64,000 nucleotides of DNA from an uncultured Gammaproteobacteria bacterium (GTDB lineage Bacteria; Pseudomonadota; Gammaproteobacteria; Francisellales; Francisellaceae): NCBI GenBank assembly GCA_913060525.1, contig CAJXRW010000001.1, forward strand, positions 289-64,288, given 5' to 3'. This document shows positions 1-64,000 of the stretch, one piece after another (position 1 is the stretch's first letter; each line of letters opens with the position of its first letter). The notes beneath the pieces were generated by a model, which saw nothing but the letters and a program-made list of their open reading frames with translations, ran no database searches and was not told the origin of the DNA. The translations under genes were made by a program, and so were the position numbers.

Positions 1-12
1 TGTCAATACAGA

Positions 13-711
13 TTGGCCAAACGGTTAAATTTTGATTCTAAAATCGGTGATCAAACGGTTATCAATCATCAAAATCAATCACCACTATATAATAATAATA
101 ATTATCATTATTATAAAAATAACGACTCTAAGAAAAATCCTGATTTAAGCGTTGTGTCTGGAGCTAGTAGTGATTCATTAAATGAAAAACCAAATAATAT
201 TGAACCGCCAGCAATTGAAAACGATCCTTGGTTAAAAGTCGATTACTCTGATTTAGAACCTGCATTTAAAAAAATGCACATTACTCAATTACGCAAAGTT
301 GAAGACTTGACCCCTGAATTAGTTCAAGAGTCCATTAATCATTTTGTATGGATGTTAAATAATGACGCTGAACGTAAATCTAAATTTAGTCCTGAGAAAA
401 ATCCAATACAAGGTTTAATTGGTTCGCTGAAAAAAGGTAATCCATGGGTAGAGCCAGGTTACATTGATCCAAAAGTTAAAGCCTTTGATGATTTAAATGC
501 ATTTAAACGTAAACGCTTAGAAGAAATACGCAAACGAAAAGAAGAAGCTTTTAATTTGGATTTTGAAATATGGCTGGAAGAAACAGATAGCAAAGTTATT
601 GCTGAAATTGAAAGTAAGCAAGGCGTAAAAGGTAAAACAATGAATGACAGTCGTTACCGAGGAATGATGAAAGACTATTTTAAAAACAATGTTTATCAGG
701 CAGACAAGTAG
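13..711 (+). CDS. hypothetical protein, possibly 5'-truncated by the window edge; ends 11 nt upstream of dnaB
   Basis: Long ORF with TTG at 13. The frame has no stop between nt 1 and 13, so it may start outside the window. Asn/Lys-rich low-complexity N-part and charged helical C-part. No family recognised. Confidence 0.45.
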   Translation: MAKRLNFDSKIGDQTVINHQNQSPLYNNNNYHYYKNNDSKKNPDLSVVSGASSDSLNEKPNNIEPPAIENDPWLKVDYSDLEPAFKKMHITQLRKVEDLTPELVQESINHFVWMLNNDAERKSKFSPEKNPIQGLIGSLKKGNPWVEPGYIDPKVKAFDDLNAFKRKRLEEIRKRKEEAFNLDFEIWLEETDSKVIAEIESKQGVKGKTMNDSRYRGMMKDYFKNNVYQADK

Positions 712-722
712 GGTAGGGCGGT

Positions 723-2078
723 ATGATGAAAAATAGTTTAATCTCGCCTGAATCTGAAAATAGTGTCATTGGTGCATTACTGTTAGATAATGCCAGTTAT
801 GACAAAGTATCTGATTTATTATCAGCGAATGATTTTCATGCCACTTCAAACCAGGTCATTTTTAGAGAAATAACTAAATTTGCCTTAGATGGTGATTCGT
901 TTGATGTCGTCACACTGGAACAATCTTTACGTGATTCTGGTAATATTGATCGGGCAGGGGGGTTAAGTAATCTCGCTAACATTGTTAAGAACACCCCAAC
1001 GTCTGCTAATATTTATTCATATGCAAAAATTGTGCAAAGAAAAGCTAAGCTAAGACGTTTACAACAAGCATTACGAGAATCTAACGAATTACTTTCAACT
1101 AACCAAGATCAAAACAGCGATGAATTATTAGATACCATTGAACAGAAAATACTTGCCATAAAAGATGAATCTACCAATGAACAAAGCGATATTTGTTATG
1201 CCAGCGAGGTTTTATACGATGTTGTCGATCATCTGGATAAGATAACAGAAAATAAAAGCGGTATTACAGGCATTCCAACAGGCTACATTGATCTTGATAA
1301 GAAGTTGTCGGGTATGCACGAGGCTGAGCTGATAATCGTCGCAGGGCGACCCTCTATGGGGAAAACCACCTTTGCTTTGAATATCCTTGAAAATGTATTA
1401 ATGGATACGGATAAGAGTGCTTTATTTTTCAGTTTAGAAATGCCTAAAAAAGACATCATGTTAAAAATCTGTTCTTCGCATTCAAAAGTACATTTTGAGA
1501 AGCTACGAGCCAAAGGCTTAGATGATGATGACTGGTCAAAATTTACAGTATCAATGGCGACGCTAAAAAACTCAAAGTTAGGCATAGTAGACACACCAAG
1601 CTTAACCCCGATGCAAGTGAAACATCGAGCCAGAAAATTTAAGCGTGAGAATCCAGACTTAGGCATAATTGTGGTGGATTATTTACAGTTAATGCGTGTA
1701 CCTGGTTATGAGAATAATCGCACTCAAGAAGTCTCTGAAATATCTCGTTCATTAAAATCATTAGCCAAAGAATTAAATATACCTGTAATTGCTATATCTC
1801 AGTTGAATAGGGCGGTTGATGATCGACGGGATAAGCGACCATTAATGTCAGATTTACGTGAATCTGGGGCAATTGAGCAAGATGCGGATGTGATTATGTT
1901 TGTTTATCGTAATGAGGTATATGAACCACTTAATAACGAATCAAAAGGTAAAGCTGAAGTTATCATTAGTAAGCAACGTAATGGGCCAATTGGTTCAATT
2001 GATTTAGTCTTTAAAGGCGAGATATCACGTTTTGAGAGTATGATGTTAAATCAATATACAAATTTTCTCAAAGATTAA
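723..2078 (+). CDS. dnaB: replicative DNA helicase DnaB (plasmid-borne copy)
   Basis: 451 aa. N-terminal DnaB-type domain (ENSVIGALLLD), Walker A GRPSMGKTTFALN, Walker B-like IIVVDYLQLM, plus SQLNR and RESGAIEQDAD motifs typical of DnaB-family helicases. Confidence 0.93.
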   Translation: MMKNSLISPESENSVIGALLLDNASYDKVSDLLSANDFHATSNQVIFREITKFALDGDSFDVVTLEQSLRDSGNIDRAGGLSNLANIVKNTPTSANIYSYAKIVQRKAKLRRLQQALRESNELLSTNQDQNSDELLDTIEQKILAIKDESTNEQSDICYASEVLYDVVDHLDKITENKSGITGIPTGYIDLDKKLSGMHEAELIIVAGRPSMGKTTFALNILENVLMDTDKSALFFSLEMPKKDIMLKICSSHSKVHFEKLRAKGLDDDDWSKFTVSMATLKNSKLGIVDTPSLTPMQVKHRARKFKRENPDLGIIVVDYLQLMRVPGYENNRTQEVSEISRSLKSLAKELNIPVIAISQLNRAVDDRRDKRPLMSDLRESGAIEQDADVIMFVYRNEVYEPLNNESKGKAEVIISKQRNGPIGSIDLVFKGEISRFESMMLNQYTNFLKD

Positions 2079-2092
2079 CCTAATTAATCAAT

Positions 2093-3289
2093 TTAATTAA
2101 CGTTTCTTTTTTGGTCAGAAAAAAATATAACCACTAAGATGGTTAGTATTAAGAAAAGGTTAAAAAAACTAAATATTATTAATGACTCATCTACTATAAA
2201 TAAACAAAAAATTGTAAGAATTGAACAAGCACCAAATTGCATAGTTGTTAGTATACTGCTTGCTGTACCAATGTTCGATTTAATTTCAGATAAACTGTAA
2301 CTGCAAAAATTGGGAAATAAAAGACCAGTTGATAGTTCAATGATCGACATTGGAATAAGAAAAAATAAATATGAATCGTGTTTGATAATGGTTGCTAGCA
2401 TAAGAAGGGTGATACCTAAAGAAATAAAAATCACACCAAGACGATTTGAATCTCTGACAGTCGCACGCTTTAGTAAAATAAAATTTAAGATTGTTCCAAT
2501 TAGATATGCCGAACCGTAAATTAATTGGATATGACCTATTTCAATATAATTCAAGCTATACAGTTCTTTGTAAATAATTGGGCTGACGATAACATACGAC
2601 ATATATAACCCATAAATAATGCTACTGATATATGCGCCAACTCGAAAAGATTTTACTTTAAAAGTTTCTCGAAATATTTCAATTAAATTTGTATCTGAAG
2701 TTTTTTTATTTTCAATCGTCTCAGGTATGAAAAACAAATAAAGCAAAAATGCTAAAACACCAAGAATGATAATTGCGATAAAGATAAACTTGTAAGATGT
2801 TGCATAAGTAATGTATGCACCAATTACAGGTGAAAAAGTGGGAATACAGGCCCAAGCTAAGGTGGCGACAGTGAATGCCATTGCCAAGAATTTACCTTGA
2901 AATACATCAGTTAATAATGTCATTGCAATAACCGTAGCAAAAGCTGCACAAAATCCAGTTACGAAACGAAAAGCGATAAAAGTATAAATATCAGTCGAAA
3001 AAATAATTAATGTTGTGAACACGCAGTAAATAAATAACAGCACCAGTGTTATGATTTTTCTACCAAATTTATCAGATAAATAACCAACTATAATAGGAGA
3101 TAAAGCCATGCCGAATAAGTATGAGCTTAAAGTCATCTGTATGTAAGAAACATCTATACCCATATCTATAGCCATAAGATTAAAAACAGGCATATACATG
3201 TCGATTGCTGATTCTGATACAACTGCTAATAAACATATAAGTGCAAGAATCAGTGATTTATTAACGTTTTTTGATGAATTTCCCAGCAT
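2093..3289 (-). CDS. MFS transporter, DHA1 (Bcr/CflA-like) efflux protein
   Basis: 398 aa, almost entirely hydrophobic with about 12 helices. MFS motif-A-like loop GYLSDKFGRKIIT after TM2. Confidence 0.8.
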   Translation of the reverse strand: MLGNSSKNVNKSLILALICLLAVVSESAIDMYMPVFNLMAIDMGIDVSYIQMTLSSYLFGMALSPIIVGYLSDKFGRKIITLVLLFIYCVFTTLIIFSTDIYTFIAFRFVTGFCAAFATVIAMTLLTDVFQGKFLAMAFTVATLAWACIPTFSPVIGAYITYATSYKFIFIAIIILGVLAFLLYLFFIPETIENKKTSDTNLIEIFRETFKVKSFRVGAYISSIIYGLYMSYVIVSPIIYKELYSLNYIEIGHIQLIYGSAYLIGTILNFILLKRATVRDSNRLGVIFISLGITLLMLATIIKHDSYLFFLIPMSIIELSTGLLFPNFCSYSLSEIKSNIGTASSILTTMQFGACSILTIFCLFIVDESLIIFSFFNLFLILTILVVIFFSDQKRNVN

Positions 3290-3331
3290 AATTAACTACT
3301 TTTAGAGTAATACAGCATTAATTTTGTATAT

Positions 3332-4162
3332 ATGTCTAAAAATATAGCATTTACTGAAGAGGTTTACCCAACTTATTACCATAGTCTTACAGTTGACCAG
3401 GATTTATATTCAAAGAAAAATAAATACCACGAAATTAGGTTTTTCAGGAATGATGCTTATGGTGTTGTTTATACAAGTGATAATATTGTTCAGACCACTG
3501 AGAAAGATGAATTTGTATACCACGAAATGTCTGCACATGTTTCGATGCAAACTCATGGAAATGTAAAGACGGTATTGATCATCGGTGGTGGCGGTGGTGG
3601 GTGCTTGCGTGAAATATTAAAATACAACTCTGTTGAAAAAGTGGTTGTATGTGAAATTGATCAAGATGTTTATTATGGTTTTCAAACATACCTAGATTAT
3701 TCTGATGGTGCTTTTACTGATAAAAGAACACATTTGTTATTTTCTTGTGGATCTAGCTTTGTAGAGAATTGCACTGATAAATATGATCTAATTATTTGTG
3801 ATGCGCCCGATCCAGTAGGGTGTGGCGCAAGTTTATTTAGTGATGTATTTTATAAAAATTGCAGCAAGCTGCTCAATATTAATGGGATAATAACCGGTCA
3901 GATTGGTGTTCCATTCTTCCAGTTAGATAATGCTGTTCGAGCTAATAATTTTCTTTCTGCTATCTTTAGTAATGTTAAATTTTACAACGCAGCTGTACCT
4001 ATTTTCTGTGGTGGCACGATGCTTTTTTATATGGCATCAAACGAACAGGTTAGTTTGGCAGAGCACACATCAGAGCCACCAGGCTTAAAGTATTTTAATT
4101 CAGAAATATATAGGGCCACTTTTGCCTTGCCTAACTATATTAGAGCAGGGTTAAGTACATGA
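3332..4162 (+). CDS. spermidine synthase (SpeE)-like aminopropyltransferase homologue with atypical cofactor loop
   Basis: 276 aa, collinear by eye with E. coli SpeE. Matches: VQTTEKDEFVYHEM (cf. VQTTERDEFIYHEM), VLIIGGGGGGCLREI glycine loop, CEID, ICDAPDPVG (cf. ISDCTDPIG), FALPNY near the C-terminus. The loop reads GGGGGG instead of GGGDG(G/A). Confidence 0.8.
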   Translation: MSKNIAFTEEVYPTYYHSLTVDQDLYSKKNKYHEIRFFRNDAYGVVYTSDNIVQTTEKDEFVYHEMSAHVSMQTHGNVKTVLIIGGGGGGCLREILKYNSVEKVVVCEIDQDVYYGFQTYLDYSDGAFTDKRTHLLFSCGSSFVENCTDKYDLIICDAPDPVGCGASLFSDVFYKNCSKLLNINGIITGQIGVPFFQLDNAVRANNFLSAIFSNVKFYNAAVPIFCGGTMLFYMASNEQVSLAEHTSEPPGLKYFNSEIYRATFALPNYIRAGLST

Positions 4163-5244
4163 GAAAAATAACCACATTCTTACTTGTATTAGTTATATCT
4201 TCACAATTAATTTACGCTAAACAAGTGGTAAATATGATGGGTTGGACAGGTTATTTGACCTATACACCTGACCTGATTAAAAAGAAACAGGAGATAGAGG
4301 CTGGTTGTAATGTAGAGATAAGTTTCGATAATTATGATTCATATGATCAAATGATAAAAATGGTTGAAGGAAACCAAAAATATGACATTTCAATTGTATC
4401 AGATACTTTTTATGCATCAATCAGCAAGCAACTTACCTATAAAGGGAGTGACTTAGGATTAAAGGCCAGCCAAACTTACAATCCAGTCATTAAAGAACAT
4501 TACCTAAAAAAATACCCTGCTAATGTAGGTATTTTTCAGCTTGCATTATCTGGGTTTGTCTATAACCCAAAATATATTGAAGAAGGAAATATATCATTTC
4601 AGTCAATCATAGAAGTTTCAAAGGAAGAAGATGTTATTTTTTTAGATGATCCAATTGAGATAGCAAATATCATTCAAAATACCTATTATCCCGATGAATC
4701 ATTACCGATTGGTGATAAGCAGATAATTAGGAATATTAACCAGTTCGAAAGTGAAGTAATAGGGAAAAATATATATTTTTCTGATTTGCACACACCGCTT
4801 GATTTTTCAAATAAATTTGCCGCCCATTTTATTTGGTCTGGTGAAGGGTTGTTAATTATTAAGGAAGCTAAAAAAACAAAAGATGAAGATTTGAAATATA
4901 GCTCCACACCAGCGCTTGACTATATATCTATGGATGTGCTTAGTGTTTTAAATGACAAAAAAAGCACTGCTTGTGTTGCTCAAGCTTTGTTATCTAAACT
5001 CTATTTAGACGAAATGGCAAAAAGTTATTATTATTTCAGTCCATATATTGATAGTGTGATTAAAAACGAGGGTGAAGAGTATGAAAAATTACAACAAAAA
5101 TTCATCAAAGTTTTACATCATGCAAGTGAAGGAACATGGCTAGATAATATCGTTGCTACGAATGATGAGCTTGTCTATGGCAGATGGCAAGAAATTAGAG
5201 GCCAAATAAACTATCAAAGACCAACTGATGATAAAAAAGAATAA
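4159..5244 (+). CDS. periplasmic solute-binding protein, PotD/PotF-like (polyamine-binding family)
   Basis: 361 aa with a Sec signal peptide (..SSQLIYA/KQ). Pattern resembles PotD: VNMMGWTGYL (cf. LYFYNWTEYV), NYDSYDQMIKMVEG..YDISIVSDTFY (cf. TYESNETMYAKLK..YDLVVPSTYY), IWSGEG (cf. IWNGSA), MDVLSVLNDKKS (cf. MDSLAIPANAKN). Start overlaps the upstream stop (ATGA). Confidence 0.6.
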   Translation: MRKITTFLLVLVISSQLIYAKQVVNMMGWTGYLTYTPDLIKKKQEIEAGCNVEISFDNYDSYDQMIKMVEGNQKYDISIVSDTFYASISKQLTYKGSDLGLKASQTYNPVIKEHYLKKYPANVGIFQLALSGFVYNPKYIEEGNISFQSIIEVSKEEDVIFLDDPIEIANIIQNTYYPDESLPIGDKQIIRNINQFESEVIGKNIYFSDLHTPLDFSNKFAAHFIWSGEGLLIIKEAKKTKDEDLKYSSTPALDYISMDVLSVLNDKKSTACVAQALLSKLYLDEMAKSYYYFSPYIDSVIKNEGEEYEKLQQKFIKVLHHASEGTWLDNIVATNDELVYGRWQEIRGQINYQRPTDDKKE

Positions 5245-7225
5245 ATTCGTCAATAAAATATATTCGGAGAGTGGGTTAAAATGGGAGTTTTTTTTTACGA
5301 CATTCGTAACTTTCTTCATATATGCGATACTGATCTTTATTGTTCTGTATATTGAGTTTGATAAAAAAATACAAAAGGCGGCAATAAAATCTAGTCATGA
5401 AGAATTAGTCTCAGAAAATATTGCGTTTCAAAGTCAGTTAGCAACAAATATTTCTATGTTTATAAATGATCCGAGATTTCTTGATTATATTAAAGCTGGC
5501 TCAGCGACAAGGTTAAAATATTCCGGCGATGTTACCGAGGTATTCCTTAATTCCATTAAACCATATAAAAACGTAATAGCCGGAGTTGAAATATATCAAA
5601 ATCAAGAGACGGGTATACGTCAGTTTAGCCACCCAAAAAACAAACTTGTTAAAAAAATCCTGGGTACATCTGATTATTACTTCAGTATTCCTTTGTCATA
5701 TATGAATGATCAATATAACCCTAATAGCCAATATGTTGGCTACGTGAATATATATATTAATAAGAATCAATATATTGATTTTCTTGTCCAGCATTATGGT
5801 AGCTTGGAAAAATGTAATGCACCAGAAAGAGAAAAATATGATGAGTGTGTTTCTATTAATGGATTTGGTTCGAAATTTGGCATATTTGAAATAGAGTTAC
5901 ATAAACATTTTTATATACGGTCATTGGTTTCATATCCAGCTGAAACAGAATTGTTATATAAATATTTTTTAACAGGCCTTATTATTTTCATGGTTCTATT
6001 CTTGGTGTTTTATATCTGGCTTGCATCTATGTTGACGAAGCGAGTATTTACGCCATTAAGTAATCTAAAAAAGTTATTAACTAGTAAAGAAATATCAACG
6101 GCTGCGCTTAATAATGGATTAGAAGAAATTACTGTCGCGCATGCTAGCGTTGCTGCTTTAAAGGGAACACTTGAAGATCGTAAGAATGATTTTATTAATT
6201 TTCGAAAGGTTGTGCTAAAACAAGTTTATACAGATATACATGAAGTAAAAAATTATTTCACTTCAGTTATCAGTTTGTCAGAGAACATAACACAAGGAGA
6301 AGGATCTGAGTTGAGGTTAATTAAGTCTGCAGAAAGGAGGGTGTATGATTTACTCAAAAAATATCGCAACTTTAGCTTAAATGAAATAACGCAATTAAGG
6401 GAAAAACCTCAACTTACATCAATTAAACCATTATTTAGGCGTATTGATGATAAAATTCAAGAGTATGTAGTTGGTAGTAAGTTAGTTAATCTAAATTCTA
6501 AAAAAATAGAAATTAATAGTTATATATCCATTCCTGAAAACTACAATAACCATCTGCTTTTAGTATCAAGAAATAATGTTATTACTATGTTAGATATATT
6601 GTATAGTAATGCAGCACAAAGCGATTGTATTGGACTAAAATCCATTACGATCAGTGCTTACATAGATAACTATTGCTTTATATTAAAAGTCACTGATAAC
6701 GGTGTTGGTTTTGATTCGGAGCGCATAGATCAATATTTCGCAGGGCATACATCAAAAGAATTAGGATCTGGTATTGGGTTATCCAGGTGTCAAGAAATCA
6801 TTCAGCCAGCTTCAGGAGAAATAAAACTAGAATCAAATGAGCCAGGTGAGAATGTAACGGTATCAATCGAAATCCCAATTTTAAAGCCAACCTTTTTTGA
6901 TTTATCATTTTTCTTAATTAAAGCATTAAATTTTAATTCAGTAATTATATATACAGATCGAGAAGGATATTATTCTGGTAATGGTAATGGCATTATTTTG
7001 AAAAAAATATTTAATAAGCAAAAAAAATTCAAAAATTACTTATTTACCTATTATTTTGATCTGACAACGTTAGTAATTATTGATTCAGATAAGATTGATT
7101 TATCTTTATTGGAAGAAATCAAAGAGAATAAAAAAATCATTAATGAAAATGTTTATATATTATCGGATAATGAGGATATCCCTCGTGATTTTACAATATT
7201 TAGGAAACGGTACTTTGAAGGGTGA
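5228..7225 (+). CDS. membrane sensor histidine kinase with ~200-aa periplasmic domain and an extra C-terminal degenerate receiver-like region
   Basis: 665 aa with two TM helices flanking a periplasmic segment. Candidate H-box YTDIHEVKNYF, N-box MLDILYSNAAQS, G1 DNGVGFD, G2 GSGIGLSRC. About 110 aa follow the ATPase domain (VIIYTDREG...LVIIDSD). Confidence 0.75.
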   Translation: MIKKNKFVNKIYSESGLKWEFFFTTFVTFFIYAILIFIVLYIEFDKKIQKAAIKSSHEELVSENIAFQSQLATNISMFINDPRFLDYIKAGSATRLKYSGDVTEVFLNSIKPYKNVIAGVEIYQNQETGIRQFSHPKNKLVKKILGTSDYYFSIPLSYMNDQYNPNSQYVGYVNIYINKNQYIDFLVQHYGSLEKCNAPEREKYDECVSINGFGSKFGIFEIELHKHFYIRSLVSYPAETELLYKYFLTGLIIFMVLFLVFYIWLASMLTKRVFTPLSNLKKLLTSKEISTAALNNGLEEITVAHASVAALKGTLEDRKNDFINFRKVVLKQVYTDIHEVKNYFTSVISLSENITQGEGSELRLIKSAERRVYDLLKKYRNFSLNEITQLREKPQLTSIKPLFRRIDDKIQEYVVGSKLVNLNSKKIEINSYISIPENYNNHLLLVSRNNVITMLDILYSNAAQSDCIGLKSITISAYIDNYCFILKVTDNGVGFDSERIDQYFAGHTSKELGSGIGLSRCQEIIQPASGEIKLESNEPGENVTVSIEIPILKPTFFDLSFFLIKALNFNSVIIYTDREGYYSGNGNGIILKKIFNKQKKFKNYLFTYYFDLTTLVIIDSDKIDLSLLEEIKENKKIINENVYILSDNEDIPRDFTIFRKRYFEG

Positions 7226-8073
7226 TTATGAATTTATTTAATAGATCAAAAATTGTTATTCTTGATAATAATCTTGAATATGCAGAATCTTTAGTGGGTA
7301 AGCTAAAATTTGCTTTTCCAGATTGTAGCTTCAAAATATTTACTCGTGCGCGAGATTTATTTGATAGCGCGGCAACATATTTAAATATTTCTGATGTGGT
7401 TGATAGCGTAGAAGATATATATAACAATGTGATAGATGATTATGAACAATATGGTACTCTTCATCAGCAGCTTTTAGATTGTGAGCCAACACTTTTTGTA
7501 CTCGACTTTAATTTGGGTGAAGCAAGCTCACAAAATGGTATTGGTATATCAAGAATGCTTAAAAAGCATAAAGCGAATTCATATACTATTTTACTTACAA
7601 ATTTTGCTAATCATCAAACAGGTTGCGACGCTCAAAACCGAAAGCATATAGATGGATTTGTGGCAAAAGACACTATTCTTGATCAAACAGAGGTAATGCT
7701 GAGTCGAGATGATATATTTCAAGATATTGCTTTTCATATCCAGCACGCTAGGAATAATATTTCCTATGAAAGGATTAATGAATTCAATAACATCCAATCA
7801 AAAGCAAATGCATTAACCAAACGTTTTATTTCTGGATTAAGCATTAAGTCATATTACTATATTGATTCTATTGGATCTTGTTATGCTAAATCAGATGCAC
7901 AGAATTTCATATTTAAGGTACAAGAGCGACAAATATATGAAGAATTGAAAGAAAAATACAACACTGAATGTATTTTATTTAATGCCGAATATTCTGATAT
8001 TGGTAATCATTACTGTTGTGATGTAATTTATAGTAATAACGAGTTTGTTGCTGGTTTTAAGGATATCACATGA
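7222..8073 (+). CDS. receiver-domain (response-regulator-like) protein with unknown C-terminal domain
   Basis: 283 aa. CheY-like layout: KIVILDNN, candidate phospho-acceptor in LFVLDFNLGE, ILLTNFAN (Thr), GFVAKD (Lys). The C-terminal ~130 aa has no recognisable DNA-binding motif. GTG at 7222 overlaps the kinase stop; an alternative ATG lies at 7228. Confidence 0.55.
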   Translation: MIMNLFNRSKIVILDNNLEYAESLVGKLKFAFPDCSFKIFTRARDLFDSAATYLNISDVVDSVEDIYNNVIDDYEQYGTLHQQLLDCEPTLFVLDFNLGEASSQNGIGISRMLKKHKANSYTILLTNFANHQTGCDAQNRKHIDGFVAKDTILDQTEVMLSRDDIFQDIAFHIQHARNNISYERINEFNNIQSKANALTKRFISGLSIKSYYYIDSIGSCYAKSDAQNFIFKVQERQIYEELKEKYNTECILFNAEYSDIGNHYCCDVIYSNNEFVAGFKDIT

Positions 8074-8753
8074 GTCTTTATGAAAATAGTTGGAAGCTTT
8101 ATAAAGCAGCTACAGAAAATTTAGATTTTGATTACAAGTATTATTTAGATTTTAGTCGCCATTACAAAACATTAGACTTGTGTGCTGGTTTTGGGAGAGT
8201 CTCAAATTATCTAGTTGAACATGGTGTTGATGTTACTGCAGTTGAGCTTGAAGACGAATTTATACCTTTCCTAAAACTTAATAAAGATAAAATACAACAT
8301 GCTAATATCCTTGATCTTACAGGTGACAATCAGTTTGATCGAGTTATTTCGCCATACAATAGCTTTTGCTTGTTTACTGGTAGTTCAGTAGATAAATTTT
8401 TTGATATGCTTTCTAAAGTACTTAGACCAGATGGTTTAGCAAGCATCAGCTATTATCACCAAAAGCATTGGTATCACTTAGATGAAGGTGAATGGAATTT
8501 TATTTTAGATGGTGAGGAATTTACTTATACATTCGACTTTTCTAAGGATAAATCAGACTCGTTTTGGTTAGACCGGTTTAAGTTATTATCTTCAGGGGAA
8601 GTGATCGAGCACAAATATCCAATATCAATATACGATGACTTTTCAGAGTTAGACATATATTGTAATAAATATGGTCTAGTCATGACTGAAATCGTGAAGC
8701 ATAATTATACTTTAGAGCCAGGCTGGTACGATATTATAATTAGAAAGATATGA
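8070..8753 (+). CDS. class I SAM-dependent methyltransferase
   Basis: 227 aa. Motif I TLDLCAGFGRVSNYL followed by the acidic loop VTAVELEDE, and post-I/II elements (RVISPYNSF). ATGA overlap with the upstream gene. Confidence 0.7.
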   Translation: MSLYENSWKLYKAATENLDFDYKYYLDFSRHYKTLDLCAGFGRVSNYLVEHGVDVTAVELEDEFIPFLKLNKDKIQHANILDLTGDNQFDRVISPYNSFCLFTGSSVDKFFDMLSKVLRPDGLASISYYHQKHWYHLDEGEWNFILDGEEFTYTFDFSKDKSDSFWLDRFKLLSSGEVIEHKYPISIYDDFSELDIYCNKYGLVMTEIVKHNYTLEPGWYDIIIRKI

Positions 8754-9322
8754 AAACCGTAAAAGATAGAGTTATTTTCGCGCGCAAACAGACGCGTTTA
8801 TCACAAAAGAATTTTTGTAAAACAGATAATCGTAAAGCAAAAATTGGCGAGGCAACTCTAAAGGTGGTTGAGTTAGGTTCAGACCTATCAGATAACATCT
8901 GTAACAAGTTAGTTAATCGCTTAGAAGAGCTTGGATATAAAGTTAGTAAGGAGTGGATTCTTACTGGCGTTGGTGAACTGCCACGTAAAATATCAGATAT
9001 TTATGAACGAACATCAAATGAAGCAATTTCTGAACGATTAGAGTTTATTATCAATTTTGGACAGCTAACTGAAAAAGATTATGTACTTGATTACACACCA
9101 CCAACAGTACAGGCTTGGAGAGCAGGGAAAAGAGGGGGGATCAGTAAGGAATATGCTGATAAGCTCGCAAATATGCTCGCTGAGTCAAAGAGAATTTATT
9201 TTGACTCTAGTTGGTTATTGTATGGAATAGGTGCTGCACCGACAACTAATAAAGATATTTATCTGTCTAATTCTGAGTATGTTTGTGCATGTTCAGACTC
9301 TATTAATAATAAATTACAATAA
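8750..9322 (+). CDS. putative DNA-binding protein with XRE-type helix-turn-helix
   Basis: 190 aa. N-terminal VKDRVIFARKQTRLSQKNFC resembles an XRE HTH. A second HTH-like segment lies near aa 95-130. ATGA overlap with the methyltransferase; last gene of the operon. Confidence 0.5.
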   Translation: MKTVKDRVIFARKQTRLSQKNFCKTDNRKAKIGEATLKVVELGSDLSDNICNKLVNRLEELGYKVSKEWILTGVGELPRKISDIYERTSNEAISERLEFIINFGQLTEKDYVLDYTPPTVQAWRAGKRGGISKEYADKLANMLAESKRIYFDSSWLLYGIGAAPTTNKDIYLSNSEYVCACSDSINNKLQ

Positions 9323-9425
9323 AAATATAATTCATAATTAATTTATATAAACAAGTAACTGCAAACGATTTATGCAATTACAAATCATACTAAATAAAAT
9401 ATATATTTTTTATTTAAGATAATTA

Positions 9426-9453
9426 TTGACACATATAAATCATACTGTAAAAT
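9426..9453 (+). promoter_or_regulatory. candidate sigma70 promoter for the T4SS region (TTGACA - 16 nt - TAAAAT)
   Basis: TTGACA at 9426-9431 and TAAAAT at 9448-9453, in the 160-nt AT-rich gap before the first gene of the transfer cluster. Flanked by AAATCATAC repeats. Confidence 0.4.
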
Positions 9454-9484
9454 AAACATATCTTATAAACGGTATGATTTAAGA

Positions 9485-9691
9485 ATGGCTAAAGCATCAC
9501 TAAGAAAACCCGTTAATGTCGATGAAGACTTGCACTACACACTAAGAAAACTTGTTTTTGATTTAGATGGTGTGTCGATCGGGGATGAAGTCAGCAGGAG
9601 ATTAAGGCAATCATTTATCAAAGATGGAATTGATATATTGTCACCACCAAAAAGCAAAAAAAAAAGTAATTTAATAACGATTAATAGTTAG
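9485..9691 (+). CDS. small putative ribbon-helix-helix (CopG/Arc-like) DNA-binding protein
   Basis: 68 aa. N-terminal KPVNVDEDLHYTLRKLVFDLDGVSIGDEVSRRLRQ fits a beta-strand/helix/helix RHH pattern. First gene after the promoter-like region; basic tail. Confidence 0.4.
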   Translation: MAKASLRKPVNVDEDLHYTLRKLVFDLDGVSIGDEVSRRLRQSFIKDGIDILSPPKSKKKSNLITINS

Positions 9692-9728
9692 CTAGAAATC
9701 CAATATAAAAAATAATGGAGATTAAAAT

Positions 9729-10001
9729 ATGCACATCTCTAGGGGTGAATTATGTCAACAGAAAGGTAAAAAAACCGTAATAAGATTAATGCTATTTATA
9801 ACATTTTTTTTCGGAATAGATAGTTTGGCGTTTTATGCGCCGGCTAATTTTTATCCCAATACTGCGATTAAATTTGGATTGATTTTAGAGGCTATTGAAA
9901 TTGATAAAAAATGTAATGAGTTGTCGCCAGAAGAGTGGACGGAATGTTTAAACCAAAACAATTACGACGAAATAATTAATAAATTACAAAAATTAAAATA
10001 A
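9729..10001 (+). CDS. hypothetical small protein with one hydrophobic segment
   Basis: 90 aa, with GGAG 8 nt upstream of the ATG. Hydrophobic stretch LMLFITFFFGIDSLAF. No family recognised. Confidence 0.45.
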   Translation: MHISRGELCQQKGKKTVIRLMLFITFFFGIDSLAFYAPANFYPNTAIKFGLILEAIEIDKKCNELSPEEWTECLNQNNYDEIINKLQKLK

Positions 10002-10049
10002 ATAAAAAATTAAAGTTTCATCAATAAATAAACAAACAAGGAGAATAAA

Positions 10050-10274
10050 ATGGGATCGAATCCATTACTAACAATCGTACAAAGCATTATTGATTATGTC
10101 CAGGGGCCGACAGGAAAAGCGATTGCGTTAATTGCCATCATTTCGTGCGGCTTAACCCTAATTTTTGGTGGCGACAGAACTAAGACAAAGATAGCTGCAG
10201 CTTCAATAATTGGTGGTGTGGTATTGGTCTTTTCTGCAACTTGGATCGGTGAGCAGTTCCTCGGAATAAGCTAA
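10050..10274 (+). CDS. virB2: T4SS pilin, VirB2/TrbC family
   Basis: 74 aa with a strong RBS (AAGGAG). Two hydrophobic helices are separated by the basic loop GGDRTKTK, which is the VirB2 layout. First gene of a virB-ordered cluster. Confidence 0.75.
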   Translation: MGSNPLLTIVQSIIDYVQGPTGKAIALIAIISCGLTLIFGGDRTKTKIAAASIIGGVVLVFSATWIGEQFLGIS

Positions 10275-10582
10275 TGACTAAGTCAGCAGAAGAAGCACCA
10301 CTCAACTATGCGCCAATTTATGGCGCATTAGTCAGACCAGCATTGTATATGGGTATATCGATTGAATATTATCCAATTGCTTTAATGGTTGTGTGCATTT
10401 TCTATATCGGTTTTAACCCGATATACGGCCTGATTAGCTGCTTGCCTGTTTATCTGTTTGGATATTTTGTATGCAAATATGATCCAGATGGGTTTAGAGT
10501 TTTAATTGCTTATGTTCAGGTTCTATTAGATGAGGGTCGAATCAAAAAAGTTGCTGGTGCAATCACCTACGATCCGTTTTAA
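10274..10582 (+). CDS. virB3: T4SS protein VirB3
   Basis: 102 aa. Start overlaps the virB2 stop (TAATG). LVRPALYMGI followed by two TM helices. Sits between B2 and B4. Confidence 0.75.
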   Translation: MTKSAEEAPLNYAPIYGALVRPALYMGISIEYYPIALMVVCIFYIGFNPIYGLISCLPVYLFGYFVCKYDPDGFRVLIAYVQVLLDEGRIKKVAGAITYDPF

Positions 10583-10628
10583 GTGATCGACAGTTTTATT
10601 AAGTTTATATAAAAATAGAGGGTAGGGT

Positions 10629-13184
10629 ATGTTAGATAAAAATATTATGTTTGTGCGAAAGGCGCAAAAGAAGATCTCACAACGCTTACCAAAAATGCAT
10701 TTTGTCGCACCAAATGTAATTCGTACTAGCGCAAATGTTCTCTTTCAAGTTATTAAAGTGAATGGTGTACACATCAGCACATCATCAACTGACAATATCA
10801 ATGAAAAAGATAACGAATGGCATAGTATTGTCACTTCTTTAGATGATGAATTTCCAATTTGGGCCACAATGATCAGGCGAAAAGTTAGCTCTGATTTTAA
10901 TGTCAGTAACTATAGTGAATTTACACATGAATTTTCAGAAAAATACCGTAATAAATATAAGAATGCACAGCTGTATAGAAATGAGTATTACTTAACTGTT
11001 TACTATACCGGTATGACTGGTCTGGTGAAAAATATCAGCAGTATTTTTTCGAAAAAAAATGACGCAATATTTCAAACTAAGATATCTGAAGCAGTCGGGC
11101 GATTAACTTCAAAAGTAGAAGAAATCGTTACCAGGCTCGGCTCGCAGAAAAAAGATGAAGCTTTTTCAGAAAATTCATCGATTCGTGATGAGGTAACATC
11201 GGATCATTTCAATGCGCGTGTTTTAGATCAAAGAGAATGTGAGACATCAGAGATCATGTCGTTTCTAGGTACATTTGTAAATGGCTTGGAATCGCTCAGC
11301 TATAAATATCCAACTGAGCCAATGTTCGGCTATCGTGATACTCAAATACCTGAGCCTGGGTTTTCAAAATTTCCATACGGCAATATCGGCGAGTTTTTGG
11401 GACAGAATGAGCCGGCTTTTGGTGATAAGCGATATTTTGCTTTTAAGCATACCGATGGTTCGAAAAAAATCGGTAATATCTTGTCAATCAAAAAATATGG
11501 ATCTGGCACAACACCAATTACTTTTCATCAGTTGATGGCTTTAGATTGCGAGTTTATGTACACCGTTTCATTTGCGCCAATGGAAACAAAAAAAGCGGAA
11601 CAAGAAACACGTAAAAAACTAGCAAAAATGAAAAATGCTAAAGACAAGGCCAAGTCACAACAAGCAGCGATTGAAATGCTTGAAGATGATATCGCATCAG
11701 AGCGTGTGTTGCTCGGTAGCTCGCATTGCTCGCTAATGGTGTTAGCAGACAACAAAGAAGAACTAAATAGTCATACTAACCAGGTCATTAAGCTTTATGG
11801 CCAGAATGATTTTCGCGCGTTTCCCGAAGAAATTAACCATATTTCTACATTTTGGGCGCAATTTCCTGGCAACACCAAATACATTAAACGTGAACGTCTA
11901 TTAACATCAGATGTATTTTGCCATTTTTTTCCACTGCATAATTTCCCGACTGGCCACACACATCAGACGCACTTAGGCGAAGGATTGTGTTTAGTTGATA
12001 CTCCGTCCAAAACACCCATGTTCTTCAATTATCATGAACCAGAAAAGGGCGCATCTAAAAACGATAAATGTCCAGGATCAGGTGTCTTGGTAGGTGGTAA
12101 TAAATCAGGTAAAACTACGTTGCTCTTGGCGATGGATGCTTTAGCTGAAAAATATAATCAAAAGACTTACTTTTTTGATCGAGATGGCGGTGGCGCAATA
12201 TACATGTGGGCCACAGGTAATAAGTATTATGAATTTGATCAAGATAACATTAGAAATATTAATCTTAATGTCTTTTCATTACCAGATACGCGCGTCAATC
12301 GTGCTTTCATCGCGAATTGGTTATGCGGTATTTCGAGGGATGAAGACGAAAGTAGTGTTCCTTCTGATGTTAAAGAATTATTCACTGAAGTAGTGAATTA
12401 TGCTTATACGCTTGATTTAGAACAACGTTCATTATCCAATGTATTAAATTCGTATGTTGGGCCAGATTTTAAACGCTGGTCAAACTTGCGTTTATGGCTG
12501 AGAGGTGATGACTATCGAGATGATGGCGCATTCGCTGAATATTTTGATAATGATATTGATGAGTTAGATTTCGATTCGCAAATGAAAATTGGCTTTGACA
12601 TGACACACGTTCTTGGTAAAGGCGATATGCGTTTAGGATCAGCATTATTATCATATAATTTCCATCGAATTTTGACGCAAAAAAGAGAGCCAGGGCAACC
12701 AATTTGTATCATCCTTGATGAGGGTTGGTTTATGTTGCGAGACCCTTGGATTGCTAACATGCTTGAAGAATTAATCCCAACAATCCGTAAAGAAAACATT
12801 TATATCATTGTGGCCACTCAGTCACCTGAGACCGTCTTAGCATCACCTGTTGCAGATCAGTTTTTAGCAAATATTGCATTTTCTATTTTCTTCGCTAATT
12901 CAAAAGCAGATTCCAAAGTCTATGAAAAATATAATATTGATGTTGCTGAGTTTCAAACAATTAAAACTACGCCTAGGGCAAAACGCCACTTTATTTTTAA
13001 GCAAGGGCATGAATCAGCTGTTTGTAAATTGGATCTTTCAGGCTTTAACCGTGAGTTGGCGGTGCTTTCAACTAATACGGATTCGAAAGAAGTTGCTAGG
13101 CGAATCCGCAAAAAGCACGGTCTTAATCCAAAACCAGAATTATGGTTAGAATCATTCTATGAAGAATTAGGGGTATCGAAATGA
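10629..13184 (+). CDS. virB4: T4SS ATPase VirB4
   Basis: 851 aa. Walker A GGNKSGKTTLL and Walker B CIILDEGW. Size and synteny fit. Confidence 0.93.
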   Translation: MLDKNIMFVRKAQKKISQRLPKMHFVAPNVIRTSANVLFQVIKVNGVHISTSSTDNINEKDNEWHSIVTSLDDEFPIWATMIRRKVSSDFNVSNYSEFTHEFSEKYRNKYKNAQLYRNEYYLTVYYTGMTGLVKNISSIFSKKNDAIFQTKISEAVGRLTSKVEEIVTRLGSQKKDEAFSENSSIRDEVTSDHFNARVLDQRECETSEIMSFLGTFVNGLESLSYKYPTEPMFGYRDTQIPEPGFSKFPYGNIGEFLGQNEPAFGDKRYFAFKHTDGSKKIGNILSIKKYGSGTTPITFHQLMALDCEFMYTVSFAPMETKKAEQETRKKLAKMKNAKDKAKSQQAAIEMLEDDIASERVLLGSSHCSLMVLADNKEELNSHTNQVIKLYGQNDFRAFPEEINHISTFWAQFPGNTKYIKRERLLTSDVFCHFFPLHNFPTGHTHQTHLGEGLCLVDTPSKTPMFFNYHEPEKGASKNDKCPGSGVLVGGNKSGKTTLLLAMDALAEKYNQKTYFFDRDGGGAIYMWATGNKYYEFDQDNIRNINLNVFSLPDTRVNRAFIANWLCGISRDEDESSVPSDVKELFTEVVNYAYTLDLEQRSLSNVLNSYVGPDFKRWSNLRLWLRGDDYRDDGAFAEYFDNDIDELDFDSQMKIGFDMTHVLGKGDMRLGSALLSYNFHRILTQKREPGQPICIILDEGWFMLRDPWIANMLEELIPTIRKENIYIIVATQSPETVLASPVADQFLANIAFSIFFANSKADSKVYEKYNIDVAEFQTIKTTPRAKRHFIFKQGHESAVCKLDLSGFNRELAVLSTNTDSKEVARRIRKKHGLNPKPELWLESFYEELGVSK

Positions 13185-13912
13185 AAAAGAAATTAATTGC
13201 TTTGGCTTTAGTTGGAGCTATATCTATTTCAAATACTTCTCAGGCGCAATGGGCGGTATCAGATGGTGGTGTCACTGCAAACGGCATCATCCAAATCACT
13301 TATGCAATTCAACAAATGATGCAGTTGAAAGAACAATATGAAGAAATTATGCAACAGGTGCAACTTGCACAAAATCAAGTTGAAAAAGCCCAAACTCAGA
13401 TCGAAAATATCACCGGCAGCTATGGTATGGGTCTACTAGGGAATTCTGCTTCTGATCTGCTGGATCGCCAATGGATGGGCAACGATTGGGAGCAAACGCT
13501 AAAAGGTATATCAGGTGGCAATAACCAGCGTTATCAAGAACTACGCAATGCGTATATTGAGCAACACCAAACAGTTGATGCTAGCGAGTTTCGACGTATG
13601 CGTAGTGAAGAAGCCACCAGCGTCTATAAAGAGAAAGCCGAGACAAATCAGGCCGTCGCTGCTGTCGCTGAACAGCAATATGCCAAAGTAAATGACTATA
13701 TAGATAAGTTACACGAGCTTGGTAATTCGATCGAAAGTCCTACCAATGAGAACACCAAATCAGCCACTGATTTAAATACCAGAATGGTTCAGGAATTGGG
13801 TTACATCATGTCGGAAATGCTTCGGATGCAATCAACAGCCATGAGGCTGCAAACGGCTACCCAAGCACAAAATATTCAAGCACAAAGTTCACAAGCTAAA
13901 TTTTTTAATTAA
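13181..13912 (+). CDS. virB5: T4SS minor pilus subunit VirB5-like
   Basis: 243 aa with a signal peptide and predicted cleavage NTSQA/QWAV. Gln/Glu-rich helical protein. ATGA overlap with virB4; synteny fits. Confidence 0.65.
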   Translation: MKKKLIALALVGAISISNTSQAQWAVSDGGVTANGIIQITYAIQQMMQLKEQYEEIMQQVQLAQNQVEKAQTQIENITGSYGMGLLGNSASDLLDRQWMGNDWEQTLKGISGGNNQRYQELRNAYIEQHQTVDASEFRRMRSEEATSVYKEKAETNQAVAAVAEQQYAKVNDYIDKLHELGNSIESPTNENTKSATDLNTRMVQELGYIMSEMLRMQSTAMRLQTATQAQNIQAQSSQAKFFN

Positions 13913-13923
13913 GGAGTAATTGA

Positions 13924-14076
13924 ATGAAAAAAATAAAATGGTTAGTGATGGTCATATTATCAGGTCTATTTTTTACGCTAGCAGGGTGTGCACATCAAGA
14001 TCTGAAAACACCTTGTCCAGACTTTGGGGAAGACTGTAATCAAGTGCCAATAAATTCATGGAATTATCAAAAATAA
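13924..14076 (+). CDS. small lipoprotein, VirB7-like (not in the supplied ORF track)
   Basis: My translation gives MKKIKWLVMVILSGLFFTLAGCAHQDLKTPCPDFGEDCNQVPINSWNYQK (50 aa). Lipobox LAGC, and AAGGAG 7 nt upstream of the ATG. Size and position in the virB cluster fit VirB7. Confidence 0.55.
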   Translation: MKKIKWLVMVILSGLFFTLAGCAHQDLKTPCPDFGEDCNQVPINSWNYQK

Positions 14077-14092
14077 AAATTAAGGCGAGATA

Positions 14093-14686
14093 ATGAAATT
14101 ACATCGACTATTAGGGTTAACCTTATTTTCAAGCTGTATCGCACTTACTGGATGTGGTAATGAGCAAAATAAAGGGCAGCATGAACAAAAAGTAACTGAA
14201 GCAAAAGCATCTGACCCGATCACTAAAGGATCAAAAGTTAATATACAGCATATTGATCAGAAGCCTAACGAAGCAGTTGTTTCTAAGTTAACACAAATGA
14301 AATACAAACAAATTAATGGATTTCTTGTCGCTGCTCATGCGTATAAGAATATGGGCGTTAATTATTATGAATGTTCAAAAATTGAAGCTGAAAAAGACAC
14401 CATGAATGAGTGGGATAAAATGATTGCTTCCCAAAAAACTTCGACTTGTCAGCCGCTGATGGAAGCCGGTATCGCATATCTGAAATCACAAGGTTATAAC
14501 GTTACGCTCGCAGATATATCCGATTCACGGGTAGTGACACATTTTAGGGATGTCACAAACCAGGCTTATCACAACAGAATGGCAGCCAAAAAAGCTTATT
14601 ATGACCAAATTATTAGAGCAAAAACACCAGAAGAAAAACAAAGAATACAAGCAGAATACGACCAAGTTATTAACGAAAATAGTTAA
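14093..14686 (+). CDS. lipoprotein of unknown function (candidate entry-exclusion protein by position)
   Basis: 197 aa with lipobox LTGC after a signal peptide. Lies between virB5 and virB6, where pKM101-type clusters carry eex. No sequence family recognised. Confidence 0.5.
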   Translation: MKLHRLLGLTLFSSCIALTGCGNEQNKGQHEQKVTEAKASDPITKGSKVNIQHIDQKPNEAVVSKLTQMKYKQINGFLVAAHAYKNMGVNYYECSKIEAEKDTMNEWDKMIASQKTSTCQPLMEAGIAYLKSQGYNVTLADISDSRVVTHFRDVTNQAYHNRMAAKKAYYDQIIRAKTPEEKQRIQAEYDQVINENS

Positions 14687-14694
14687 GAGATGTT

Positions 14695-15753
14695 ATGTCT
14701 AGTCCAGTAGAATTTATCGCAGATTTTTTCTCAAATTTTGAGGCAATTCTTGATACCTTTGTTTATAACGGCTATCAGGCATTAGCCGATTTGCTTATGC
14801 CGGTTGTTGGCTCAGTTGTCTTATTGGCAGTGATCTTCTTAGGTTATCGTACCATGTATGGCTTTGGCAAAATGACAGTTAAAGAATACATTAAATTTGT
14901 GGTATTAGTCGGTGTTATTTATACATTTTTCTTCCAGTGGGGAAATTTCTCGTACTATGTAGTTAATTTTTTCTATTACTTAATTGATCTAGCTGCATCA
15001 GCCTTGATGCAAGTTTCACCTTCACAAATCTCTGGGGCATCAACATTAAATGAAGCGATGCAAAATAGTTTGAGTTTGATTGACTATGTTGGGAGAGGGA
15101 TCTTTGCTGAAGCAGGATGGAGTAATCTGGCTTATTTTTTCTACGGTGCAATCGTTTATTTAACTGGCGTAATAATGATTGCCGCAATTATGCTCGAAAT
15201 TGTATTGGCTAAAATGATTATGGCCATTACTTTTGTTTTGATCCCATTGATTGCGCCGTGTTTATTGTTTGAAAAAACAAAACAAATTTTTGATCGTTGG
15301 TTGGGAACATTGGTCGCTTTTTCTTTACTAATTATTATGATTTCTGCAGTAATGGGGTTATTTTTAACGCTCGTCTATAACTTATTACCTGTTATAAATA
15401 TTTCTCAAGATATCCCTGCTGATTTTTATGACGGCTTGGCGCAAAGAATTACACCGTTATTTATCGTCATGATCATCTGTATTTTTCTCACATTCAAAAT
15501 TCACCAAGTAGCGATGAATATTGGCGGTGGCATTTCGCCTGGATCAGCCAGCGGTATGGCTGCGGCTGGTGCTGGTGCAGTGGTTGGCTATATGGGTATG
15601 TCTAAAGCAATGACAGCAATGGGCTTGAGAGGTGTTGGTCGTGTTGCTGGTGGCACAAGAAGTTTAGCTGGGATGAATGGGCAGGCCGCTTCAGGTGTTG
15701 GCTCACAAGCAGGTCGAGCAGCACAAAGCCAAGTAAATAAAATTCGTTCTTAA
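14695..15753 (+). CDS. virB6: T4SS inner-membrane protein VirB6/TrbL family
   Basis: 352 aa with at least 6 TM helices and a Gly/Ala-rich C-terminal tail. Synteny fits. Confidence 0.75.
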   Translation: MSSPVEFIADFFSNFEAILDTFVYNGYQALADLLMPVVGSVVLLAVIFLGYRTMYGFGKMTVKEYIKFVVLVGVIYTFFFQWGNFSYYVVNFFYYLIDLAASALMQVSPSQISGASTLNEAMQNSLSLIDYVGRGIFAEAGWSNLAYFFYGAIVYLTGVIMIAAIMLEIVLAKMIMAITFVLIPLIAPCLLFEKTKQIFDRWLGTLVAFSLLIIMISAVMGLFLTLVYNLLPVINISQDIPADFYDGLAQRITPLFIVMIICIFLTFKIHQVAMNIGGGISPGSASGMAAAGAGAVVGYMGMSKAMTAMGLRGVGRVAGGTRSLAGMNGQAASGVGSQAGRAAQSQVNKIRS

Positions 15754-15764
15754 TAGGAGTAAAC

Positions 15765-16553
15765 ATGTTCAAGAAAAATAACAAACAAGGTGATCAAGTA
15801 AAGCAAGCTAAAGTTGCTAAGACTAAACCTGAAAAGGCAAAACCATTCAAAACCAGGTTAGAAGAATATTACAAGTTCTCGAATGCCTGGGGTGCAGATA
15901 TTCTTGATTCAATGGTGACACAAAAAAATCGTTATAAGCGTTTATTTATCGGCACACTTGGATTTGCTTTCTTGCTGCTATTAACAATTATGATGATGAT
16001 GCCCTTGCGCGAAATTGTACCAGTTGGAATTTACACAGATAAGAACGGTAACACTTATGTAAACACACATGATTTCCAGCACAAATTTACGCATACGAAG
16101 CAAGAAATCAGAGGCGAAATATTTCGCTATATCAAAATGTTTGAGGGTTATGAAGCTGGTAGCTTCAGAATGTCTACAAATTATGTACAGGCAATGTCAG
16201 CACCTAATATTTTTGCCAAATATGCTAAACAAATTGGCGAACAAAATAGCTATGTTGATCACCTTGGAAAAGATGGCTACAGAAAAGTTACGGTTGAATC
16301 AATTAATTTCCTAAATTCAGAGAAAGCGCGTGGCGTAATCGACCCAAAAAATACAGCCATTGTAACCTATACCGTAACAACCGGTATGTATGGCCAGAAG
16401 CCAAATGACCCATTGAAATTCCGCGCATTAATCAATTGGGAATATGAAGGTTTACCCAAATCGAGAGAAGAACAATTCTTAAACTACGACGGATTTACCG
16501 TAACCGGTTTAGATGTCACACCAGTAAACTATGATGGAGCTAAGCAAAAATGA
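15765..16553 (+). CDS. virB8: T4SS protein VirB8
   Basis: 262 aa. Basic N-terminus, a single TM (LFIGTLGFAFLLLLTIMMMM), then a ~170-aa periplasmic domain. Synteny fits. Confidence 0.75.
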   Translation: MFKKNNKQGDQVKQAKVAKTKPEKAKPFKTRLEEYYKFSNAWGADILDSMVTQKNRYKRLFIGTLGFAFLLLLTIMMMMPLREIVPVGIYTDKNGNTYVNTHDFQHKFTHTKQEIRGEIFRYIKMFEGYEAGSFRMSTNYVQAMSAPNIFAKYAKQIGEQNSYVDHLGKDGYRKVTVESINFLNSEKARGVIDPKNTAIVTYTVTTGMYGQKPNDPLKFRALINWEYEGLPKSREEQFLNYDGFTVTGLDVTPVNYDGAKQK

Positions 16554-17356
16554 AAAAATCAATCAAATTAAGTGCAATTTCAACGTTAATGGCAATATCA
16601 ATATTTGCTGTTGCAGAGAATAAACCCATTGAATTGGCCACAACGCCTTACATTTCCAATGTGGCTTATGAACAAAGTAATGTTGTACCCATCACAGGTA
16701 CACCAATGACAACCACTAATATTATCTTTGGTAAGGATGAAACGGTTGTGGGTGCATCGACAGGAGATTTGACATCTTGGGAAGTGTCGCAAGCAGATAT
16801 TCCGAATATTTTATTTGTGAAGCCAACTCGCGTGGGATCGAACACAAACTTAACGGTTTATACAAATAAACACCGTTATTTCTTTCATATTATGTCGAAA
16901 GATCCAAAGGACAGCACACCTACTTACGCCGTCATTTTTGAGTATCCACAAGAAGAAATGGCCAAGATCAATGCCAAGCAAAAATGGTTGAAAGGGCAGA
17001 ATGATGCAAATCTAAGCAAGCCGATGCAACCCAAAGATTATAACTATGATTATACCTTTAATGGCAGTCGTTCAATCATGCCGGTTAATGTTTTCGATGA
17101 TGGTACATTCACTTATTTTACCTTTCTGCCTAATACACCACAGCCGGCAATATTTGCCGTAGATAATGCCGAGGGCAATGAAACAGTCGTTAATATCCGT
17201 CGTTTATCTAATTTTACTACCCCAATGGGTGAGAGGGGTAATGTCGTAAAAGTTTTACGTGTTGCGCCCCAATTCACTTTAAGATTGGGAAAAAACAAAG
17301 TGGCCAGTATCTTTAACAAGCCATCAATCGCCAAGATTGAAGCAACTGACTCGTAG
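16550..17356 (+). CDS. virB9: T4SS outer-membrane core protein VirB9
   Basis: 268 aa with a signal peptide and beta-rich sequence containing YNYDYTFNG. ATGA overlap with virB8. Confidence 0.75.
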   Translation: MKKSIKLSAISTLMAISIFAVAENKPIELATTPYISNVAYEQSNVVPITGTPMTTTNIIFGKDETVVGASTGDLTSWEVSQADIPNILFVKPTRVGSNTNLTVYTNKHRYFFHIMSKDPKDSTPTYAVIFEYPQEEMAKINAKQKWLKGQNDANLSKPMQPKDYNYDYTFNGSRSIMPVNVFDDGTFTYFTFLPNTPQPAIFAVDNAEGNETVVNIRRLSNFTTPMGERGNVVKVLRVAPQFTLRLGKNKVASIFNKPSIAKIEATDS

Positions 17357-17365
17357 GAGAAGGCA

Positions 17366-18553
17366 ATGTCTGATAAGAGCAAACAAGATGATCTTCAAGA
17401 TGAAAAAGATGACATTCTGGATTCATCCGAGGAAGATGTATCAGCATCAGTAGGCAATAAAAAATCTGAACCAGGACAGCAAAAGAAAAAAATCGTTATG
17501 GCTGTAGCCTTGGTTATTGGTGTTGTGATTGTTGCACAAGTTATGTTTTCAGGTGGTAATAATAAAAGAGGTGATGATAAGCCAGAAAGAGAAAGCGTGG
17601 TACAAGATGATACAGATGTTAGTGGGATATTAAGTAATGTTGAGAGAAAACTAAACACTAAAGATAAGCCTGTTATTCAGCAGGCATCAGAACAAAAACC
17701 AGAACAAAAACCAGAACAAAAACAAAAAGAAGAAATGGCACAACTGTTTGATGACAGAGCTGCCAAACAAGCTGCAGCTGAGCGTAAAATGCGTATGAAT
17801 GCACCAAGTACGGTTGGTATCAAGCATAATAGATTGCCTGATGAGCAGCGTTCACATATGCGTGATATTAAGCAAGCCGAAAGTGGCATCGCTGGTGATA
17901 CGCCATATTCTGATTTCACAGAAAATCAACCAGTTAATGTGACAGTCGCTAAAGCCACTAAAATGCCACACCCTTGTTGGACAGTAGCCAAAGGCGAGTT
18001 TTTATGGGGCGCATTATCCGTTGCTATCAGAACGGATACACCAGGTATGATTGAGGCTTACTTGGCTTTACCAGCATATTCCTATAAATGTGATAATGTC
18101 CTGATGCCAGCCGGTACACGTTTGACTGGCCAGTTTAGTGTTAAATCTGGAAACGGAATGGCCACAGAAGTGATTTATGCGGTTTGGAATGAGGCAACAT
18201 TACCAGATGGTACGCGAGTTACACTTAATTCAGGTATTACCGATGGCTTGGGTCGATCTGGTATTGCGGCCAGTGATGTGGATCGTCATTTTTGGCAGAT
18301 GTTTGGTACATCAGCGTTGTTATCAATTATTGGTGCTACCGCATCGAATGTTGGCACACAATCTTTCTATCCAACGGCACAATCGCAATATCAAGCTGGC
18401 ATAACACAGTCTTTTGCAGATACATCGCAAAAAGTCTTGGATCGTAACAGTAACATCAACCCAACTTTGTATTTAGACCAGGGAACAGAAATGAATGTAT
18501 TTCTAAATCGTGACCTAGATTTTTACGGCGTTTATCACGGTGGGGGAGCGTAA
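17366..18553 (+). CDS. virB10: T4SS core protein VirB10 (TrbI family)
   Basis: 395 aa. Acidic N-terminus, a TM helix, a Pro/Gln/Lys-rich linker (EQKPEQKPEQKQKEE) and a conserved TrbI-type C-terminal domain (GLGRSGIAASDVDRHF). Confidence 0.85.
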   Translation: MSDKSKQDDLQDEKDDILDSSEEDVSASVGNKKSEPGQQKKKIVMAVALVIGVVIVAQVMFSGGNNKRGDDKPERESVVQDDTDVSGILSNVERKLNTKDKPVIQQASEQKPEQKPEQKQKEEMAQLFDDRAAKQAAAERKMRMNAPSTVGIKHNRLPDEQRSHMRDIKQAESGIAGDTPYSDFTENQPVNVTVAKATKMPHPCWTVAKGEFLWGALSVAIRTDTPGMIEAYLALPAYSYKCDNVLMPAGTRLTGQFSVKSGNGMATEVIYAVWNEATLPDGTRVTLNSGITDGLGRSGIAASDVDRHFWQMFGTSALLSIIGATASNVGTQSFYPTAQSQYQAGITQSFADTSQKVLDRNSNINPTLYLDQGTEMNVFLNRDLDFYGVYHGGGA

Positions 18554-18555
18554 CG

Positions 18556-19623
18556 ATGACAGTACAGGCACTTAGGAGTGTAACAATGGCAGATGGCGTA
18601 CAATATATTGATTTCACCAAAGCTGGGCAAGGTGCAGTCCTAAAACCATTGCGTGAACATTTAACCGATCCGTTGGTATCTGAAATTCTCATTAATCAGC
18701 CTGGCCAAGTATATATTGAAAAACACGGCGAGTTTACTGAACATAAAATACCGGAAGTGACTAACCGTATGCTGGTGGATTTATTTAGAACGGTTATGGT
18801 TCATAATAAGCAGTCTAACAAGAACTTGTTTTATGGTTCGTTAGAAGACGGATCAAGGATTACCTTGGTTGCACCACCTGTTTCAATTTATCCTACTGTT
18901 TCAATTAGGCGTAAAGTGGTACGTTTAATGACATTGAATGATTACCACAATCAGAAGTTTTTTAATCAAATTCAAACGCTATCCAATTTAGATGATGAAT
19001 TATCTTTGTTAGAACCAAAAGACTTAAAGTTAATCGAGCTATATCAATCTGGCAATCAAGAATATTTTATCCAAGAGGCGATTAAAGCGAAAAAAAACAT
19101 TGTCATTTCAGGTGGTACATCTTCAGGTAAGACCACATTTTTAAATGCATGTCTGCAGGAGATCCCATCAGACGAACGTATTATCAGTATTGAAGACACG
19201 CGCGAGCTAGAAGTCACTCAAGATAACTATGTTTCATTAAAAACCACCTCAGAGAAAGATGGGGGTGAAGAACTAAAAATGCAGGATCTAGTTAAAGCGT
19301 GTTTACGTTTAAGACCAGACCGAATTGTGATGGGTGAGATACGTGGTCAAGAGATCATTGATTTCATTACGGCTTGTTCAACCGGTCATGATGGTTCTAT
19401 TACTACGATTCACGCTAATAATCCTATTCATGCATTCCAGCGTATGGCTGGAATGTACAAGCAATCAGGTGGTGTAATGACAGACGAAGACATTATGAGA
19501 GAGTTGAAATCAGTTATTGATGTCGTGATTCAAATTGGTAAAACACCACAGGGCCGTAAAGCCAGGGCCATTTATTATAAATATGCCGATGTAGATTTAA
19601 GGAAAGTTGAGCATGTTGCGTAA
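18556..19623 (+). CDS. virB11: T4SS ATPase VirB11
   Basis: 355 aa. Walker A ISGGTSSGKTTFLNA, RPDRIVMGEIRG, and His-box region TGHDGSITTIHAN. Confidence 0.93.
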   Translation: MTVQALRSVTMADGVQYIDFTKAGQGAVLKPLREHLTDPLVSEILINQPGQVYIEKHGEFTEHKIPEVTNRMLVDLFRTVMVHNKQSNKNLFYGSLEDGSRITLVAPPVSIYPTVSIRRKVVRLMTLNDYHNQKFFNQIQTLSNLDDELSLLEPKDLKLIELYQSGNQEYFIQEAIKAKKNIVISGGTSSGKTTFLNACLQEIPSDERIISIEDTRELEVTQDNYVSLKTTSEKDGGEELKMQDLVKACLRLRPDRIVMGEIRGQEIIDFITACSTGHDGSITTIHANNPIHAFQRMAGMYKQSGGVMTDEDIMRELKSVIDVVIQIGKTPQGRKARAIYYKYADVDLRKVEHVA

Positions 19624-20062
19624 CTTAATTGGCTTTATCTGCGTTTTGATGCTTGACCAGGCGTATGCTATAGATCAACACATTTTAGGGCCAGCCACTT
19701 ATCAGAATTTACCCCAAAACGAATTAATGGAGTTGGCCAATGACCCAACGTTTCAACAAGAAATGATGTTAAGGGCTAACTTCATTCAATTGGATCAACA
19801 ATATCAATCATGTCAGCAAGCCAAAATGCCAGTGATTCCATTTAGTTATACGCTTAATAATTCAGAAACCAAAATGATACTGCAGGGAGAGTGCGTTTAC
19901 TTTAAACGCAAAGAAATGGATTACTTGTCTTATATGGTTTGCTATAACCCAAAATCTGCGGAATGTGTGCGTAAGTTGAATGGCATTCTACCTAGCATTA
20001 TTGATTACAATCAGCGTGTTCTTCAAGGTCAACCAGCCAAACAATCGACGATCAATTTGTAA
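19607..20062 (+). CDS. secreted hypothetical protein
   Basis: 151 aa with a signal-peptide-like N-terminus (..MLDQAYA/ID) and several Cys. Overlaps the virB11 end. TTG at 19607 or ATG at 19613. Confidence 0.5.
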   Translation: MSMLRNLIGFICVLMLDQAYAIDQHILGPATYQNLPQNELMELANDPTFQQEMMLRANFIQLDQQYQSCQQAKMPVIPFSYTLNNSETKMILQGECVYFKRKEMDYLSYMVCYNPKSAECVRKLNGILPSIIDYNQRVLQGQPAKQSTINL

Positions 20063-20072
20063 GGACAATTAA

Positions 20073-20366
20073 ATGTTAAAGCGAATATTTTTAATCAGTA
20101 TTTTAGTTGTCGCTACAAATTCGTATGCCATTATTCCTGTCACTATACCACCTACAGTCGCACAAACCCAACGTAAAGTTAACTGCATTTTAACTATAAT
20201 AAAAGCTATTGAACAGTCTGAATCAGAAGCTGAGAAGTTCTGCAAATCACTTGAATCAAATAACAATGCGTATAAACAATGCTTTGATAACAAATATTCA
20301 GAGCTATATAAATTAAAAATTACGGCTTTAAAACAAGACAGCACATTTGATCAGTGTCAGAGTTAA
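20073..20366 (+). CDS. secreted hypothetical protein
   Basis: 97 aa with a signal peptide (..VATNSYA/II) and 4 Cys. The antisense ORF 20069-20344 is considered spurious. Confidence 0.5.
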   Translation: MLKRIFLISILVVATNSYAIIPVTIPPTVAQTQRKVNCILTIIKAIEQSESEAEKFCKSLESNNNAYKQCFDNKYSELYKLKITALKQDSTFDQCQS

Positions 20367-20386
20367 ATTAATTCAGGACGGCAACA

Positions 20387-22576
20387 ATGAGTATCATCAA
20401 AAATATTAAAGCGGTATATACAGAAACACCTTGGTGGATATGGGTTGTGATTCTGTTATCAGCGCTATTGATTTGTGAAGCTTTGGTTTATGTGGCCACA
20501 ATTGAATTAAACCTACCGTATTACCCTTTTCCATATTCATATGTTGAGCTAATTGCGATAATTCGTGCAGGGGCAGGGTGGGCGATATTCGTTCCTTTTA
20601 TATTAATTTTATGCTTAATTATAGGTGGCGTATTAACTTTTCAAAGAAGCAAGATCGGGCATGTCCTACTCGTCTTTCCAATCGGGATATTAATAGGATC
20701 TGTTCTAGGTAATTTAATGTTTACCATCTTTGGTGATGCGGCTTTATCATTGTCACCGTTTTATGTATTTCACATGTACCATGCTTATGGCCAGGATGGT
20801 TATCTGCTTGCTTGTTATGCTTCAGGTTTTCTATTTGGACTAGGTATTGTTTATAGCTATTTAATTAAGAATGTTTGGTTGAGTGCGTATAATGTTCATG
20901 GTGAGTCTAGGTTTGCTACCTTGTTTGATTTATTTCTTTGGAAAATGCTCTGGCAGGGTAAAGAGGGGATATTTTTAGGGCGTTATTTCGGACTTAAAAT
21001 ATTTTCACGCGGATTTGAACATTTAGCGATATTTGTACCATCTGGTGGCGGTAAGTCTTCCACCATTGCTATTCCAAACATTATGCTATGGAAAGGCTCA
21101 TCGATTAACAATGATATGAGTCATGAGTTATATGAGTCCACAGCGAAATATTTGCGTCAACAAAAAGGCGCAAAAGTATTTTGTTTCTCTCCATCAATAC
21201 GCAAAACCCATCGCTGGAACTTATTTGAATATGCAATAACGCTACCTGATGCAGAGCGGTATAGTGAACTTCAGCGCGTATGCGAATACATTATACCCGC
21301 ACCTAAAGAAAGTGGCGCAAAAGGCCAAGAATGGGCCAAATATGCCAGACGTGTTATTACTGGTTTAACGGCATATTTAATTCATGAAAATGGTTATGTC
21401 ACTTTGGGGGATTTAGCCGAACTTGTCTGCAGAGGTGACTTTGAGAATTTTATCAGAAAAGAAGCCAGACGGATTGGGGAAGTTGTACCACAGTTTGGCG
21501 TTAATCTGAATGCGTATTTTAGTATTGTAGCCGAAGAAACTCGAAGTGGGATCAAATTTAACGTTGACGCTTACTTAGACTTGTTTTTAGACCCGATTGT
21601 TCGGGCAGCTACTTCAGCTAGTGATTTCCGTTTAAGTGATTTACGCAAAGATAATATCCATGTTTTTGTCGGTATTCCTGATTCTGAACAGTCACGTTTA
21701 GCACCCTTGCTTACTATGTTTTGGGAAGAGGTTGGCGCAACCTTTATGCGTAAAAAATATGATGAAAAAACGGATCAGCCTATCTTTTTGAATGTCGATG
21801 AAAAAGGGAATATGAATCGATTGGATAAGCTACGTAAAAATGTGAACGCATTTAGAAAATATGGAGTCAGAGTGGCATGGTATTTTCAATATAAAGATCA
21901 AGCCGGTGATAACTATTCTGAAAAAGAAATGAAAGCATTTACAAACAGTAAAACCAAACTGATTTATACGCAATCTGATCCAGCTGACGCGGAATGGGCA
22001 TCAAAGCTTTTTGGCCAACGAACCAAACGCTATTTTACCCGGACACGCAAAACATTATTTGGCTCAGGTGGTTATTCTGAACAAGTTGCTAAAAAGCCAC
22101 TGATTTCAGCGGATCAAATTAGCCGGTTAGATGATGGATCTGCACTGATTTCAATTGATGGTAAATATGGCGTTAAAGGCAAGAAAGCACCTTATTATAA
22201 AGATTCAAGTTTCAAACATCTTAGAAGCTATAAAACAGTATTCGAATCAGATAGATCAATCCCAACCCAAGAGCCTATGATGCCAAAGGTATTTCATGCT
22301 GATGGTGGAGCTGCAGAGCTAGATGATATGTGCGAAGAGGCGATTGCGAGACGCGAAAAAGCAAAACAAGAATCTAAATCAGAAATTGCCACCACCATTA
22401 AACAATTGTTATCAGATGTTCAGCAGTCCAAAAAAACAGATAAGGCAAATGAAGATCAAGAAGTTGCTGCGCCAGGTGAGGATAAACCCATAACAGGATC
22501 TGCAGATGAAAAAGATAGCAAAACAGATACAGAGCCAAAACCAGCTAGCGAACCAACCAAAGAAGAAGATATGTAA
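20387..22576 (+). CDS. virD4: type IV coupling protein VirD4/TraG family
   Basis: 729 aa. N-terminal TM helices, Walker A FVPSGGGKSSTIAIPN, Walker B-like IFLNVDEKGN, and an acidic C-terminal tail. Confidence 0.9.
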   Translation: MSIIKNIKAVYTETPWWIWVVILLSALLICEALVYVATIELNLPYYPFPYSYVELIAIIRAGAGWAIFVPFILILCLIIGGVLTFQRSKIGHVLLVFPIGILIGSVLGNLMFTIFGDAALSLSPFYVFHMYHAYGQDGYLLACYASGFLFGLGIVYSYLIKNVWLSAYNVHGESRFATLFDLFLWKMLWQGKEGIFLGRYFGLKIFSRGFEHLAIFVPSGGGKSSTIAIPNIMLWKGSSINNDMSHELYESTAKYLRQQKGAKVFCFSPSIRKTHRWNLFEYAITLPDAERYSELQRVCEYIIPAPKESGAKGQEWAKYARRVITGLTAYLIHENGYVTLGDLAELVCRGDFENFIRKEARRIGEVVPQFGVNLNAYFSIVAEETRSGIKFNVDAYLDLFLDPIVRAATSASDFRLSDLRKDNIHVFVGIPDSEQSRLAPLLTMFWEEVGATFMRKKYDEKTDQPIFLNVDEKGNMNRLDKLRKNVNAFRKYGVRVAWYFQYKDQAGDNYSEKEMKAFTNSKTKLIYTQSDPADAEWASKLFGQRTKRYFTRTRKTLFGSGGYSEQVAKKPLISADQISRLDDGSALISIDGKYGVKGKKAPYYKDSSFKHLRSYKTVFESDRSIPTQEPMMPKVFHADGGAAELDDMCEEAIARREKAKQESKSEIATTIKQLLSDVQQSKKTDKANEDQEVAAPGEDKPITGSADEKDSKTDTEPKPASEPTKEEDM

Positions 22577-24528
22577 TGCAATATACTGATGAGCAGCAAG
22601 CGGTAATTGAACACAAAGAAGGCCATGCGATTGCTAAAGCAGTGGCTGGTTCAGGTAAAACTGCCGTGATGGTGGGGCGCATTATTCATTTGCTTAAACT
22701 GGGCGTTGATCCTAAGAAAATATTAGTATTAATGTTTAATAACACAGCCAGAAATGATTTTTATCGCCGCTTAAAAAAAGAGATGGTCTTACAGAAAGTT
22801 GATCATGTTTCTGATCGCATCCCTGAAGTTAGAACGATCTCAAGTTTAGCGCTCAGAACGATCGAGCTACTTCAAGACAGTGAAGTTCTACCAGTTTATG
22901 ACATCATGTTTGATGATGCTAAAATTCAAAATCGCCTGGTGCGCGATGCCTTAAGGAAATCACAAGTTGAACCTTCAGCGGCAAATGTTGATTACTTGAA
23001 AGCGATTATCAGTTGGATCAAATCGCGTTGCGATGATGAAATTAATTACCACGGTGAAACCAATTGTGAAGAAGTGGTCATGTTTCTGAATTTTGAAAAA
23101 ATCAGACATGAACAAAAATTACGTTTCTTTGATGATTGGGCCTATGACACCGTTAACTTAATTAAAGAAGATCCAGAAATTATTTACGATGTTTTATCTT
23201 CAAGATATCAGCACATTATCATTGATGAGTTCCAGGACGTGAATAATGCTCAAATGCAGATCATTGATGTGTATATCAACCCTAAAACATCATTAATGGT
23301 GGTCGGAGATCCACAGCAATCTATCTATGGTTTTAGGGGGAGTGATCCTAGAATTATGCTTGAATACTTCCCTGATAAGTATAAGCCAACCAGTTATAAT
23401 CTATCAAAAACATTCAGGTTTGGGCCGCGTTCATCAAAAGCGGCCAATAATCTCATTTCGTATAATCAATTGCGTTTTGATTTAGATTGTCACTCTGCAG
23501 CTGGTACACCAGACACAAAAATATTCACACTCGATCAAGATGAATATCGGCCAGCTGAGTTAATTAAACACTATTGTCCAGACGATGATTATCAATCTAT
23601 TGCAGTGTTATGTCGTGAAAAATGGCATTGGCTGCAGACAGAAATTGAATGTTTAAAACATGGCATTCCATATTATTTGCCATCCAAAGAATCACCATCA
23701 TTTCTAGCACAACCGGCGGTGAAATCATTATTAGGGTATTTACGATTAGCTGATGAAGCTGAATTGTTTAAAAAATTGCCTGATAGTGAGCGTTTTAGTG
23801 TTATGGCCAGTATGATAGGTATTCCATCTTTATCCATTTTGTTGGCCTGTAAAAAACAAATCATAGATAGACTTAAGGATAATCCAGACAGTTATAATAT
23901 CTTTCCTGATACAGCTGAAATGTTAATGAACAGCCAGCTGGACAATGAGCAAGTAAAGAAACAACTTTATGCCCTAGAAAGACGTGAGACTGTATTTGAT
24001 ATGAGTCTTGGGCTAAATGGTGATAAAGGTAATGCCGTTAGAGCTTTAAAAGCAATTAGTAGTCCGAAAAGATTAAACTATGTTCGTTATTTTGAGTCTA
24101 CTGCAGTTAGAGTTAAAGATGCAGATTATCGTACCTTGATGATCAACGGCTTAATTGAGTTAGCTGAACATGTGCAAGATCAGTACCCAACGATTAACGG
24201 CTTTCTTGGTTATCTGGATCAACTACATGAGAATTATCAAAATCGCACCATAGAAGATCGTCAGACTTGCCTAACTATTATCACAATGCATCAGTCAAAA
24301 GGTCTGCAGTATGATCATATTATTATTCCTGAACTCCATGCAGAAACGATGCCAGCACAAAATGAAAAGGGTGTTGATGATATAGAAGGGGAGCGTAGGC
24401 TATTTTATGTGGCGATAACCAGGGCGCGTAAAACTTTACATTTAGTTCAAGGGAATGATCCATCTGTGTTTATTAATGAATGCTTTGAAAAGTGTGTAAA
24501 CCAGGAACAAGAGGAAGACACTGAATGA
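22576..24528 (+). CDS. UvrD/Rep-family superfamily-1 DNA helicase
   Basis: 650 aa. Motifs AVAGSGKTAVMV (I), IIIDEFQDVN (II), VVGDPQQSIYGFRG (III), TMHQSKGLQYDHIII (V) and RRLFYVAITRARKTL (VI). Start overlaps the virD4 stop (TAATG). Confidence 0.9.
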   Translation: MQYTDEQQAVIEHKEGHAIAKAVAGSGKTAVMVGRIIHLLKLGVDPKKILVLMFNNTARNDFYRRLKKEMVLQKVDHVSDRIPEVRTISSLALRTIELLQDSEVLPVYDIMFDDAKIQNRLVRDALRKSQVEPSAANVDYLKAIISWIKSRCDDEINYHGETNCEEVVMFLNFEKIRHEQKLRFFDDWAYDTVNLIKEDPEIIYDVLSSRYQHIIIDEFQDVNNAQMQIIDVYINPKTSLMVVGDPQQSIYGFRGSDPRIMLEYFPDKYKPTSYNLSKTFRFGPRSSKAANNLISYNQLRFDLDCHSAAGTPDTKIFTLDQDEYRPAELIKHYCPDDDYQSIAVLCREKWHWLQTEIECLKHGIPYYLPSKESPSFLAQPAVKSLLGYLRLADEAELFKKLPDSERFSVMASMIGIPSLSILLACKKQIIDRLKDNPDSYNIFPDTAEMLMNSQLDNEQVKKQLYALERRETVFDMSLGLNGDKGNAVRALKAISSPKRLNYVRYFESTAVRVKDADYRTLMINGLIELAEHVQDQYPTINGFLGYLDQLHENYQNRTIEDRQTCLTIITMHQSKGLQYDHIIIPELHAETMPAQNEKGVDDIEGERRLFYVAITRARKTLHLVQGNDPSVFINECFEKCVNQEQEEDTE

Positions 24529-25352
24529 AAAAGTTAAAGCAGCTTTTATGTGCAGCTGGATTAGGTTTTTCTTTTTCGTTATCAGCACACCAGCTTGACA
24601 CATTAAGCCAGCTTTCAGTTAAAGACTTCACTGACTATCAGATATCTGAAATAAGCTACCAAGTGACCGATGAAGTTGACATGTTGAGCCGTTCATTTGT
24701 TGAGGGGATGGCCAGTCGTGATGGGGTGGTTTACGTCAGTTCTGGTGGCTTCGGTTATTCATATATAACAGCTTACGCCTTAGACCAAAGTAAAAGTTTA
24801 TATACCTATTTTTTAGGCTCTAATGCATTCGGTGAAGGGATTACATTTTACCATAACCATCTTTATCAGATGAATTATCATAGCCAAGCAGTAGATGTAT
24901 ATGATTATGCCTTGCAGAAAAAGCAAACCATTACCTTTCCAATAGAGGGATGGGGGTTAACCCACAATAGCCATAGCTTTATATCCACGGATGGATCTAA
25001 CCAGGTTTATTTTATTTCCCCTGAAACGCACAAGATAACCAAGTCTATTAAGTTGTTTTTTCCTGGTACACAGCGTCAAATTTCACATTTAAATGACCTG
25101 ACTTATGTTAATGGCCAGTTGTACATTAACATTTTTGGCACAAGCTTGATTCTAGTTATTGATGCACAAGATGGAGAGATTAAAGGACTGCTCAATTTAG
25201 AAACGTTGAGCAAGCAACAAGGAAATTTGCCACCAAATTGCACCATGAATGGCATTACTTATGTCAAAGATAAGAATGTTTTTGTTATCGGTGGGAAATG
25301 CTGGAAAAAAAGATATGTCATTTCAATTAATCAACAAGGAGACAATAAATGA
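24525..25352 (+). CDS. secreted glutaminyl-peptide cyclotransferase (beta-propeller, plant/bacterial type)
   Basis: 275 aa with a signal peptide. The pattern FGEGITFYHNHLYQMNY, EGWGLTHN, STDGSNQVYFISPET, LNDLTYVNGQLYINIF and VIDAQDGEIKGLLNL matches the Glu_cyclase_2 family layout as I remember it. ATGA overlap with the helicase. Confidence 0.72.
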   Translation: MKKLKQLLCAAGLGFSFSLSAHQLDTLSQLSVKDFTDYQISEISYQVTDEVDMLSRSFVEGMASRDGVVYVSSGGFGYSYITAYALDQSKSLYTYFLGSNAFGEGITFYHNHLYQMNYHSQAVDVYDYALQKKQTITFPIEGWGLTHNSHSFISTDGSNQVYFISPETHKITKSIKLFFPGTQRQISHLNDLTYVNGQLYINIFGTSLILVIDAQDGEIKGLLNLETLSKQQGNLPPNCTMNGITYVKDKNVFVIGGKCWKKRYVISINQQGDNK

Positions 25353-25747
25353 AGAAAATAACTATAGCCAAGCTATCAGCAATAACGCTATCCGTAGCGA
25401 TATTAGGTGGGTGTGCTACTTACTATGATTTAATCACACCAGATGTAGAGCCTTACAGTGTAAACGTTACTGGCCAAACTTATAATTCTATTGAACCAGG
25501 TACAGTAAAATTAGTCTACGCATCACAACCGAACCCTGATGCACCATGTAAAAAATATAATATGATCGGGCAAATCAAAGTCTTGTCTGCAGACAAGCTT
25601 GGCCATCAAATATCAGCTGCACAAATGGCCATGTACTTCCAGCAAGCTGCAGCAAAATATGGTGCGGATGCGGTTATCAATATTACACCAGGTGGTGGCG
25701 GTTTTAGCTCAAATGAAACCGGTTACGCTATTAAGTGTCAAAATTGA
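25349..25747 (+). CDS. lipoprotein, unknown function
   Basis: 132 aa with lipobox LGGC. ATGA overlap with the upstream gene. The C-terminal AAKYGADAVINI resembles small stress/biofilm periplasmic proteins, but no firm family call is made. Confidence 0.55.
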   Translation: MKKITIAKLSAITLSVAILGGCATYYDLITPDVEPYSVNVTGQTYNSIEPGTVKLVYASQPNPDAPCKKYNMIGQIKVLSADKLGHQISAAQMAMYFQQAAAKYGADAVINITPGGGGFSSNETGYAIKCQN

Positions 25748-25759
25748 TAAGGAATACAG

Positions 25760-26467
25760 ATGAGAAATAAATTATTATCCAGTGTTCTTTTTTTATTAGT
25801 TAGCAATATATTTGCTGCTGATATCGTAGCACCTGACCCAAAGATCCTGACAGGTGATGATTTAGCTTCTACAGCTTTATGGAGAGGATTGCATCACAAT
25901 AATGATTCTTTGAGAAAATCGATGAATGATAATATCAAGGCTTATGCTGCTGCATATATCCCTGAAATTTATAGTAAGAGCAATCAGAACGAAGTTAGGC
26001 TTTCACAGTACACAGGAGATATTATTAACGTAATAGCTGATCAAGTTAATGCGGTACAAGATAGTAACCAAATTTTTATTATCGAAAAAGAAATTTCAGT
26101 CGGTGAATACAATCTTAACACTGGTACGTTTAGCGCAACTGTTCCATTAGTTATTTATCTTCCAACCAATTATGCACTTACCAGTTTAGTGCATACTCTT
26201 GATATAAAGTATCAAAATAAAATTACTTTAAAATTAGACGGCCAAGAGGATGATGATAACAAATACCTCAAGAAAAATTTACGCATGCCTAAATCAGAAG
26301 CATTAAAGTATATTGATAAATACCCCAATAGAACTATATGCGTTGAGTACATTGTAAAAGATATTCAGGTTAATGAGCCAGAACGAAAAGGTATTTTCGG
26401 CGCAACTGATTTTATCTTTGCTGCGGACATAATTAATTACAGTTTTACCAGAGGGCCTTGCGCCTAA
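25760..26467 (+). CDS. secreted hypothetical protein
   Basis: 235 aa with a signal peptide (..VSNIFA/AD). Last gene of the + strand run that begins at the T4SS. Confidence 0.5.
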   Translation: MRNKLLSSVLFLLVSNIFAADIVAPDPKILTGDDLASTALWRGLHHNNDSLRKSMNDNIKAYAAAYIPEIYSKSNQNEVRLSQYTGDIINVIADQVNAVQDSNQIFIIEKEISVGEYNLNTGTFSATVPLVIYLPTNYALTSLVHTLDIKYQNKITLKLDGQEDDDNKYLKKNLRMPKSEALKYIDKYPNRTICVEYIVKDIQVNEPERKGIFGATDFIFAADIINYSFTRGPCA

Positions 26468-26571
26468 ATTTCAAAAAAATGAATTATACAATTCAAATTT
26501 ATAACTAGATTTTATGCTTTGCTGCTGTATCGTAAAGACATAGATTAAAATATAACCAAGGGGTAACCATA

Positions 26572-26673
26572 ATGAAAATTAAAAACAAACTAATTATGAC
26601 TGGTCTTTTATCTGCAGTATCAATGTCTTTATTTGGGGCGATGCTCCTGAACTCCCACCACGATGCAATCTGA
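26572..26673 (+). pseudogene. 33-codon signal-peptide-like ORF that runs into transposon-end sequence (probable gene fragment)
   Basis: My translation gives MKIKNKLIMTGLLSAVSMSLFGAMLLNSHHDAI, with RBS AAGGGG upstream. From about 26646 the sequence belongs to the repeated Tn3-type end module. Confidence 0.35.
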
Positions 26674-26725
26674 CTATTTTATACTCATCATATTGCTGAT
26701 TTGTCCAAAATCTTTAGTTTGGCCC
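26646..26725 (-). repeat. Tn3-family transposon end module, right-type: terminal IR 26691-26725 plus subterminal repeat 26646-26675
   Basis: The reverse complement of 26691-26725 is GGGCCAAACTAAAGATTTTGGACAAATCAGCAATA. This matches the IR next to tnpA at 41761-41795 (GGGTTAAACTAAAGATTGTGGACAAATCGGCAAAA). The subterminal CCTGAACTCCCACCACGATGCAATCTGA is repeated, inverted, at 29971-29998 and 30381-30407. Confidence 0.8.
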
Positions 26726-26806
26726 AACTTTATATCCATTACTATCCTGTTCAAAATAATGCCATGACCCTTTTTTACCAGAATCCCGGCCCTGGTTTAA
26801 GTAACG

Positions 26807-27553
26807 TTAATTTTCAAAAATACTATAATTTTCTACATTCCAATAGTTTCCAATTTTATGAATCTGTCCTTGAACTGTTACACCTTCAATTTCGTAATGG
26901 ATTTTAAAGTTGATGTTATCATTAGTGGCATCCCATGTTTCGATATCAAGAACAGGTAAACCGTTAATATGTGCATTGGGATCTAAAAATTCTACTGGTT
27001 GATTGTATTTATTAACTGTTATATTGGTACCAAGATTTGCATTACTTTTAATTTTAAGTGGTTTGCGACCTGGTGTCTCAGGATGTAGGTAATATTGTAA
27101 TTGAGGATTATCAATGATTAATTTTATTACCACTCCTGTGTTATTTACGGCCTGAGCATGATGGTTTTTTGAGAACGGGTATGATCTAACAACATATCTT
27201 TCAACTTTCCTCGTACCCTGACCTATTATAAACGCAATTAAATACCTTTTATCATTATTTACCAAGGTGTAAGTAGGGAAAGAATCATAATTATAATAAG
27301 CATTAGGAGGGCCTAAGTATCCCTTTATCTCGCTGCTAGTCATTGAATAAATATCATTTGAGGTAACAAAAGAATATACCATTTCCGCACGTTCTTGGTT
27401 ATCAGCTGCAGCCCACCTTTCAACACTAAAAGATTCTGATCCAAATGATCTAAGCATGGTTTCATGCCAGGTATAAAACATAAAAAAAGTCGTAGATACA
27501 ATAATTAATGCAGCAAAAAAAATGATGGTTCTATTTTTCACGTATTGGCTCAA
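26807..27553 (-). CDS. membrane-anchored hypothetical protein (candidate immunity or accessory protein of the Hcp island)
   Basis: 248 aa with an N-terminal TM anchor (IIFFAALIIVSTTFFMF) followed by a soluble domain. TTG start 2 nt after the upstream stop. Confidence 0.5.
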   Translation of the reverse strand: MSQYVKNRTIIFFAALIIVSTTFFMFYTWHETMLRSFGSESFSVERWAAADNQERAEMVYSFVTSNDIYSMTSSEIKGYLGPPNAYYNYDSFPTYTLVNNDKRYLIAFIIGQGTRKVERYVVRSYPFSKNHHAQAVNNTGVVIKLIIDNPQLQYYLHPETPGRKPLKIKSNANLGTNITVNKYNQPVEFLDPNAHINGLPVLDIETWDATNDNINFKIHYEIEGVTVQGQIHKIGNYWNVENYSIFEN

Positions 27554-27555
27554 AA

Positions 27556-27939
27556 CTAGGCATGATCTTGATCTAGGCTCACATTATTTTCATTCTTTCT
27601 GGCTTTCTTTCTATAAAAGAAATAGGCAAGTATTAAAGGGGAAATTGGAAATAATGATATTACCATCACATAAATACTGAAATCAAAAATAATGCTTATA
27701 GACTGAGGGTAAGTAACGTAATACAGATGATAATACATATCAATATTAAAAATAATCTCGATCAATAACCAAGAGAAAAACATTTTCATTATGTTAGGTT
27801 TGAATGTAAATGAGAATATTAACAAAACAATATAGGCCCAAAAATATATGTATTCTGCACCTTCCAAAGTTTTCACTAAATATGAAGGGATAAGAAATAT
27901 CAAAGTATAAAATAGTGCATATATAAATGAAAATATCAT
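27556..27939 (-). CDS. small polytopic membrane protein (candidate immunity protein)
   Basis: 127 aa with about 4 TM helices. Start overlaps the stop of the DUF2778-like gene (4-nt overlap). Confidence 0.5.
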   Translation of the reverse strand: MIFSFIYALFYTLIFLIPSYLVKTLEGAEYIYFWAYIVLLIFSFTFKPNIMKMFFSWLLIEIIFNIDMYYHLYYVTYPQSISIIFDFSIYVMVISLFPISPLILAYFFYRKKARKNENNVSLDQDHA

Positions 27940-28379
27940 GGTTTTACCACCACCAATATTGGAGACTTCTGTTTGGCAATCATGTCAACTAAGCTGTTTG
28001 TAAGTCCATCCCCCCATAATCCGCCTCCAACATCGATACAGCCTGCAGATCCTGGAATACCGCCCCCATGTAGGAAAAAATTATTACGGCCAAATGTTTT
28101 GGTTTGTATTCTTGGGTGTAGCCGAATCCTAAAGTCACCCCAATCTGCTAGATGGAATACTGTTCTTGCAATATCATACAACGGATTTGGATCACTCAGC
28201 TCATGTGGATAAATATAATATTCACCAACTGGTAAAGGCCCTTCAAATGACTTTTTTTGGCAAGCTAAAGAGGGGTTATTTTTACATGAGCCTCTTCCTG
28301 ATGTGGCAAATAGTAATAAATCAAGTCCACCATCAGATGCAATTAATCGGCCTGTTTTAATATTAAAAACAATCTTCAT
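27936..28379 (-). CDS. DUF2778 / Tlde1-like L,D-transpeptidase-fold protein (candidate T6SS peptidoglycan-targeting effector)
   Basis: 147 aa with no signal peptide. FATSGRGSCKNNP...GPLPVGEYYIYP...FFLHGGGIPGSAGCIDVGGG carries the YkuD-like H-x(n)-S-x-G-C-I catalytic signature in the compact DUF2778 arrangement. Confidence 0.6.
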   Translation of the reverse strand: MKIVFNIKTGRLIASDGGLDLLLFATSGRGSCKNNPSLACQKKSFEGPLPVGEYYIYPHELSDPNPLYDIARTVFHLADWGDFRIRLHPRIQTKTFGRNNFFLHGGGIPGSAGCIDVGGGLWGDGLTNSLVDMIAKQKSPILVVVKP

Positions 28380-28394
28380 ACTGTACCCATTATT

Positions 28395-29114
28395 TTATTT
28401 CTTATAGGAAATAAATTCATTTTGAATATCCTTATATAGCTGATTCACCCATATTGGTTGTGATGAATTGACTTTTAATCGCTTCACTCTTGGATCATCA
28501 GGCGCAATAATGACTTTAATATTTTTAACACCAATCTTATTTGTTAGTACAAATAGTTCTTCTATCGCTTCATCACCCATCGCCAGACAGCCAACCGACA
28601 TATCTTTACCATGAATCATAATATTAGAACCTGGTGCACCATCTCTGCCATCTTCTTTAGCATGTTGCATATCAAATTTATTTGGGTAGTTAAGCTTCAT
28701 AGATAAATGGAATGCGCTATTTGGATTAAGCCATTCTATTTTATAGATCCCTTCTGGCACTTGATTATCGCCCTCTCGCAATTTTGGCCCTGACTCACCA
28801 CTAGCAGCTAAAACATCATAGGTTTTAATATAGGTGACCTGGTTATTTTCTTCTGCCCATAATTCAAGGGTTTTTTCTTGTTTAGTGGCCAACAATATAA
28901 TCTTTTCTGGTGGGTAATGCACTCTTGCTTTATTAAACGCTGGAATCAGTCGTTTTAGTGCTTCTTTTTGATACTGCTTTACTGCTTGTTCTGTTGTGCG
29001 CGTACCGACAATTTTAAGGTAATAAGGAAACCAAATGCCACGACCGTATTTGTAAAATACACCAGTTAAAATAACTGCAACTACAATAATAATGACGAAA
29101 AATAATTTATTCAT
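28395..29114 (-). CDS. membrane-anchored L,D-transpeptidase-fold protein, YafK-like
   Basis: 239 aa with an N-terminal TM. PEGIYKIEWLNPNSAFHLSMKLNYPNKFD...GSNIMIHGKDMSVGCLAMGDEAIEELF matches the YkuD/YafK pattern (IHG...S.GC). Confidence 0.7.
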   Translation of the reverse strand: MNKLFFVIIIVVAVILTGVFYKYGRGIWFPYYLKIVGTRTTEQAVKQYQKEALKRLIPAFNKARVHYPPEKIILLATKQEKTLELWAEENNQVTYIKTYDVLAASGESGPKLREGDNQVPEGIYKIEWLNPNSAFHLSMKLNYPNKFDMQHAKEDGRDGAPGSNIMIHGKDMSVGCLAMGDEAIEELFVLTNKIGVKNIKVIIAPDDPRVKRLKVNSSQPIWVNQLYKDIQNEFISYKK

Positions 29115-29139
29115 TATTGCCTATTAACCTTTACAATCG

Positions 29140-29664
29140 TTAGCCAGCATTTGTTGTATTAACATTACCTGTTACATTCGATAAGTTACACTCATGTTGG
29201 TATTGTTGAAATTTTAAAGACAAATGAATTGTCCCCATTCCTTTTGTAGCGTTTTCTCTTTGATCGCCTTGATTAGTGCTCATTCTTACAATGATTCCAT
29301 TCGTAAAAAGGCTTTTAGAAGTTACTCTGCCTTTACCTGTAGAGCCAACTCGATCAATTTGGATTAACTCTAATTCTTCGATGGTATCTTTATTATTCAT
29401 AACATTAAAAGCTAACGCTTTTACACTATGGTACATTGGCAAATCAAACCAAACTGATGTATCTAATGCTGCGTGTGAATGATCCGCACCACCAAAATTA
29501 CTATTATGAGGTTGTATAAAATCGATGCCCCAGTCATACACTAGGGAATGATCTTCACTTGCTGGAGAAGATGTAAAACTATTCCGACCAGCAACTTGTT
29601 CTGATCCAGCATTTTGAGTGATAACGCCTTGGTGCTTAGATTTTATTTTCATGTAAATTGGCAT
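29140..29664 (-). CDS. hcp: Hcp-like T6SS tube/chaperone protein (orphan)
   Basis: 174 aa. MPIYMKIKSKHQGVITQNAG..SEDHSLVYDWGIDFIQP..IEELELIQIDR..LFTNGIIVRM..IHLSLKFQQYQHE is collinear with the enterobacterial Hcp1-family sequence I recall (MPTPCYISIEGQTQGLITAGA..HEDEMLVQQFDHVVTVP..). No other T6SS core genes are in the window. Confidence 0.6.
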   Translation of the reverse strand: MPIYMKIKSKHQGVITQNAGSEQVAGRNSFTSSPASEDHSLVYDWGIDFIQPHNSNFGGADHSHAALDTSVWFDLPMYHSVKALAFNVMNNKDTIEELELIQIDRVGSTGKGRVTSKSLFTNGIIVRMSTNQGDQRENATKGMGTIHLSLKFQQYQHECNLSNVTGNVNTTNAG

Positions 29665-29920
29665 AAAAACCCTTAATTTATAATATTTTGGTATTGTTGT
29701 TATTTTATACTATATTTTCTTAGCTAGAAACCTAGTCTGCACTAACCATAATTAATCACATTCATCCAATGTTTGTGAAACAGTAATTTTAATGTGAAAG
29801 CTCTAAAGCCCTTTTATTATATGGTTCAGAAGGCAACAAAAAGTCGCTTGCTGTCTATTTACTAACGTATTCCTACTAGACACCTAGAGCGGAAGCTAGG
29901 CAAGCTAGTTGCTGCCAGAT

Positions 29921-30000
29921 CTAAACCGTAAATTTTACCACGAATGGGGTCGCTACCCCGTGATATGCAGTCAGATTGCATCGTGGCGAGAGTTCCGGAA
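29921..30000 (+). repeat. diverged Tn3-family end module (left-type)
   Basis: TCTAAACCGTAAATTTTACCACGAATGG...TCAGATTGCATCGTGGCGAGAGTTCCGGAA. It has the same spacing (48-49 nt) between the TAAAC core and the TCAGATTGCAT subterminal repeat as the 30329 copy. The terminal part is only weakly similar. Confidence 0.5.
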
Positions 30001-30328
30001 CACATGACCTAGAATGGCCAATAAAACTACCAGAGACCCCTAAAGACTACACAAGTCATCTTTGGCAGAAAAAAAAGGGTATCAGACAATATAATTCCAT
30101 TTAGACATTAATTTTGAAGAAACCGCACCAAATAACCAGGATATTGGTTGGACCTCCATAATGGTTAGTAGTTGAATATGATAATTATTATATAACAATA
30201 CAAAAAATATATAATTTCAGCTAGCTCCTATCAATAAACACCTATTAATCATATCCCATATCATTAAAAATGCTGGTTATTAAACTTGTACTTGAGTAGA
30301 GCTAGCTTTCAAAAACACTATAATTTTC

Positions 30329-30407
30329 GGTTAAACTAAATATTTTGGACAAATCAGCAAAATATTGTGCGATATATATTCAGATTGCATTGTGGTGTGA
30401 GTTCCAG
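30329..30407 (+). repeat. Tn3-family transposon end module, left-type: IR 30329-30364 plus subterminal repeat 30381-30407
   Basis: GGTTAAACTAAATATTTTGGACAAATCAGCAAAATA followed by CAGATTGCATTGTGGTGTGAGTTCCAG. This is an inverted copy of 26646-26725, with roughly 85% identity by eye. Confidence 0.8.
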
Positions 30408-30493
30408 ATCACTGACCAATATTGATGAAATATTTGCACTAGCTATTAATACCTTGATAAACTTGGCTTGTTTAAAAATTAACTAAGTAAATA

Positions 30494-31444
30494 ATGGTAG
30501 CACAACGCAAACCCTGGATATGCATAAAGGATCAAATAAAAATATTGCAAAATAGAGGGATGAGCATCACTGATCCAGATAAAGCGGAGCGATATCTTAG
30601 AAATATTAACTACTATCGTCTAAGTGGTTACTGGCATGCCTTTAGAAAATCAGAAAATCGCGTATTCAGTGAGCAATTTGTAGATGGTACATGTTTTTCA
30701 AATATTGTTGATTTATATTATTTTGATAAAAGATTACGCCTAACATTACTGGATGCTATTGAAAGAATTGAAATTGCTATCCGCACTAACCTTTGTCACT
30801 TGCTTGGTGAGTATGATCCCATTGCTCATTTAGATACCAAATATTTAAACAGTGTGTATGCTAACCAAATACTTAAATCGGGTAAGACAAGATACCAAGA
30901 ATGGCAACAGAACCATACGAAACAAATTAATAGAAGAAAAACACGATCTACATTTATCCAGCATAATATTAAAAAATATGGTGATGAACTTTCAGTATGG
31001 GTAGCCTGTGAAGCTTGGGATTTTGGTTTGTTATCGCATATGTTTAAGATGTTAAAACCAGAAGATAAAACCAAGATTTCCTTAAGTTATAATATTGCAA
31101 GTGGTGTGGTTCTTGAAAGTTGGATACATACAATTAATGATATTCGTAATATTTGTTCTCACCATGACAGGCTATGGAATAACAAAATGAAAATTCGGCC
31201 TAAATATCATCCACTATTATCGCATTTACATCAATTTAAAGATAATCATGATGAATTTAATTTTTATTTATCAAGAGTATTTACAGTGATCATCATTATA
31301 AATGAATTTATCAAAGCAATTAATCCTACATCAAAATGGGTAGCCAGGATAAATAGTTTAATTAATGATTTTCCAAGCCATGATAATGGTAGGGTTAACT
31401 TAATTGAAATGGGTGTGCCTGATAATTGGCAGGAATACATTTAG
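30494..31444 (+). CDS. Abi_2 family abortive-infection protein (AbiD/AbiF-like)
   Basis: 316 aa. N-terminal QIKILQNRGMSI..AERYLRNINYYRLSGYWHAFR and downstream IRNICSHHDRLWN are the hallmark motifs of the Abi-like (Abi_2) family. Confidence 0.8.
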   Translation: MVAQRKPWICIKDQIKILQNRGMSITDPDKAERYLRNINYYRLSGYWHAFRKSENRVFSEQFVDGTCFSNIVDLYYFDKRLRLTLLDAIERIEIAIRTNLCHLLGEYDPIAHLDTKYLNSVYANQILKSGKTRYQEWQQNHTKQINRRKTRSTFIQHNIKKYGDELSVWVACEAWDFGLLSHMFKMLKPEDKTKISLSYNIASGVVLESWIHTINDIRNICSHHDRLWNNKMKIRPKYHPLLSHLHQFKDNHDEFNFYLSRVFTVIIIINEFIKAINPTSKWVARINSLINDFPSHDNGRVNLIEMGVPDNWQEYI

Positions 31445-31595
31445 AATAAAGGCCCCTACTCTATCAAAGATAGACAGGGGGCGTATCACCGATAAATGTA
31501 GCCAAATATTGCTATATTGTAAACTACTTATTATTAAATAAAGTAAAATATGTTGAAAAAATTTAACCTGAATATTTACGATAAAATGCATATTT

Positions 31596-31848
31596 GGCTC
31601 ACAGTAAAGATTGTGGACAAATCGGCAATATATCGATCAATACTCGATTGTCAGCAGGAAATAAAAGTAAACTCATCCTAATTAATCTCAATTAAACAAC
31701 GTAAGTACTGGAAATATTAGGATTAGTGACCGCATAACTAATTATGGATATTTGAGCCATCAGGAAGTCAAATATTAAAGATACCACTTCTTTAGTTATA
31801 TTTTGAAACACATTCTGACTATTTGTCCACGATTCTTAGTTCTAGGCC
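31596..31848. mobile_element. miniature Tn3-derived element (TIME-like, ~253 bp, non-coding)
   Basis: The left IR at 31596-31630 (GGCTCACAGTAAAGATTGTGGACAAATCGGCAATA) is type A. The right IR at 31811-31848 (reverse complement GGCCTAGAACTAAGAATCGTGGACAAATAGTCAGAATG) is type B. These are the same two IR types that bound the tnpI-tnpA transposon, in the opposite order. Confidence 0.7.
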
Positions 31849-31899
31849 AAATTTGAGATACTTGAAACGTGATTCAAACAAATTATAAATAGGGTTAAT

Positions 31900-32103
31900 A
31901 TGAGCAGGTTTAATAGCAATCAATATGAAGATGGTACATATAAAAGTATTCAAATTGATACACAAGATTCAACTCATAAAAAAATTAATGCTAGATGATC
32001 AGTCGTGCAATTAAGGAAATTGAACTCTAGGCCAAGAAAAATTCTAAATTTTTTGACGCCGCAGAAATTCCATGTCAAGATAAAATTACGTTTGCTAGTT
32101 TAA
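31900..32103 (+). pseudogene. IS30-family transposase C-terminal remnant with in-frame TGA
   Basis: My translation gives MSRFNSNQYEDGTYKSIQIDTQDSTHKKINAR*SVVQLRKLNSRPRKILNFLTPQKFHVKIKLRLLV. LNSRPRK.L.F.TP..F is the conserved C-terminal signature of IS30-family transposases. No upstream DDE region is present. Confidence 0.5.
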
Positions 32104-32157
32104 TCCGCCAAACTACTCATAAACATGAATCATTTTTCCTAGAACAAAGGTTTTAAT

Positions 32158-32718
32158 TTGGACATTCAAAAAGAAAAAATACATACTAGAAATATAATTG
32201 CAGATGGGTTTCGTCGAAATGATGGCCTATATGAGTTAGAAGCCAGTATATCGGACTGTAAGCATTACGAATTTCATAATGACTATATTGGTAAAGTTAA
32301 ACCTGGGCAATTTTTCCATAATATGAAAATTCAAATGGTATTAGATGCGTCACTAACCATTATTGATATAAAAGCAGAAACATTGGCTTCGCCTTTCGAA
32401 ATGTGTCCAAAAATTACTTCAAATTATAAAAAATTAAAAGGTATAAAAATTGATTTTGGATGGCCAAGAAGTGTAAGAAATATTGTTGGCAAGACAAAAG
32501 GATGTACTCATATAACAGAGTTATTACTCTATATAGGAACAGTAGCAATACAAACAATTTATGGAGATAAACAAAATCATGTCAGCAAAAAAAGTAAATT
32601 TGGTAAAGGATTAATCAACTCTTGTCATGCATGGGCTGAAAGCTCGCCAGTGACTAAAAAATATTTTCCTGAATACTGGCTTGCAGCAAGCACTGAGGAT
32701 AAATCAGCGAACTCCTAA
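32158..32718 (+). CDS. DUF2889-like protein
   Basis: 186 aa with a TTG start. RRNDGLYELEASISD...FHNMKIQMVLD...CPKITSNYKKLKGIKI...GKTKGCTHITELL matches my recollection of DUF2889 (GC-T-H-L-x-E-L core). Function unknown. Confidence 0.45.
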   Translation: MDIQKEKIHTRNIIADGFRRNDGLYELEASISDCKHYEFHNDYIGKVKPGQFFHNMKIQMVLDASLTIIDIKAETLASPFEMCPKITSNYKKLKGIKIDFGWPRSVRNIVGKTKGCTHITELLLYIGTVAIQTIYGDKQNHVSKKSKFGKGLINSCHAWAESSPVTKKYFPEYWLAASTEDKSANS

Positions 32719-32770
32719 CATATTGACATCAATTCGTTAAAGTTGTTGCATTTCTTTCCGACTAGTTACT

Positions 32771-33205
32771 TTAAATAATCGATAAAATATTACTACGAAT
32801 TTTTAACAAACTATCTACCAATATTTCATAATCCTTTCGATTAATACCATCAATGGCTTCTTCTAAAACTTCGTTTCCCAAGCTACGCAAGACACCTAAT
32901 AATGGTTTAACTCTATTTGTTAAATAAATGAGCTTTACACGTCTATCAGCTGGATCATTACGTCGTTCAACCCAATTGTTCTTTACTAATCGATCAATCA
33001 TTCTTGTCATAGAAATAGGTTGAACATCTAGGAGATTAGTTAAATCAGTTTGACGAATACCATTATGGTGTTTTAAATGAAGCAAGACAAGCCATTGCGC
33101 TCTCGTTAAACCTAATTCACTGGCTTTGCTGTCAAATTTTTTACGCAACAAGCGTGTAATATCCTGTATAATGAATCCTAAGCTTTCTTCATTGTCTTCA
33201 GACAT
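32771..33205 (-). CDS. MarR-family transcriptional regulator (EmrR-like)
   Basis: 144 aa with a winged HTH: LTRAQWLVLLHLKHHNGIRQTDLTNLLDVQPISMTRMIDRLVKNNWVERRNDPADRRVKLIYLT. Divergent from the efflux operon. Confidence 0.88.
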   Translation of the reverse strand: MSEDNEESLGFIIQDITRLLRKKFDSKASELGLTRAQWLVLLHLKHHNGIRQTDLTNLLDVQPISMTRMIDRLVKNNWVERRNDPADRRVKLIYLTNRVKPLLGVLRSLGNEVLEEAIDGINRKDYEILVDSLLKIRSNILSII

Positions 33206-33422
33206 ACTTTCTCTATTTATTGTGTTTTTGGTTACGCTTATTAAATTTAAGTATACTGAATCATATACTGAATAACGATAGTTACTGGAATTTCACCTTT
33301 AATCATCTTATCTCCAGATATTAATATTAAAAACAAACTGGTAGCCTTGACAGTTCATATCAAATGTTACTAAATTGACTTAAATATATTATAAGCATGG
33401 CTTAATATAAGCAAAGGCAATA

Positions 33423-34949
33423 ATGACTAGCATATCCGAAAAATCATTTTGGTCACAACCACGAACTCTTGTTGCCTATGCGTTAAGCTTATTAGCATTA
33501 GCTGAAATTGTAGATTTAACGATTGTAGCAGTTGCTGTTCCTCAGATTATGGGGTCAATTGGCGCTGATATTGACAGTATCGCCTTGGTTACAACAAGCT
33601 ATATAGTTGCTGCTGCCGTCTGTATTTTATTGTCAGGTCTAGTGATTCGGAAATTTGGTATGCGAAAAGTTACCATTATTTCTGCTATTGTATTTTGTGT
33701 TTCATCCATCCTCTGCGGGACATCTACTTCGCTATTTGAGATGGTATTATTTAGGATCATTCAAGGCATTGGTGGGGCATTTCTCCCCGCAATTGCTCAA
33801 GCCTATATTGCACAAAAATTTAAAAATAAAGAACAACAAATCATGATGACTATTTTTAGCTTGATCGTGGTCATGGGTCCAATAATTGGACCCATACTCG
33901 GCGGCGCACTATGTGAAAACATGACGTGGCGCTGGATCTTTTATGTAAATGTTCCAATTTGTATTATTGCGTTATTAATCATCTGGGTTTGGATGGAAAA
34001 AGATCATGTAAAAGACACTAAGATTGATTATATAAGTTTCTTATTGATGGCGTTTGGTATCGGTCTTTTAGAATATGTTATCGATGAAGGAAACAGTGAC
34101 AATTGGTTCGAATCTTTTTCTATTATTATTACCTTCTTCAGCTCACTAATCTTATTAGGCTTTTTTATTTGGCGAGGAATATTGGGGCAATCTATTGTTA
34201 AACTTTCATTGTTTAAGAATTATAATTTTGTCTTATCCTGTTTTACCATGTTTGTTTTTATCACATTCGCAACAGGCTCTTTGGCTTACTTTCCAACAAT
34301 GTTACAACAAAGCTATAATTATCCTGTAGATTTAGCTGGTTATATTACAGCACCTAGAGGAATAACTGCTATCTGTACAGCATTGATTATGCCAAGAATT
34401 ATCCCACTTATTGGGGCAAGAATGGTCATTTTTTTTGGCATGATTCTTTTTTCGGCTGGATGTTTTTTACTATCAAGTTATGGACCTGCTGTTAGTAAAG
34501 GGTTGGTCATATTTTCCATGATTTTACAAGGTATTGGTATGATGTCATTTTTTGCACCCATTATGAGTATTGCTTATGTAGGTATTGCAGATGAAGATAG
34601 CAGCGATGCTTCTGGCATCTTCAATTTTTTTAGAAATTTTGGAAGCTCGGTAGGAACTTCATTAGCAGCCACCATCATCTCACATCAATCACAAGTTAAT
34701 TATCATGGTCTAGGTGGTCACATCTCTCCGTATGCTAGAGGGTTTGAATGGTGGTCGCAGGATCTATCTGGCTTTTCAGATCAACATATAATCGCCATAG
34801 CTAATCAAGAACTCATCAAACAATCATCATTTATTAGCTACCTTGATTCATACCATCTTTTTGCCATTGGCATGCTCTGTATACTGTGGGTTCCCTTATT
34901 AATGAAAAGATCAAAGAAAAAAGCAACCACCACCCCTAAACATCATTAA
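33423..34949 (+). CDS. MFS DHA2-family (EmrB/QacA-type, 14-TM) efflux permease
   Basis: 508 aa with about 14 hydrophobic helices. Motif-A-like GLVIRKFGMRKV and motif-C-like GPIIGPILGG. Followed by a membrane-fusion protein and an OMF. Confidence 0.88.
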   Translation: MTSISEKSFWSQPRTLVAYALSLLALAEIVDLTIVAVAVPQIMGSIGADIDSIALVTTSYIVAAAVCILLSGLVIRKFGMRKVTIISAIVFCVSSILCGTSTSLFEMVLFRIIQGIGGAFLPAIAQAYIAQKFKNKEQQIMMTIFSLIVVMGPIIGPILGGALCENMTWRWIFYVNVPICIIALLIIWVWMEKDHVKDTKIDYISFLLMAFGIGLLEYVIDEGNSDNWFESFSIIITFFSSLILLGFFIWRGILGQSIVKLSLFKNYNFVLSCFTMFVFITFATGSLAYFPTMLQQSYNYPVDLAGYITAPRGITAICTALIMPRIIPLIGARMVIFFGMILFSAGCFLLSSYGPAVSKGLVIFSMILQGIGMMSFFAPIMSIAYVGIADEDSSDASGIFNFFRNFGSSVGTSLAATIISHQSQVNYHGLGGHISPYARGFEWWSQDLSGFSDQHIIAIANQELIKQSSFISYLDSYHLFAIGMLCILWVPLLMKRSKKKATTTPKHH

Positions 34950-34970
34950 TGATTGAGACAAGGACAAGAA

Positions 34971-35945
34971 ATGAAAATAAATAAAAAATTTATCATTGGG
35001 TTTACCATCGTAATAGTGGTGGCTAGCAGTATCTTTGGGTACTACATTTACACTTCGCTTTTTCCTGAAACGGATGATGCCTATATAAACGCTCACACTA
35101 TTGATATTGCCCCAAGAATAGAAGGTTTTATCAAAAGCATTAATGTTGAAAATAACCAGTATGTCCATGAAGGTGATTTATTATTAGAAATTGATCCAGC
35201 CGACTATCAGTTACAACTGGCCGAAGCAAAACAAAATTACTTGATTGCTAAACAAAAGTTGAATAATGCCGCACAACAAATTACAACCGCAGAAACAAAT
35301 GTTCGAAAGACTACCTCTGATTACGAATTTGCGCAGCAAATGGCTGAACGGTATCAACACTTATTTGAAAACAAAGCAGGATCTATGCAAGACATGCAGA
35401 AATATGACAATCAAAAAGACACAGCATTTGAAGCGTTAGAGCAAGCGAAGATTTCACTTGAGAATAGCAATACCCAATATCAAATTGCTCAATCTGAAAT
35501 TGAAATAGCCAAAACTAAAATAGATAATTCTAAACTGAATTTATCTTATACTAAAATTTATGCTGCAGTTGATGGCTTTATTGGTAACCTAAATTTACAA
35601 CGTGGACAACTTGTATCAGCTGGACAGAAACTTTTTGTCTTAGTTGATGACCATAAGTGGTGGGTGGATGTCAATTTGAAAGAGACACAACTTAGTCGTA
35701 TTAAACCAGGTCAGCCCGCTAAAATTGAATTGGATATGTATTCTCATACCTTCCACGGCACAGTAGAAAGTATCAGCCCTGCAAGCGGTACAAGCTTTTC
35801 TCTATTACCCGCTCAAAATGCTTCAGGGAACTGGGTCAAGGTTACACAACGATTCACCGTAAGAGTAAAGGTGGAAGATGATCCTAAATACCCACTCCGA
35901 ATCGGTGCCAGTGCTGTTGTTTCCATCAATACATTAGACAGTTAA
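34971..35945 (+). CDS. HlyD/EmrA-family membrane fusion protein
   Basis: The ORF is open from a TTG at 34953, but the ATG at 34971 has AAGGA upstream. Single N-terminal TM, long coiled-coil (QLQLAEAKQNY...), lipoyl/beta-barrel segments (VEGDLLLEIDP, YAAVDGFIGNLNLQRGQ). Confidence 0.85.
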   Translation: MKINKKFIIGFTIVIVVASSIFGYYIYTSLFPETDDAYINAHTIDIAPRIEGFIKSINVENNQYVHEGDLLLEIDPADYQLQLAEAKQNYLIAKQKLNNAAQQITTAETNVRKTTSDYEFAQQMAERYQHLFENKAGSMQDMQKYDNQKDTAFEALEQAKISLENSNTQYQIAQSEIEIAKTKIDNSKLNLSYTKIYAAVDGFIGNLNLQRGQLVSAGQKLFVLVDDHKWWVDVNLKETQLSRIKPGQPAKIELDMYSHTFHGTVESISPASGTSFSLLPAQNASGNWVKVTQRFTVRVKVEDDPKYPLRIGASAVVSINTLDS

Positions 35946-35957
35946 TAGGGATAGATC

Positions 35958-37463
35958 ATGGGTAAAATTCACCTATTACAAATTATCAATAAAAAAATAT
36001 TATACCTATCCATTAGCTTCATTCCGTTTATCACTGGTTGCGGCCTCTTTGGTCCAGAGTACAAAAAACCAGGAATTGACTCGCCAACTGCCTGGAATAG
36101 TCACAGCAGGCAAACAGAAACGACTCAAACCTATATGCCAGACTTTGCTTGGTGGGAACAATTTAATGATCCTCAGTTAAATAAGCTAATTACAGACGCC
36201 TTGGAGAATAATAATAATATTCAAATCGCTATAGGTAATATTCTTCAGGCTAAGGCATCTTTACGTAAAGTAAATTATTCTTGGCTACCTACTGCCAATG
36301 TAAATGGTTTAGTTAGCGTTGGACAGGTTTTTGGCACTAATTTCACCAACAAAAGTGGTAACCCTCAATTAAATAGTTTAGGTCAAAATAGCTCGCAAGG
36401 TTTCTATAGTTACGGTGGTGGCTTTATGCCAAGCTATTCTGTCAACATTATGAAACAATTAAAATCTGGTGATATTGCGAAGCTTAATGTTTCATTACAA
36501 GAGCAAGCAAAAAATGCTGTTCGGCTAACCATTATTGGTCAGGTTGCTGGTAGTTATTTTGAACTTTTGGGTACACAAAAACAACTTAAGTTACAAGAGC
36601 AAACTATTAAAGATGCTGAAACATTAAAAAAATATGCCCTAGTCCAATATGAAGCAGGAAAAGTATCTGAACTGAATATCATTGGACTAGAACAATTTAT
36701 TGCCACATTAAAAGAACAAATACCTAATCTTAAGCAGAATATTACGCAATATCAAAATACATTACGTTTATTAACCAATCATAATCCAGGGAAAATAATT
36801 ACGCACAATCATTTTGATCAGATTGAAACTGACCAAATCATTCCAATAAACCTACCCTCAGAAATTTTAAAGGCTCGCCCTGATATCGCGGTTTCAGAAC
36901 ATCAATTACAAATTAGTAATACCAAAATAGGTTTGGCAACCTCCTCATATTTTCCTTCTATTTCTTTAACAGGTTTATTAGGTGGTGCATCAACTCAATT
37001 AACCAATTTATTCTCTATGGGTATGGGTGTATGGATGGCAGGTTTACAAGCAGGCATGCCAGTATTTGATATGACCATTTCAGCAGAAAGGGATGAAGCC
37101 AAAGCCGAATATTACTCTAATTATTACCGCTACATTGAAACAGTCCGAAATGCTTTTATGGAAACAGATAATGCCTTATCTCAAAATAAAAATATTAATA
37201 TGAGTTATCTTCAGCAAAAACAGGCATTATTAAAAGCAAATCAGCAGCTTCAACTCGCTGAGATGCAATATGAATATGGTGCAATAAGCTATAATGACGC
37301 ATTAGCTTTCAAATTAAATGCGGATTACATGACGGTTAATTTGAACAAATCGAAAATGAATCAAATGGACAGTATTGTTAATTTATATCTAGTCTTTGGT
37401 GGTGGTTATAATATTAATAATTCCGATATACCAAAACAGTTTGGTGATGACCATGATATATAA
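35958..37463 (+). CDS. outer-membrane factor lipoprotein (NodT/TolC family)
   Basis: 501 aa with lipobox ITGC. PEYKKP...WW..FNDPQLNKLI start typical of NodT-family OMFs, and two repeated coiled halves. Confidence 0.88.
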   Translation: MGKIHLLQIINKKILYLSISFIPFITGCGLFGPEYKKPGIDSPTAWNSHSRQTETTQTYMPDFAWWEQFNDPQLNKLITDALENNNNIQIAIGNILQAKASLRKVNYSWLPTANVNGLVSVGQVFGTNFTNKSGNPQLNSLGQNSSQGFYSYGGGFMPSYSVNIMKQLKSGDIAKLNVSLQEQAKNAVRLTIIGQVAGSYFELLGTQKQLKLQEQTIKDAETLKKYALVQYEAGKVSELNIIGLEQFIATLKEQIPNLKQNITQYQNTLRLLTNHNPGKIITHNHFDQIETDQIIPINLPSEILKARPDIAVSEHQLQISNTKIGLATSSYFPSISLTGLLGGASTQLTNLFSMGMGVWMAGLQAGMPVFDMTISAERDEAKAEYYSNYYRYIETVRNAFMETDNALSQNKNINMSYLQQKQALLKANQQLQLAEMQYEYGAISYNDALAFKLNADYMTVNLNKSKMNQMDSIVNLYLVFGGGYNINNSDIPKQFGDDHDI

Positions 37464-37465
37464 AA

Positions 37466-37496
37466 AATATTAAGGCTGGTCTTATATCTTAATATT
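37466..37496 (+). terminator. weak AT-rich hairpin after the efflux operon
   Basis: AATATTAAG (37466-37474) pairs with CTTAATATT (37488-37496) around a 13-nt loop, 3 nt after the OMF stop. There is no strong T-tract. Confidence 0.3.
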
Positions 37497-37801
37497 TATG
37501 GCAAGTTAACTGTATGTTGGCATAAAATCATACTAGATTTTAAAAGGTTAATCAGTTATTGACCTTTTGTTTCTAAGTTAGATGGGTAAATCATGGTCTA
37601 GAACTAAGGGTTGTTGGCAAATAGACAGAATGGTTATCAAAATATAACCATAACTGACTGAACTCCTTAAATTTAATAGCAAAATCTATGAAATAGGATG
37701 CGTCCATAATCAATATTATGCGATTAGAAAATTGTATTTTCTATACTTATTATATTAAAAGAGCTACATTATCTAATATAAATGTGATCGTATAATAATT
37801 T

Positions 37802-38677
37802 ATGGCTAAAAACTACTTAATTGAGCGTTACGTTGAGCACCTGACTTCTCAGGATAAATCACAGTCCACGATTATAAGCTATCGTTCAGATTTGTATTTA
37901 TTTGCAAAGTGGTTTGAACAAGTCAACCATGAGGAATTGAAAGCACATACCATTACACCAACAGACTTAAGAGCCTATAAACAGTATTTAATTGATTACC
38001 CATTTAAGCCCATGACCATTAATCGCAAAATATCAGTCATTAATTTATTTGTCATTTGGTTATTAGATACAGATCGAATCAAATCACGTATTCCACTACC
38101 TAAGTTAGTTAAGCTAACCCAAACTGCTCCTAAGTGGCTGGATAAAAATCAACAACACTTTATGCTACGTCATTTAGAAAAACATGGTAATGAGCGAGAC
38201 CTAGCTATCGTTAGACTTCTATTAAATACTGGCTTGCGTGTTAATGAGCTAATTTCTTTGCAATGGAGCGATGTATCACTATCAACAAAAAAAGGAATGA
38301 TTCACATCCGTTACAGTAAAGCAGCCCGCTATCGAGATATACCGCTAAATAAGGATGCTCGATTTGCTTTAACTGCATTAGGGTATAGCTCTAAATCTAA
38401 ATCATCTGAACCAATTTTTGAAGGTCAAAAAGCCAGGCTTGATGTACGAGGTGTTCAATTGTTATTAAAGCGTCGATTCAAGCATACTGACTTAGACTTT
38501 ATTTCACCCCATATATTACGCCATACATTTTGTAAAAACTTAATGAATGCAGGTGTAAGTTTAGAGAAAGTCGCTTTATTAGCAGGTCATGAAAGTCTTG
38601 ATACTACTAAAGTTTATTGTCAACCTTCATTTAATGATCTAACCGAATCAGTTGAGCGAATTGGAGAGCAAGAGTAA
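37802..38677 (+). CDS. tnpI: tyrosine recombinase, TnpI-like cointegrate resolvase
   Basis: 291 aa. N-terminal SAM-like core-binding domain, then catalytic R (TGLRVNEL), HILRHTF, GHESLDTTKVY. Stop abuts the tnpA start (TAAATG). Confidence 0.85.
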   Translation: MAKNYLIERYVEHLTSQDKSQSTIISYRSDLYLFAKWFEQVNHEELKAHTITPTDLRAYKQYLIDYPFKPMTINRKISVINLFVIWLLDTDRIKSRIPLPKLVKLTQTAPKWLDKNQQHFMLRHLEKHGNERDLAIVRLLLNTGLRVNELISLQWSDVSLSTKKGMIHIRYSKAARYRDIPLNKDARFALTALGYSSKSKSSEPIFEGQKARLDVRGVQLLLKRRFKHTDLDFISPHILRHTFCKNLMNAGVSLEKVALLAGHESLDTTKVYCQPSFNDLTESVERIGEQE

Positions 38678-41600
38678 ATGAGCCAATTTCATATTTTACA
38701 TTACCACGAAATCGAGAAATTTAAACAACCACCACGCTTCTCCAAAGATGAACGTATGAAAGTCTTTGTTCTCGATCTTCAGATTAATAATCTGCTAAAA
38801 GGTCTAAAACGATCTGATGAAAATAAAGTAGGTTTTTTATTGCAACTGGGGTATTACAAGACCACAAACAAGTTCTTTAGAGCTGAATATTTTAAGTCGG
38901 CTGATATTTATTATGTTAGCCAATTACTCAATGTAAATGTTAGTCCAAAATCAATGAAATTGAATTATAAAGACAGGACGCGTACTGAACATACCAAGAA
39001 GGTATTAGATTGTTTAGGGCATGAACCTTATTTACATTATGAGGACTTAATTGAAGAGAATGTGGTTGAGATGGTGGAAAAGCAACAGCATCCAAAACAA
39101 ATTATGTTCTCGATTATTGATTTATTACGAGAAAAAAGAATATCAATACCCAGTTATGATTATTTTTGTAAAGTATTAACGGATCATTTCAGGGACTTTG
39201 AAAAGTCATTATTAGATAAGCTGGAAAGTTTATTATCAGGACAACAATGCCAAGCATTTGATGACTTGTTAGATGAAGGTAAACCATTTGAACATTCTTT
39301 ACTAACAAAACTCAAAACAATTAATCAATCGGTTCAGCCTGTGAATATCAAAGTATCAATTCAGTATTTTTTGATTCTTAAACGACTTTACCAAGAACTC
39401 AAAGATGTTATTGATCAATTGGGCATTTCAACAGAAGCCATTAACTTTTATGCTGGTTGGGTTAAAAAGGCGCAAACCAGAACACAAATACAAGAAATCA
39501 TGAATGAGAACAGACAGCGCTTGTATTTGTTATCATTCATTATTTTCCAGCACCGTCACTATGAAGATACGCTGCTGGATATACATCAGAAATGTGTTGG
39601 TCAGTATATTAAACAGATTGAAAAGGAAGTTGACCAAACAAAACTACAAGATGCGGATGAAAAAGATAGTTTAGGCGAATCAGTTATAAATGGTTATCAA
39701 TCTAAAGCGGAAACCATTAAGAATGCACGCCAGGTCATCCATGAGCCATCTATCGAAAATGATAAGAAAATTGATATCCTAAAATTTATTATTCCTGAGA
39801 CCCAAACAAAACAAGAAACAGAATCAGATCAAGCAGTTGAACAACTTCAAGAAGAATTATCAGATGCAATTAAACAAGCCAAACGCTTTAATATAATGCT
39901 TGCAAATGCAAGCAAATTACATCAGCGAGTAGCTGATATTGTCAAACACTTAAGCTTTACCTCAAATGATCCTGTATTAGAAAAAGCCATTGTTTATTAC
40001 CAAACACAAAGTAAAGTTACAAAAAATGCGCCAACTGATCATCTGAGTAAAGAGGAGTATGAGGCAGTATTCAATAATGGTAAATTTGAAATACAGCTTT
40101 ATAAAAGTATTTTATTTACCCATATTTATGAGGGGATTAGATCAGGATCAATAAGCTTAATTCATTCCTACAAATATTTACCTATCGAAAGTTATATGTT
40201 AGATGAGGAAAATTGGCATTTGCATCGTGATCATATCCTGCAACGGTTAGGATTAGAGAAATTTGCGGATATAGAGGCATTACTAACCAAATTAAAGCAA
40301 CAACTTGATCCTACTTACCTTAGAGTGAATGAAAATATTCTCAAACGAGAAAATAATTATGTTCGATTTACCAATGGTAAAGGAAAATTCATTATTAATA
40401 CCCCGCCAATTGAAAAGCCAGATTATCAAGGTTTAGCTAAGCTATTTAGCGAGCATGAGAATATTCCAATTCTTAATATTATTAGACGTATGGATCTCTA
40501 CACTAATATCTCATCCTCTTTTCGTCACTATAAAGTTAGAAATAATCTGATAAAACCCTCGAGGGAGATTTTCTATGCAGGTTTATTTGCATTAGCAAGC
40601 AATATGGGAGCCTACCAATTATCCAATACATCCATAGGGATTAATTATGATAAATTAGCCCATGCCATTACTTGGTACTTCACCTTGGATAATCTATATG
40701 AAATTAATGAAATGATATTAGATTTCATGCAAAAACTAGAGGTAACCAATCTATTTAAGAAAGAGAAAAATTTACTTCACTCATCAAGCGATGCGAAAAA
40801 ACGCATTGTTACTGCTGAATCATTAAATGCTAATTATTCATATAAATATTTTGGTCAAGGCAAAGGTTCAAACGTCTATATGTTTGTTGATGAACGAGGC
40901 TTCTTTTTTTATTCCAATGTCTTTAGTAGTGCTGAAAGAGACGCGGCTTATGTTATAGATGGTCTCATGCACAGCAATAGTATCAAGGTTGACATACATT
41001 CAACCGATACCCATGGTTACAGTGAAATGGTGTTTGCTTTAAGCCACCTACTGGGTATTACATTTGCACCACGGATAGCTAATATACAAGAGCAGGTATT
41101 ATCTTATTTTGATTATCCTGAAAGTCTTCTGGAAAATACCAATTTTCGAATCATACCAACACACCCAATCAATCTAAGCTCTATAAAAAAGCATTGGGAA
41201 TTGATATTAAGACTATTAGCTAGCATCAAAACAAAGAACTTCAAAGCTTCTACAATTTTGAAGCGTTTATCAACTTATACTAAGCAACACGCTTTGCAGC
41301 AAGCTATAAAAGAATTTGGAAAGATAATTAAGTCTATTTTTATTCTTGAATATATTGATAACGTTACCTTGCGCCAAGATATAGAAAAGCAACTCAACAA
41401 GGGCGAGCTAGCTAACCGTTTCTCAGGGGTTGTTTCATTTGCAAATAACCAAGAAATTACTCAAGTACATCGAGAAGACCAAGAAATATCAGCCATGTGT
41501 AAGCTCATAGTACAAAACATGATTATCGCCTGGAACTATATTGAATTGACCAAAATAATTATGCGATCACAATCAAAAGAAGAAAGAGATAAATTAATTA

Positions 41601-41731
41601 AAAATATAAAGGAACTATCTATTATCTCATGGCAGCATATCAATATGTTTGGGCTATATGACTTCAGCTCACTTGAAGCTGGAAATGACTCGGAATTTGA
41701 TCTTGATCAGATATTGGCTTTTCAGGCATAA
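38678..41731 (+). CDS. tnpA: Tn3-family DDE transposase
   Basis: 1017 aa. Hallmark C-terminal catalytic region DIHSTDTHGYSEMVFALSHLLGITFAPRI, and a size typical of TnpA(Tn3). Confidence 0.93.
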   Translation: MSQFHILHYHEIEKFKQPPRFSKDERMKVFVLDLQINNLLKGLKRSDENKVGFLLQLGYYKTTNKFFRAEYFKSADIYYVSQLLNVNVSPKSMKLNYKDRTRTEHTKKVLDCLGHEPYLHYEDLIEENVVEMVEKQQHPKQIMFSIIDLLREKRISIPSYDYFCKVLTDHFRDFEKSLLDKLESLLSGQQCQAFDDLLDEGKPFEHSLLTKLKTINQSVQPVNIKVSIQYFLILKRLYQELKDVIDQLGISTEAINFYAGWVKKAQTRTQIQEIMNENRQRLYLLSFIIFQHRHYEDTLLDIHQKCVGQYIKQIEKEVDQTKLQDADEKDSLGESVINGYQSKAETIKNARQVIHEPSIENDKKIDILKFIIPETQTKQETESDQAVEQLQEELSDAIKQAKRFNIMLANASKLHQRVADIVKHLSFTSNDPVLEKAIVYYQTQSKVTKNAPTDHLSKEEYEAVFNNGKFEIQLYKSILFTHIYEGIRSGSISLIHSYKYLPIESYMLDEENWHLHRDHILQRLGLEKFADIEALLTKLKQQLDPTYLRVNENILKRENNYVRFTNGKGKFIINTPPIEKPDYQGLAKLFSEHENIPILNIIRRMDLYTNISSSFRHYKVRNNLIKPSREIFYAGLFALASNMGAYQLSNTSIGINYDKLAHAITWYFTLDNLYEINEMILDFMQKLEVTNLFKKEKNLLHSSSDAKKRIVTAESLNANYSYKYFGQGKGSNVYMFVDERGFFFYSNVFSSAERDAAYVIDGLMHSNSIKVDIHSTDTHGYSEMVFALSHLLGITFAPRIANIQEQVLSYFDYPESLLENTNFRIIPTHPINLSSIKKHWELILRLLASIKTKNFKASTILKRLSTYTKQHALQQAIKEFGKIIKSIFILEYIDNVTLRQDIEKQLNKGELANRFSGVVSFANNQEITQVHREDQEISAMCKLIVQNMIIAWNYIELTKIIMRSQSKEERDKLIKNIKELSIISWQHINMFGLYDFSSLEAGNDSEFDLDQILAFQA

Positions 41732-41826
41732 TTTAAACTATGATTAAATATAGAACAACATTTTGCCGATTTGTCCACAATCTTTAGTTTAACCCATATT
41801 TAGTCGTAATTTCCCACCAGTATAAT

Positions 41827-42513
41827 TTATCGTTTATGTCGGAATTTGGTTTTATATTTCTCTAGGTGTGTGGCTTGTGGTGATACCTTATCATATGCTT
41901 TTGATGCAAAATGATTTTGCTCCAAGTCTGCAGTTATTTTTGATGTTCCTGGTACTAAATTCTGAGAGATTAGTCTTTCCATAGGCTTATAGTTAACATG
42001 GTGTGTACCGGCGATACTCGCTTGAATATAAGCTTGTTTACTCATATTTCTCCATTGAATATTATAACCATACTGCTTGGCCAGTGATGTAATAAATAGT
42101 CGGTTTGCACGCCCATTGCCCTCTCTGAATGGATGGGCCGCATTAATCTCATTAAAATATTCAGATAATTTATGACTCAGATCACCACGATTCAATTCAT
42201 GTAAATTTTCCTGGTTCAACCTTTTAAATAGCTTGCTAAGCTCTGGCTCTATTCGGTGCGGCATGGCAAATAAGGTACTACCTTTTGATATATCAATGCT
42301 GCGAACTGATCCAGCCCACGGATAGATGTCACCAAATAAATGCTTGTGGATCTGCTTCAGGTGATCTAAATCAAACTTACCTTTAGGTGCTGGCTGTATA
42401 TAACGTTTACTTACAACTTTCTTTTCTAATTCAGCTAACTGTTTAGTATTTTTTATATTGAGAGAATTGATAAGGGTTTGAGTACCAGGATAAAGATAAG
42501 GATCTTGCGCCAA
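41827..42513 (-). CDS. fic: Fic-family (Fido) protein, E. coli Fic-like AMPylase toxin
   Basis: 228 aa. N-terminal DPYLYPGT as in E. coli Fic, and active-site motif HPFREGNGRANR (HPFx[D/E]GNGRxxR). Strongly basic C-terminal tail EKYKTKFRHKR. Confidence 0.9.
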   Translation of the reverse strand: MAQDPYLYPGTQTLINSLNIKNTKQLAELEKKVVSKRYIQPAPKGKFDLDHLKQIHKHLFGDIYPWAGSVRSIDISKGSTLFAMPHRIEPELSKLFKRLNQENLHELNRGDLSHKLSEYFNEINAAHPFREGNGRANRLFITSLAKQYGYNIQWRNMSKQAYIQASIAGTHHVNYKPMERLISQNLVPGTSKITADLEQNHFASKAYDKVSPQATHLEKYKTKFRHKR

Positions 42514-42516
42514 AAA

Positions 42517-42723
42517 TTAAGCCACTTGTTTCGCTTGTTGGAGATCTGCAGCAATTGCATCGTCTATTGAGCAACCATCATTTTCTAAATCGGCCAACTC
42601 ATCAATGTCAGATTGTGTGATAGTAACATTCTCTAAAAAATTAGCCGCAAGTGCTTCAATACTTTCTTCACTCAAATGGCGAATAGTTAAGTTTTGTTGC
42701 TGGCAATATTCAATAAAAGACAT
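42517..42723 (-). CDS. putative Fic antitoxin (small acidic protein, YhfG/VbhA-like by position)
   Basis: 68 aa from the ATG at 42723 (AGGAAA RBS); the ORF track extends to a TTG at 42765. Acidic protein whose stop lies 3 nt before the fic start. I could not find a clean [S/T]xxxE[G/N] inhibitory motif (closest is AANFLEN). Confidence 0.55.
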   Translation of the reverse strand: MSFIEYCQQQNLTIRHLSEESIEALAANFLENVTITQSDIDELADLENDGCSIDDAIAADLQQAKQVA

Positions 42724-42798
42724 CTGGCTTTCCTGTTGCGATTTATAGATATAATTATACCACAAAACACCCTCAAATGCAGCAAGACAAGGTTTTTG

Positions 42799-45700
42799 TT
42801 AGCGTGACCGGCCTTTATTTTTCTTCGGTGCGCCAGGTGTGTATTTAGGTTTTTTCTCAAGCTCGGCTAAGTAATTTTCAAGGTCTTTATATGCCTGGCT
42901 ATTCTCAATTCTTTGGGCCATTTCTTGGCGAGTTAATTTCGGTTTAACTTCTGCAGCTGGCTGCTCGGCCATACGCTTAGCATAACGGCCATAATCAAGC
43001 TCAACCCTATCTAAGACTTTCATATCTTTAGCAAAAGCTTTCGCTTTAGGATCTTGCATAACGATATAGGCATACTCCTGGCCCTTTTCCATGAATGTCT
43101 TTCTGGTTTCCGCATCGATGCGCCCTATCTCTGTATTTTTAAAGCCAAGTAAAGCGCGGCGTTCTGCACGTAAGTAATTACGCACCTTTTTCAAAGGTGT
43201 ATGATCTAATTGCTTAATTTGGCCAATCTTGGTGATTTGATCCAGACGGTGTTTCCAGTTCTTATCGTACTCAGGAATAGCAACGCCCAAGTCTTTTCGT
43301 AGCCCATCCACCCCTTTCACTTGCAAGATATCATTCCAATCTGTTTTTTGTTTGTTGGCCAACATTTGTGGTGTTTTAATAATGGGTTGCAAACCAGCAT
43401 CCTTTAAGGCTTTGATCGCCTTATTAAAGGCCACCTCAGACTTAGCATTTTTACCATCGTTGTCTTTTAATATGATGAGCTCTTTTGGCTGGTGTGCTTT
43501 CAGTGCTTCAGCTGAATTTGATAAGTTTGATACAGATAATGACGTTAAGACCGTTGATTTTGGATCTGCTAAACCAGCACTTGCGCCTGTTTCACCACCC
43601 TCGGCAACATAGACTCGGCCATTTGTGCCATTCTGGATAACACCCAAATTGCCTTTTAAATGCCCTTTAGTAACTTTAGGGTTATCCATGAAACTGACTT
43701 TATCATAAGTCTTACTGTCCAGGTAAGTACGTTGAATAGCCGTAATATCATGATTTTTATCTTTTATGGCCAAGACCATTGCCGGTAATTTATTGGTGCG
43801 TTCTATACGCTGGCCAGCTTCGTTATAATCCACCCATTTCGTACCCACTGGCCAGTAACGCATCTCCATGTTATCAGCTGTATGGATGTTTCTATTCTCC
43901 CATAAATAACGCTCAGCTACGGTATCAGCAATCGGTTTTGTACCCATCCAAATAGATTGAGCCGCTTCAATCTTATTGCGGATTTCCTGGGCCGCTCTTG
44001 CTTTGCGTTTGTTATCTGCTTCAGGATCAGTTTTAAATACAAATTTGCTCTCAGTTGTTTTTGCTTCAGCTTCACTTAAACCGGCTAAATGTGCGCCTTG
44101 TTCAAGTGCTTCAACATAGGATGAGCCAGGTAGACGATGGCGTATTGCTTCAATAGGATCTCCCCCTTTTTCTTCTGAGAAGCTAAACCACATGCCTTGT
44201 TTAGCGCCCTGCAGTGTCACCACCAGGCCATTTTCCCATCGCATTTCTCTTGAGCTTTGTTTTTTAGGCTCACCAAATATCTGCGGATAGACATGTTCGG
44301 CTTGCTGGATCAATCGATCACGGATTTTGTTATGATCCCATTGCTGGATCTGGCGTTCTTCAACTTGTGGTTGAGTCGTAGCCTGGTTCACTTCAGGTTT
44401 AACCACTTGCTGCATTTGTAGTTGACGTGTTTTGGCCAATGCATTTTCAAATTGTTCCGCATGCTTGACTAGTTTTGAGTGTTGTATAGACTCAAAATTA
44501 AGATACGGCTTATATGTTTCACTTGAAGCCAAAATACTAGCAGCAAGGACATTACGTTGCCTTGATAACGCAAAAGCCTTTTGCTTATCAGCCTGATTCT
44601 GCTTCACGCTTACCCACTCAGCTGCAGCTTGACGACTTAACGCTTGATAATCTTTAACACGTTGATATAAGCCACGTTCATCATCAGATAAACTTAGCTC
44701 AAATACCTCACGGCGATATGCTTGTGCATTCATATAAAAGGATTTGCCATCAATATCTAGGTGTTGTACGCCTTGGTAAATTGCACCTTTAGCATATTGA
44801 TCTTGAATACTAGCGGCCCATTCATTTTTGGTAAATCCGGTTTTCTCCTGGTACTGTTTCAAATCATCAATAACCTCATAAGATTGCGACTGTTTATGAA
44901 TACGTTGCCAATCAAATTTTTCCACTTGATCGCTAACAAAAACATAGTTTGATCTATCTTCAGATAAGTATTGCGACAGATTAAATGCGGCGGCATTACG
45001 CGCCATCGTGTGCTTATACGCCGTGTCTTTTAGTTCTGCAGATACGCTTTGACCTGATTTTTCTTTCATACGAATAGCCGCCCATGCTTGGGCCGCTTCA
45101 CGCGATGTTAAATCATAATCTACAGCAGCATCAAACACACCACGCTTTTCCTCTGGCAATTTGCTTGCCTGCAGCTGATAGCCATAACGCTTACCTTGCA
45201 GCCAAATTTTAGCCGAGTCACATTCATACATCTTAATGTAAAAAGCATGCTTACCGTAACGCTGAATAATTTGATAGGCAGCTGCACCATCTTTTTCACC
45301 ACCATCAGCATACTGTTTCACTCGGTCTTGCGCTTCAAGACGTTCTTCATGCAGGGCAACGTGGCGATTAAAGCGATCCATTTTTAGACCTGGGAATGTT
45401 TCATCGATTTTCTCCGGATTAGCGCGATACCATTGTTCCAATAATGGATAACTGTTATTAACGTCATAGGCTAACTCATGGCGTTCGGCCATCAGCTTAA
45501 ACATATCACTTCTTTGTGACTTAAACTCTTCAGTCATGTGTTCATCGGTCAGCTGTGCCTTATCAGATAAACCATGCTGTTTTCTTAACGCTTTTTCTAA
45601 TGCCTGTACTTCGGCATATTGCTGAGCCGCTTTACGACACACGGATTGATAATCTTGAACCGCATCGAACATTTCAACTTGTCCAGCTGGAAGATTAGCA

Positions 45701-48700
45701 CGGATGTATCGAATTGCTTCGGGTCTGGCTGTCGTGGCCACCCCTCTCCATAACATACCCTCATCACGCGCAATGCCAGCATACCCTTTAAAATCTTGAT
45801 TAAGTTTAAAGGCAATTTGTTCACGTTCTCGCTCTGGTGTATCAGGATGAATGTAAGCACGAATATCTAATCTGCGCTGATATCGCTCTGCTTGTTTTTC
45901 AATATTGGTCACAACTCTTTCATAAGCAGCTGCATACGGATATTGCACAGATAAAACAGTCTGGTAGGCTTCTTTGTCTTGATAGATTTGATAGGCAATT
46001 TCTTCAGACTGTTTGAAGTATTGGTTAGCTATCAACTGATATTTTTGTAAATGCTTTGGTAAATTATCTTTGTTCTGTCCATCTGATTCTTGCCCAAAAT
46101 GCTCAGATTTAGATTTATCTAAATAACGCCAGGCATCTTTGTAATTAGATGTAAACTTCTCTACCACTGCTAGTCGTTGACGATAGCCTTCAATGTGTTG
46201 CTTCTTCGCAAATGTGACATGTTGAGCATTATATACATTGACTGACTTCCACAAATCACGCGATGAAACAAAGCGACTATAATCATTGCTAGAGCTGATT
46301 TCAGTGGCGAGTTGGCGTTTAACATATGGGTTGGTTGCCTGTTCAAATTTTCTGACCGTTGCTTCATGAATGAATGACTCTGCCCACGTTTTTAATTGGT
46401 CAGAGTCGATGCGATTATAGCGCAACGCATGGTCGTAATCATGACCATCTGTATAAAGATGGTATGCGGCTTCATTACGTTGATAAAACGCATCTTCAAT
46501 TGGCTTGTAAGCAACTTTTGCTTCATCATTTTCATACCATTTATCACCGTACTGCTTCTTGAATGCAAGATACTTTTCATTAACTGAGCCATGTAGATCA
46601 GCGAAGTCAGCTACTTTTTTGGCTTGTAAATTAATACGCTGTTGCTCAATTGCTTTGTACTGGAAAGCTGTTTTAGCCTGGTCAGCTTGATACTGCGTGT
46701 AATTAAATAAATAGTTCCAGGTGTCCTTAACCTTGGTGCTAACACCTTTGATTTTTTGGGCAGCATGTTGTGCAAGTAACTCTGGATCTTCGCCACGTCT
46801 AATAGCAAACTGCATCGGATAGTCCAGCACACTGTCACGTAAACTGACGCTGGCCAATCCACGTTTAAGTTGGTGAATATCATTAAATGATTCCTGGTTA
46901 GCATAAATGTGCAAATTGTCACGATGACGCGATAAGGCGACATAGGTTAAGTGACGATCCCAACCATGACCTGACAAGTAGGCAAGCGTATTATTAACGG
47001 TAACGCCTTGTGATTTATGAACGGTTAGCGCATAACCATAATCGAAGTTTGAATATAAGTTACGATCAAAAATAACCTGTTGGCCACCATCCAGTGTCGC
47101 CTTAATGATACCATCTTCGATTTCATTAATAGTTGCTAATTGACCATTTTTAACATTTAATTCACGGCTGTTTTTCAAGAAAACGATACGCTCACCTGGT
47201 GCAAATTCTTTAGTAACTGATTTGCCAGAAATAGTGACTTGGTGTGCAGTTGATTCACCTAAATTAGCATTTTCAGATAAATAATGTCGTGCGTGTTGAT
47301 TCAGTTGATCGACATCTGATTGCTGGTGAGCAAGAATAATGGTCTGTGATAAATCATTCTGATATTGTACCCATTGAGAAAATAGCTGTTTATTAATTTC
47401 ATCTTTACCCGATAGCACAAGACGATTTTTCTGAATATAAAAATCTACTGCATCACCTACCTTACCTTGAGATAAGCCACGTATAACTTTTCGTTCATCC
47501 GCGTTACGTTGGCGGCGAATAACATCAAGCATAGCGAAACCGCAACGCTCTAGTATCGCTCTAAATGGTGAGCCTTTTTCTACTGGTTGTAATTGTTCAG
47601 GATCACCAGCTAAGACAAGTTTATAGTTAAACTGACGTGACATATTCATCAACTGATACATGTCATTTAAACCAATCATACCAGCTTCATCAACTACCAA
47701 TACCGAGCCATGATTAGGTAAATAATTAAGTTTAGATCCACCCTGCTTATACAAGTATAATAGTGTCGCTAAGGTCTTAGATTCGATACCAGCTTCTTGT
47801 TCAAGTCCAGCTGCAGCCTTACCAGAAATAGCCGTACCATAAACCTGATAACCTAACTCACTATATAAGGCATTTACTGATTTCAGTGTGTATGTTTTTC
47901 CTGTACCAGCAAGACCAACTAGCGCAGAAATATTTCCAGAATGAGCAATATGTTGTAGCGCGTCTGCTTGCTCATCTTTCAAGGTATAGCGTTCAGAGAT
48001 AGCCTTAATGTATCTTTTATGAATAACAAAGTCACGTTGGCCATGCATCGATGCGGCAATATCACCGATACTATTTTCTTTCTCGTAGTTTGCTTTAGTG
48101 GTATAGCGAATGCGACCAGATTCTCCATAACCAAGCTGTATAATTTGATTAGAATTAAGTACCGCACGTAACACATCATGATAGTCATTTTCATTTTCTG
48201 AATAAGCGGTTTGTTTAAATACAAGCTTGGTAATATCACGTTCATCAAACACAGCATAGTTGTTTTCTAGCGTTTGAATAATTAAATCAGGTTGATCAAA
48301 TACAGCTTCTGCATTCGCAGTTTTGATCTGCTCATTGTATTCAGACACATCATAAAATTGACTATTTTCTCGTACTCGACCCTCATGAACAGTAGGAATA
48401 ATATTAATTGGATCTACCTTTAAATCAATATTATTATTTTCAAAATAAGCATTCTGAAAGGTTTCCCATTTACGATTTAACTGATCAGGTACAGCAAAGT
48501 TTCCATATGTACTAGCCAGCACTTGTGGAGCCATATTGCGTTCTTTTTTGCGTGAGAATTCTACACCATGAAGCTGGCGCATCGTAATCATAACATGTGC
48601 GTGTGGATTACCATCATCTTTATTATGAATGCAAACATCAGCAGCAACACCAAAAGCATCAACATAGTTTTCCTTTATAAACTGATTAACCAAATCAACT

Positions 48701-49038
48701 TGACTGTTATGGCTTAGTTCTTTTGGTAATGCAATTTTGAGTTCCATTGCAAGCTGTGCGCTGTCACGTCTGTTATGGCTATTTTCGATATGCTCAACAG
48801 CATTCCAAATGGATTCTCTATTATGATATGGATGTGATTCTTTGGTGTATTTATCGTTATAGGCAGTATCTGGCAATAGAATATTTTTATAAACGCAATC
48901 GCCTTTATTTGAGTAATCAAACGTTTCTCCAGTGCGTTCGCAATGAAGTTTTTCATTTGCTCTGTAAGCAGCTGCACTTAGCGCATTGTGACCGCCGCTT
49001 CGCGAAATGAACCGCGCGTTTATATATTGTATTGCCAT
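42799..49038 (-). CDS. traA: multidomain conjugative relaxase: MobA/MobL (MOBQ, TraA-Ti-like) relaxase + RecD-like SF1 helicase + long helical repeat region + Toprim primase domain
   Basis: The ORF is open to a TTG at 49077, but MAIQYINARFISRSGGHNALSAAAYRA (ATG 49038) is the canonical MobA/MobL N-terminus. His triad IHNKDDGNPHAHVMIT. Helicase motifs GLAGTGKTY, VVDEAGMI and TVHKSQGVT. Primase-like WENGLVVTLQGAKQGMWFSFSEEKGGDPI (about 44160-44260). Toprim residues VYVAEGGETG (about 43580) and ILKDNDGKN (about 43450). Basic C-terminus KKNKGRSR. Confidence 0.9.
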   Translation of the reverse strand: MAIQYINARFISRSGGHNALSAAAYRANEKLHCERTGETFDYSNKGDCVYKNILLPDTAYNDKYTKESHPYHNRESIWNAVEHIENSHNRRDSAQLAMELKIALPKELSHNSQVDLVNQFIKENYVDAFGVAADVCIHNKDDGNPHAHVMITMRQLHGVEFSRKKERNMAPQVLASTYGNFAVPDQLNRKWETFQNAYFENNNIDLKVDPINIIPTVHEGRVRENSQFYDVSEYNEQIKTANAEAVFDQPDLIIQTLENNYAVFDERDITKLVFKQTAYSENENDYHDVLRAVLNSNQIIQLGYGESGRIRYTTKANYEKENSIGDIAASMHGQRDFVIHKRYIKAISERYTLKDEQADALQHIAHSGNISALVGLAGTGKTYTLKSVNALYSELGYQVYGTAISGKAAAGLEQEAGIESKTLATLLYLYKQGGSKLNYLPNHGSVLVVDEAGMIGLNDMYQLMNMSRQFNYKLVLAGDPEQLQPVEKGSPFRAILERCGFAMLDVIRRQRNADERKVIRGLSQGKVGDAVDFYIQKNRLVLSGKDEINKQLFSQWVQYQNDLSQTIILAHQQSDVDQLNQHARHYLSENANLGESTAHQVTISGKSVTKEFAPGERIVFLKNSRELNVKNGQLATINEIEDGIIKATLDGGQQVIFDRNLYSNFDYGYALTVHKSQGVTVNNTLAYLSGHGWDRHLTYVALSRHRDNLHIYANQESFNDIHQLKRGLASVSLRDSVLDYPMQFAIRRGEDPELLAQHAAQKIKGVSTKVKDTWNYLFNYTQYQADQAKTAFQYKAIEQQRINLQAKKVADFADLHGSVNEKYLAFKKQYGDKWYENDEAKVAYKPIEDAFYQRNEAAYHLYTDGHDYDHALRYNRIDSDQLKTWAESFIHEATVRKFEQATNPYVKRQLATEISSSNDYSRFVSSRDLWKSVNVYNAQHVTFAKKQHIEGYRQRLAVVEKFTSNYKDAWRYLDKSKSEHFGQESDGQNKDNLPKHLQKYQLIANQYFKQSEEIAYQIYQDKEAYQTVLSVQYPYAAAYERVVTNIEKQAERYQRRLDIRAYIHPDTPEREREQIAFKLNQDFKGYAGIARDEGMLWRGVATTARPEAIRYIRANLPAGQVEMFDAVQDYQSVCRKAAQQYAEVQALEKALRKQHGLSDKAQLTDEHMTEEFKSQRSDMFKLMAERHELAYDVNNSYPLLEQWYRANPEKIDETFPGLKMDRFNRHVALHEERLEAQDRVKQYADGGEKDGAAAYQIIQRYGKHAFYIKMYECDSAKIWLQGKRYGYQLQASKLPEEKRGVFDAAVDYDLTSREAAQAWAAIRMKEKSGQSVSAELKDTAYKHTMARNAAAFNLSQYLSEDRSNYVFVSDQVEKFDWQRIHKQSQSYEVIDDLKQYQEKTGFTKNEWAASIQDQYAKGAIYQGVQHLDIDGKSFYMNAQAYRREVFELSLSDDERGLYQRVKDYQALSRQAAAEWVSVKQNQADKQKAFALSRQRNVLAASILASSETYKPYLNFESIQHSKLVKHAEQFENALAKTRQLQMQQVVKPEVNQATTQPQVEERQIQQWDHNKIRDRLIQQAEHVYPQIFGEPKKQSSREMRWENGLVVTLQGAKQGMWFSFSEEKGGDPIEAIRHRLPGSSYVEALEQGAHLAGLSEAEAKTTESKFVFKTDPEADNKRKARAAQEIRNKIEAAQSIWMGTKPIADTVAERYLWENRNIHTADNMEMRYWPVGTKWVDYNEAGQRIERTNKLPAMVLAIKDKNHDITAIQRTYLDSKTYDKVSFMDNPKVTKGHLKGNLGVIQNGTNGRVYVAEGGETGASAGLADPKSTVLTSLSVSNLSNSAEALKAHQPKELIILKDNDGKNAKSEVAFNKAIKALKDAGLQPIIKTPQMLANKQKTDWNDILQVKGVDGLRKDLGVAIPEYDKNWKHRLDQITKIGQIKQLDHTPLKKVRNYLRAERRALLGFKNTEIGRIDAETRKTFMEKGQEYAYIVMQDPKAKAFAKDMKVLDRVELDYGRYAKRMAEQPAAEVKPKLTRQEMAQRIENSQAYKDLENYLAELEKKPKYTPGAPKKNKGRSR

Positions 49039-49077
49039 AACGATATTAATTATAAGCAATAGCTTTGACGTAGTCAA

Positions 49078-49189
49078 TGCATATTGCGCCTTTAGAAAAG
49101 GCGCTTGATTATTTTACTTCGATAATAGTAGATCGTAATATATGCATATGCTATAATATATCTAGGTTTTACTATTTGTTTAAAATGCT
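49078..49189. promoter_or_regulatory. candidate oriT / divergent promoter region
   Basis: Perfect inverted repeat GCGCCTTT-AGA-AAAGGCGC at 49086-49104. The + strand context CATATTGCGCCTTT resembles the MOBQ nick-region core (..TGCGCCCT) of RSF1010/Ti-type oriTs as I recall it. Lies between the relaxase gene and the accessory genes. Confidence 0.4.
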
Positions 49190-49738
49190 ATGGATAGTTT
49201 GGAAAAATTAAAGAAATTAGAATTTCGCCTTTTTCAACTTAACAATCGCATCAAGTCTACTAAGCAAAATCATCGTTTTAATGATACAAAAATTAAACGA
49301 TCATTTGGTAAGGTGTTCATTATTGCTGGTGCTGGTAACTATTTAGATATTGAAAATATGCTTGACCATGAAGTTATTCAACTGGGCGCATTAGTGGTTG
49401 CAACTAAATGTCATGAAATGAGAATGGCTGCTGTATTAGGCGCGCTTTTTTTGGCCTGTTCAAATTGCAAAGAAAAGGAATATTTCAACGAATGTGAAAA
49501 ATTAGGGTCTGAATTTCATGAAGGTAATAAAAAATTATCTTATCCATTTACTATTTTAATGGGTATCAGTATACAAGCTAGAAAATTATTAGACTCGATT
49601 GGTCAGTTTGAACGATTAACAACTTTAGGCGATCAGCTTTTTACTGATCATAAATTGAAAAAAATGCGTAGATATCAAATGTATTTGTCCAAAAAAAATG
49701 ATAAATTATCCTTGAGTGATTTAACTAAAAACACATAA
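49190..49738 (+). CDS. relaxosome accessory protein, TraD(Ti)-like N-terminus
   Basis: 182 aa. NDTKIKRSFGKVFIIAGAGNYL....VIQLGALVVA resembles the Ti-plasmid TraD pattern (..TREKIELGGLIVKAGL....LLLGALIDA) from memory. Divergent from the relaxase gene across the putative oriT. Confidence 0.35.
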   Translation: MDSLEKLKKLEFRLFQLNNRIKSTKQNHRFNDTKIKRSFGKVFIIAGAGNYLDIENMLDHEVIQLGALVVATKCHEMRMAAVLGALFLACSNCKEKEYFNECEKLGSEFHEGNKKLSYPFTILMGISIQARKLLDSIGQFERLTTLGDQLFTDHKLKKMRRYQMYLSKKNDKLSLSDLTKNT

Positions 49739-49747
49739 GGATAAAAC

Positions 49748-50026
49748 ATGTCTGATACAAAAAAACTCCAACAGCTTTTAGAGCAAAAGAATAAACTTGA
49801 AGAGCAAATCAAAGAAGCCACACAAAAAAGACTTAATGACGTTGCGACAATATTAGAAAAACATGGCTTACATCGATGGGCCAATAATGCACTTAATAAT
49901 TTATTCAAGCATGCGGCTAACCAGGGAGAAAATGAATATAAAAAAGCACCATCTAAAAAACCAGTAGAACAAAATACACAACAATCTATCGATAACCAGC
50001 AAGTTGATTACCAACAAAATGGTTAG
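49748..50026 (+). CDS. relaxosome accessory protein, TraC(Ti)-like coiled-coil protein
   Basis: 92 aa. KKLQQLLEQKNKLEEQIKEATQKRLNDVATILEKHGL resembles the Ti TraC pattern (..IARLQEQLKQAE..RIGRIALKAGL) from memory. Confidence 0.35.
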   Translation: MSDTKKLQQLLEQKNKLEEQIKEATQKRLNDVATILEKHGLHRWANNALNNLFKHAANQGENEYKKAPSKKPVEQNTQQSIDNQQVDYQQNG

Positions 50027-50050
50027 TCGTAAATTATAGGAGTAGCGCAA

Positions 50051-50674
50051 ATGAGCACCGACACAATTGAAGCAAATCCGAATCATGTTTCTGATTATGA
50101 TATTCAAGCACTAAAAGATAAACTAACCAATCTACAACGTGCGAAAGAACATCAGAAATTAACCAGTGAAATAAATGATATTGTTTACAAACAAAATATT
50201 CATGCTGGAAACTCTACCATGAATGTTGGTGATACTGACCAGATTCTTGCTTCTAATTATAATGAAAATAGAGGATTTGTCACCAGGGCATTTGATCGTT
50301 TTATTGCGATGCTCTCCCCTGCTCCCATGAGTGGATATATTATCTCATTAGTAATAATCCTATCTGTATATAGTGCCTTTCATTCTCATCTATTTAATTC
50401 TATAGGTGGTCATGATATTTCAAAATACATGCCATATTTTGGATATACTGCATTAATATCGGCAGCGATAATTGTTTTTAGATCGAGCGCGAGAGGTTTG
50501 TTTTTAGCTATGCTGACATTCCTATTTGGATTAATCGGTGCGCTCTCTACAGAATCGGGCCAAACATTTTTAAGCTTTGAACATGTTGTCTTTCAAATCG
50601 CATTAGCTATAGGCGGATTAAGTCTACTAAGAGGGGCATTGAATATAGATGCGCCAAGAAATAACGCCCAATAA
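50051..50674 (+). CDS. hypothetical membrane protein
   Basis: 207 aa. Soluble coiled N-terminal half and 3-4 TM helices in the C-terminal half. Confidence 0.5.
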   Translation: MSTDTIEANPNHVSDYDIQALKDKLTNLQRAKEHQKLTSEINDIVYKQNIHAGNSTMNVGDTDQILASNYNENRGFVTRAFDRFIAMLSPAPMSGYIISLVIILSVYSAFHSHLFNSIGGHDISKYMPYFGYTALISAAIIVFRSSARGLFLAMLTFLFGLIGALSTESGQTFLSFEHVVFQIALAIGGLSLLRGALNIDAPRNNAQ

Positions 50675-50870
50675 TATATGATTATCTTTCCCGGTATCTA
50701 GTGGATTTTTAGCTGCGCTAAACCGCAGAATAAAATCGGGATAGTTTTAATTTAGTTACTTAGTTAACTGATATATTTAAATGTAATTTCATTAAAAGTA
50801 TCACGATTTTATTTCCGCTAATCCCACATACTCATTAGAATTTAGCATCAAAGATGCAATAACAAGCTGC

Positions 50871-50900
50871 GCCACTTCCCTTATTTTATTTGGGAGTGGC
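50871..50900. terminator. GC-rich hairpin between convergent genes (possible bidirectional terminator)
   Basis: GCCACTTCCC-TTATTTTATT-TGGGAGTGGC forms a stem with one bulge, followed on the + strand by TTCGCGTTTTT. Lies 19 nt beyond the stop of the minus-strand gene 50919-51410. Confidence 0.35.
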
Positions 50901-50918
50901 TTCGCGTTTTTATAGCTT

Positions 50919-51410
50919 TTAGAAAAATGAAAATGCGTATAATATTTGCGATTTTAATAGATGAATAAATATTCCGACTACTAAGATTATAGCAAACGGA
51001 ATAACCAGCCTTATATCGAAAACATAAGGTGAGTATTCTCTTGATTTTTTAATTGTTTGTAAAAAGATTGAGATCAAACCACCAACTCCAATGCCAAAAA
51101 TAATCGATTCAAATATTCCAAATTTTAACATGCTCCATGCATTCTCAAGCAATTTTACATTTTCTTTTTCTTCGTCAGTTGGAAAATAAATATATTTAAT
51201 TTTTAGATCGAAATTGTATATGTAAACCGATCTATCATATGTAAACAAAGCAAAAATTAATATAATTGATATGATACTAAATAATACAATTTTTACATTA
51301 GATATCGCCTTCTCCTCTCTATGATGTTCTCTATTAAGAGAGATTTTAACAGCTGAATACATGCAGTACCCTGCTACTAATAAAATGATTAAATATGCCA
51401 ATAAAATCAT
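50919..51410 (-). CDS. hypothetical polytopic membrane protein
   Basis: 163 aa with 4 hydrophobic helices. No family recognised. Confidence 0.5.
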   Translation of the reverse strand: MILLAYLIILLVAGYCMYSAVKISLNREHHREEKAISNVKIVLFSIISIILIFALFTYDRSVYIYNFDLKIKYIYFPTDEEKENVKLLENAWSMLKFGIFESIIFGIGVGGLISIFLQTIKKSREYSPYVFDIRLVIPFAIILVVGIFIHLLKSQILYAFSFF

Positions 51411-51553
51411 GCCACTTCTCCATGTGTTGTTAATTTTTTTGTTATAATTTTTACGTCATCTTAGCTTAAATAAAAACTTCATATAACCGCTACAAAAAAT
51501 ATTTTAACTTTTTTAAATGAGCCGCATAAGCCGCTAAAACAAATTATTTTTTA

Positions 51554-52099
51554 TTAATAGCGTATGTTGTTTTTATTATAGCTTTGCATTGGTAACTGAA
51601 TTTTGAAAGCATCTATCTTGTTCTCTTTTAAAAATCTAATCGCATGATCTATTGAATTGAAATTGATTGAAAGGCCGTATGTTTTCTCAACATCATCACT
51701 GTATTCACCTTCATATGTTTTTAAAAAAATGTTTGTATGCAAAATATCAATTCTAAAACGCTTTTTATTAATGATAGATTTGAACTCATCAATATTAATA
51801 CTAATTATTCCTGTGTTGTCGATAGGCTTGAAAATAACATTAGGCTCTAAACCTAAAAATAAACTGATCTCAGCAATACTATTTAGTGTTAAATTGGCAC
51901 TTCCATTCAGAATAGAACTCAATTTATTAGGTGATATCCCCATTTCACGGCATGTCTCATTAAACCCTAGTTTGTTCATCTCCATGTGCTTTTGTAAATG
52001 ACAAGCAATGCGATTTTGCATTGACCTAACATATTCATTTATTTGTCCTGCATGGCCCTCTGAGCCAAATTCATTAGTCTTTATTTTCTTATCAGACAT
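51554..52099 (-). CDS. XRE-family HTH transcriptional regulator (candidate repressor of the repeated cassettes)
   Basis: 181 aa. HTH LGFNETCREMGISPNKLSSILNGSANLTLNSIAEISLFLGLEP. Downstream of, and co-oriented with, the first cassette-driven gene. Confidence 0.7.
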   Translation of the reverse strand: MSDKKIKTNEFGSEGHAGQINEYVRSMQNRIACHLQKHMEMNKLGFNETCREMGISPNKLSSILNGSANLTLNSIAEISLFLGLEPNVIFKPIDNTGIISINIDEFKSIINKKRFRIDILHTNIFLKTYEGEYSDDVEKTYGLSINFNSIDHAIRFLKENKIDAFKIQLPMQSYNKNNIRY

Positions 52100-52178
52100 G
52101 TTAGAAACTCCAATATTTTAATTTAATTTTATTCACACCTTTTAAAGAAACACTGACACCATGAATTACAACATGAGT

Positions 52179-52604
52179 TTATTCTGGCGTATATTCATAC
52201 GGCCGATCCCATCGGCCAATATTAATATCGACATAATAAGCAACGTTATAATAATCTGTCATAGGGTCACTCTCATTATAATAATCCACGCTAAATAATA
52301 TCTGTCTGGCCAGCATTAAAAATGCCTTACACTTGCCAGTAAAATCTTCTTCGATTGTATTTTTACACACATCAATATAACCGTTCTTAACTAGATTATG
52401 CTGTCTGCATTCTTCCCTATGCTTATTTTGCTCTGCTAAAGATTTATTATAGTCATTAATAAAATCAAGCTGGCCAGACCGCACATTCAAAACAATTGTT
52501 GTATGCTGGCGAATCGCTAACGTACACTTAACACCATATTTTTGTGAAAGTGCTTTGATTTTTGGGGCAATGATTTTTTTATCTTCTTGAGTAAAGCTTG
52601 GCAT
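52179..52604 (-). CDS. hypothetical protein (leading-region type), driven by cassette 1
   Basis: 141 aa. The ORF starts 7 nt after the cassette SD (AACGGAG). No confident family call. Confidence 0.55.
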   Translation of the reverse strand: MPSFTQEDKKIIAPKIKALSQKYGVKCTLAIRQHTTIVLNVRSGQLDFINDYNKSLAEQNKHREECRQHNLVKNGYIDVCKNTIEEDFTGKCKAFLMLARQILFSVDYYNESDPMTDYYNVAYYVDINIGRWDRPYEYTPE

Positions 52605-52715
52605 ATTTCGATCTCCGTTTAAGGTTTAAACAACAGGTCGGCCATTCCGTTCCTGTTACCTATATTTTAACATATCTAAGTAACTACTACAATATATTGT
52701 AGTAGTATTTTAGCG
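52605..52715 (-). promoter_or_regulatory. repeated promoter/operator/5'-UTR cassette, copy 1
   Basis: Read on the minus strand: 24-bp palindrome ACTACTACAATATATTGTAGTAGT (52683-52706) containing a -35 TTGTAG, a 17-nt spacer, a -10 TAAAAT, hairpin ACAGG-AACGGAATGGCCGA-CCTGT (52633-52656), SD AACGGAG, then ATG. Confidence 0.75.
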
Positions 52716-53024
52716 CTATTTTTTGCCTTTAAAAGTGCCGTTCAATGATAATGTTTTGGCGTGATGCTCAAATAAACCCGAATATATTTCATCACTGTTT
52801 TTGATGTTTCTAACGATAATTAACTTAAACTCTTTTAACGTGCTCTCTTTGGTGCATGCAAAATCAGCCAGGTCAAAATAAACCTTTTTGGCCTGTAGTC
52901 CAGCAACCTTTCTGACAACCCTTTCAAAAAGAGAAATTAACTCGCGTTTCTCTTTACTGGTACAATTAACGCTATCAATTTTATCAATGGTTAACTTTTC
53001 GTATTGTTTACTCATTACAACCAC
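52716..53024 (-). CDS. hypothetical protein
   Basis: 102 aa, second gene of the cassette-2 transcription unit (3-nt gap after the upstream gene). Confidence 0.5.
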   Translation of the reverse strand: MVVMSKQYEKLTIDKIDSVNCTSKEKRELISLFERVVRKVAGLQAKKVYFDLADFACTKESTLKEFKLIIVRNIKNSDEIYSGLFEHHAKTLSLNGTFKGKK

Positions 53025-53027
53025 CTA

Positions 53028-53285
53028 TCAAGCTATTTTTTTGATTTCAGAAAATGAGGATGCTGGCCAGTAGCCTGGGTAAACTTCCAATAAATCAAAG
53101 GCGTTATACTGATGTTTAAAGCCCTCTCTTAATCTATTCATTGCTGACATAGGGTCACAAAAAGTTAATGTCACTTTAGAGCCTTTAAGCTCAACCTTAC
53201 TAACACATAGCAGCGGTTCAAACTCGCCAACAGTGATAGCATCGCCTGGCTTAATTGATGAAACTTTTATTATCTTGAAAGACAT
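53028..53285 (-). CDS. hypothetical small protein, driven by cassette 2
   Basis: 85 aa. Starts 7 nt after the cassette SD. Confidence 0.5.
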   Translation of the reverse strand: MSFKIIKVSSIKPGDAITVGEFEPLLCVSKVELKGSKVTLTFCDPMSAMNRLREGFKHQYNAFDLLEVYPGYWPASSFSEIKKIA

Positions 53286-53412
53286 ATTCTGATCTCCGTT
53301 TAAGGTTAAAAAAATACAGGTCGGACTATTCCGTTCCTGTAATAATATTTTAGCATAAATAGCTAAACACTACAATATATTGTAGTGGTAAATGTTATCT
53401 TTATAGGGTACA
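53286..53412 (-). promoter_or_regulatory. repeated promoter/operator/5'-UTR cassette, copy 2
   Basis: Palindrome CACTACAATATATTGTAGTG (53368-53387), -35 TTGTAG, 17-nt spacer, -10 TAAAAT, hairpin ACAGG..CCTGT (53316-53340), SD AACGGAG. Confidence 0.75.
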
Positions 53413-54258
53413 TTAGACTTTTATTTTCTCTAGTGCTTCAAGCGCGCACCGTGTAGAGAATTTTGCATTTCCTGTTAGCTTGCGAACCCAAGCTTCGCTA
53501 TAGCGTGAAAATTTAAAAGCGTGACTGCTGAGTATTTTTCTTGCTTCTTCCGATGGGATTTCATCAAAAATAAATTTGATTCTCATTTCTTCACCATCAA
53601 AAACCACTTTAAAACCATCTTTTTGAATCTCTGAATCTTCTTGTTTTGCATTTGCTAACGACTCTAAACGCTTTTCTAATCTTCTTATTTCAACCGTACT
53701 AGGCGCATAAGGCTTTAGTCTGCCGTATGGCGCAAAAGCATAAAAGCCAGCGCGTTGGATTAATTCTTTTGCAGCATCCTCATGAGTCTCGCTTAAAGCC
53801 TTTGCTGCCTGTTTAAAAGCTTCTTTTTCATCTTGTAGCTTCTTGAAAGCCTGGGTATAGTGTTTTTTATATAATCTATTTACTTCTTTCATATGCTCAT
53901 TGTTAGCTTTTAAACTATCAATTTTAGTTTGAATCTTCTGGGCTGCTTCTGGGTCAAAAGATGATATGCCACCTGTGCCAACTGCTGCCGCTTTGCGCTC
54001 GTAATGGTCGGCTTTATCATCTAATTTAAAAGACTTCTCAAATGTGTTACTAACTTTTTTTAAATGGCTTCTGTGGCGGCTTTCTGAATGATGACCTACT
54101 AGAATCGGCTGGCCGAATGGAATAACACCCGATAATTTTCTTGCTTCACTGTAAGTCGCTTGCGATTCTTTTCTAACTGCTTTGGCTTTTTCTGCTAGAC
54201 GTTCTTTCTTAGCTGCGATACGTGCTTCATATTCATTCATATTTTGATCTCCGTTCAA
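53413..54258 (-). CDS. DUF3560-like protein, driven by cassette 3
   Basis: 281 aa. Coiled N-terminus followed by IPFGQPILVGHHSESRHRSHLKK, the signature I associate with DUF3560, a family common on conjugative plasmids. Confidence 0.55.
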   Translation of the reverse strand: MNGDQNMNEYEARIAAKKERLAEKAKAVRKESQATYSEARKLSGVIPFGQPILVGHHSESRHRSHLKKVSNTFEKSFKLDDKADHYERKAAAVGTGGISSFDPEAAQKIQTKIDSLKANNEHMKEVNRLYKKHYTQAFKKLQDEKEAFKQAAKALSETHEDAAKELIQRAGFYAFAPYGRLKPYAPSTVEIRRLEKRLESLANAKQEDSEIQKDGFKVVFDGEEMRIKFIFDEIPSEEARKILSSHAFKFSRYSEAWVRKLTGNAKFSTRCALEALEKIKV

Positions 54259-54365
54259 GGTTAAAGTAACAGGTCGGCCATTCCGTTCCTGTAATATTAT
54301 TATAACAAAATTAGCACATCACTACAATATATTGTAGTGTTAAATGTTATCTTTTTATAGTAACA
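54259..54365 (-). promoter_or_regulatory. repeated promoter/operator/5'-UTR cassette, copy 3
   Basis: Palindrome CACTACAATATATTGTAGTG (54320-54339), -35 TTGTAG, 17-nt spacer, -10 TATAAT, hairpin ACAGG..CCTGT (54269-54292), SD AACGGAG. Confidence 0.75.
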
Positions 54366-54695
54366 CTATATAGCTTGCTTTTTCTTTGTTGCGATCATCA
54401 TATTTTTAATAATTGTGTTATATAAATCACCGCCTTTAATTTGATTAATCAGATGCTTTTCAGGTTGGTTATACAGATCATGTAAATATGATACTTCTAT
54501 ATTATCCAGGTTATTTCTTTTCAGGTCATAACACACGGTATAACAGCTATACTTACTTTCTATAAGTATAACACCTTGATAGTTTGGATGATGACATTCA
54601 AAAGTTATCGCACTTTTATCATTAGTTAAATAAAGCATGAAATGCTTATTTTTATTGATCTGGCAGCATAATTCGAATAAGTTTATTTTATTCAT
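54366..54695 (-). CDS. hypothetical protein
   Basis: 109 aa, second gene of the cassette-4 unit. Confidence 0.5.
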   Translation of the reverse strand: MNKINLFELCCQINKNKHFMLYLTNDKSAITFECHHPNYQGVILIESKYSCYTVCYDLKRNNLDNIEVSYLHDLYNQPEKHLINQIKGGDLYNTIIKNMMIATKKKQAI

Positions 54696-54706
54696 TTCGA
54701 TAGCCC

Positions 54707-54925
54707 TTACTTATGATCAGGATTATTTAATTCTCTTATATCATTTATGAGCCTATTTACTCGCTTGTGCAATTGTTTGTATTTCCTAATTGTGTTTTTA
54801 CTCATACTCTGGATTTCTGCTTTCTCAATCGCGTTCTTCAGATCAGAATAAACAAACATAGAACCTTGTTCAGCCTTGATTAAATCCACTGATAAATTAC
54901 TGGCCTGGTTTGCATTCATAGACAT
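54707..54925 (-). CDS. hypothetical small protein, driven by cassette 4
   Basis: 72 aa, helical, with a basic C-terminal half (KYKQLHKRVNRLIN). Confidence 0.5.
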   Translation of the reverse strand: MSMNANQASNLSVDLIKAEQGSMFVYSDLKNAIEKAEIQSMSKNTIRKYKQLHKRVNRLINDIRELNNPDHK

Positions 54926-55050
54926 AATAAATAACTCCGTTTTAGGTTGAAAAACAAGTCGGATAATTCCGTTCTTGTTGATAAGTATTATAACAAAATT
55001 AGCGCAACACTACAATATATTGTAGTGTTATATGTTATCTTTTTAGGATA
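54926..55050 (-). promoter_or_regulatory. repeated promoter/operator/5'-UTR cassette, copy 4
   Basis: Palindrome CACTACAATATATTGTAGTG (55008-55027), -35 TTGTAG, 17-nt spacer, -10 TATAAT. The hairpin stem is changed to ACAAG..CTTGT (54954-54978), which is a compensatory pair change. SD AAACGGAG. Confidence 0.75.
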
Positions 55051-55146
55051 ACTTTTAACTATATTTCATTGCTTTTATGATGTTATCTTTATATAATAAC
55101 ATCAGCTAAGATATTTAGCTGTTAACCTACAACGGAGCTTTAGAAT

Positions 55147-56319
55147 ATGTCACGAGTCGATACAAATATCAAAATTATTAGGTTCATTCAATCCAATGTT
55201 AATTTAAAAGAATATTCTGGTTTTGGTGGATTACACAAAATCATGACTAAAGATCAACACCAGGAGCTAAAGAACATTTTAGGCCCTGATGTATATAAAA
55301 ATGTAATGGCCAGCTGTAAGACTGCCTATTACACACATAAAGATATTATCAGTTTTATTTATCAGTCTTTAGTAAAAATGGGTTTTACTGGTGGCAAGCT
55401 ACTAGAGCCAGCCTGCGGACACGGTGCTTTTATCTTTAATATGCCAAGCAACTTAATCGAAAACTGTATTATCCACGCAGTTGAATTGGATAGATTAAGC
55501 GCAAGAATTACAAAAGCAATTTGCCCTTATGCTAAAATACTAAATCACGGTTTTGAAGCCACTAAATTTAAAGCTAATACTTTTGATGCAATAGTCGGTA
55601 ATCCCCCATATGGTAGCCAGACATTAATTGATAGCCAATTTTCAGATATAAACGGTATGGCCCTGCATCATTTTTTCACGGCTAAAAGTGTGCATCTTTT
55701 GAAAGATAAAGGTGTTATGGCGTTCGTATTACCTCAATACTGCTTTGATAATCTACATGATCACCCTCGTCATATTATGGCGCAGCATGGCTCATTAATT
55801 GCTGCTTTTAGATTACCAGACAACATGTTTGATAATGCAAAAGTAACAATCGATATTGTTTTTTATACCAAACAAAAACTTAACAATATTGCATTTACAG
55901 AAGTTAAAAACATTCAAGTTAAAGGCCATAAATTAAGAATGAATGAATATTACGTTAATCATCCTGAAAACATCCTGGGGGAGCTTGATACTTGCAATAT
56001 GTACGGCCAACGTATCGGCTTAACTGTAAAATCAAGTGATGATAAAGAAACCATTTTTAAGCAGCTGTCACAAAAAATTGATGGTCTGCCTGTATGTATC
56101 GACAACAAGAAAAATACAACTGATTTTGATGTGTTCGCAAGCATTGACCAGGCGTTAGAAAAGCTTAAACAAAAACAAGCAACGCAAAATGAATTACAAG
56201 CCAAACTAACCGATTTTGAAATCGAAAAAATTATTTTCTTAAAACAGGCCCTACTTGAACAAGAAAAAAGCTTTAGAGAGCTACAAAATCAAATCAAAAC
56301 AACCATTAATCAAATTTAA
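55147..56319 (+). CDS. orphan N6-adenine DNA methyltransferase (gamma-type, Eco57I/TaqI-like N6_Mtase)
   Basis: 390 aa. Motif I LLEPACGHGAFIF precedes motif IV IVGNPPYG. Coiled-coil C-terminus. No adjacent restriction endonuclease recognised. Confidence 0.8.
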   Translation: MSRVDTNIKIIRFIQSNVNLKEYSGFGGLHKIMTKDQHQELKNILGPDVYKNVMASCKTAYYTHKDIISFIYQSLVKMGFTGGKLLEPACGHGAFIFNMPSNLIENCIIHAVELDRLSARITKAICPYAKILNHGFEATKFKANTFDAIVGNPPYGSQTLIDSQFSDINGMALHHFFTAKSVHLLKDKGVMAFVLPQYCFDNLHDHPRHIMAQHGSLIAAFRLPDNMFDNAKVTIDIVFYTKQKLNNIAFTEVKNIQVKGHKLRMNEYYVNHPENILGELDTCNMYGQRIGLTVKSSDDKETIFKQLSQKIDGLPVCIDNKKNTTDFDVFASIDQALEKLKQKQATQNELQAKLTDFEIEKIIFLKQALLEQEKSFRELQNQIKTTINQI

Positions 56320-56334
56320 TTAGGAGATGGAAAC

Positions 56335-57243
56335 ATGTTAAGCAAAATTATATTTAATCGACCTGCTCTAAACAATCGCCCTGGCAATGCATCCAGGAGA
56401 GCAATTCGGCTCAAAAATGATAACAATAAAACCATTCAAGTCGGTGATTTACACTTGGATTACAACCGCGCTAAAGATAATAAAAATCTATTTGATAAAT
56501 TATCTGCAGATGGAATTATTCAGTGCCGTGAGTTCTTCAATGTTTATAATCAAACTCGCAGATGCATGCCAAGTGCCAGCAATGCCACTTTCAACGCGCA
56601 AACGATTTACTGGGATGAAAATTTCGCCCATCTTCTTTACGAGGTGGCTGAACTGGCCCAATGCAATGGGATTGATTTTTTACCCAAAGAGGTCATGTTT
56701 GAGTCTTTACTTTCCAAGCTTCAGCAACTTGAAAAGAAATTAGACTTGAGCGAGATATACAAAAAATATGATTTTAATTCCACATATAAAAGGCCGCTCT
56801 TACCCATCAGCTTTGACCAAAAAAAGGCCCTGCTGCAGTCATTTTTGGCGCTCGATGAGGATAAAGATCATTTGATAATGTTATTTAATGATCATATTCA
56901 TGATCAATTTAACATGGGTAAAACCTTTACATATAACATGCTGGAAGAAATCATACGCCAAGGAAGCGATTCAAGTGAATACAGGGGGTTAAAATCGTAT
57001 GTTTTAAGTGCTTGTATTGATGTTATGGATAGCTACGGTGTAAACGCTTGTGAAGAACATTCTCCAGGTATGATTTTTTACTACTGGTACAATGTTCGAC
57101 TTGAGAAGTTTAATGGCCATCAAGCTGTTAAGCGCTTTGTTGCCGAATTTGAGCCAGCCGAGGAATATATGGATCAAGTCTATTTGGCTCTAACAGACAT
57201 TATTAGTAAGCCTATACTGCCAAATCACGTTTTTTTGAAATAG
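56335..57243 (+). CDS. hypothetical protein
   Basis: 302 aa. The long ORF starts 15 nt after the methyltransferase stop, with RBS AGGAGA upstream. No family recognised. Confidence 0.5.
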   Translation: MLSKIIFNRPALNNRPGNASRRAIRLKNDNNKTIQVGDLHLDYNRAKDNKNLFDKLSADGIIQCREFFNVYNQTRRCMPSASNATFNAQTIYWDENFAHLLYEVAELAQCNGIDFLPKEVMFESLLSKLQQLEKKLDLSEIYKKYDFNSTYKRPLLPISFDQKKALLQSFLALDEDKDHLIMLFNDHIHDQFNMGKTFTYNMLEEIIRQGSDSSEYRGLKSYVLSACIDVMDSYGVNACEEHSPGMIFYYWYNVRLEKFNGHQAVKRFVAEFEPAEEYMDQVYLALTDIISKPILPNHVFLK

Positions 57244-57351
57244 AGCCAATGCAACATAAAACCCTGATTGGTTAATACTTAATCTATTGTACATTTTATT
57301 AATTTTAGTCTATAAATAAAGTAGCTTAACTAAAAATCTCAAGGTAATTAA

Positions 57352-57645
57352 ATGTCTGATTCTCTTTCTAAAACTGACTTGGTTAATTGTTTAGTTGAAA
57401 ACTGCAAAGCTTATAGCTCCAAAACAGATGCTAAAAAAGCAATTGATGCGGTGCTTGGCTGTATAGAGAAAAACTTATCGGAAGGTAAAGACATTAATAT
57501 CATTGGTTTTGGGAAATGGGAGCTTAGAAATAGAAAATCAAGACAGGGCCGGAATCCCCAAACTGGACAAGTGGTACAAATAGCAGCATCAAAGACTATT
57601 GGGTTCAAACCGTCATCTAACATCAAGAAACTAATTAATAGCTAA
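57352..57645 (+). CDS. hup: HU/IHF-family nucleoid-associated DNA-binding protein
   Basis: 97 aa. LSKTDLVNCLVE..., IIGFGKWELRNRKSRQGRNPQTGQVVQIAASKTIGFKPS matches the HU beta-arm motif (GFG.F....R..R.GRNP.TG..I.I). Confidence 0.9.
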   Translation: MSDSLSKTDLVNCLVENCKAYSSKTDAKKAIDAVLGCIEKNLSEGKDINIIGFGKWELRNRKSRQGRNPQTGQVVQIAASKTIGFKPSSNIKKLINS

Positions 57646-57718
57646 TCTGATTTTCACAAAAAAACACTACCTATATCTATATCGAATCCCAAATAAACTA
57701 GCTTTTCATTGTCATTAT

Positions 57719-58204
57719 TTGTTCAGACAGTGTAAACAAAGTGCTAACATACTGGCCAAGGTAATGCAAACATTCTGCAAACAATGTACTGTGCTGTTAA
57801 ATACATCCGAGACGGTAAGCTCACCCAAAGTTTTTTTTACAAATCAAAAATCTCAACTACCGATCAAGTTACGAAATGGCATGGTTTATATGCCCTGGGG
57901 AAGATATAAAGGTGAGCCTGGTGGTTTGCCTTTATGCCCTATCATCCCTAAGTACATTATCAATAAAGGTTTATATGATGGGTATTTTCCAAAGCCTGTG
58001 AAAGTGCTTGTGGCTGAATATGGAATAATGGTTAATCGTAGATATGATTGGGTGACCCTGTTTCATCAATCTTGCTTAATGGGTCTTGTTCTGAAAGATG
58101 AATATCTCGATTATAGGGCCTATTTAGTTGGTGAGCGCTACAACTACCGCAATGCATCCATGTTAATGCCAATAAGCTTTTATGATATAAATGCTGCAGA
58201 TTAA
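57719..58204 (+). CDS. hypothetical protein
   Basis: 161 aa from a TTG, or 146 aa from the ATG at 57764. N-terminal CKQC pair. No family recognised. Confidence 0.4.
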   Translation: MFRQCKQSANILAKVMQTFCKQCTVLLNTSETVSSPKVFFTNQKSQLPIKLRNGMVYMPWGRYKGEPGGLPLCPIIPKYIINKGLYDGYFPKPVKVLVAEYGIMVNRRYDWVTLFHQSCLMGLVLKDEYLDYRAYLVGERYNYRNASMLMPISFYDINAAD

Positions 58205-58218
58205 TATCTATTATTTGC

Positions 58219-59148
58219 TTATAAATTATTTAGATTAAATTCGATTTGCTCCTCGTCTGGTAATGAGTAAATCACTGTTGTATCAATAGAACTATGGCCC
58301 ATCAATCCCTGCAGGCTGACAATATCATGATTGCTTGTTGAGTAATAGTTTTTACCAAAGGTGTGGCGCAAGGTGTGTGGTGATATATTTAATCGATCAA
58401 TTTTTGAGCGTGTGGCTAAATTATTCACCATTTTTTGAATGGATCTAACTGATAGTCGCTGCTTGCGCTCAGATAAAAAAAGTGGATCTGCTTCGTTAAA
58501 ACAATCTGGTGCATATTTCTCTCTATAAACCATGTAATCATCTAAGATTTTTCTGAGGCGGCCACTTAGTATTACTTCACGTTCTTTGTTACCTTTGCCA
58601 TGAATAATTAATTTGCCAGACCTTGCATTGACTAGCACATCACCCACATTGAGATCAACCACCTCCCCTACTCTTAGGCCAGCATTTAGCATTAAATATA
58701 AAATAGTGGTGTTGCGATCTTTAATGGTTCGCTTTGTGTCTGCAGCTAACTGTAAGATTAAGTTAATTTCACGCTGAACCATTCCTTTTGGGGCAGTCAC
58801 TGGCTTTTGTCGTTTCAATAACTTTATATTCCTACTAAGATCATTTTTAATTAGGCCCATATCGAATAACCAACCCATAAAATGACGAATCACATGTAAG
58901 TGACGATTAATGGTTGTGACGCGCATTTTCAAACGGTGATACAAATCATCTTTAAATAACTTAATATGGGACTCATTCACCTTGAATAAATCCACCTCTA
59001 AAAACGCAATTAGCTTCCGAATACTGGCCAGATAATTTTTAATGGTGTTTTTTGAATAGTCAGATTGATACAAATACATTTGATACCGATCAATTAAATC
59101 CGCATAATGATTTTTATCCACAACTGGAAAACTTAATAAATCACTCAT
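58219..59148 (-). CDS. tyrosine recombinase XerC/XerD family (candidate plasmid multimer resolvase)
   Basis: 309 aa. Core-binding domain plus catalytic residues AGLRVGEV, HTLRHTFGKNY and MGHSSIDTTVIY. Confidence 0.88.
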   Translation of the reverse strand: MSDLLSFPVVDKNHYADLIDRYQMYLYQSDYSKNTIKNYLASIRKLIAFLEVDLFKVNESHIKLFKDDLYHRLKMRVTTINRHLHVIRHFMGWLFDMGLIKNDLSRNIKLLKRQKPVTAPKGMVQREINLILQLAADTKRTIKDRNTTILYLMLNAGLRVGEVVDLNVGDVLVNARSGKLIIHGKGNKEREVILSGRLRKILDDYMVYREKYAPDCFNEADPLFLSERKQRLSVRSIQKMVNNLATRSKIDRLNISPHTLRHTFGKNYYSTSNHDIVSLQGLMGHSSIDTTVIYSLPDEEQIEFNLNNL

Positions 59149-59249
59149 AATTGTTTATACGCCATGTAGGTATAGCCACTAATTTCTGACATTTAATTGT
59201 AACTGACATTTAACTTTGGCCTGTTTCTGACATTTAAGAATGGCACGAT

Positions 59250-60767
59250 TTATATGCAACTTTCTATGAGGTTCTGGATAATCTCTTCTGCTTTTTTAAA
59301 AGCTGACTCTTTATCAACTTTTATCTCAACTCCTATGATTTTCTCAACAACTTCAACAAGGTTTTCAGCGTGTATATTTAATTCAATAGCCCCAGAGACA
59401 TTTTCATCATTATCTTTACAATACACTATTCCTCTAAAGTATTCAGGCTCCCCTCCATGCCGCCACTGGTCACACTTATAGGTCAATATTCTTGCCGGCT
59501 CAAATGGTTTTATTGGTTTCCAATAAAATTGGTTTGCATCTCTATTATTATCTGTATGCCGAATTGGATATATTGGTGGTATTGTATTTATTTCTAGAGC
59601 TTTGAGCCCCATATTCATAGACACTCTATCTTGTAGGGTTTTCATTAAAATTGTAGAACCTAGCATTTGTGTGGCTTGAACAGTCCATTTTCCTTGTGGT
59701 GGTTTTGGTGGACTGGGCAATATAGGTAATTCAATATCCGTATTCCCACTTTCTGTATTTTCTTCAGGCATTATCAATAAATCACCTTTAGCAATTATAT
59801 TTACCAAAACATCTTTCCCTGGATAAGTACCTATATTTCTAACGTCGAAACAAAACTCGAGGCCAAAAGTATTCTTATTTAAATTATTGTCTAGGTTAGC
59901 TAGTATTGTTTTACAACCTTCTATCCATTCTGGATATTCTTCCTGTTTATATTTTTGGATTTTATCTTCTGGTGCTGAATGATAAACTTTTCCTGCATGT
60001 AGGATATTTCTATATGCAGATCCAATAATTCTTTTTTCAAGAACATTTTTCTCCCTATCAAAATCTGATTCCATAGGAAAGTGAATTTTTAACCTATTGA
60101 TCAAGTCATTAATTTCATCAGTGGATAGTGGTAAATACTCCACATGCTGATGAACTATTTTTGCAATTTCATTTTTATTTTTATCGATGCATACGATAGA
60201 TGGTTTAAGCTTAGTGTCTTTAAGCTTGTTAATTTCTTTGAGAAGTTTATTATTCTCTTTTTCAAGCTCTGAAGATTCAGGTTCTAATAACCATTCATCA
60301 GGGATTTGGTCAAATTTCACATCAACAGTCTTAGCTGATACCATTGGTCCAGTATCATTAGTAAGGATTCTAATTTCGCTTTCTGGGAAATCATTTTTGT
60401 ACGAACAAATTGTGCCAATAATTTGATCATCTTTTTCGTTATAGTCCAGCATACCTGCCTGACTTGGGTCAGGCCTATATTTTGGTAAAAGCATTAACTT
60501 AACCAATTGGCTATCATTTTTTATTATTTTATCACCATTAATAATAATATCTTTTATATCAGCAGATGTTGATTTTGCTCGTTTTTGAATTCTTCCTCGA
60601 GCTGAATCTTTTAATGTATCTATTTCTCTCTGTACAGCTCTACATATTATCAAATTTATTTCTGAAAAATCTGACCATTGTGACCAATCAAGTTGCGTCA
60701 AAGACTTACATTGTATAAATATATTTGTATCTACAAACAAATATATGGAACCCTTACTCATTACCAT
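59250..60767 (-). CDS. PIN-like-domain protein with large unknown C-terminal region
   Basis: 505 aa. N-terminal IYLFVDTNIFIQC ... QREIDTLK ... ILTNDTGPM gives the acidic residue pattern of PIN/PIN-like nucleases. Then a coiled-coil, followed by ~300 aa with no recognised domain. Confidence 0.55.
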   Translation of the reverse strand: MVMSKGSIYLFVDTNIFIQCKSLTQLDWSQWSDFSEINLIICRAVQREIDTLKDSARGRIQKRAKSTSADIKDIIINGDKIIKNDSQLVKLMLLPKYRPDPSQAGMLDYNEKDDQIIGTICSYKNDFPESEIRILTNDTGPMVSAKTVDVKFDQIPDEWLLEPESSELEKENNKLLKEINKLKDTKLKPSIVCIDKNKNEIAKIVHQHVEYLPLSTDEINDLINRLKIHFPMESDFDREKNVLEKRIIGSAYRNILHAGKVYHSAPEDKIQKYKQEEYPEWIEGCKTILANLDNNLNKNTFGLEFCFDVRNIGTYPGKDVLVNIIAKGDLLIMPEENTESGNTDIELPILPSPPKPPQGKWTVQATQMLGSTILMKTLQDRVSMNMGLKALEINTIPPIYPIRHTDNNRDANQFYWKPIKPFEPARILTYKCDQWRHGGEPEYFRGIVYCKDNDENVSGAIELNIHAENLVEVVEKIIGVEIKVDKESAFKKAEEIIQNLIESCI

Positions 60768-61300
60768 TTCCTTGTAAATTCATCCACTACATGCTCATCT
60801 GTAAAATTAAGGTATATAGATGTAGTTGTTAGCCTATCGTGACCTAGTATTTTTTGTACTGTTGCTAATGATATGCCTTTTTGTAAAGCGAGCGTTGCAA
60901 AAGTATGTCTTAATATATGTGGTGTAATGGTTTGAGATATTTGAGCTTTGTTTGCAACATTTTTAACAATCTTTTGTACTTGTCTAGCACCAACTGGCCA
61001 TTTATCATGAATAGCAAAATAATGTTCAAGAAGTGTTTGAACTCTTTTTGACATGGGGACAACTCGTTTCTTAGTCTTCTTGCCATGTGGTCCACCTTTA
61101 CCATTTACTCTAATGGATTTTTGTTGCCACATAATATTTTGTGGTGTGAGACTACATAATTCTGAAACTCTTAGTCCTGTATCAACCAAAGTCCAAATAA
61201 TTAATTTTTCCTGGGCAGTTTCACAAACCTGACATATCTTATCTGCTTCTTCTGCTCTAAGAGGCTCTCTAATAAATTGATAAGCCATTTTTAATACCAC
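60761..61300 (-). CDS. short tyrosine recombinase (catalytic domain only)
   Basis: 179 aa. TGLRVSELCSL, HILRHTFATLAL, LGHDRLTTTSIY. Lacks the usual N-terminal core-binding domain. Its 3' end overlaps the PIN-like gene by 7 nt. Confidence 0.8.
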   Translation of the reverse strand: MVLKMAYQFIREPLRAEEADKICQVCETAQEKLIIWTLVDTGLRVSELCSLTPQNIMWQQKSIRVNGKGGPHGKKTKKRVVPMSKRVQTLLEHYFAIHDKWPVGARQVQKIVKNVANKAQISQTITPHILRHTFATLALQKGISLATVQKILGHDRLTTTSIYLNFTDEHVVDEFTRKW

Positions 61301-61306
61301 CTTGCA

Positions 61307-61482
61307 ATAAGTTCGCTTTGTACTAAATTTAACGATAATAGTTCGCTTTACATGGATTTAACCATGATCATCAAAAACAGTCTACCAAATACCATTTTTA
61401 CTGACATGTTGGGCAATCATGTTTTTATTTATGAGAGCAATCAAATTTATGGTAGTTCGCAATATTATGCGGAAGGCGAACT
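61307..61482. promoter_or_regulatory. candidate recombination (res-like) site / divergent promoter region with four TAGTTCGC motifs
   Basis: Direct copies AAGTTCGCTTTG (61309-61320) and TAGTTCGCTTTA (61339-61350) are spaced 30 bp apart. An inverted pair AGTTCGC (61454-61460) / GCGAACT (61476-61482) is separated by 15 bp. Lies between the recombinase and transposase genes. Confidence 0.4.
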
Positions 61483-61500
61483 TGGAAATAGATTTTTAGA

Positions 61501-62934
61501 ATGGCTATAAAATCAGCATTAGAAAAATATGCTATCATAAAACCCTATCTTGATGATGTATCCTCAATTGTATCGATAAGCAAAAATAATGGGATATCAT
61601 TAAGGACATTAAATCGCTGGATCAATGGATATCGAAATAATGGACTAGATGGTATCGTACCAAAAAACAACCTCCCCAGGAAAAAGAAAATAGATGAAGA
61701 AGTAAAACAGTTAATCCAAGGGCTTTGGCTAAAAGGGGAATGCAAATCAATAGCCTCTCTCCATAGGCAACTGAAAAATTATTGTGAGATTAAAAAAATT
61801 AATCTTCCAAGTTACTCCGTAACAAGAGATATCGTTAAACAAATACCAAAACCATTAAAATATTTAGCTTCTGAAGGCACTAAAAAATATCAGGAAAAAT
61901 ATGACATCATTTATATTAGAGAAGCTGAAAGATCAAACCATATCTGGCAAGCTGACCATACAATGTTGGATATTATTATAACAGGTCCAAAAGGAAAGCT
62001 AATTAGGCCGTGGCTGACTGTTATTCAGGATGATTTTAGTAGAGGAGTTCCTGGTTATTACCTAAGTATTTCCGCACCAAGCTCACAAAATACTGCTTTA
62101 GCACTTAAGCAAGCAATATGGCGCAAATCTGAATCTAACTGGATTATTTTCGGAATACCTGAAATTTTATATACCGATCATGGCTGCGATTTTACCTCTT
62201 CGCATATTGAAGAGGCATGTGCCGCACTCAAAATTCAGCTCATTTATTCAACTGTTGGAAAGCCCCAAGGACGAGGTAAGATTGAGAGGCTCTTTTTAAC
62301 CATTAATCAGAAAGTGTTATGTGATCTTAAAGGTTATACAAAAACAAAGAAGAAAAATAAAAATCAAAAAACCATGACATTTGAAGAGTTAGATTTAAGG
62401 TTGAAGCATTTTTTCTTAAATGAATATAACAATGTTGAACACTCTGTAACGAAAGAAATACCAAATGAAAAATGGCGTTCAGAATCTTTTATCCCCAATA
62501 TTACAAGTTCACTTGAGGAGCTAGACATACTTCTTCTGATGGCTAATAAACCAAGATTAGTGCAAAGAGATGGAATAAGTTTCATGGGCTTTCGTTATAT
62601 GAACATTACTCTTTGTGGATATGTTGGTGAAAGCGTCATCATAAAATATGATCCAAGAGACTTAGCTGAAATCAGGGTTTACCACAATAATAAGTATATT
62701 TGTACCGCTGTTTCCCAAGACCTTGAATCGCATCAAATTAGCGCACAAGACATTATTAAGGCTAGAAATAAAAAACGTAAAGAATTAAATAAACTCATAA
62801 AGTCTAAGACTTCAATTATTGACAGTATTACCAAGCCTAGAAATACGATTGATAATTCCATCTCTATTGAAATAAAAGAAAGCGCTTGTACTGAAAAAAC
62901 AAAAATAAAGCTAAAAAAATATGAAAATGAATAG
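61501..62934 (+). CDS. DDE transposase, TniA / Tn552 p480 / TnsB-like (rve integrase core)
   Basis: 477 aa. N-terminal HTH (ISLRTLNRWINGYR) and a DDE triad context: IWQADHTMLD, ILYTDHGCDF, GRGKIERLF. Confidence 0.88.
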   Translation: MAIKSALEKYAIIKPYLDDVSSIVSISKNNGISLRTLNRWINGYRNNGLDGIVPKNNLPRKKKIDEEVKQLIQGLWLKGECKSIASLHRQLKNYCEIKKINLPSYSVTRDIVKQIPKPLKYLASEGTKKYQEKYDIIYIREAERSNHIWQADHTMLDIIITGPKGKLIRPWLTVIQDDFSRGVPGYYLSISAPSSQNTALALKQAIWRKSESNWIIFGIPEILYTDHGCDFTSSHIEEACAALKIQLIYSTVGKPQGRGKIERLFLTINQKVLCDLKGYTKTKKKNKNQKTMTFEELDLRLKHFFLNEYNNVEHSVTKEIPNEKWRSESFIPNITSSLEELDILLLMANKPRLVQRDGISFMGFRYMNITLCGYVGESVIIKYDPRDLAEIRVYHNNKYICTAVSQDLESHQISAQDIIKARNKKRKELNKLIKSKTSIIDSITKPRNTIDNSISIEIKESACTEKTKIKLKKYENE

Positions 62935-63787
62935 TAGCAATGAGTTTCTTGTAACCAAAGAGCACAAAAGATTTGTCGAGTTTTGTAACGCTTGTTACGA
63001 ATATGAATATATTGGCATTTGCCATGGTTATCCAGGTATAGGTAAAACCATGTCTGCCACTAAATATTCGAGACAAGATGAGATATCTGAAATCAAAATA
63101 ATAGGTGGGTCAGCTGAAGATAACCTACATGTACCCAGTGATCTTGCGGATGTTAAAACCACCTTGTTTACACCTACTCCAGGTAAAACAGTGACTTCCA
63201 ATTTTAACTTATTATCTACTAATATAATACGAACAAATCGTGTCATTATTAGTGCTAGAGAAAAAATTAATCCAATTGTAAACCCTCCTAATTGCCCATT
63301 GTTTGAGATTCGTGAATCTGCTGAGATTATTCACCCACAAAATGAATGTTGTGAAATAATAATTGTTGATGAAGCTGAGCGTTTGACTTATGCAGGTGTC
63401 GAGATGGTTAGAGATTTTTATGACCGTGATCAGATGGTAAAAGCAATCATCTTTATCGGGATGCCTGGACTTGAAAAACGAATGTCCAGATACCCACAGC
63501 TTTATTCCAGAGTTGGTTTTGTACATGAATATAAGGCAATGTCTAAAGATGAAATGATTTTTATTCTTGAGCGCTATTGGCAAAACTTAGACTCAAAGCT
63601 AAATCTAGACGATTTTGCAGATCACGAAGCTATGACGGAAGTGATTAAAATCGTGAATGGTAATTTCAGGTTACTGAATAGACTTTTCACTCAAATATCA
63701 AGGATAATGAAATTAAATAACCTATCGCATATCACCAAAGAAGTGATTGAGGCATCAAGAGAATGTTTATTAATTGGGACTAATTAA
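62921..63787 (+). CDS. AAA+ transposition ATPase, TniB / Tn552 p271-like
   Basis: 288 aa. Walker A GYPGIGKTMSA and Walker B IIIVDEAERL. Overlaps the transposase gene by 14 nt. Confidence 0.85.
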   Translation: MKMNSSNEFLVTKEHKRFVEFCNACYEYEYIGICHGYPGIGKTMSATKYSRQDEISEIKIIGGSAEDNLHVPSDLADVKTTLFTPTPGKTVTSNFNLLSTNIIRTNRVIISAREKINPIVNPPNCPLFEIRESAEIIHPQNECCEIIIVDEAERLTYAGVEMVRDFYDRDQMVKAIIFIGMPGLEKRMSRYPQLYSRVGFVHEYKAMSKDEMIFILERYWQNLDSKLNLDDFADHEAMTEVIKIVNGNFRLLNRLFTQISRIMKLNNLSHITKEVIEASRECLLIGTN

Positions 63788-63911
63788 TCGTGCCATTCTT
63801 AAATGTCAGAAACAGGACAAAATTAAATGTCAGTTACACTTAATTAAATCAAAATCAATGATAACTTTTATTATTTTTTTACATTTAGTTAAATCAAATT
63901 AGTTGCCTTAC

Positions 63912-63953
63912 AAAATTATAAATTTAAAATTTATAATTTAAGATTTATAATAA
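63912..63953. repeat. three tandem imperfect 14-bp AT-rich repeats
   Basis: AAAATTATAAATTT / AAAATTTATAATTT / AAGATTTATAATAA, just outside the right end of the TniAB element, at the window edge. Confidence 0.4.
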
Positions 63954-64000
63954 ATATGTATTTAATTATATTTAACATATTTATCGCTTTTATGCGGTAT

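Follow-up and report, generated by a model that had tools for sequence, protein, structure and literature searches.

Gene content beside the origin of transfer

The window, that is, the whole 64-kb stretch of DNA that was analysed, carries 14 genes between positions 49190 and 57645. All ORFs listed in the preliminary description lie where it had placed them and its count of about 15 genes was fair, but the minus-strand run that it put at nine comprises eight. The first three genes form a plus-strand DNA-transfer accessory operon (49190..50674) encoding a 182-aa TraD_Ti/MobC-like protein (49190-49738; weak Pfam TraD match, 23.9 bits), a 92-aa protein (49748-50026) and a 207-aa membrane protein (50051-50674), with homologues adjoining oriT in the related plasmids L017, L026 and pFNPA10. 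Downstream lies a structured non-coding element (50689..50905, plus strand), predicted to fold into an imperfect hairpin of ~140 nt and two short hairpins. It was found only in the contig studied here (C1) and in the related contig C3, at 81-85% nucleotide identity, and by this comparison marks the oriT-proximal edge of a module common to both.

Eight consecutive minus-strand genes follow (50919-54925), encoding proteins of 163, 181, 141, 102, 85, 281, 109 and 72 aa. The 163-aa product (50919..51410) is a membrane protein; for it, as for the 72-aa and 207-aa proteins, no homologue was found. The 181-aa product (51554..52099) is an XRE-family helix-turn-helix (HTH) protein with weak matches to Pfam HTH_26/HTH_19, which fall below the cut-offs, and to PHROG regulators; its counterpart at this position in C3, 34% identical, is a HigA-like HTH protein that is paired as antitoxin with a HigB-like toxin. 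The 141-aa protein (52179..52604; family phrog_10415) is 73% identical to its C3 copy and has remote homologues in establishment regions of Bordetella and Burkholderia plasmids, in the Bordetella case near traI together with DUF3560, two methyltransferases, a large ParB and KleA. The next two genes constitute a unit (52716..53285) of orphans with C3 homologues: a 102-aa protein (52716-53024; 66% identical to the C3 copy, real start probably M4), without a match in the family libraries, and an 85-aa protein (53028-53285; 85% identical), without a credible relative beyond the C3 copy among 1.84 billion cluster representatives.

The 281-aa ORF (53413..54240; 275 aa from the ATG at 54240) encodes a DUF3560 protein (Pfam E 1.6e-31), whose model combines long helical hairpins with an alpha/beta domain at the C-terminus (AF2 pLDDT 90.6) and has no fold match in the PDB. 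Several of its 1771 homologues are fused to ArdcN, the ArdC N-terminal domain, in PromA-type plasmids. DUF3560 corresponds to YdbA, which adjoins ssb/psiA in an IncF plasmid and is family 28 of the leading-region-enriched families (PMC11541004). A final two-gene unit (54366..54925) encodes a 109-aa orphan with a C3 homologue (54366-54695) and a 72-aa basic protein (54707-54925), replaced in C3 by a 149-aa protein. Since the 141, 102, 85, 281 and 109 aa genes have homologues 65-85% identical and in the same order in C3, they are real genes.

The preliminary description had put the small proteins forward as candidates for anti-defence functions. Searches by family and fold returned no match to any known anti-defence family or fold and no detectable relatives of known function, and the candidacy of the orphans is thus purely positional. 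ArdA, ArdC-N and plasmid-borne SSB domains were not found in the assembly, and no gene within the interval had a Pfam match of the PsiB, KlcA or ParB-nuclease type.

The remaining three genes lie on the plus strand. They encode a 390-aa gamma-class (NPPY) N6-adenine DNA methyltransferase (55147..56319; motif IVGNPPYG, Eco57I/N6_Mtase), a 302-aa protein (56335..57243) that begins 16 nt downstream, and a 97-aa HU/IHF-family DNA-bending protein (57352..57645; Pfam Bac_DNA_binding E 1.5e-25, best NCBIfam model IHF-alpha). The HU/IHF gene also occurs in C3, L017, L026 and pFNPA10, which identifies it as a conserved backbone gene of the plasmid family as judged from gene content. A Xer-like recombinase gene lies near the interval.

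Predicted origin of transfer and direction of entry

The two ends of the contig overlap by 40 nt and a 394-aa ORF is closed over the junction, indicating that the replicon is a plasmid. Left of the interval, the minus strand encodes a TraA_Ti-type MOBQ relaxase-helicase with a C-terminal, primase-like DUF7146-Toprim domain (42799..49038; Pfam MobA_MobL, AAA_30, DUF7146 and Toprim_3), which scores 686.9 bits against NCBIfam TIGR02768 (TraA_Ti), over the equivalog cut-off. Its true start is likely the ATG at 49038, which would place the catalytic tyrosine at residue 25, as in MobA. Between this gene and the accessory operon lies an oriT core (49065..49104, plus strand) with an RSF1010-type hairpin and nick core: the inverted repeat TTGAC-gta-GTCAA at 49065-49077 (TTGACgtaGTCAA) is followed by TGCATATTGCG/CC, predicting a plus-strand nick between 49088 and 49089, just 3' of the small hairpin. 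The experimentally cleaved RSF1010 substrate likewise consists of GTTTCTCgaaGAGAAAC followed by CGGTAAGTGCG/CCCT (PMC4814116). Two further elements overlap the core, a second inverted repeat (GCGCCTTT-aga-AAAGGCGC, 49086-49104) and the relaxase promoter (TTGACT-17-TATAAT, minus strand, 49077-49049). The core has been conserved across four related plasmids, including pFNPA10, L026 and C3, where it is RSF1010-like, even though their relaxases are only 30-40% identical; the hairpin-then-nick sequence reads TAAGTGCG/CC in C3 and ATATTGCG/CC in the present plasmid.

In an IncQ1 plasmid, whose gene table did not include mobA, the nicked-strand oligonucleotide points to mobC; behind it, the opposite strand carries mobB and the repB primase gene. 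The same arrangement is seen in the window, with a relaxase-primase gene behind the hairpin and a MobC/TraD-like gene ahead of the nick, so the block from 49089 onward, up to 57.6 kb, should enter the recipient first. The polarity proposed in the preliminary description (plus strand nicked at about 49.09 kb, block entering first) is thereby supported, purely by homology, and the gene and oriT coordinates confirm that the block lies on the side of oriT away from the relaxase gene. Its content, in which known early-entry families are joined by several orphan genes, fits a leading region. Taken together, 49190-57645 is very probably the first-entering stretch of a ~65-kb conjugative plasmid of an uncultured marine Francisella relative.

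Shared promoters and the proposed regulation

The genes had been described as cassette-driven, and we indeed found four repeated promoter/operator/leader cassettes of ~125 nt, all on the minus strand: cassette 1 (54926..55050, facing left), cassette 2 (54241..54362), cassette 3 (53286..53410) and cassette 4 (52605..52727). As exemplified by cassette 4, a palindrome over the -35 is followed by a TGnTAAAAT extended -10, a 5' stem-loop and the ribosome-binding site AACCTTAAACGGAG. Cassette 1 belongs to a divergent control region (54926..55146), from which the methyltransferase promoter reads rightward, with its TATAAT inside the inverted repeat GATGTTAT...ATAACATC, followed by a 5' stem-loop and the ribosome-binding site AACCTACAACGGAG. 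Five transcription units, the four minus-strand units and the methyltransferase-302 operon, thus share an extended -10, a stem-loop at the 5' end and one and the same ribosome-binding box, which is restricted to these five regulon genes. The four minus-strand promoters additionally carry the perfect palindromic operator over the -35; this 18-nt sequence (ACTACAATATATTGTAGT) has exactly four copies in the 64 kb, where 0.03 would be expected. The cassette -35 hexamer, TTGTAG, matches three of six consensus positions, and the cassette promoter sites were absent from the list returned by a promoter scan. In ten copies of the leader hairpin from four plasmids, pairing reaches 97.5% and three base pairs covary.

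The joint reading that we favour, with somewhat better than even confidence, is the leading segment of a ~65.5-kb circular conjugative plasmid under repressor-controlled zygotic induction. The relaxase would nick the plus strand at ~49088/49089 and pilot it 5' to 3' into the recipient, delivering the MobC/TraD-like accessory operon and an 'establishment regulon' made up of the five transcription units. The regulon promoters would be ordinary duplex promoters, kept silent in established cells by a plasmid-encoded repressor. For this repressor, which would bind the palindromic operators, the best candidate is the 181-aa XRE protein; its gene is the final one of regulator type in the distal cassette operon and closes the last unit. 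Synthesis of the complementary strand in the repressor-free recipient, possibly hastened by the relaxase-borne primase domain, would then permit a burst of expression. Among the products, a YdbA/DUF3560 protein would act on the incoming DNA, and a DarB-type adenine methyltransferase, with its obligatory 302-aa partner, would methylate the new duplex ahead of host restriction; an HU/IHF protein and five or six orphan small proteins complete the set, the orphans having no assignable role. Repressor-controlled induction following second-strand synthesis is the most likely mechanism.

It is distinctly improbable that the eight minus-strand genes are instead transcribed straight from the T-strand, before second-strand synthesis, by Frpo/ssi-type hairpin promoters as in F and IncI1 plasmids. 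The predicted T-strand is indeed their template, each cassette holds two hairpin-forming sequences and its plus strand folds much more stably than shuffled controls (z -4.2 to -5.4), and the conserved ~140-nt imperfect hairpin (50729-50813) folds better on the plus strand. As single-stranded DNA, however, the palindrome and leader hairpin form separate short stems that leave the -10 in an unpaired spacer, and, unlike in Frpo, no duplex -35/-10 mimic arises, so that the template orientation confers no demonstrated early expression; the earlier suggestion of ssDNA-active promoters was not borne out. The long hairpin, in turn, lies downstream of all eight genes and therefore cannot drive them, and among the covarying positions is a U.G pair in mRNA sense, a feature that suits an RNA leader better than a T-strand DNA structure. 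Finally, the methyltransferase lies on the wrong strand. The anti-defence genes and methyltransferases of published leading regions are all oriented with the T-strand as template (PMC11541004, PMC7736820). The preliminary description had noted this orientation for the minus-strand genes of the present block, and it holds for all eight; the methyltransferase, the 302-aa and HU genes and the first three genes point the other way and cannot be read from the T-strand.

A plasmid-wide housekeeping circuit of the KorA/KorB or ArdK type, which would keep maintenance genes at a steady-state level and play no particular part on entry, could also place a repeated operator over several promoters, and is rather improbable. 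A second repeated motif (GTTATC-N7-GATAAC) located upstream and the nearby HU/IHF and Xer-like recombinase genes would suit such a circuit. Yet the operator is confined to the block within the 64-kb window and absent from the T4SS and replication genes, and the regulated genes belong to leading-region families rather than to partition or replication. The behaviour of such circuits on entry is, moreover, itself compatible with zygotic induction.

The methyltransferase pair

The methyltransferase had been called an orphan, which is unproven: the 302-aa gene, from a very rare family (five clusters among 5.8 billion proteins), directly follows a methyltransferase homologue in all five elements in which it was found. 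This constancy, the tight methylase-then-unknown operon with its 16-nt gap, the faster divergence of the partner (30% versus 53% identity to pFNE_1 for the methylase), the location of the pair away from a relaxase gene in pFNE_1 and PADLOC's generic label of Type II methyltransferase could all point to a restriction-modification or addiction-type pair within a general accessory or maintenance region, whose proximity to oriT would be irrelevant to entry. We consider this unlikely. The 302-aa protein matches no nuclease family; its model is mostly helical (AF2 pLDDT 72.5) with a single, N-terminal, three-stranded sheet and no PDB match; and the residues invariant among seven homologues form no PD-(D/E)xK, HNH or GIY-YIG pattern. 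The methylase has its nearest relatives among the methylase-helicase fusions encoded by conjugative plasmids rather than among restriction-modification enzymes, and the pair keeps a fixed position by oriT in four plasmids (C1, C3, L017 and L026), where 2-8 kb separate the methyltransferase-302-HU set from oriT, always on the same side.

By alignment, the methyltransferase is related, as a stand-alone enzyme, to the methylase domain in the plasmid methylase-SNF2 helicase giants: residues 20-340 align with that domain in plasmid members of the 'polyvalent proteins', which include DarB of phage P1 (PMC5512222). For these SNF2 ATPase-adenine methylase proteins, protection of incoming DNA from restriction has been proposed, and for DarB shown (PMC5512222). 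DarB-like proteins carry a helicase domain, whereas the enzyme described here has an unrelated 302-aa partner instead, and its activity is predicted.

Relation to known plasmids and leading regions

Between C1 and C3, the block from the 141-aa to the 302-aa gene is 65-85% identical and the relaxases 30-36%, suggesting a module exchanged between the two backbones. The Francisella novicida plasmid pFNPA10 has the oriT core in common with the present plasmid, as well as a relaxase of the same architecture (32% identity over 92%), the TraD-like gene, HU and Fic. It has neither the methylase pair nor any of the cassette module, indicating that the module is dispensable for the backbone. Conversely, F. 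novicida pFNE_1 has the methyltransferase-302 pair with no relaxase alongside. Among Rickettsiales (Megaira) plasmids with TraA_Ti/TraD_Ti, one has a related methylase beside TraD and HU nearby.

RSF1010/R1162 resembles the present plasmid in its relaxase-primase fusion, a MobC-like gene read away from the nick and the catalytic tyrosine at residue 25. However, IncQ plasmids have no establishment block behind mobC, the RSF1010 primase is RepB' rather than of the Toprim/DUF7146 type, and the present plasmid is presumably self-transmissible, with a VirB-type T4SS.

The leading regions of F-like and IncI1 plasmids (F, R1, ColIb-P9 and pESBL; PMC11541004, PMC7736820) similarly adjoin the nick on its 3' side in the transferred strand and combine a YdbA/DUF3560 gene, an adenine methyltransferase (a documented leading-region family; PMC11541004), many small unknown genes and several repeated promoter elements. 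Here, in contrast, ssb, psiB, ardA/klcA and hok/sok are missing from the block, the promoters are of the duplex type with a palindromic operator instead of Frpo hairpins, the relaxase is MOBQ rather than MOBF or MOBP, and the methyltransferase is gamma-class NPPY and points the opposite way to the beta-class DPPY enzyme M.EcoGIX.

The ArdK/StbA regulon of R388/pKM101 and the KorA/KorB regulon of IncP are repressor-controlled establishment regions, as are the establishment genes of pLS20 (PMC8708921). The present operator sequence and candidate repressor are unrelated to theirs, and ardC, ssb and kfrA genes are absent. What the block would share with these systems is one operator acting on several promoters, giving an expression burst in the repressor-free transconjugant, to which it adds a conserved 5' leader hairpin and ribosome-binding box.

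Relaxase, oriT and predicted polarity of transfer

The gene at 42799-49077 of the window encodes a Ti-type TraA relaxase (TIGR02768, 686.9 bits, passing the cut-off of 590.45; Pfam MobA_MobL, E = 3.7e-41), in which the relaxase domain is followed by an SF1 helicase domain and then by a C-terminal DUF7146-Toprim domain. Translation likely starts at the ATG at 49038, yielding a protein that begins MAIQYINARF and carries a tyrosine at residue 25, likewise the position of the catalytic tyrosine in MobA of R1162 (PMC6856555). Between the relaxase gene and the TraD-like gene, the + strand reads TTGAC-gta-GTCAA, followed by TGCATATTGCG and CC. The RSF1010 substrate that is cleaved in vitro consists of GTTTCTC-gaa-GAGAAAC and then CGGTAAGTGCG/CCCTCCC, and after cleavage the relaxase keeps hold of the DNA 3' of the slash (PMC4814116). 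Hairpin and nick are spaced by 11 nt in the window as in RSF1010, and the inverted repeat lies 5' of the nick sequence (..TGCG/CC..), on one strand and adjoining the relaxase gene, as in an RSF1010-type oriT. The core is nearly unchanged in the Francisella novicida plasmid pFNPA10 and reads GCTTTGACGGAGTCAATGCAAGTTGCG/CCTTTAG in the TARA scaffold L026. In C3, a second contig of the same assembly (coordinates given as L010), it comprises CGTTGAT-gca-ATCAACG and TATAAGTGCG/CA, with the 8 bases preceding the nick being the same as in RSF1010. An RSF1010-type oriT core is strongly supported.

The layout around oriT is also that of an IncQ1 plasmid, in which the nicked-strand oligonucleotide points to mobC and the mobB and repB primase genes lie on the other strand behind the hairpin (the gene table of this plasmid is incomplete and lacks mobA). 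Because of the homology of the oriT core and the IncQ-like gene layout, we predict that the + strand is nicked at 49088/49089 and that the DNA from 49089 upward would enter the recipient first. On the predicted transferred strand, the interval at 49190-57645 follows directly 3' of this predicted nick, on the side opposite the relaxase gene, and contains two leading-region-enriched families, DUF3560/YdbA and an adenine methyltransferase. Homology at the level of the RSF1010-type oriT, the IncQ layout, DUF3560 and the methyltransferase lends good support to the leading region proposed in the preliminary description. A promoter assigned to the relaxase gene (TTGACT-17-TATAAT, 11/12 matches) overlaps the oriT hairpin (49049-49104), and there is a further inverted repeat, GCGCCTTT-aga-AAAGGCGC, with the predicted nick in its left arm.

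The contig that holds the window at bases 289-64288, C1, is the largest of the assembly (65,548 bp; the assembly comprises 2.65 Mb in 448 contigs at 36% G+C) and encodes a VirB4/VirD4-type transfer system. Since its ends overlap by 40 nt and circular closure generates a 394-aa ORF across the junction, C1 most likely represents a circular plasmid of roughly 65.5 kb. Within the junction ORF (C1 65323-999), a short peptide is repeated in tandem. A gene for a DnaB-like helicase comes next, the two genes probably constituting the replication region. The relaxase shares 32% identity with that of pFNPA10 over 92% of its length, and among named homologues of the DUF3560 protein, the best belong to a Thiotrichales bacterium and to Cysteiniphilum; the nearest named relatives point to Thiotrichales near Francisella.

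Gene content of the interval

The interval holds 14 genes. Six are on the plus strand and encode a 182-aa protein weakly matching Ti-type TraD, a 92-aa protein, a 207-aa membrane protein, a 390-aa methyltransferase, a 302-aa protein without an assigned family (56335-57243) and a 97-aa HU/IHF-family protein. The minus strand encodes a 163-aa membrane protein, a 181-aa protein with weak matches to XRE helix-turn-helix domains and, in that order, proteins of 141, 102, 85, 281 (DUF3560, E = 1.6e-31), 109 and 72 aa. The reading frames named in the preliminary description all exist, but the consecutive minus-strand genes number eight rather than nine. ArdA and ArdC-N domains were found nowhere in the assembly, and an assembly-wide search for SSB domains returned none on either plasmid contig. 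Within the interval, no match to anti-restriction, anti-SOS or SSB Pfam families was obtained, PsiB, KlcA and ParB-nuclease being covered at this scope; a tRNA scan and an Rfam search of the interval were likewise empty.

The family assignments of the 281-aa protein and of the methyltransferase are both strongly supported. The former matches DUF3560 (PF12083) with 109.4 bits against a Pfam cut-off of 27.2, and contains the conserved loops IPFGQPILVGHHSE and GTGGISS, which are invariant columns in a 38-sequence alignment. A tblastn search with it retrieved at least 5000 plasmid records, mainly conjugative Klebsiella and Escherichia plasmids, and in an IncF plasmid the family is represented by ydbA, adjoining ydcA, ssb and psiA. 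Samuel and Burstein list DUF3560 as family 28 of those enriched in leading regions (PMC11541004). Full-length relatives are widespread, and in several of them the N-terminal, ssDNA-binding domain of ArdC is part of the same protein; these fusions suggest that DUF3560 may act on DNA. An AlphaFold model built from the 38 sequences (pLDDT 90.6) shows long hairpins of helices and, at the C-terminus, a small alpha/beta domain. Despite its high confidence, it had no fold match in the PDB, and profile comparison with PDB sequences gave none either; among the BFVD viral models, the matches were solely other uncharacterised DUF3560 phage proteins.

In the 390-aa protein, motif I LEPACGHG (ExxxGxG) precedes motif IV IVGNPPYG (NPPY), which is the order of the gamma class (TaqI/Eco57I type). 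Together with matches to Pfam N6_Mtase and Eco57I (E = 2e-12 and 2.5e-11) and to M.TaqI alone among solved structures (E = 4e-5), this predicts a gamma-class N6-adenine DNA methyltransferase. Residues 20-340 align with the N-terminal methylase domain of large methylase-SNF2/DEAD helicase proteins from plasmids of Campylobacter, Xylella, Pseudomonas, Agrobacterium and Rhizobium; this is the DarB-like module, which is central to the 'polyvalent proteins' of Iyer et al. and linked by them to counter-restriction (PMC5512222). M.EcoGIX, the characterised single-strand methylase of leading regions, belongs in contrast to a different family, being of the beta class with a DPPY motif (PMC7736820).

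The description of the methyltransferase as an orphan is not supported, as a gene for a 298-302-aa partner directly follows it in C1, in C3, in L026 and in L017 (an ENA metagenome contig), and the pair is all that the F. novicida plasmid pFNE_1 carries of the block. The partner family is confined to 5 clusters among 5.8 billion proteins, plus the pFNE_1 copy at 30% identity. As for the partner being an endonuclease, no nuclease family match, motif or fold was recovered, the AF2 model being mostly helical and of moderate confidence (pLDDT 72.5); a Foldseek search of the PDB with this model returned nothing below E = 0.7, comparison with PDB sequences yielded noise only, and the invariant residues of the family comprise no nuclease motif.

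The 141-aa protein belongs to family phrog_10415, with just 3 close clusters in a word-based search. A MOBP plasmid of Bordetella pseudohinzii encodes a remote homologue roughly 6 kb away from traI, where its neighbours are a DUF3560 gene, two methyltransferases, an SOS-response-associated peptidase, a large ParB and kleA. The 85-, 102-, 109- and 72-aa proteins are orphans; HMMER, run exhaustively with the 85-aa protein against 1.84 billion representatives, returned the C3 copy and spurious repeat matches only. Permissive Pfam scans of five orphans and their C3 homologues revealed no family common to both members of any pair. Fold predictions covered the DUF3560 protein and the 302-aa protein. 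The small proteins had been put forward as anti-defence candidates. None matched ArdA, ArdB/KlcA, ArdC, PsiB, Ocr-like mimics or Acr proteins in Pfam, NCBIfam, PHROGs or PADLOC, and with pI values of 6.1-9.6 none is acidic, that is, none has the composition of a DNA mimic. To regard them as new anti-defence genes is a guess from position.

A mobile block with repeated promoter cassettes

Four related elements were found: C3, L017, L026 and pFNPA10. C3 occurs in another sample as a 49-kb version with TrfA-type replication and ParA genes. C1, C3, L017 and L026 have a common order of relaxase, oriT, TraD-like gene, at least one small gene, minus-strand set, methyltransferase, 298-302-aa partner and HU, with the minus-strand set comprising 8, at least 9, 2 and 3 genes, respectively. 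In pFNPA10, the TraD-like genes are directly followed by HU, without everything in between. The conserved position of the block beside oriT is strongly supported. From the 141-aa to the 302-aa gene, C1 and C3 share 65-85% protein identity and 71-74% DNA identity, whereas their relaxases are merely 30-36% identical and their TraD/TraC-like proteins have no detectable similarity to each other; this block has therefore travelled between plasmid backbones as one module. A near-identity DNA search of PLSDB with 49000-58000 gave no match. In three family members, a Fic-domain gene lies beside the relaxase or HU gene (window 41827-42513; pFNPA10, L009 18041-18943; L017 12266-12952).

Four cassettes of about 125 nt, at 54926-55050, 54241-54362, 53286-53410 and 52605-52727, precede the units 72+109, 281, 85+102 and 141(+181). 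Each contains a perfect palindrome, ACTACAATATATTGTAGT (the -35 hexamer, TTGTAG, comes from its right half), a 17-nt spacer, an extended -10 element (TGnTATAAT or TGnTAAAAT), a stem-loop, ACAGGAACGGAATGGCCGACCTGT, that would be at the 5' end of the transcript, and a box, AACCTTAAACGGAG, 8-9 nt ahead of the ATG. All 4 palindrome sites in the 64 kb are in the cassettes, and the box is found at the four cassette genes and at the methyltransferase gene. C3 has four further copies of hairpin plus box, and L017 and L026 have one copy each. Across the ten leader copies, 97.5% of cells pair, with 3 covarying pairs and one U.G pair in the mRNA sense; a GTDB-wide genome scan with the leader hairpin gave one chance match, in Streptomyces. 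The methyltransferase leaders are common to C1 (55051-55146), C3 (L010 13100-13205), L017 (8715-8823) and L026 (8705-8812). They contain a consensus TATAAT, a 5' stem-loop that differs from that of the cassettes yet covaries (CAGCTAA/TTAGCTG versus GTTAAG/CTTAAC) and the same box as the minus-strand cassettes, AACCTAYAACGGAG. A five-unit regulon with common cis elements is strongly supported.

The palindrome is confined to C1 and C3, and only in these two does the last cassette operon end with an XRE-type gene; this correlation, though not proof, makes the 181-aa protein a candidate repressor at the palindrome. In C3, at L010 9365-10015, its counterpart is the antitoxin of a Gp49/HigB-like toxin, and a gene for a TraF-type signal peptidase lies between this antitoxin gene and the TraC/TraD-like genes of C3. 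A second repeat, GTTATC-N7-GATAAC, is present at 54346-54364, 55034-55052 and 55082-55100 (two copies imperfect), upstream of palindromes and across the methyltransferase -10, and is possibly a second operator. Directly behind cassette 1, C1 encodes a protein of 72 aa (54707-54925) and C3 an unrelated one of 149 aa (L010 12547-12996), the remainder being syntenic. As this swap sits exactly at the conserved leader, it suggests that the leader serves as a recombination handle. An integron-like array was rejected: promoter and ribosome-binding site are part of every repeat, attC-type R'/R'' boxes were not observed, and the tyrosine recombinase encoded nearby resembles Xer and scores far under the integron-integrase cut-off.

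Proposed expression after entry and known leading regions

The preliminary description proposed the incoming single strand as template for early expression of this block, a reading that the analysis does not support. Eight genes, including DUF3560, are oriented with the predicted transferred strand as template, and six are opposite, including the methyltransferase, the 302-aa gene and HU. In published leading regions, the methyltransferase and anti-defence genes are all readable from the transferred strand (PMC11541004, PMC7736820), and the orientation of the methyltransferase, its partner and HU counts against the canonical picture. In Frpo, the hairpin promoter active in single-stranded DNA, both hexamers are base-paired within one long, imperfect hairpin (PMC11541004). 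At the cassettes, the + strand as ssDNA folds into separate short hairpins that leave the -10 unpaired, and no Frpo/ssi hairpin was found. All eight minus-strand genes are upstream of the only long hairpin (50729-50813), which therefore cannot be their promoter.

The long hairpin is part of a 217-nt non-coding element between the convergent operons (50689-50905; L010 9138-9353 in C3), which is 81-85% identical between C1 and C3, above the 71-74% of the flanking coding DNA. The element forms an imperfect hairpin (about 140 nt) whose tip varies and which has two compensatory pairs; its G.T pairs favour the + strand, on which it folds better. It is absent in L017, L026, pFNPA10 and the remaining assembly, and may be a terminator or 3' UTR, or else a priming or single-strand initiation site. 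A type I toxin was dismissed, as there is no conserved small ORF.

We propose that a plasmid protein would repress the promoters at the palindrome and that an expression burst would occur in the repressor-free recipient after the complementary strand has been made. The methyltransferase could then modify the new duplex, and DUF3560 might have a DNA-directed role. Second-strand synthesis could be aided by the primase-like domain brought in with the relaxase; in R1162, a relaxase-carried primase is said to help strand synthesis in the recipient.

It is improbable, in our estimate, that the methyltransferase, its 302-aa partner and the 72-, 85-, 102-, 109- and 141-aa proteins form a new counter-defence or establishment kit with a regulator-timed leader and a primase-used 217-nt element. 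Such a kit would be a module of about 6.5 kb moving between unrelated backbones, with units swappable at the conserved leader. Between C1 and C3, only the first gene of the first unit differs; in L017 and L026, where the hairpin and ribosome-binding box are the same, the genes that follow are quite different. The sequence-conserved leader hairpin and box could be the target of a dedicated post-transcriptional regulator, either plasmid-borne or host CsrA (the host has one csrA gene, and the leader two ACGGA motifs about 30 nt apart), which would time the expression burst after entry. The 217-nt element at the module edge would, in turn, be the single-strand initiation site for the relaxase-borne primase.

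Duplex promoters with one common operator and leader, together with a relaxase-fused primase, would constitute a different drive from single-strand promoters; if true, 'first in, first expressed' is attainable without Frpo. The module is compact, has known boundaries and is kept in two different backbones, and half a dozen orphans and the methylase partner are open to a counter-restriction assay. Leading-region studies have so far dealt almost entirely with enterobacterial F, I, N, W and P plasmids, whereas the present region comes from uncultured marine Thiotrichales and belongs to a MOBQ/Ti-type family of plasmids that has relatives in Francisella, an unstudied plasmid lineage in which the early-entry families YdbA/DUF3560 and DarB-type methylase are reused. 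Overall, the region is of an already known kind, with an unusual and tidy regulatory design and a rare methylase partner.

Follow-up and report, generated by a model that had tools for sequence, protein, structure and literature searches.

A compact Tn552-branch transposon with a catalytic-domain-only tyrosine recombinase as its probable cointegrate resolvase

The 64,000-nucleotide stretch of DNA from an uncultured Gammaproteobacteria bacterium that we analysed (GCA_913060525.1 CAJXRW010000001.1:289-64288; hereafter the window) carries a TniA/TniB-type element just upstream of a plasmid Xer-like recombinase gene. As the element encodes neither TniQ nor a serine resolvase, it raises the question of how such a transposon would resolve its cointegrates and find its insertion site.

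Extent and gene content of the element

A reading made from the sequence alone had placed an element at 59149-63865, with inverted ends of 65-80 bp enclosing four genes. The element and its inverted ends were borne out, but their bounds and length were not. Since the same termini recur in the sibling elements L084 (1-4263), L094 (25-3118) and L124 (157-7389), and homology to the element-free relative L142 stops exactly at 59197/59198, the tips are placed at TGTAAC (59198) and GTTACA (63838). Inverted repeat, siblings and homology break together give a transposon of 4,641 bp (59198..63838, unstranded). With the tips fixed in this way, the inverted repeat is 56 bp long: the left copy (59198..59253, plus strand) contains 23-bp direct repeats at 59198-59220 and 59222-59244, the presumed transposase-binding sites, and the right copy (63783..63838, minus strand) matches it at 53/56 positions and has its sites at 63792-63814 and 63816-63838. 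A repeat search returned arms at 59193-59253 and 63783-63843 (61 nt, 93% complementary), and the motif CTGACATTTAA had five exact occurrences, confined to the ends. Each end thus holds two sites rather than the two or three repeats first counted, a layout that L084, L094 and L124 share. The third left repeat (59184-59197) is plasmid backbone, 100% conserved in L142. Ends reaching out to this repeat (TGTAGG at 59165 to CCTTACA at 63912) were rejected, as their left flank is backbone common to L142 and the siblings' tips are TGTAAC.

The element is bordered by TTTAAT (59192..59197) and CTTAAT (63839..63844; both unstranded), a putative 6-bp target duplication with one mismatch. The empty site in L142 carries TTTAAT, and perfect 6-bp target duplications were found in eight related elements. 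The proposed check against related plasmids lacking the insertion succeeded in part: L142 fixed the left break, but the empty site of the same plasmid was not found, all seven contigs with an identical Xer protein carrying the element in the same place. One of these, L149, breaks at the inner edge of the left repeat. The window's element itself is therefore represented by a single site on seven contigs. Scans of viral contigs found neither a reconstituted empty site nor the terminal sequence, and a near-identity search of the element DNA against PLSDB plasmids gave no match.

Four ORFs occupy the element except for one 212-bp intergenic region, and ORF and Pfam domain calls confirmed that four genes lie within the inverted repeat. 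The TniA/TnsB-type DDE transposase (61501..62934, plus strand; 477 aa) contains rve (3.1e-11), Mu-transpos_C (1.1e-20) and HTH domains and matches the PADLOC TnsB model (8.5e-49); D152, D226 and E262 are invariant. It is 49-53% identical to Legionella homologues and 44-46% identical, over the full length, to homologues on staphylococcal plasmids, and 427/745 records among its plasmid matches are from Staphylococcus. The 288-aa AAA+ partner (TniB/p271 type; 62921..63787, plus strand) overlaps tniA by 14 nt and carries Walker A (GYPGIGKT) and Walker B (IIVDEAE) motifs. It is 40-42% identical to its staphylococcal counterparts, and a paired AAA+ homologue follows tniA in nearly all of 80 related loci. 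Its only Pfam match was AAA_22 (1.7e-10), with none to the TniB model (PF05621), which the Tn5053-type unit in L124 does match. These assignments uphold the proposed likeness to the p480/p271 pair of Tn552.

A domain search of all element ORFs likewise upheld the absence of TniQ and of a serine resolvase: Pfam, PADLOC and the ORF map placed no TniQ, TnsA or serine recombinase among them and left no spare ORF. As a control, TniQ was readily detected in the Tn5053-type unit in L124. Taken together, gene content and ends suggest a small replicative transposon, intact and belonging to the Tn552 branch within the Mu/Tn7 superfamily.

The mini recombinase and its two-part site

Divergent from tniA lies the gene for a mini tyrosine recombinase (60761..61288, minus strand). 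Its open frame of 179 aa matched Pfam Phage_integrase (2.5e-33) over residues 14-169, the catalytic domain only, as had been noted. Since DNA homology in about 50 loci begins at 61288, the start most likely lies there, shortening the protein to 175 aa. All R-K-H-R-H-Y residues are present, and the protein aligns with XerA residues 103-271 and with the XerD catalytic motifs. Judged by the Xer family criteria, it falls below the cut-offs (144 versus 220 for XerA; 118 versus 335 for XerC) and aligns over the catalytic half only. Its 51 close relatives are 77-87% identical, with DNA homology among relatives confined to the coding sequence, and the family norm is 150-220 aa. All tyrosine recombinases described by Smyshlyaev et al. 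(PMC8138268) have core-binding and catalytic domains, and our literature search found no studied precedent for a recombinase lacking the former.

Upstream of the mini recombinase gene there is always a conserved site in two parts, about 200 bp in all, which here fills the divergent intergenic region between that gene and tniA. Site I (61310..61349, minus strand) consists of an arm AAAGCGAACT at 61340-61349, a weak inverted arm at about 61332-61336 and a direct arm, again AAAGCGAACT, at 61310-61319. The direct arms are exactly 30 nt apart in the recombinase orientation, and both layout and spacing are the same in every lineage compared. Site II (61454..61482, minus strand) has inverted arms, AGTTCGC ... 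GCGAACT, and marks the outer limit of the conserved recombinase module; it is 91% identical to L109 over 33 nt. As homology begins exactly at site II in loci with unrelated upstream partners, we regard it as a candidate crossover site.

The mini recombinase gene lies within the inverted repeats of L094, L084, L124 and L051 as well as those of the window's element. The minimal sibling L094 (3,094 bp, 51/51 repeat) has three genes and no other recombinase. By the evidence of these siblings, the mini recombinase belongs to the core of the element. Since it is also constantly joined to the conserved upstream site, it is probably the element's cointegrate resolvase. In the mechanism we propose, TniA would bind the two 23-bp sites in each end and, with its AAA+ partner TniB, would carry out strand transfer with a 6-bp target duplication, both steps as expected from family membership. 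With no TnsA, transposition should give cointegrates. The mini recombinase would then resolve these at sites I and II, enzyme and site standing in for the serine resolvase and res of Tn552.

It is possible, though in our judgement doubtful, that recombinase and site instead form a portable unit for plasmid multimer resolution or module exchange, either a mere load of the transposon or a place where transposition modules recombine in. Resolution of cointegrates would then fall to host recombination or to serine resolvases in trans. Most of the 51 close relatives have no adjacent TniA/TniB and lie on plasmid backbones near ParA or Rep genes, with VapBC and serine resolvase genes also among their neighbours, so plasmid multimer resolution could be the module's main task. 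Where the recombinase is 77-87% conserved, the TniA partners are only 41-49% identical to the window's, which suggests separate module histories, and exchange through site-specific recombination would fit the sharp boundary at site II. A serine resolvase is present in about 25 of some 30 related elements and occurs together with a small tyrosine recombinase in L009, L011, L051, L055 and L143, in which the tyrosine enzyme may have a role other than resolution. Against this explanation, the recombinase sits inside the inverted repeats of the three-gene L094. It is also retained, with its site, in the non-autonomous derivatives L092/L093, which have a 9-bp flanking direct repeat. Moreover, its place between divergent genes is the one classically taken by res, and the window's element has no other means of resolving cointegrates in cis. 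The elements whose TniA is most similar, on Legionella plasmids, likewise encode a catalytic-only tyrosine recombinase of 194-206 aa. We retain cointegrate resolution as the probable role of the mini recombinase.

The insertion site and the passenger gene

The Xer-like tyrosine recombinase gene (58219..59148, minus strand; 309 aa) lies outside the element, and its upstream region is the target. Its product has both SAM-like and catalytic domains, in agreement with its description as full length, and homologues 84% and 78% identical are encoded on element-free related plasmids. The distance from the left end to its start codon, initially given as 33 nt, measured 49 nt. This interval includes conserved backbone (59155..59197, unstranded) with a half-site ACATGGCGTATAA at 59155-59167 and an end-like pseudo-site at 59165-59197; the whole is identical in the element-free L142.

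Since Tn5053/Tn402-type elements insert next to resolvase genes, the sequence-only reading had suggested that this element, too, might hunt res sites, and had proposed tabulating insertion contexts. Across 30 delimited elements, 10/58 termini have the 5' end of a recombinase gene no more than 100 bp away, versus 0.08 expected, and all 10 adjoining genes (five tyrosine, five serine) face the element. Three metagenomic siblings (L103, L112, L124) provide further recombinase-adjacent cases. A recombinase-proximal preference thus exists at the level of the family, and the window's position fits this habit. We propose that the location 49 bp upstream of the Xer-like gene would reflect res hunting into recombinase-bound resolution sites without TniQ. 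The Tn5053-type unit in L124, whose TniA is only 26% identical to the window's, was considered as proof that the recombinase site is a res-hunter target; it was given less weight, since about 1 kb is replaced there and the insertion is not a clean one.

An unlikely alternative is that the position has nothing to do with Xer, the element having been drawn by the backbone pseudo-site, as a decoy or relic end, or having landed by chance in a variable xer-parA region. The pseudo-site copies the inner transposase site (14 nt exact, 20/24 overall) in the same orientation and abuts the terminus (0/200 shuffles). It pre-exists in L142, and the xer-parA interval of related plasmids is indeed variable, with brnTA in one and parDE in another. 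None of the other elements among the 30 tested has an end-like flank, however, so that such flanks were discarded as a family insertion rule. What the family does follow as a rule is insertion next to a recombinase gene, at its 5' end, and a relic end here would itself indicate repeated insertion at one recombinase-proximal site. A partner for the pseudo-site was found in neither L140 nor L142. A palindrome upstream of xer in these two plasmids is absent from the window, which suggests that the insertion history here is not clean. Res hunting remains our preferred account of the position.

The remaining gene encodes a PIN_4 nuclease (59250..60761, minus strand). The 505-aa frame first reported does contain a PIN_4 domain (4.6e-10) and reaches 60767, but the most likely start is 60761, giving about 503 aa and overlapping the recombinase stop (TAATG). 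An exact look-up of the 505-aa protein returned no record, gene callers having chosen the 503-aa start. The protein has 96 full-length homologues, at about 35% identity. Of its acidic residues, D13, E48 and D113 do not vary, and D138 hardly does. The predicted fold combines an SMG6-type PIN domain with a beta-sandwich. The slot that this gene occupies, between the recombinase stop and the left end, is empty in L094 and holds DUF2971 in L084 and other unrelated genes in L116, L126, L092 and L051. The six homologue contexts were AbiE, type I restriction-modification or Qat neighbourhoods, or the gene alone. Of the two roles first suggested, that of passenger agrees with the variable slot and with homologues often found beside defence genes. 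The gene is thus most likely a passenger, a stand-alone nuclease toxin or defence gene, and would be co-transcribed with the recombinase. The defence reading draws on the six contexts; the protein had no match in PADLOC, NCBIfam or a sequence search of solved structures. The other suggested role, that of a target selector replacing TniQ/TnsD or of a transposition accessory factor, is highly improbable: although the gene lies inside an element without TniQ and is translationally coupled to the recombinase, siblings do without it, none of the six homologue contexts includes TniA/TniB, the predicted SMG6-like RNase fold returned no TniQ/TnsD-like or DNA-targeting match, and Tn552-type elements hunt res sites without such a protein.

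On balance, we think it rather probable that the window holds a replicative Tn552-branch transposon with a mini recombinase as resolvase, a PIN passenger and a res-hunting mode of insertion that dispenses with TniQ. More tentatively, and with less than even confidence, we suggest that recombinase and two-part site form a portable module that resolves cointegrates for a Tn552-type subfamily and its non-autonomous derivatives and swaps transposition modules or backbones at site II, and that TniQ-less res hunting extends to sites bound by tyrosine recombinases. If such hunting is real, the transposase-ATPase pair would sense recombinase-DNA architecture rather than one particular protein; the family statistics already carry res hunting beyond serine recombinase loci to tyrosine ones. 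Elements of 3.1-4.6 kb with three core genes offer a small model for how TnsA-less Mu/Tn7-type elements complete replicative transposition and how Tn552-type elements locate resolution sites without TniQ. Should the mini recombinase prove active on its short arms of the GCGAAC type, no working tyrosine recombinase would be smaller, and it would serve as a compact recombination tool. In practical terms, the element would carry its passenger, most likely a nuclease toxin or defence gene, to conjugative plasmids whose hosts, relatives of Legionella and Cysteiniphilum, are little-studied Gammaproteobacteria of fresh water.

Comparison with known systems

Among the nearest known systems is Tn552 of Staphylococcus aureus, which is reported by Rowland and Dyke (1990) and in later work to encode the p480 transposase, the p271 ATP-binding protein and the resolvase BinL. 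Its ends are about 116 bp long and its cargo is bla. In common with Tn552, the element encodes a transposase of some 480 aa that combines rve and Mu-transpos_C, and the downstream end of its tniA is overlapped by an AAA+ gene in the range of about 270-290 aa. The long inverted ends, with TGT...ACA tips and repeated sites for the transposase of about 23 bp, the lack of TnsA and TniQ, and insertion beside resolution sites are also shared. The putative target duplication of 6 bp, with a 5/6 match here, compares with a family criterion of 6 to 7 bp. The present element differs in having 56-bp ends, a PIN nuclease as cargo and a low-GC Gram-negative conjugative plasmid as host. In place of BinL and res, a 175-aa catalytic-domain-only tyrosine recombinase is encoded divergently from tniA and comes with a two-part site.

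As regards resolution, the counterpart is TnpI with its IRS in Tn4430 of the Tn3 family; TnpI is reported to be 284 aa long, with a core-binding domain (Vanhooff et al. 2006, listed in PMC8138268). A tyrosine recombinase serves there as transposon resolvase, the role that we propose for the one here, and both systems have a site just upstream of the recombinase's own gene that combines an inverted arm pair with directly repeated accessory arms. The transposase accompanying TnpI is of the Tn3 type, in contrast, and its arm sequences are unrelated to those described here.

The 'res site hunters' of the Tn5053/Tn402 group (TniA, TniB, TniQ, TniR; Minakhina et al. 1999, cited in PMC8649781) are similarly TnsA-less and replicative, carry a resolution module and insert beside recombinase genes. 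Unlike them, the window's element has no TniQ, no serine TniR and an ATPase unmatched by PF05621. A survey of Tn7-like transposons, which required or mostly found TnsD/TniQ (73-97%), showed that forms without TnsA have as a rule acquired a tyrosine or serine resolvase ('tnsR') and that their cargo often includes PIN toxins (Benler et al. 2021, PMC8649781). To call this gene combination undescribed was in this respect an overstatement. A TnsB-type transposase, an ATPase, arrays of end sites and a resolvase in place of TnsA are common to both; the differences here are the lack of TnsD/TniQ, a catalytic-only recombinase with a defined site and a minimal element of 3.1 kb. Three finer points were not found in that study: a catalytic-only recombinase together with a site of its own, a minimal element of three genes, and the hunting of tyrosine-recombinase sites. 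Our literature search found no specific description of a Tn552-type element with a tyrosine recombinase; PMC12486829 covers Tn552-II and was of no help on res targeting.

Finally, the XerC-like/dif-like system of Tn6022 and TnsF, an inactive recombinase reused for targeting together with TniQ, are further cases (PMC11014353). There, too, tyrosine-recombinase-derived proteins are borne on Tn7-like elements, one of them acting at an element-borne site. Both of these proteins are full length, whereas the mini recombinase described here keeps all catalytic residues within a catalytic domain alone and belongs to an element without TniQ.

Gene content and limits of the element

Near the end of the window, a 61-nt inverted repeat (59193-59253 / 63783-63843, 93%) surrounds four intact genes. 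Domain searches identified a 505-aa PIN_4 protein and a 179-aa tyrosine recombinase consisting of the catalytic domain only, both encoded on the minus strand, and, on the plus strand, a 477-aa transposase with rve and Mu-transposase C-terminal domains, whose gene is overlapped by that of a 288-aa AAA+ protein. The transposase matched the TnsB model at 8.5e-49, its D152/D226/E262 triad is invariant, and the CTGACATTTAA motif occurs in five exact copies, every one at the element ends. As ORF and domain searches of the element detected no TniQ, TnsA or serine recombinase, and no coding space remains unassigned, the four-gene inventory proposed in an earlier sequence-only reading, without TniQ or a serine recombinase, is correct.

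To delimit the element we used sibling elements located via the recombinase and transposase, three of which fix its tips by homology. L084 (a Cysteiniphilum contig of 4,264 bp consisting of the element; 55-nt repeat, 98%), L094 (positions 25-3118; 51/51 repeat) and L124 (a metagenomic sibling, positions 157-7389) share TGTAAC...GTTACA tips followed by two ~23-bp sites, as in the window. By this homology the window element extends from 59198 to 63838 (4,641 bp), with two sites at each end and an inverted repeat of 56 bp (53/56), and its left tip lies 49 nt from the start codon of xer, the plasmid's own tyrosine recombinase gene (58219-59148, minus strand; 309 aa). Related plasmids that lack the element encode Xer-like proteins with 84% and 78% identity to that of the window. 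In one of them, L142, the sequence upstream of xer equals the window for 33-34 nt, to 59197/59198, and is unrelated beyond, a comparison that gives independent proof of the left limit. The enclosing inverted repeat of the sequence-only reading thus stands, its coordinates of 59149-63865 do not, and its "third" left repeat (59184-59197) is plasmid backbone, since it falls within the stretch shared with L142. Perfect 6-bp flanking duplications were found in 8 of the ~30 elements delimited by inverted repeats and 5/6 duplications in three more, including the window element (TTTAAT/CTTAAT); the uninterrupted site in L142 reads TTTAAT.

The host is a conjugative plasmid of ~66 kb, recovered repeatedly in metagenome assemblies, which encodes VirB4, TrbI, a coupling protein, a 2,092-aa MobA/MobL relaxase and DnaB. 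It carries a second transposon (37802-41731), in which a 291-aa tyrosine recombinase gene (37802-38677) lies directly 5' of a Tn3-family transposase gene (38678-41731; DDE_Tnp_Tn3, 1.2e-106), a TnpI/Tn4430-like order. An orphan Eco57I/N6_Mtase-type DNA methyltransferase (55147-56319), with no restriction partner nearby, is followed by a 302-aa protein without a family match and an HU-like gene (57352-57645).

The catalytic-domain-only recombinase and its site

The mini recombinase aligned only with the catalytic half of XerA (residues 103-271 of 292), retained all six XerD catalytic residues (R, K, H-x-x-R, H, Y) and scored under every Xer and integron cut-off. Published classifications describe tyrosine recombinases as having core-binding and catalytic domains (PMC8138268). 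A full-library search with the mini recombinase returned ~90 clusters at E ≤ 1e-30, and since nearly all of these are 150-220 aa long, the catalytic-domain-only form is the norm for its clade.

Relatives with 77-87% identity were found in 51 metagenomic loci, whose DNA homology to the window ends at the recombinase start and stop codons. Upstream of the gene, every lineage compared had an arm RCGAAY, an inverted arm nearby, and a direct arm AAAGCGAACT at a spacing of exactly 30 nt from the first arm; the window has this arrangement (site I) at 61310-61349. An inverted pair, AGTTCGC...GCGAACT (site II, 61454-61482), lies ~200 nt upstream of the ATG, and closely related loci with unrelated upstream partners, including tniA, an unknown 409-aa gene and a transposon end, begin their homology exactly there. 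As both sites are conserved and homology is bounded at site II, the 212-bp divergent intergenic region of the window element is almost wholly a recombinase-site module. The 409-aa protein, which has no Pfam match, is divergent from the mini recombinase and begins at the site II boundary, the tniA position (L089 1204-2433, L097 92-649, L101 6481-7710, L105 1706-2935, L107 5985-7214); it could serve another mobility or plasmid function.

The recombinase lies within the inverted repeats in L094, L084, L124, L051 (an element at 6518-12312 in an uncultured proteobacterium) and the window, and L094 consists of three genes and nothing besides. Non-autonomous derivatives (among them L092/L093 and L139) have lost tniA and tniB and retain the recombinase with both sites. 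These derivatives (L092 3307-6132, equivalent to L093 6555-9380; L139 936-2952) have the same inverted ends plus one unknown 580-aa gene, and a 9-bp direct repeat, ttctaatta, flanks the one in L092. Legionella relatives have their own catalytic-only recombinase of 194-206 aa, downstream of tniB, and Tn7-like elements without TnsA typically acquire a tyrosine or serine resolvase (Benler et al., PMC8649781). Given its position inside the repeats, its retention in the derivatives, the Legionella parallel and this published pattern, the most likely role of the mini recombinase is cointegrate resolution. A serious rival is that the module is mainly a unit of plasmid multimer resolution or module exchange, because many copies sit in plasmid backbones, with ParA, Rep, VapBC or serine resolvase genes as neighbours and often just one transposon end nearby, and because some elements also contain a serine resolvase.

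The L124 element also houses a true Tn5053-type unit (1950-6950), with genes for a 559-aa TniA, TniB (PF05621), a serine resolvase and TniQ (PF06527); this unit has taken the place of the site region together with the N-termini of the mini recombinase and of tniA. Here a classic res hunter may have inserted at or close to the proposed recombinase site, with the loss of ~1 kb.

Cargo and target choice

Ninety-six full-length homologues of the PIN protein were found at ~35% identity, with D13, E48 and D113 invariant and D138 nearly so. In the structural model (mean pLDDT 86), helices and then a beta-sandwich come after an SMG6/Nmd4-type PIN domain; its highest-ranked fold matches were to PIN domains and to proteins with a beta-sandwich, with no TniQ/TnsD-like protein among them. 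In the window the PIN gene ATG overlaps the recombinase stop codon (TAATG). The slot between this stop codon and the left repeat is empty in L094, and holds unrelated genes elsewhere: L084 has DUF2971, L051 a serine resolvase, and L116, L126 and L092 still other genes. A second L051 cargo gene, downstream of tniB, encodes a eukaryote-like Ser/Thr kinase with ankyrin repeats (10310-12241). Six PIN homologue contexts were examined, adjoining AbiEi/AbiEii, within a type I restriction-modification operon, adjoining QatABCD, adjoining an HsdS fragment and, in two cases, solitary among housekeeping genes; none of the six had TniA/TniB nearby. The variable slot, these contexts and the fold argue against the earlier proposal that the 505-aa protein stands in for the missing target selector, and the protein is instead a passenger. 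The occurrence of PIN nucleases inside type I restriction-modification operons has been described before (PMC5499597). The protein, for which PADLOC offers no model, is probably a toxin or defence nuclease.

To evaluate target choice, serine and tyrosine recombinases were annotated in all fetched loci with profiles built for this analysis. A recombinase gene lay within 100 bp of 10 of the 58 usable termini (30 delimited elements), its 5' end facing the element in all ten, versus an expectation of 0.08 such termini, given how densely other recombinase genes occur in these flanks (6 in 278 kb). Tyrosine recombinases account for five of the ten (L011, L014, L046, L055 and the window) and serine recombinases for the other five. 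Some of the small "external" tyrosine recombinases may be part of neighbouring sibling elements. In the metagenomic siblings L103 and L112, 4 bp separate the recombinase-proximal tip from the start codon of a serine resolvase; in L124 the distance is 63 bp. These data support the earlier suggestion of a "res-hunter" at the level of the family and, more specifically, with respect to tyrosine-recombinase loci. We would guess that the AAA+ protein senses recombinase-bent DNA, which could guide a TniQ-less element to such sites.

The insertion site itself has several peculiarities. The backbone flank abutting the left tip contains a 14-nt exact (20/24) copy of the inner transposase site of the element, in the same orientation, which is already present in element-free L142 and was seen in no other element tested; it may be what is left of the end of a previous insertion, or else a decoy for the transposase. 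In L142 and the second element-free plasmid, L140, a perfect 13-6-13 palindrome, ACATTGCGTATAA-TATGGC-TTATACGCAATGT, lies ~100 nt upstream of xer (about 3190-3225 and 7870-7905, respectively) and is likely the core site for the Xer-like recombinase; both also carry a matching half-site just before the xer ATG. The palindrome is absent throughout the window, where the half-site alone is kept (59155-59167), so either the window lineage differed already or a deletion accompanied insertion despite the near-perfect duplication. Neither the contigs with an identical Xer protein nor viral-contig scans yielded an empty site of this plasmid. Between the element and parA are two direct repeats, ACA(C/T)TTA(A/G)TTAAATCAAA (63836-63853 and 63881-63898), 45 bp apart, the first of which spans the insertion point; once reconstituted, the target forms one of a pair of 19-bp copies, ACATTTARTTAAATCAAA, with this spacing. 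The repeats may serve as operators, as a centromere or as accessory sites for a recombinase. L140 also has what looks like a defence cluster (1272-7082; TerB-domain protein, BrxC/BrxD-like ATPase and helicase), adjoining brnTA and the Xer-like gene.

Relation to known elements

The transposase belongs to a very large family of ~480-aa proteins (>585 matches at 40-52% identity) in which the AAA+ partner gene almost always comes next. Its closest relatives (49-53%) are on Legionella plasmids and chromosomes, and 427 of the 745 PLSDB plasmids with a transposase match are staphylococcal, the Tn552 type. Almost all of the ~30 delimited elements carry a serine resolvase, which L009, L011, L051, L055 and L143 combine with a small tyrosine recombinase. 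Since few elements have a tyrosine recombinase only (the window, L094, L092 and L028), the missing serine resolvase is truly unusual within the family, yet not unique. The closest annotated relative, on the Legionella pneumophila plasmid pH3-D-14 (L143, 4359-8993; tips TGTAAC...CTTACA), contains a cation transporter, a serine recombinase, tniA, tniB and a 194-aa catalytic-only tyrosine recombinase, all under generic RefSeq names, and the small recombinase gene is present once more, ~90 bp beyond the left tip of the element.

The window feature is a real and intact Tn552-type replicative transposon, in which a catalytic-domain-only tyrosine recombinase, with a conserved site of its own, appears to stand in for the usual serine resolvase. 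Its cargo is a PIN nuclease, and it is inserted, in the fashion of its family, upstream of a recombinase gene. The sequence-only reading was not aware of any description of the gene combination; the general kind of element is already known, and this one is a new variant by virtue of its particular recombinase module, a minimal form with three genes, derivatives that are non-autonomous and targets at tyrosine-recombinase loci, and merits modest follow-up. The recombinase module occupies the usual position of a res site, and its layout resembles that of the TnpI/IRS system of Tn4430.
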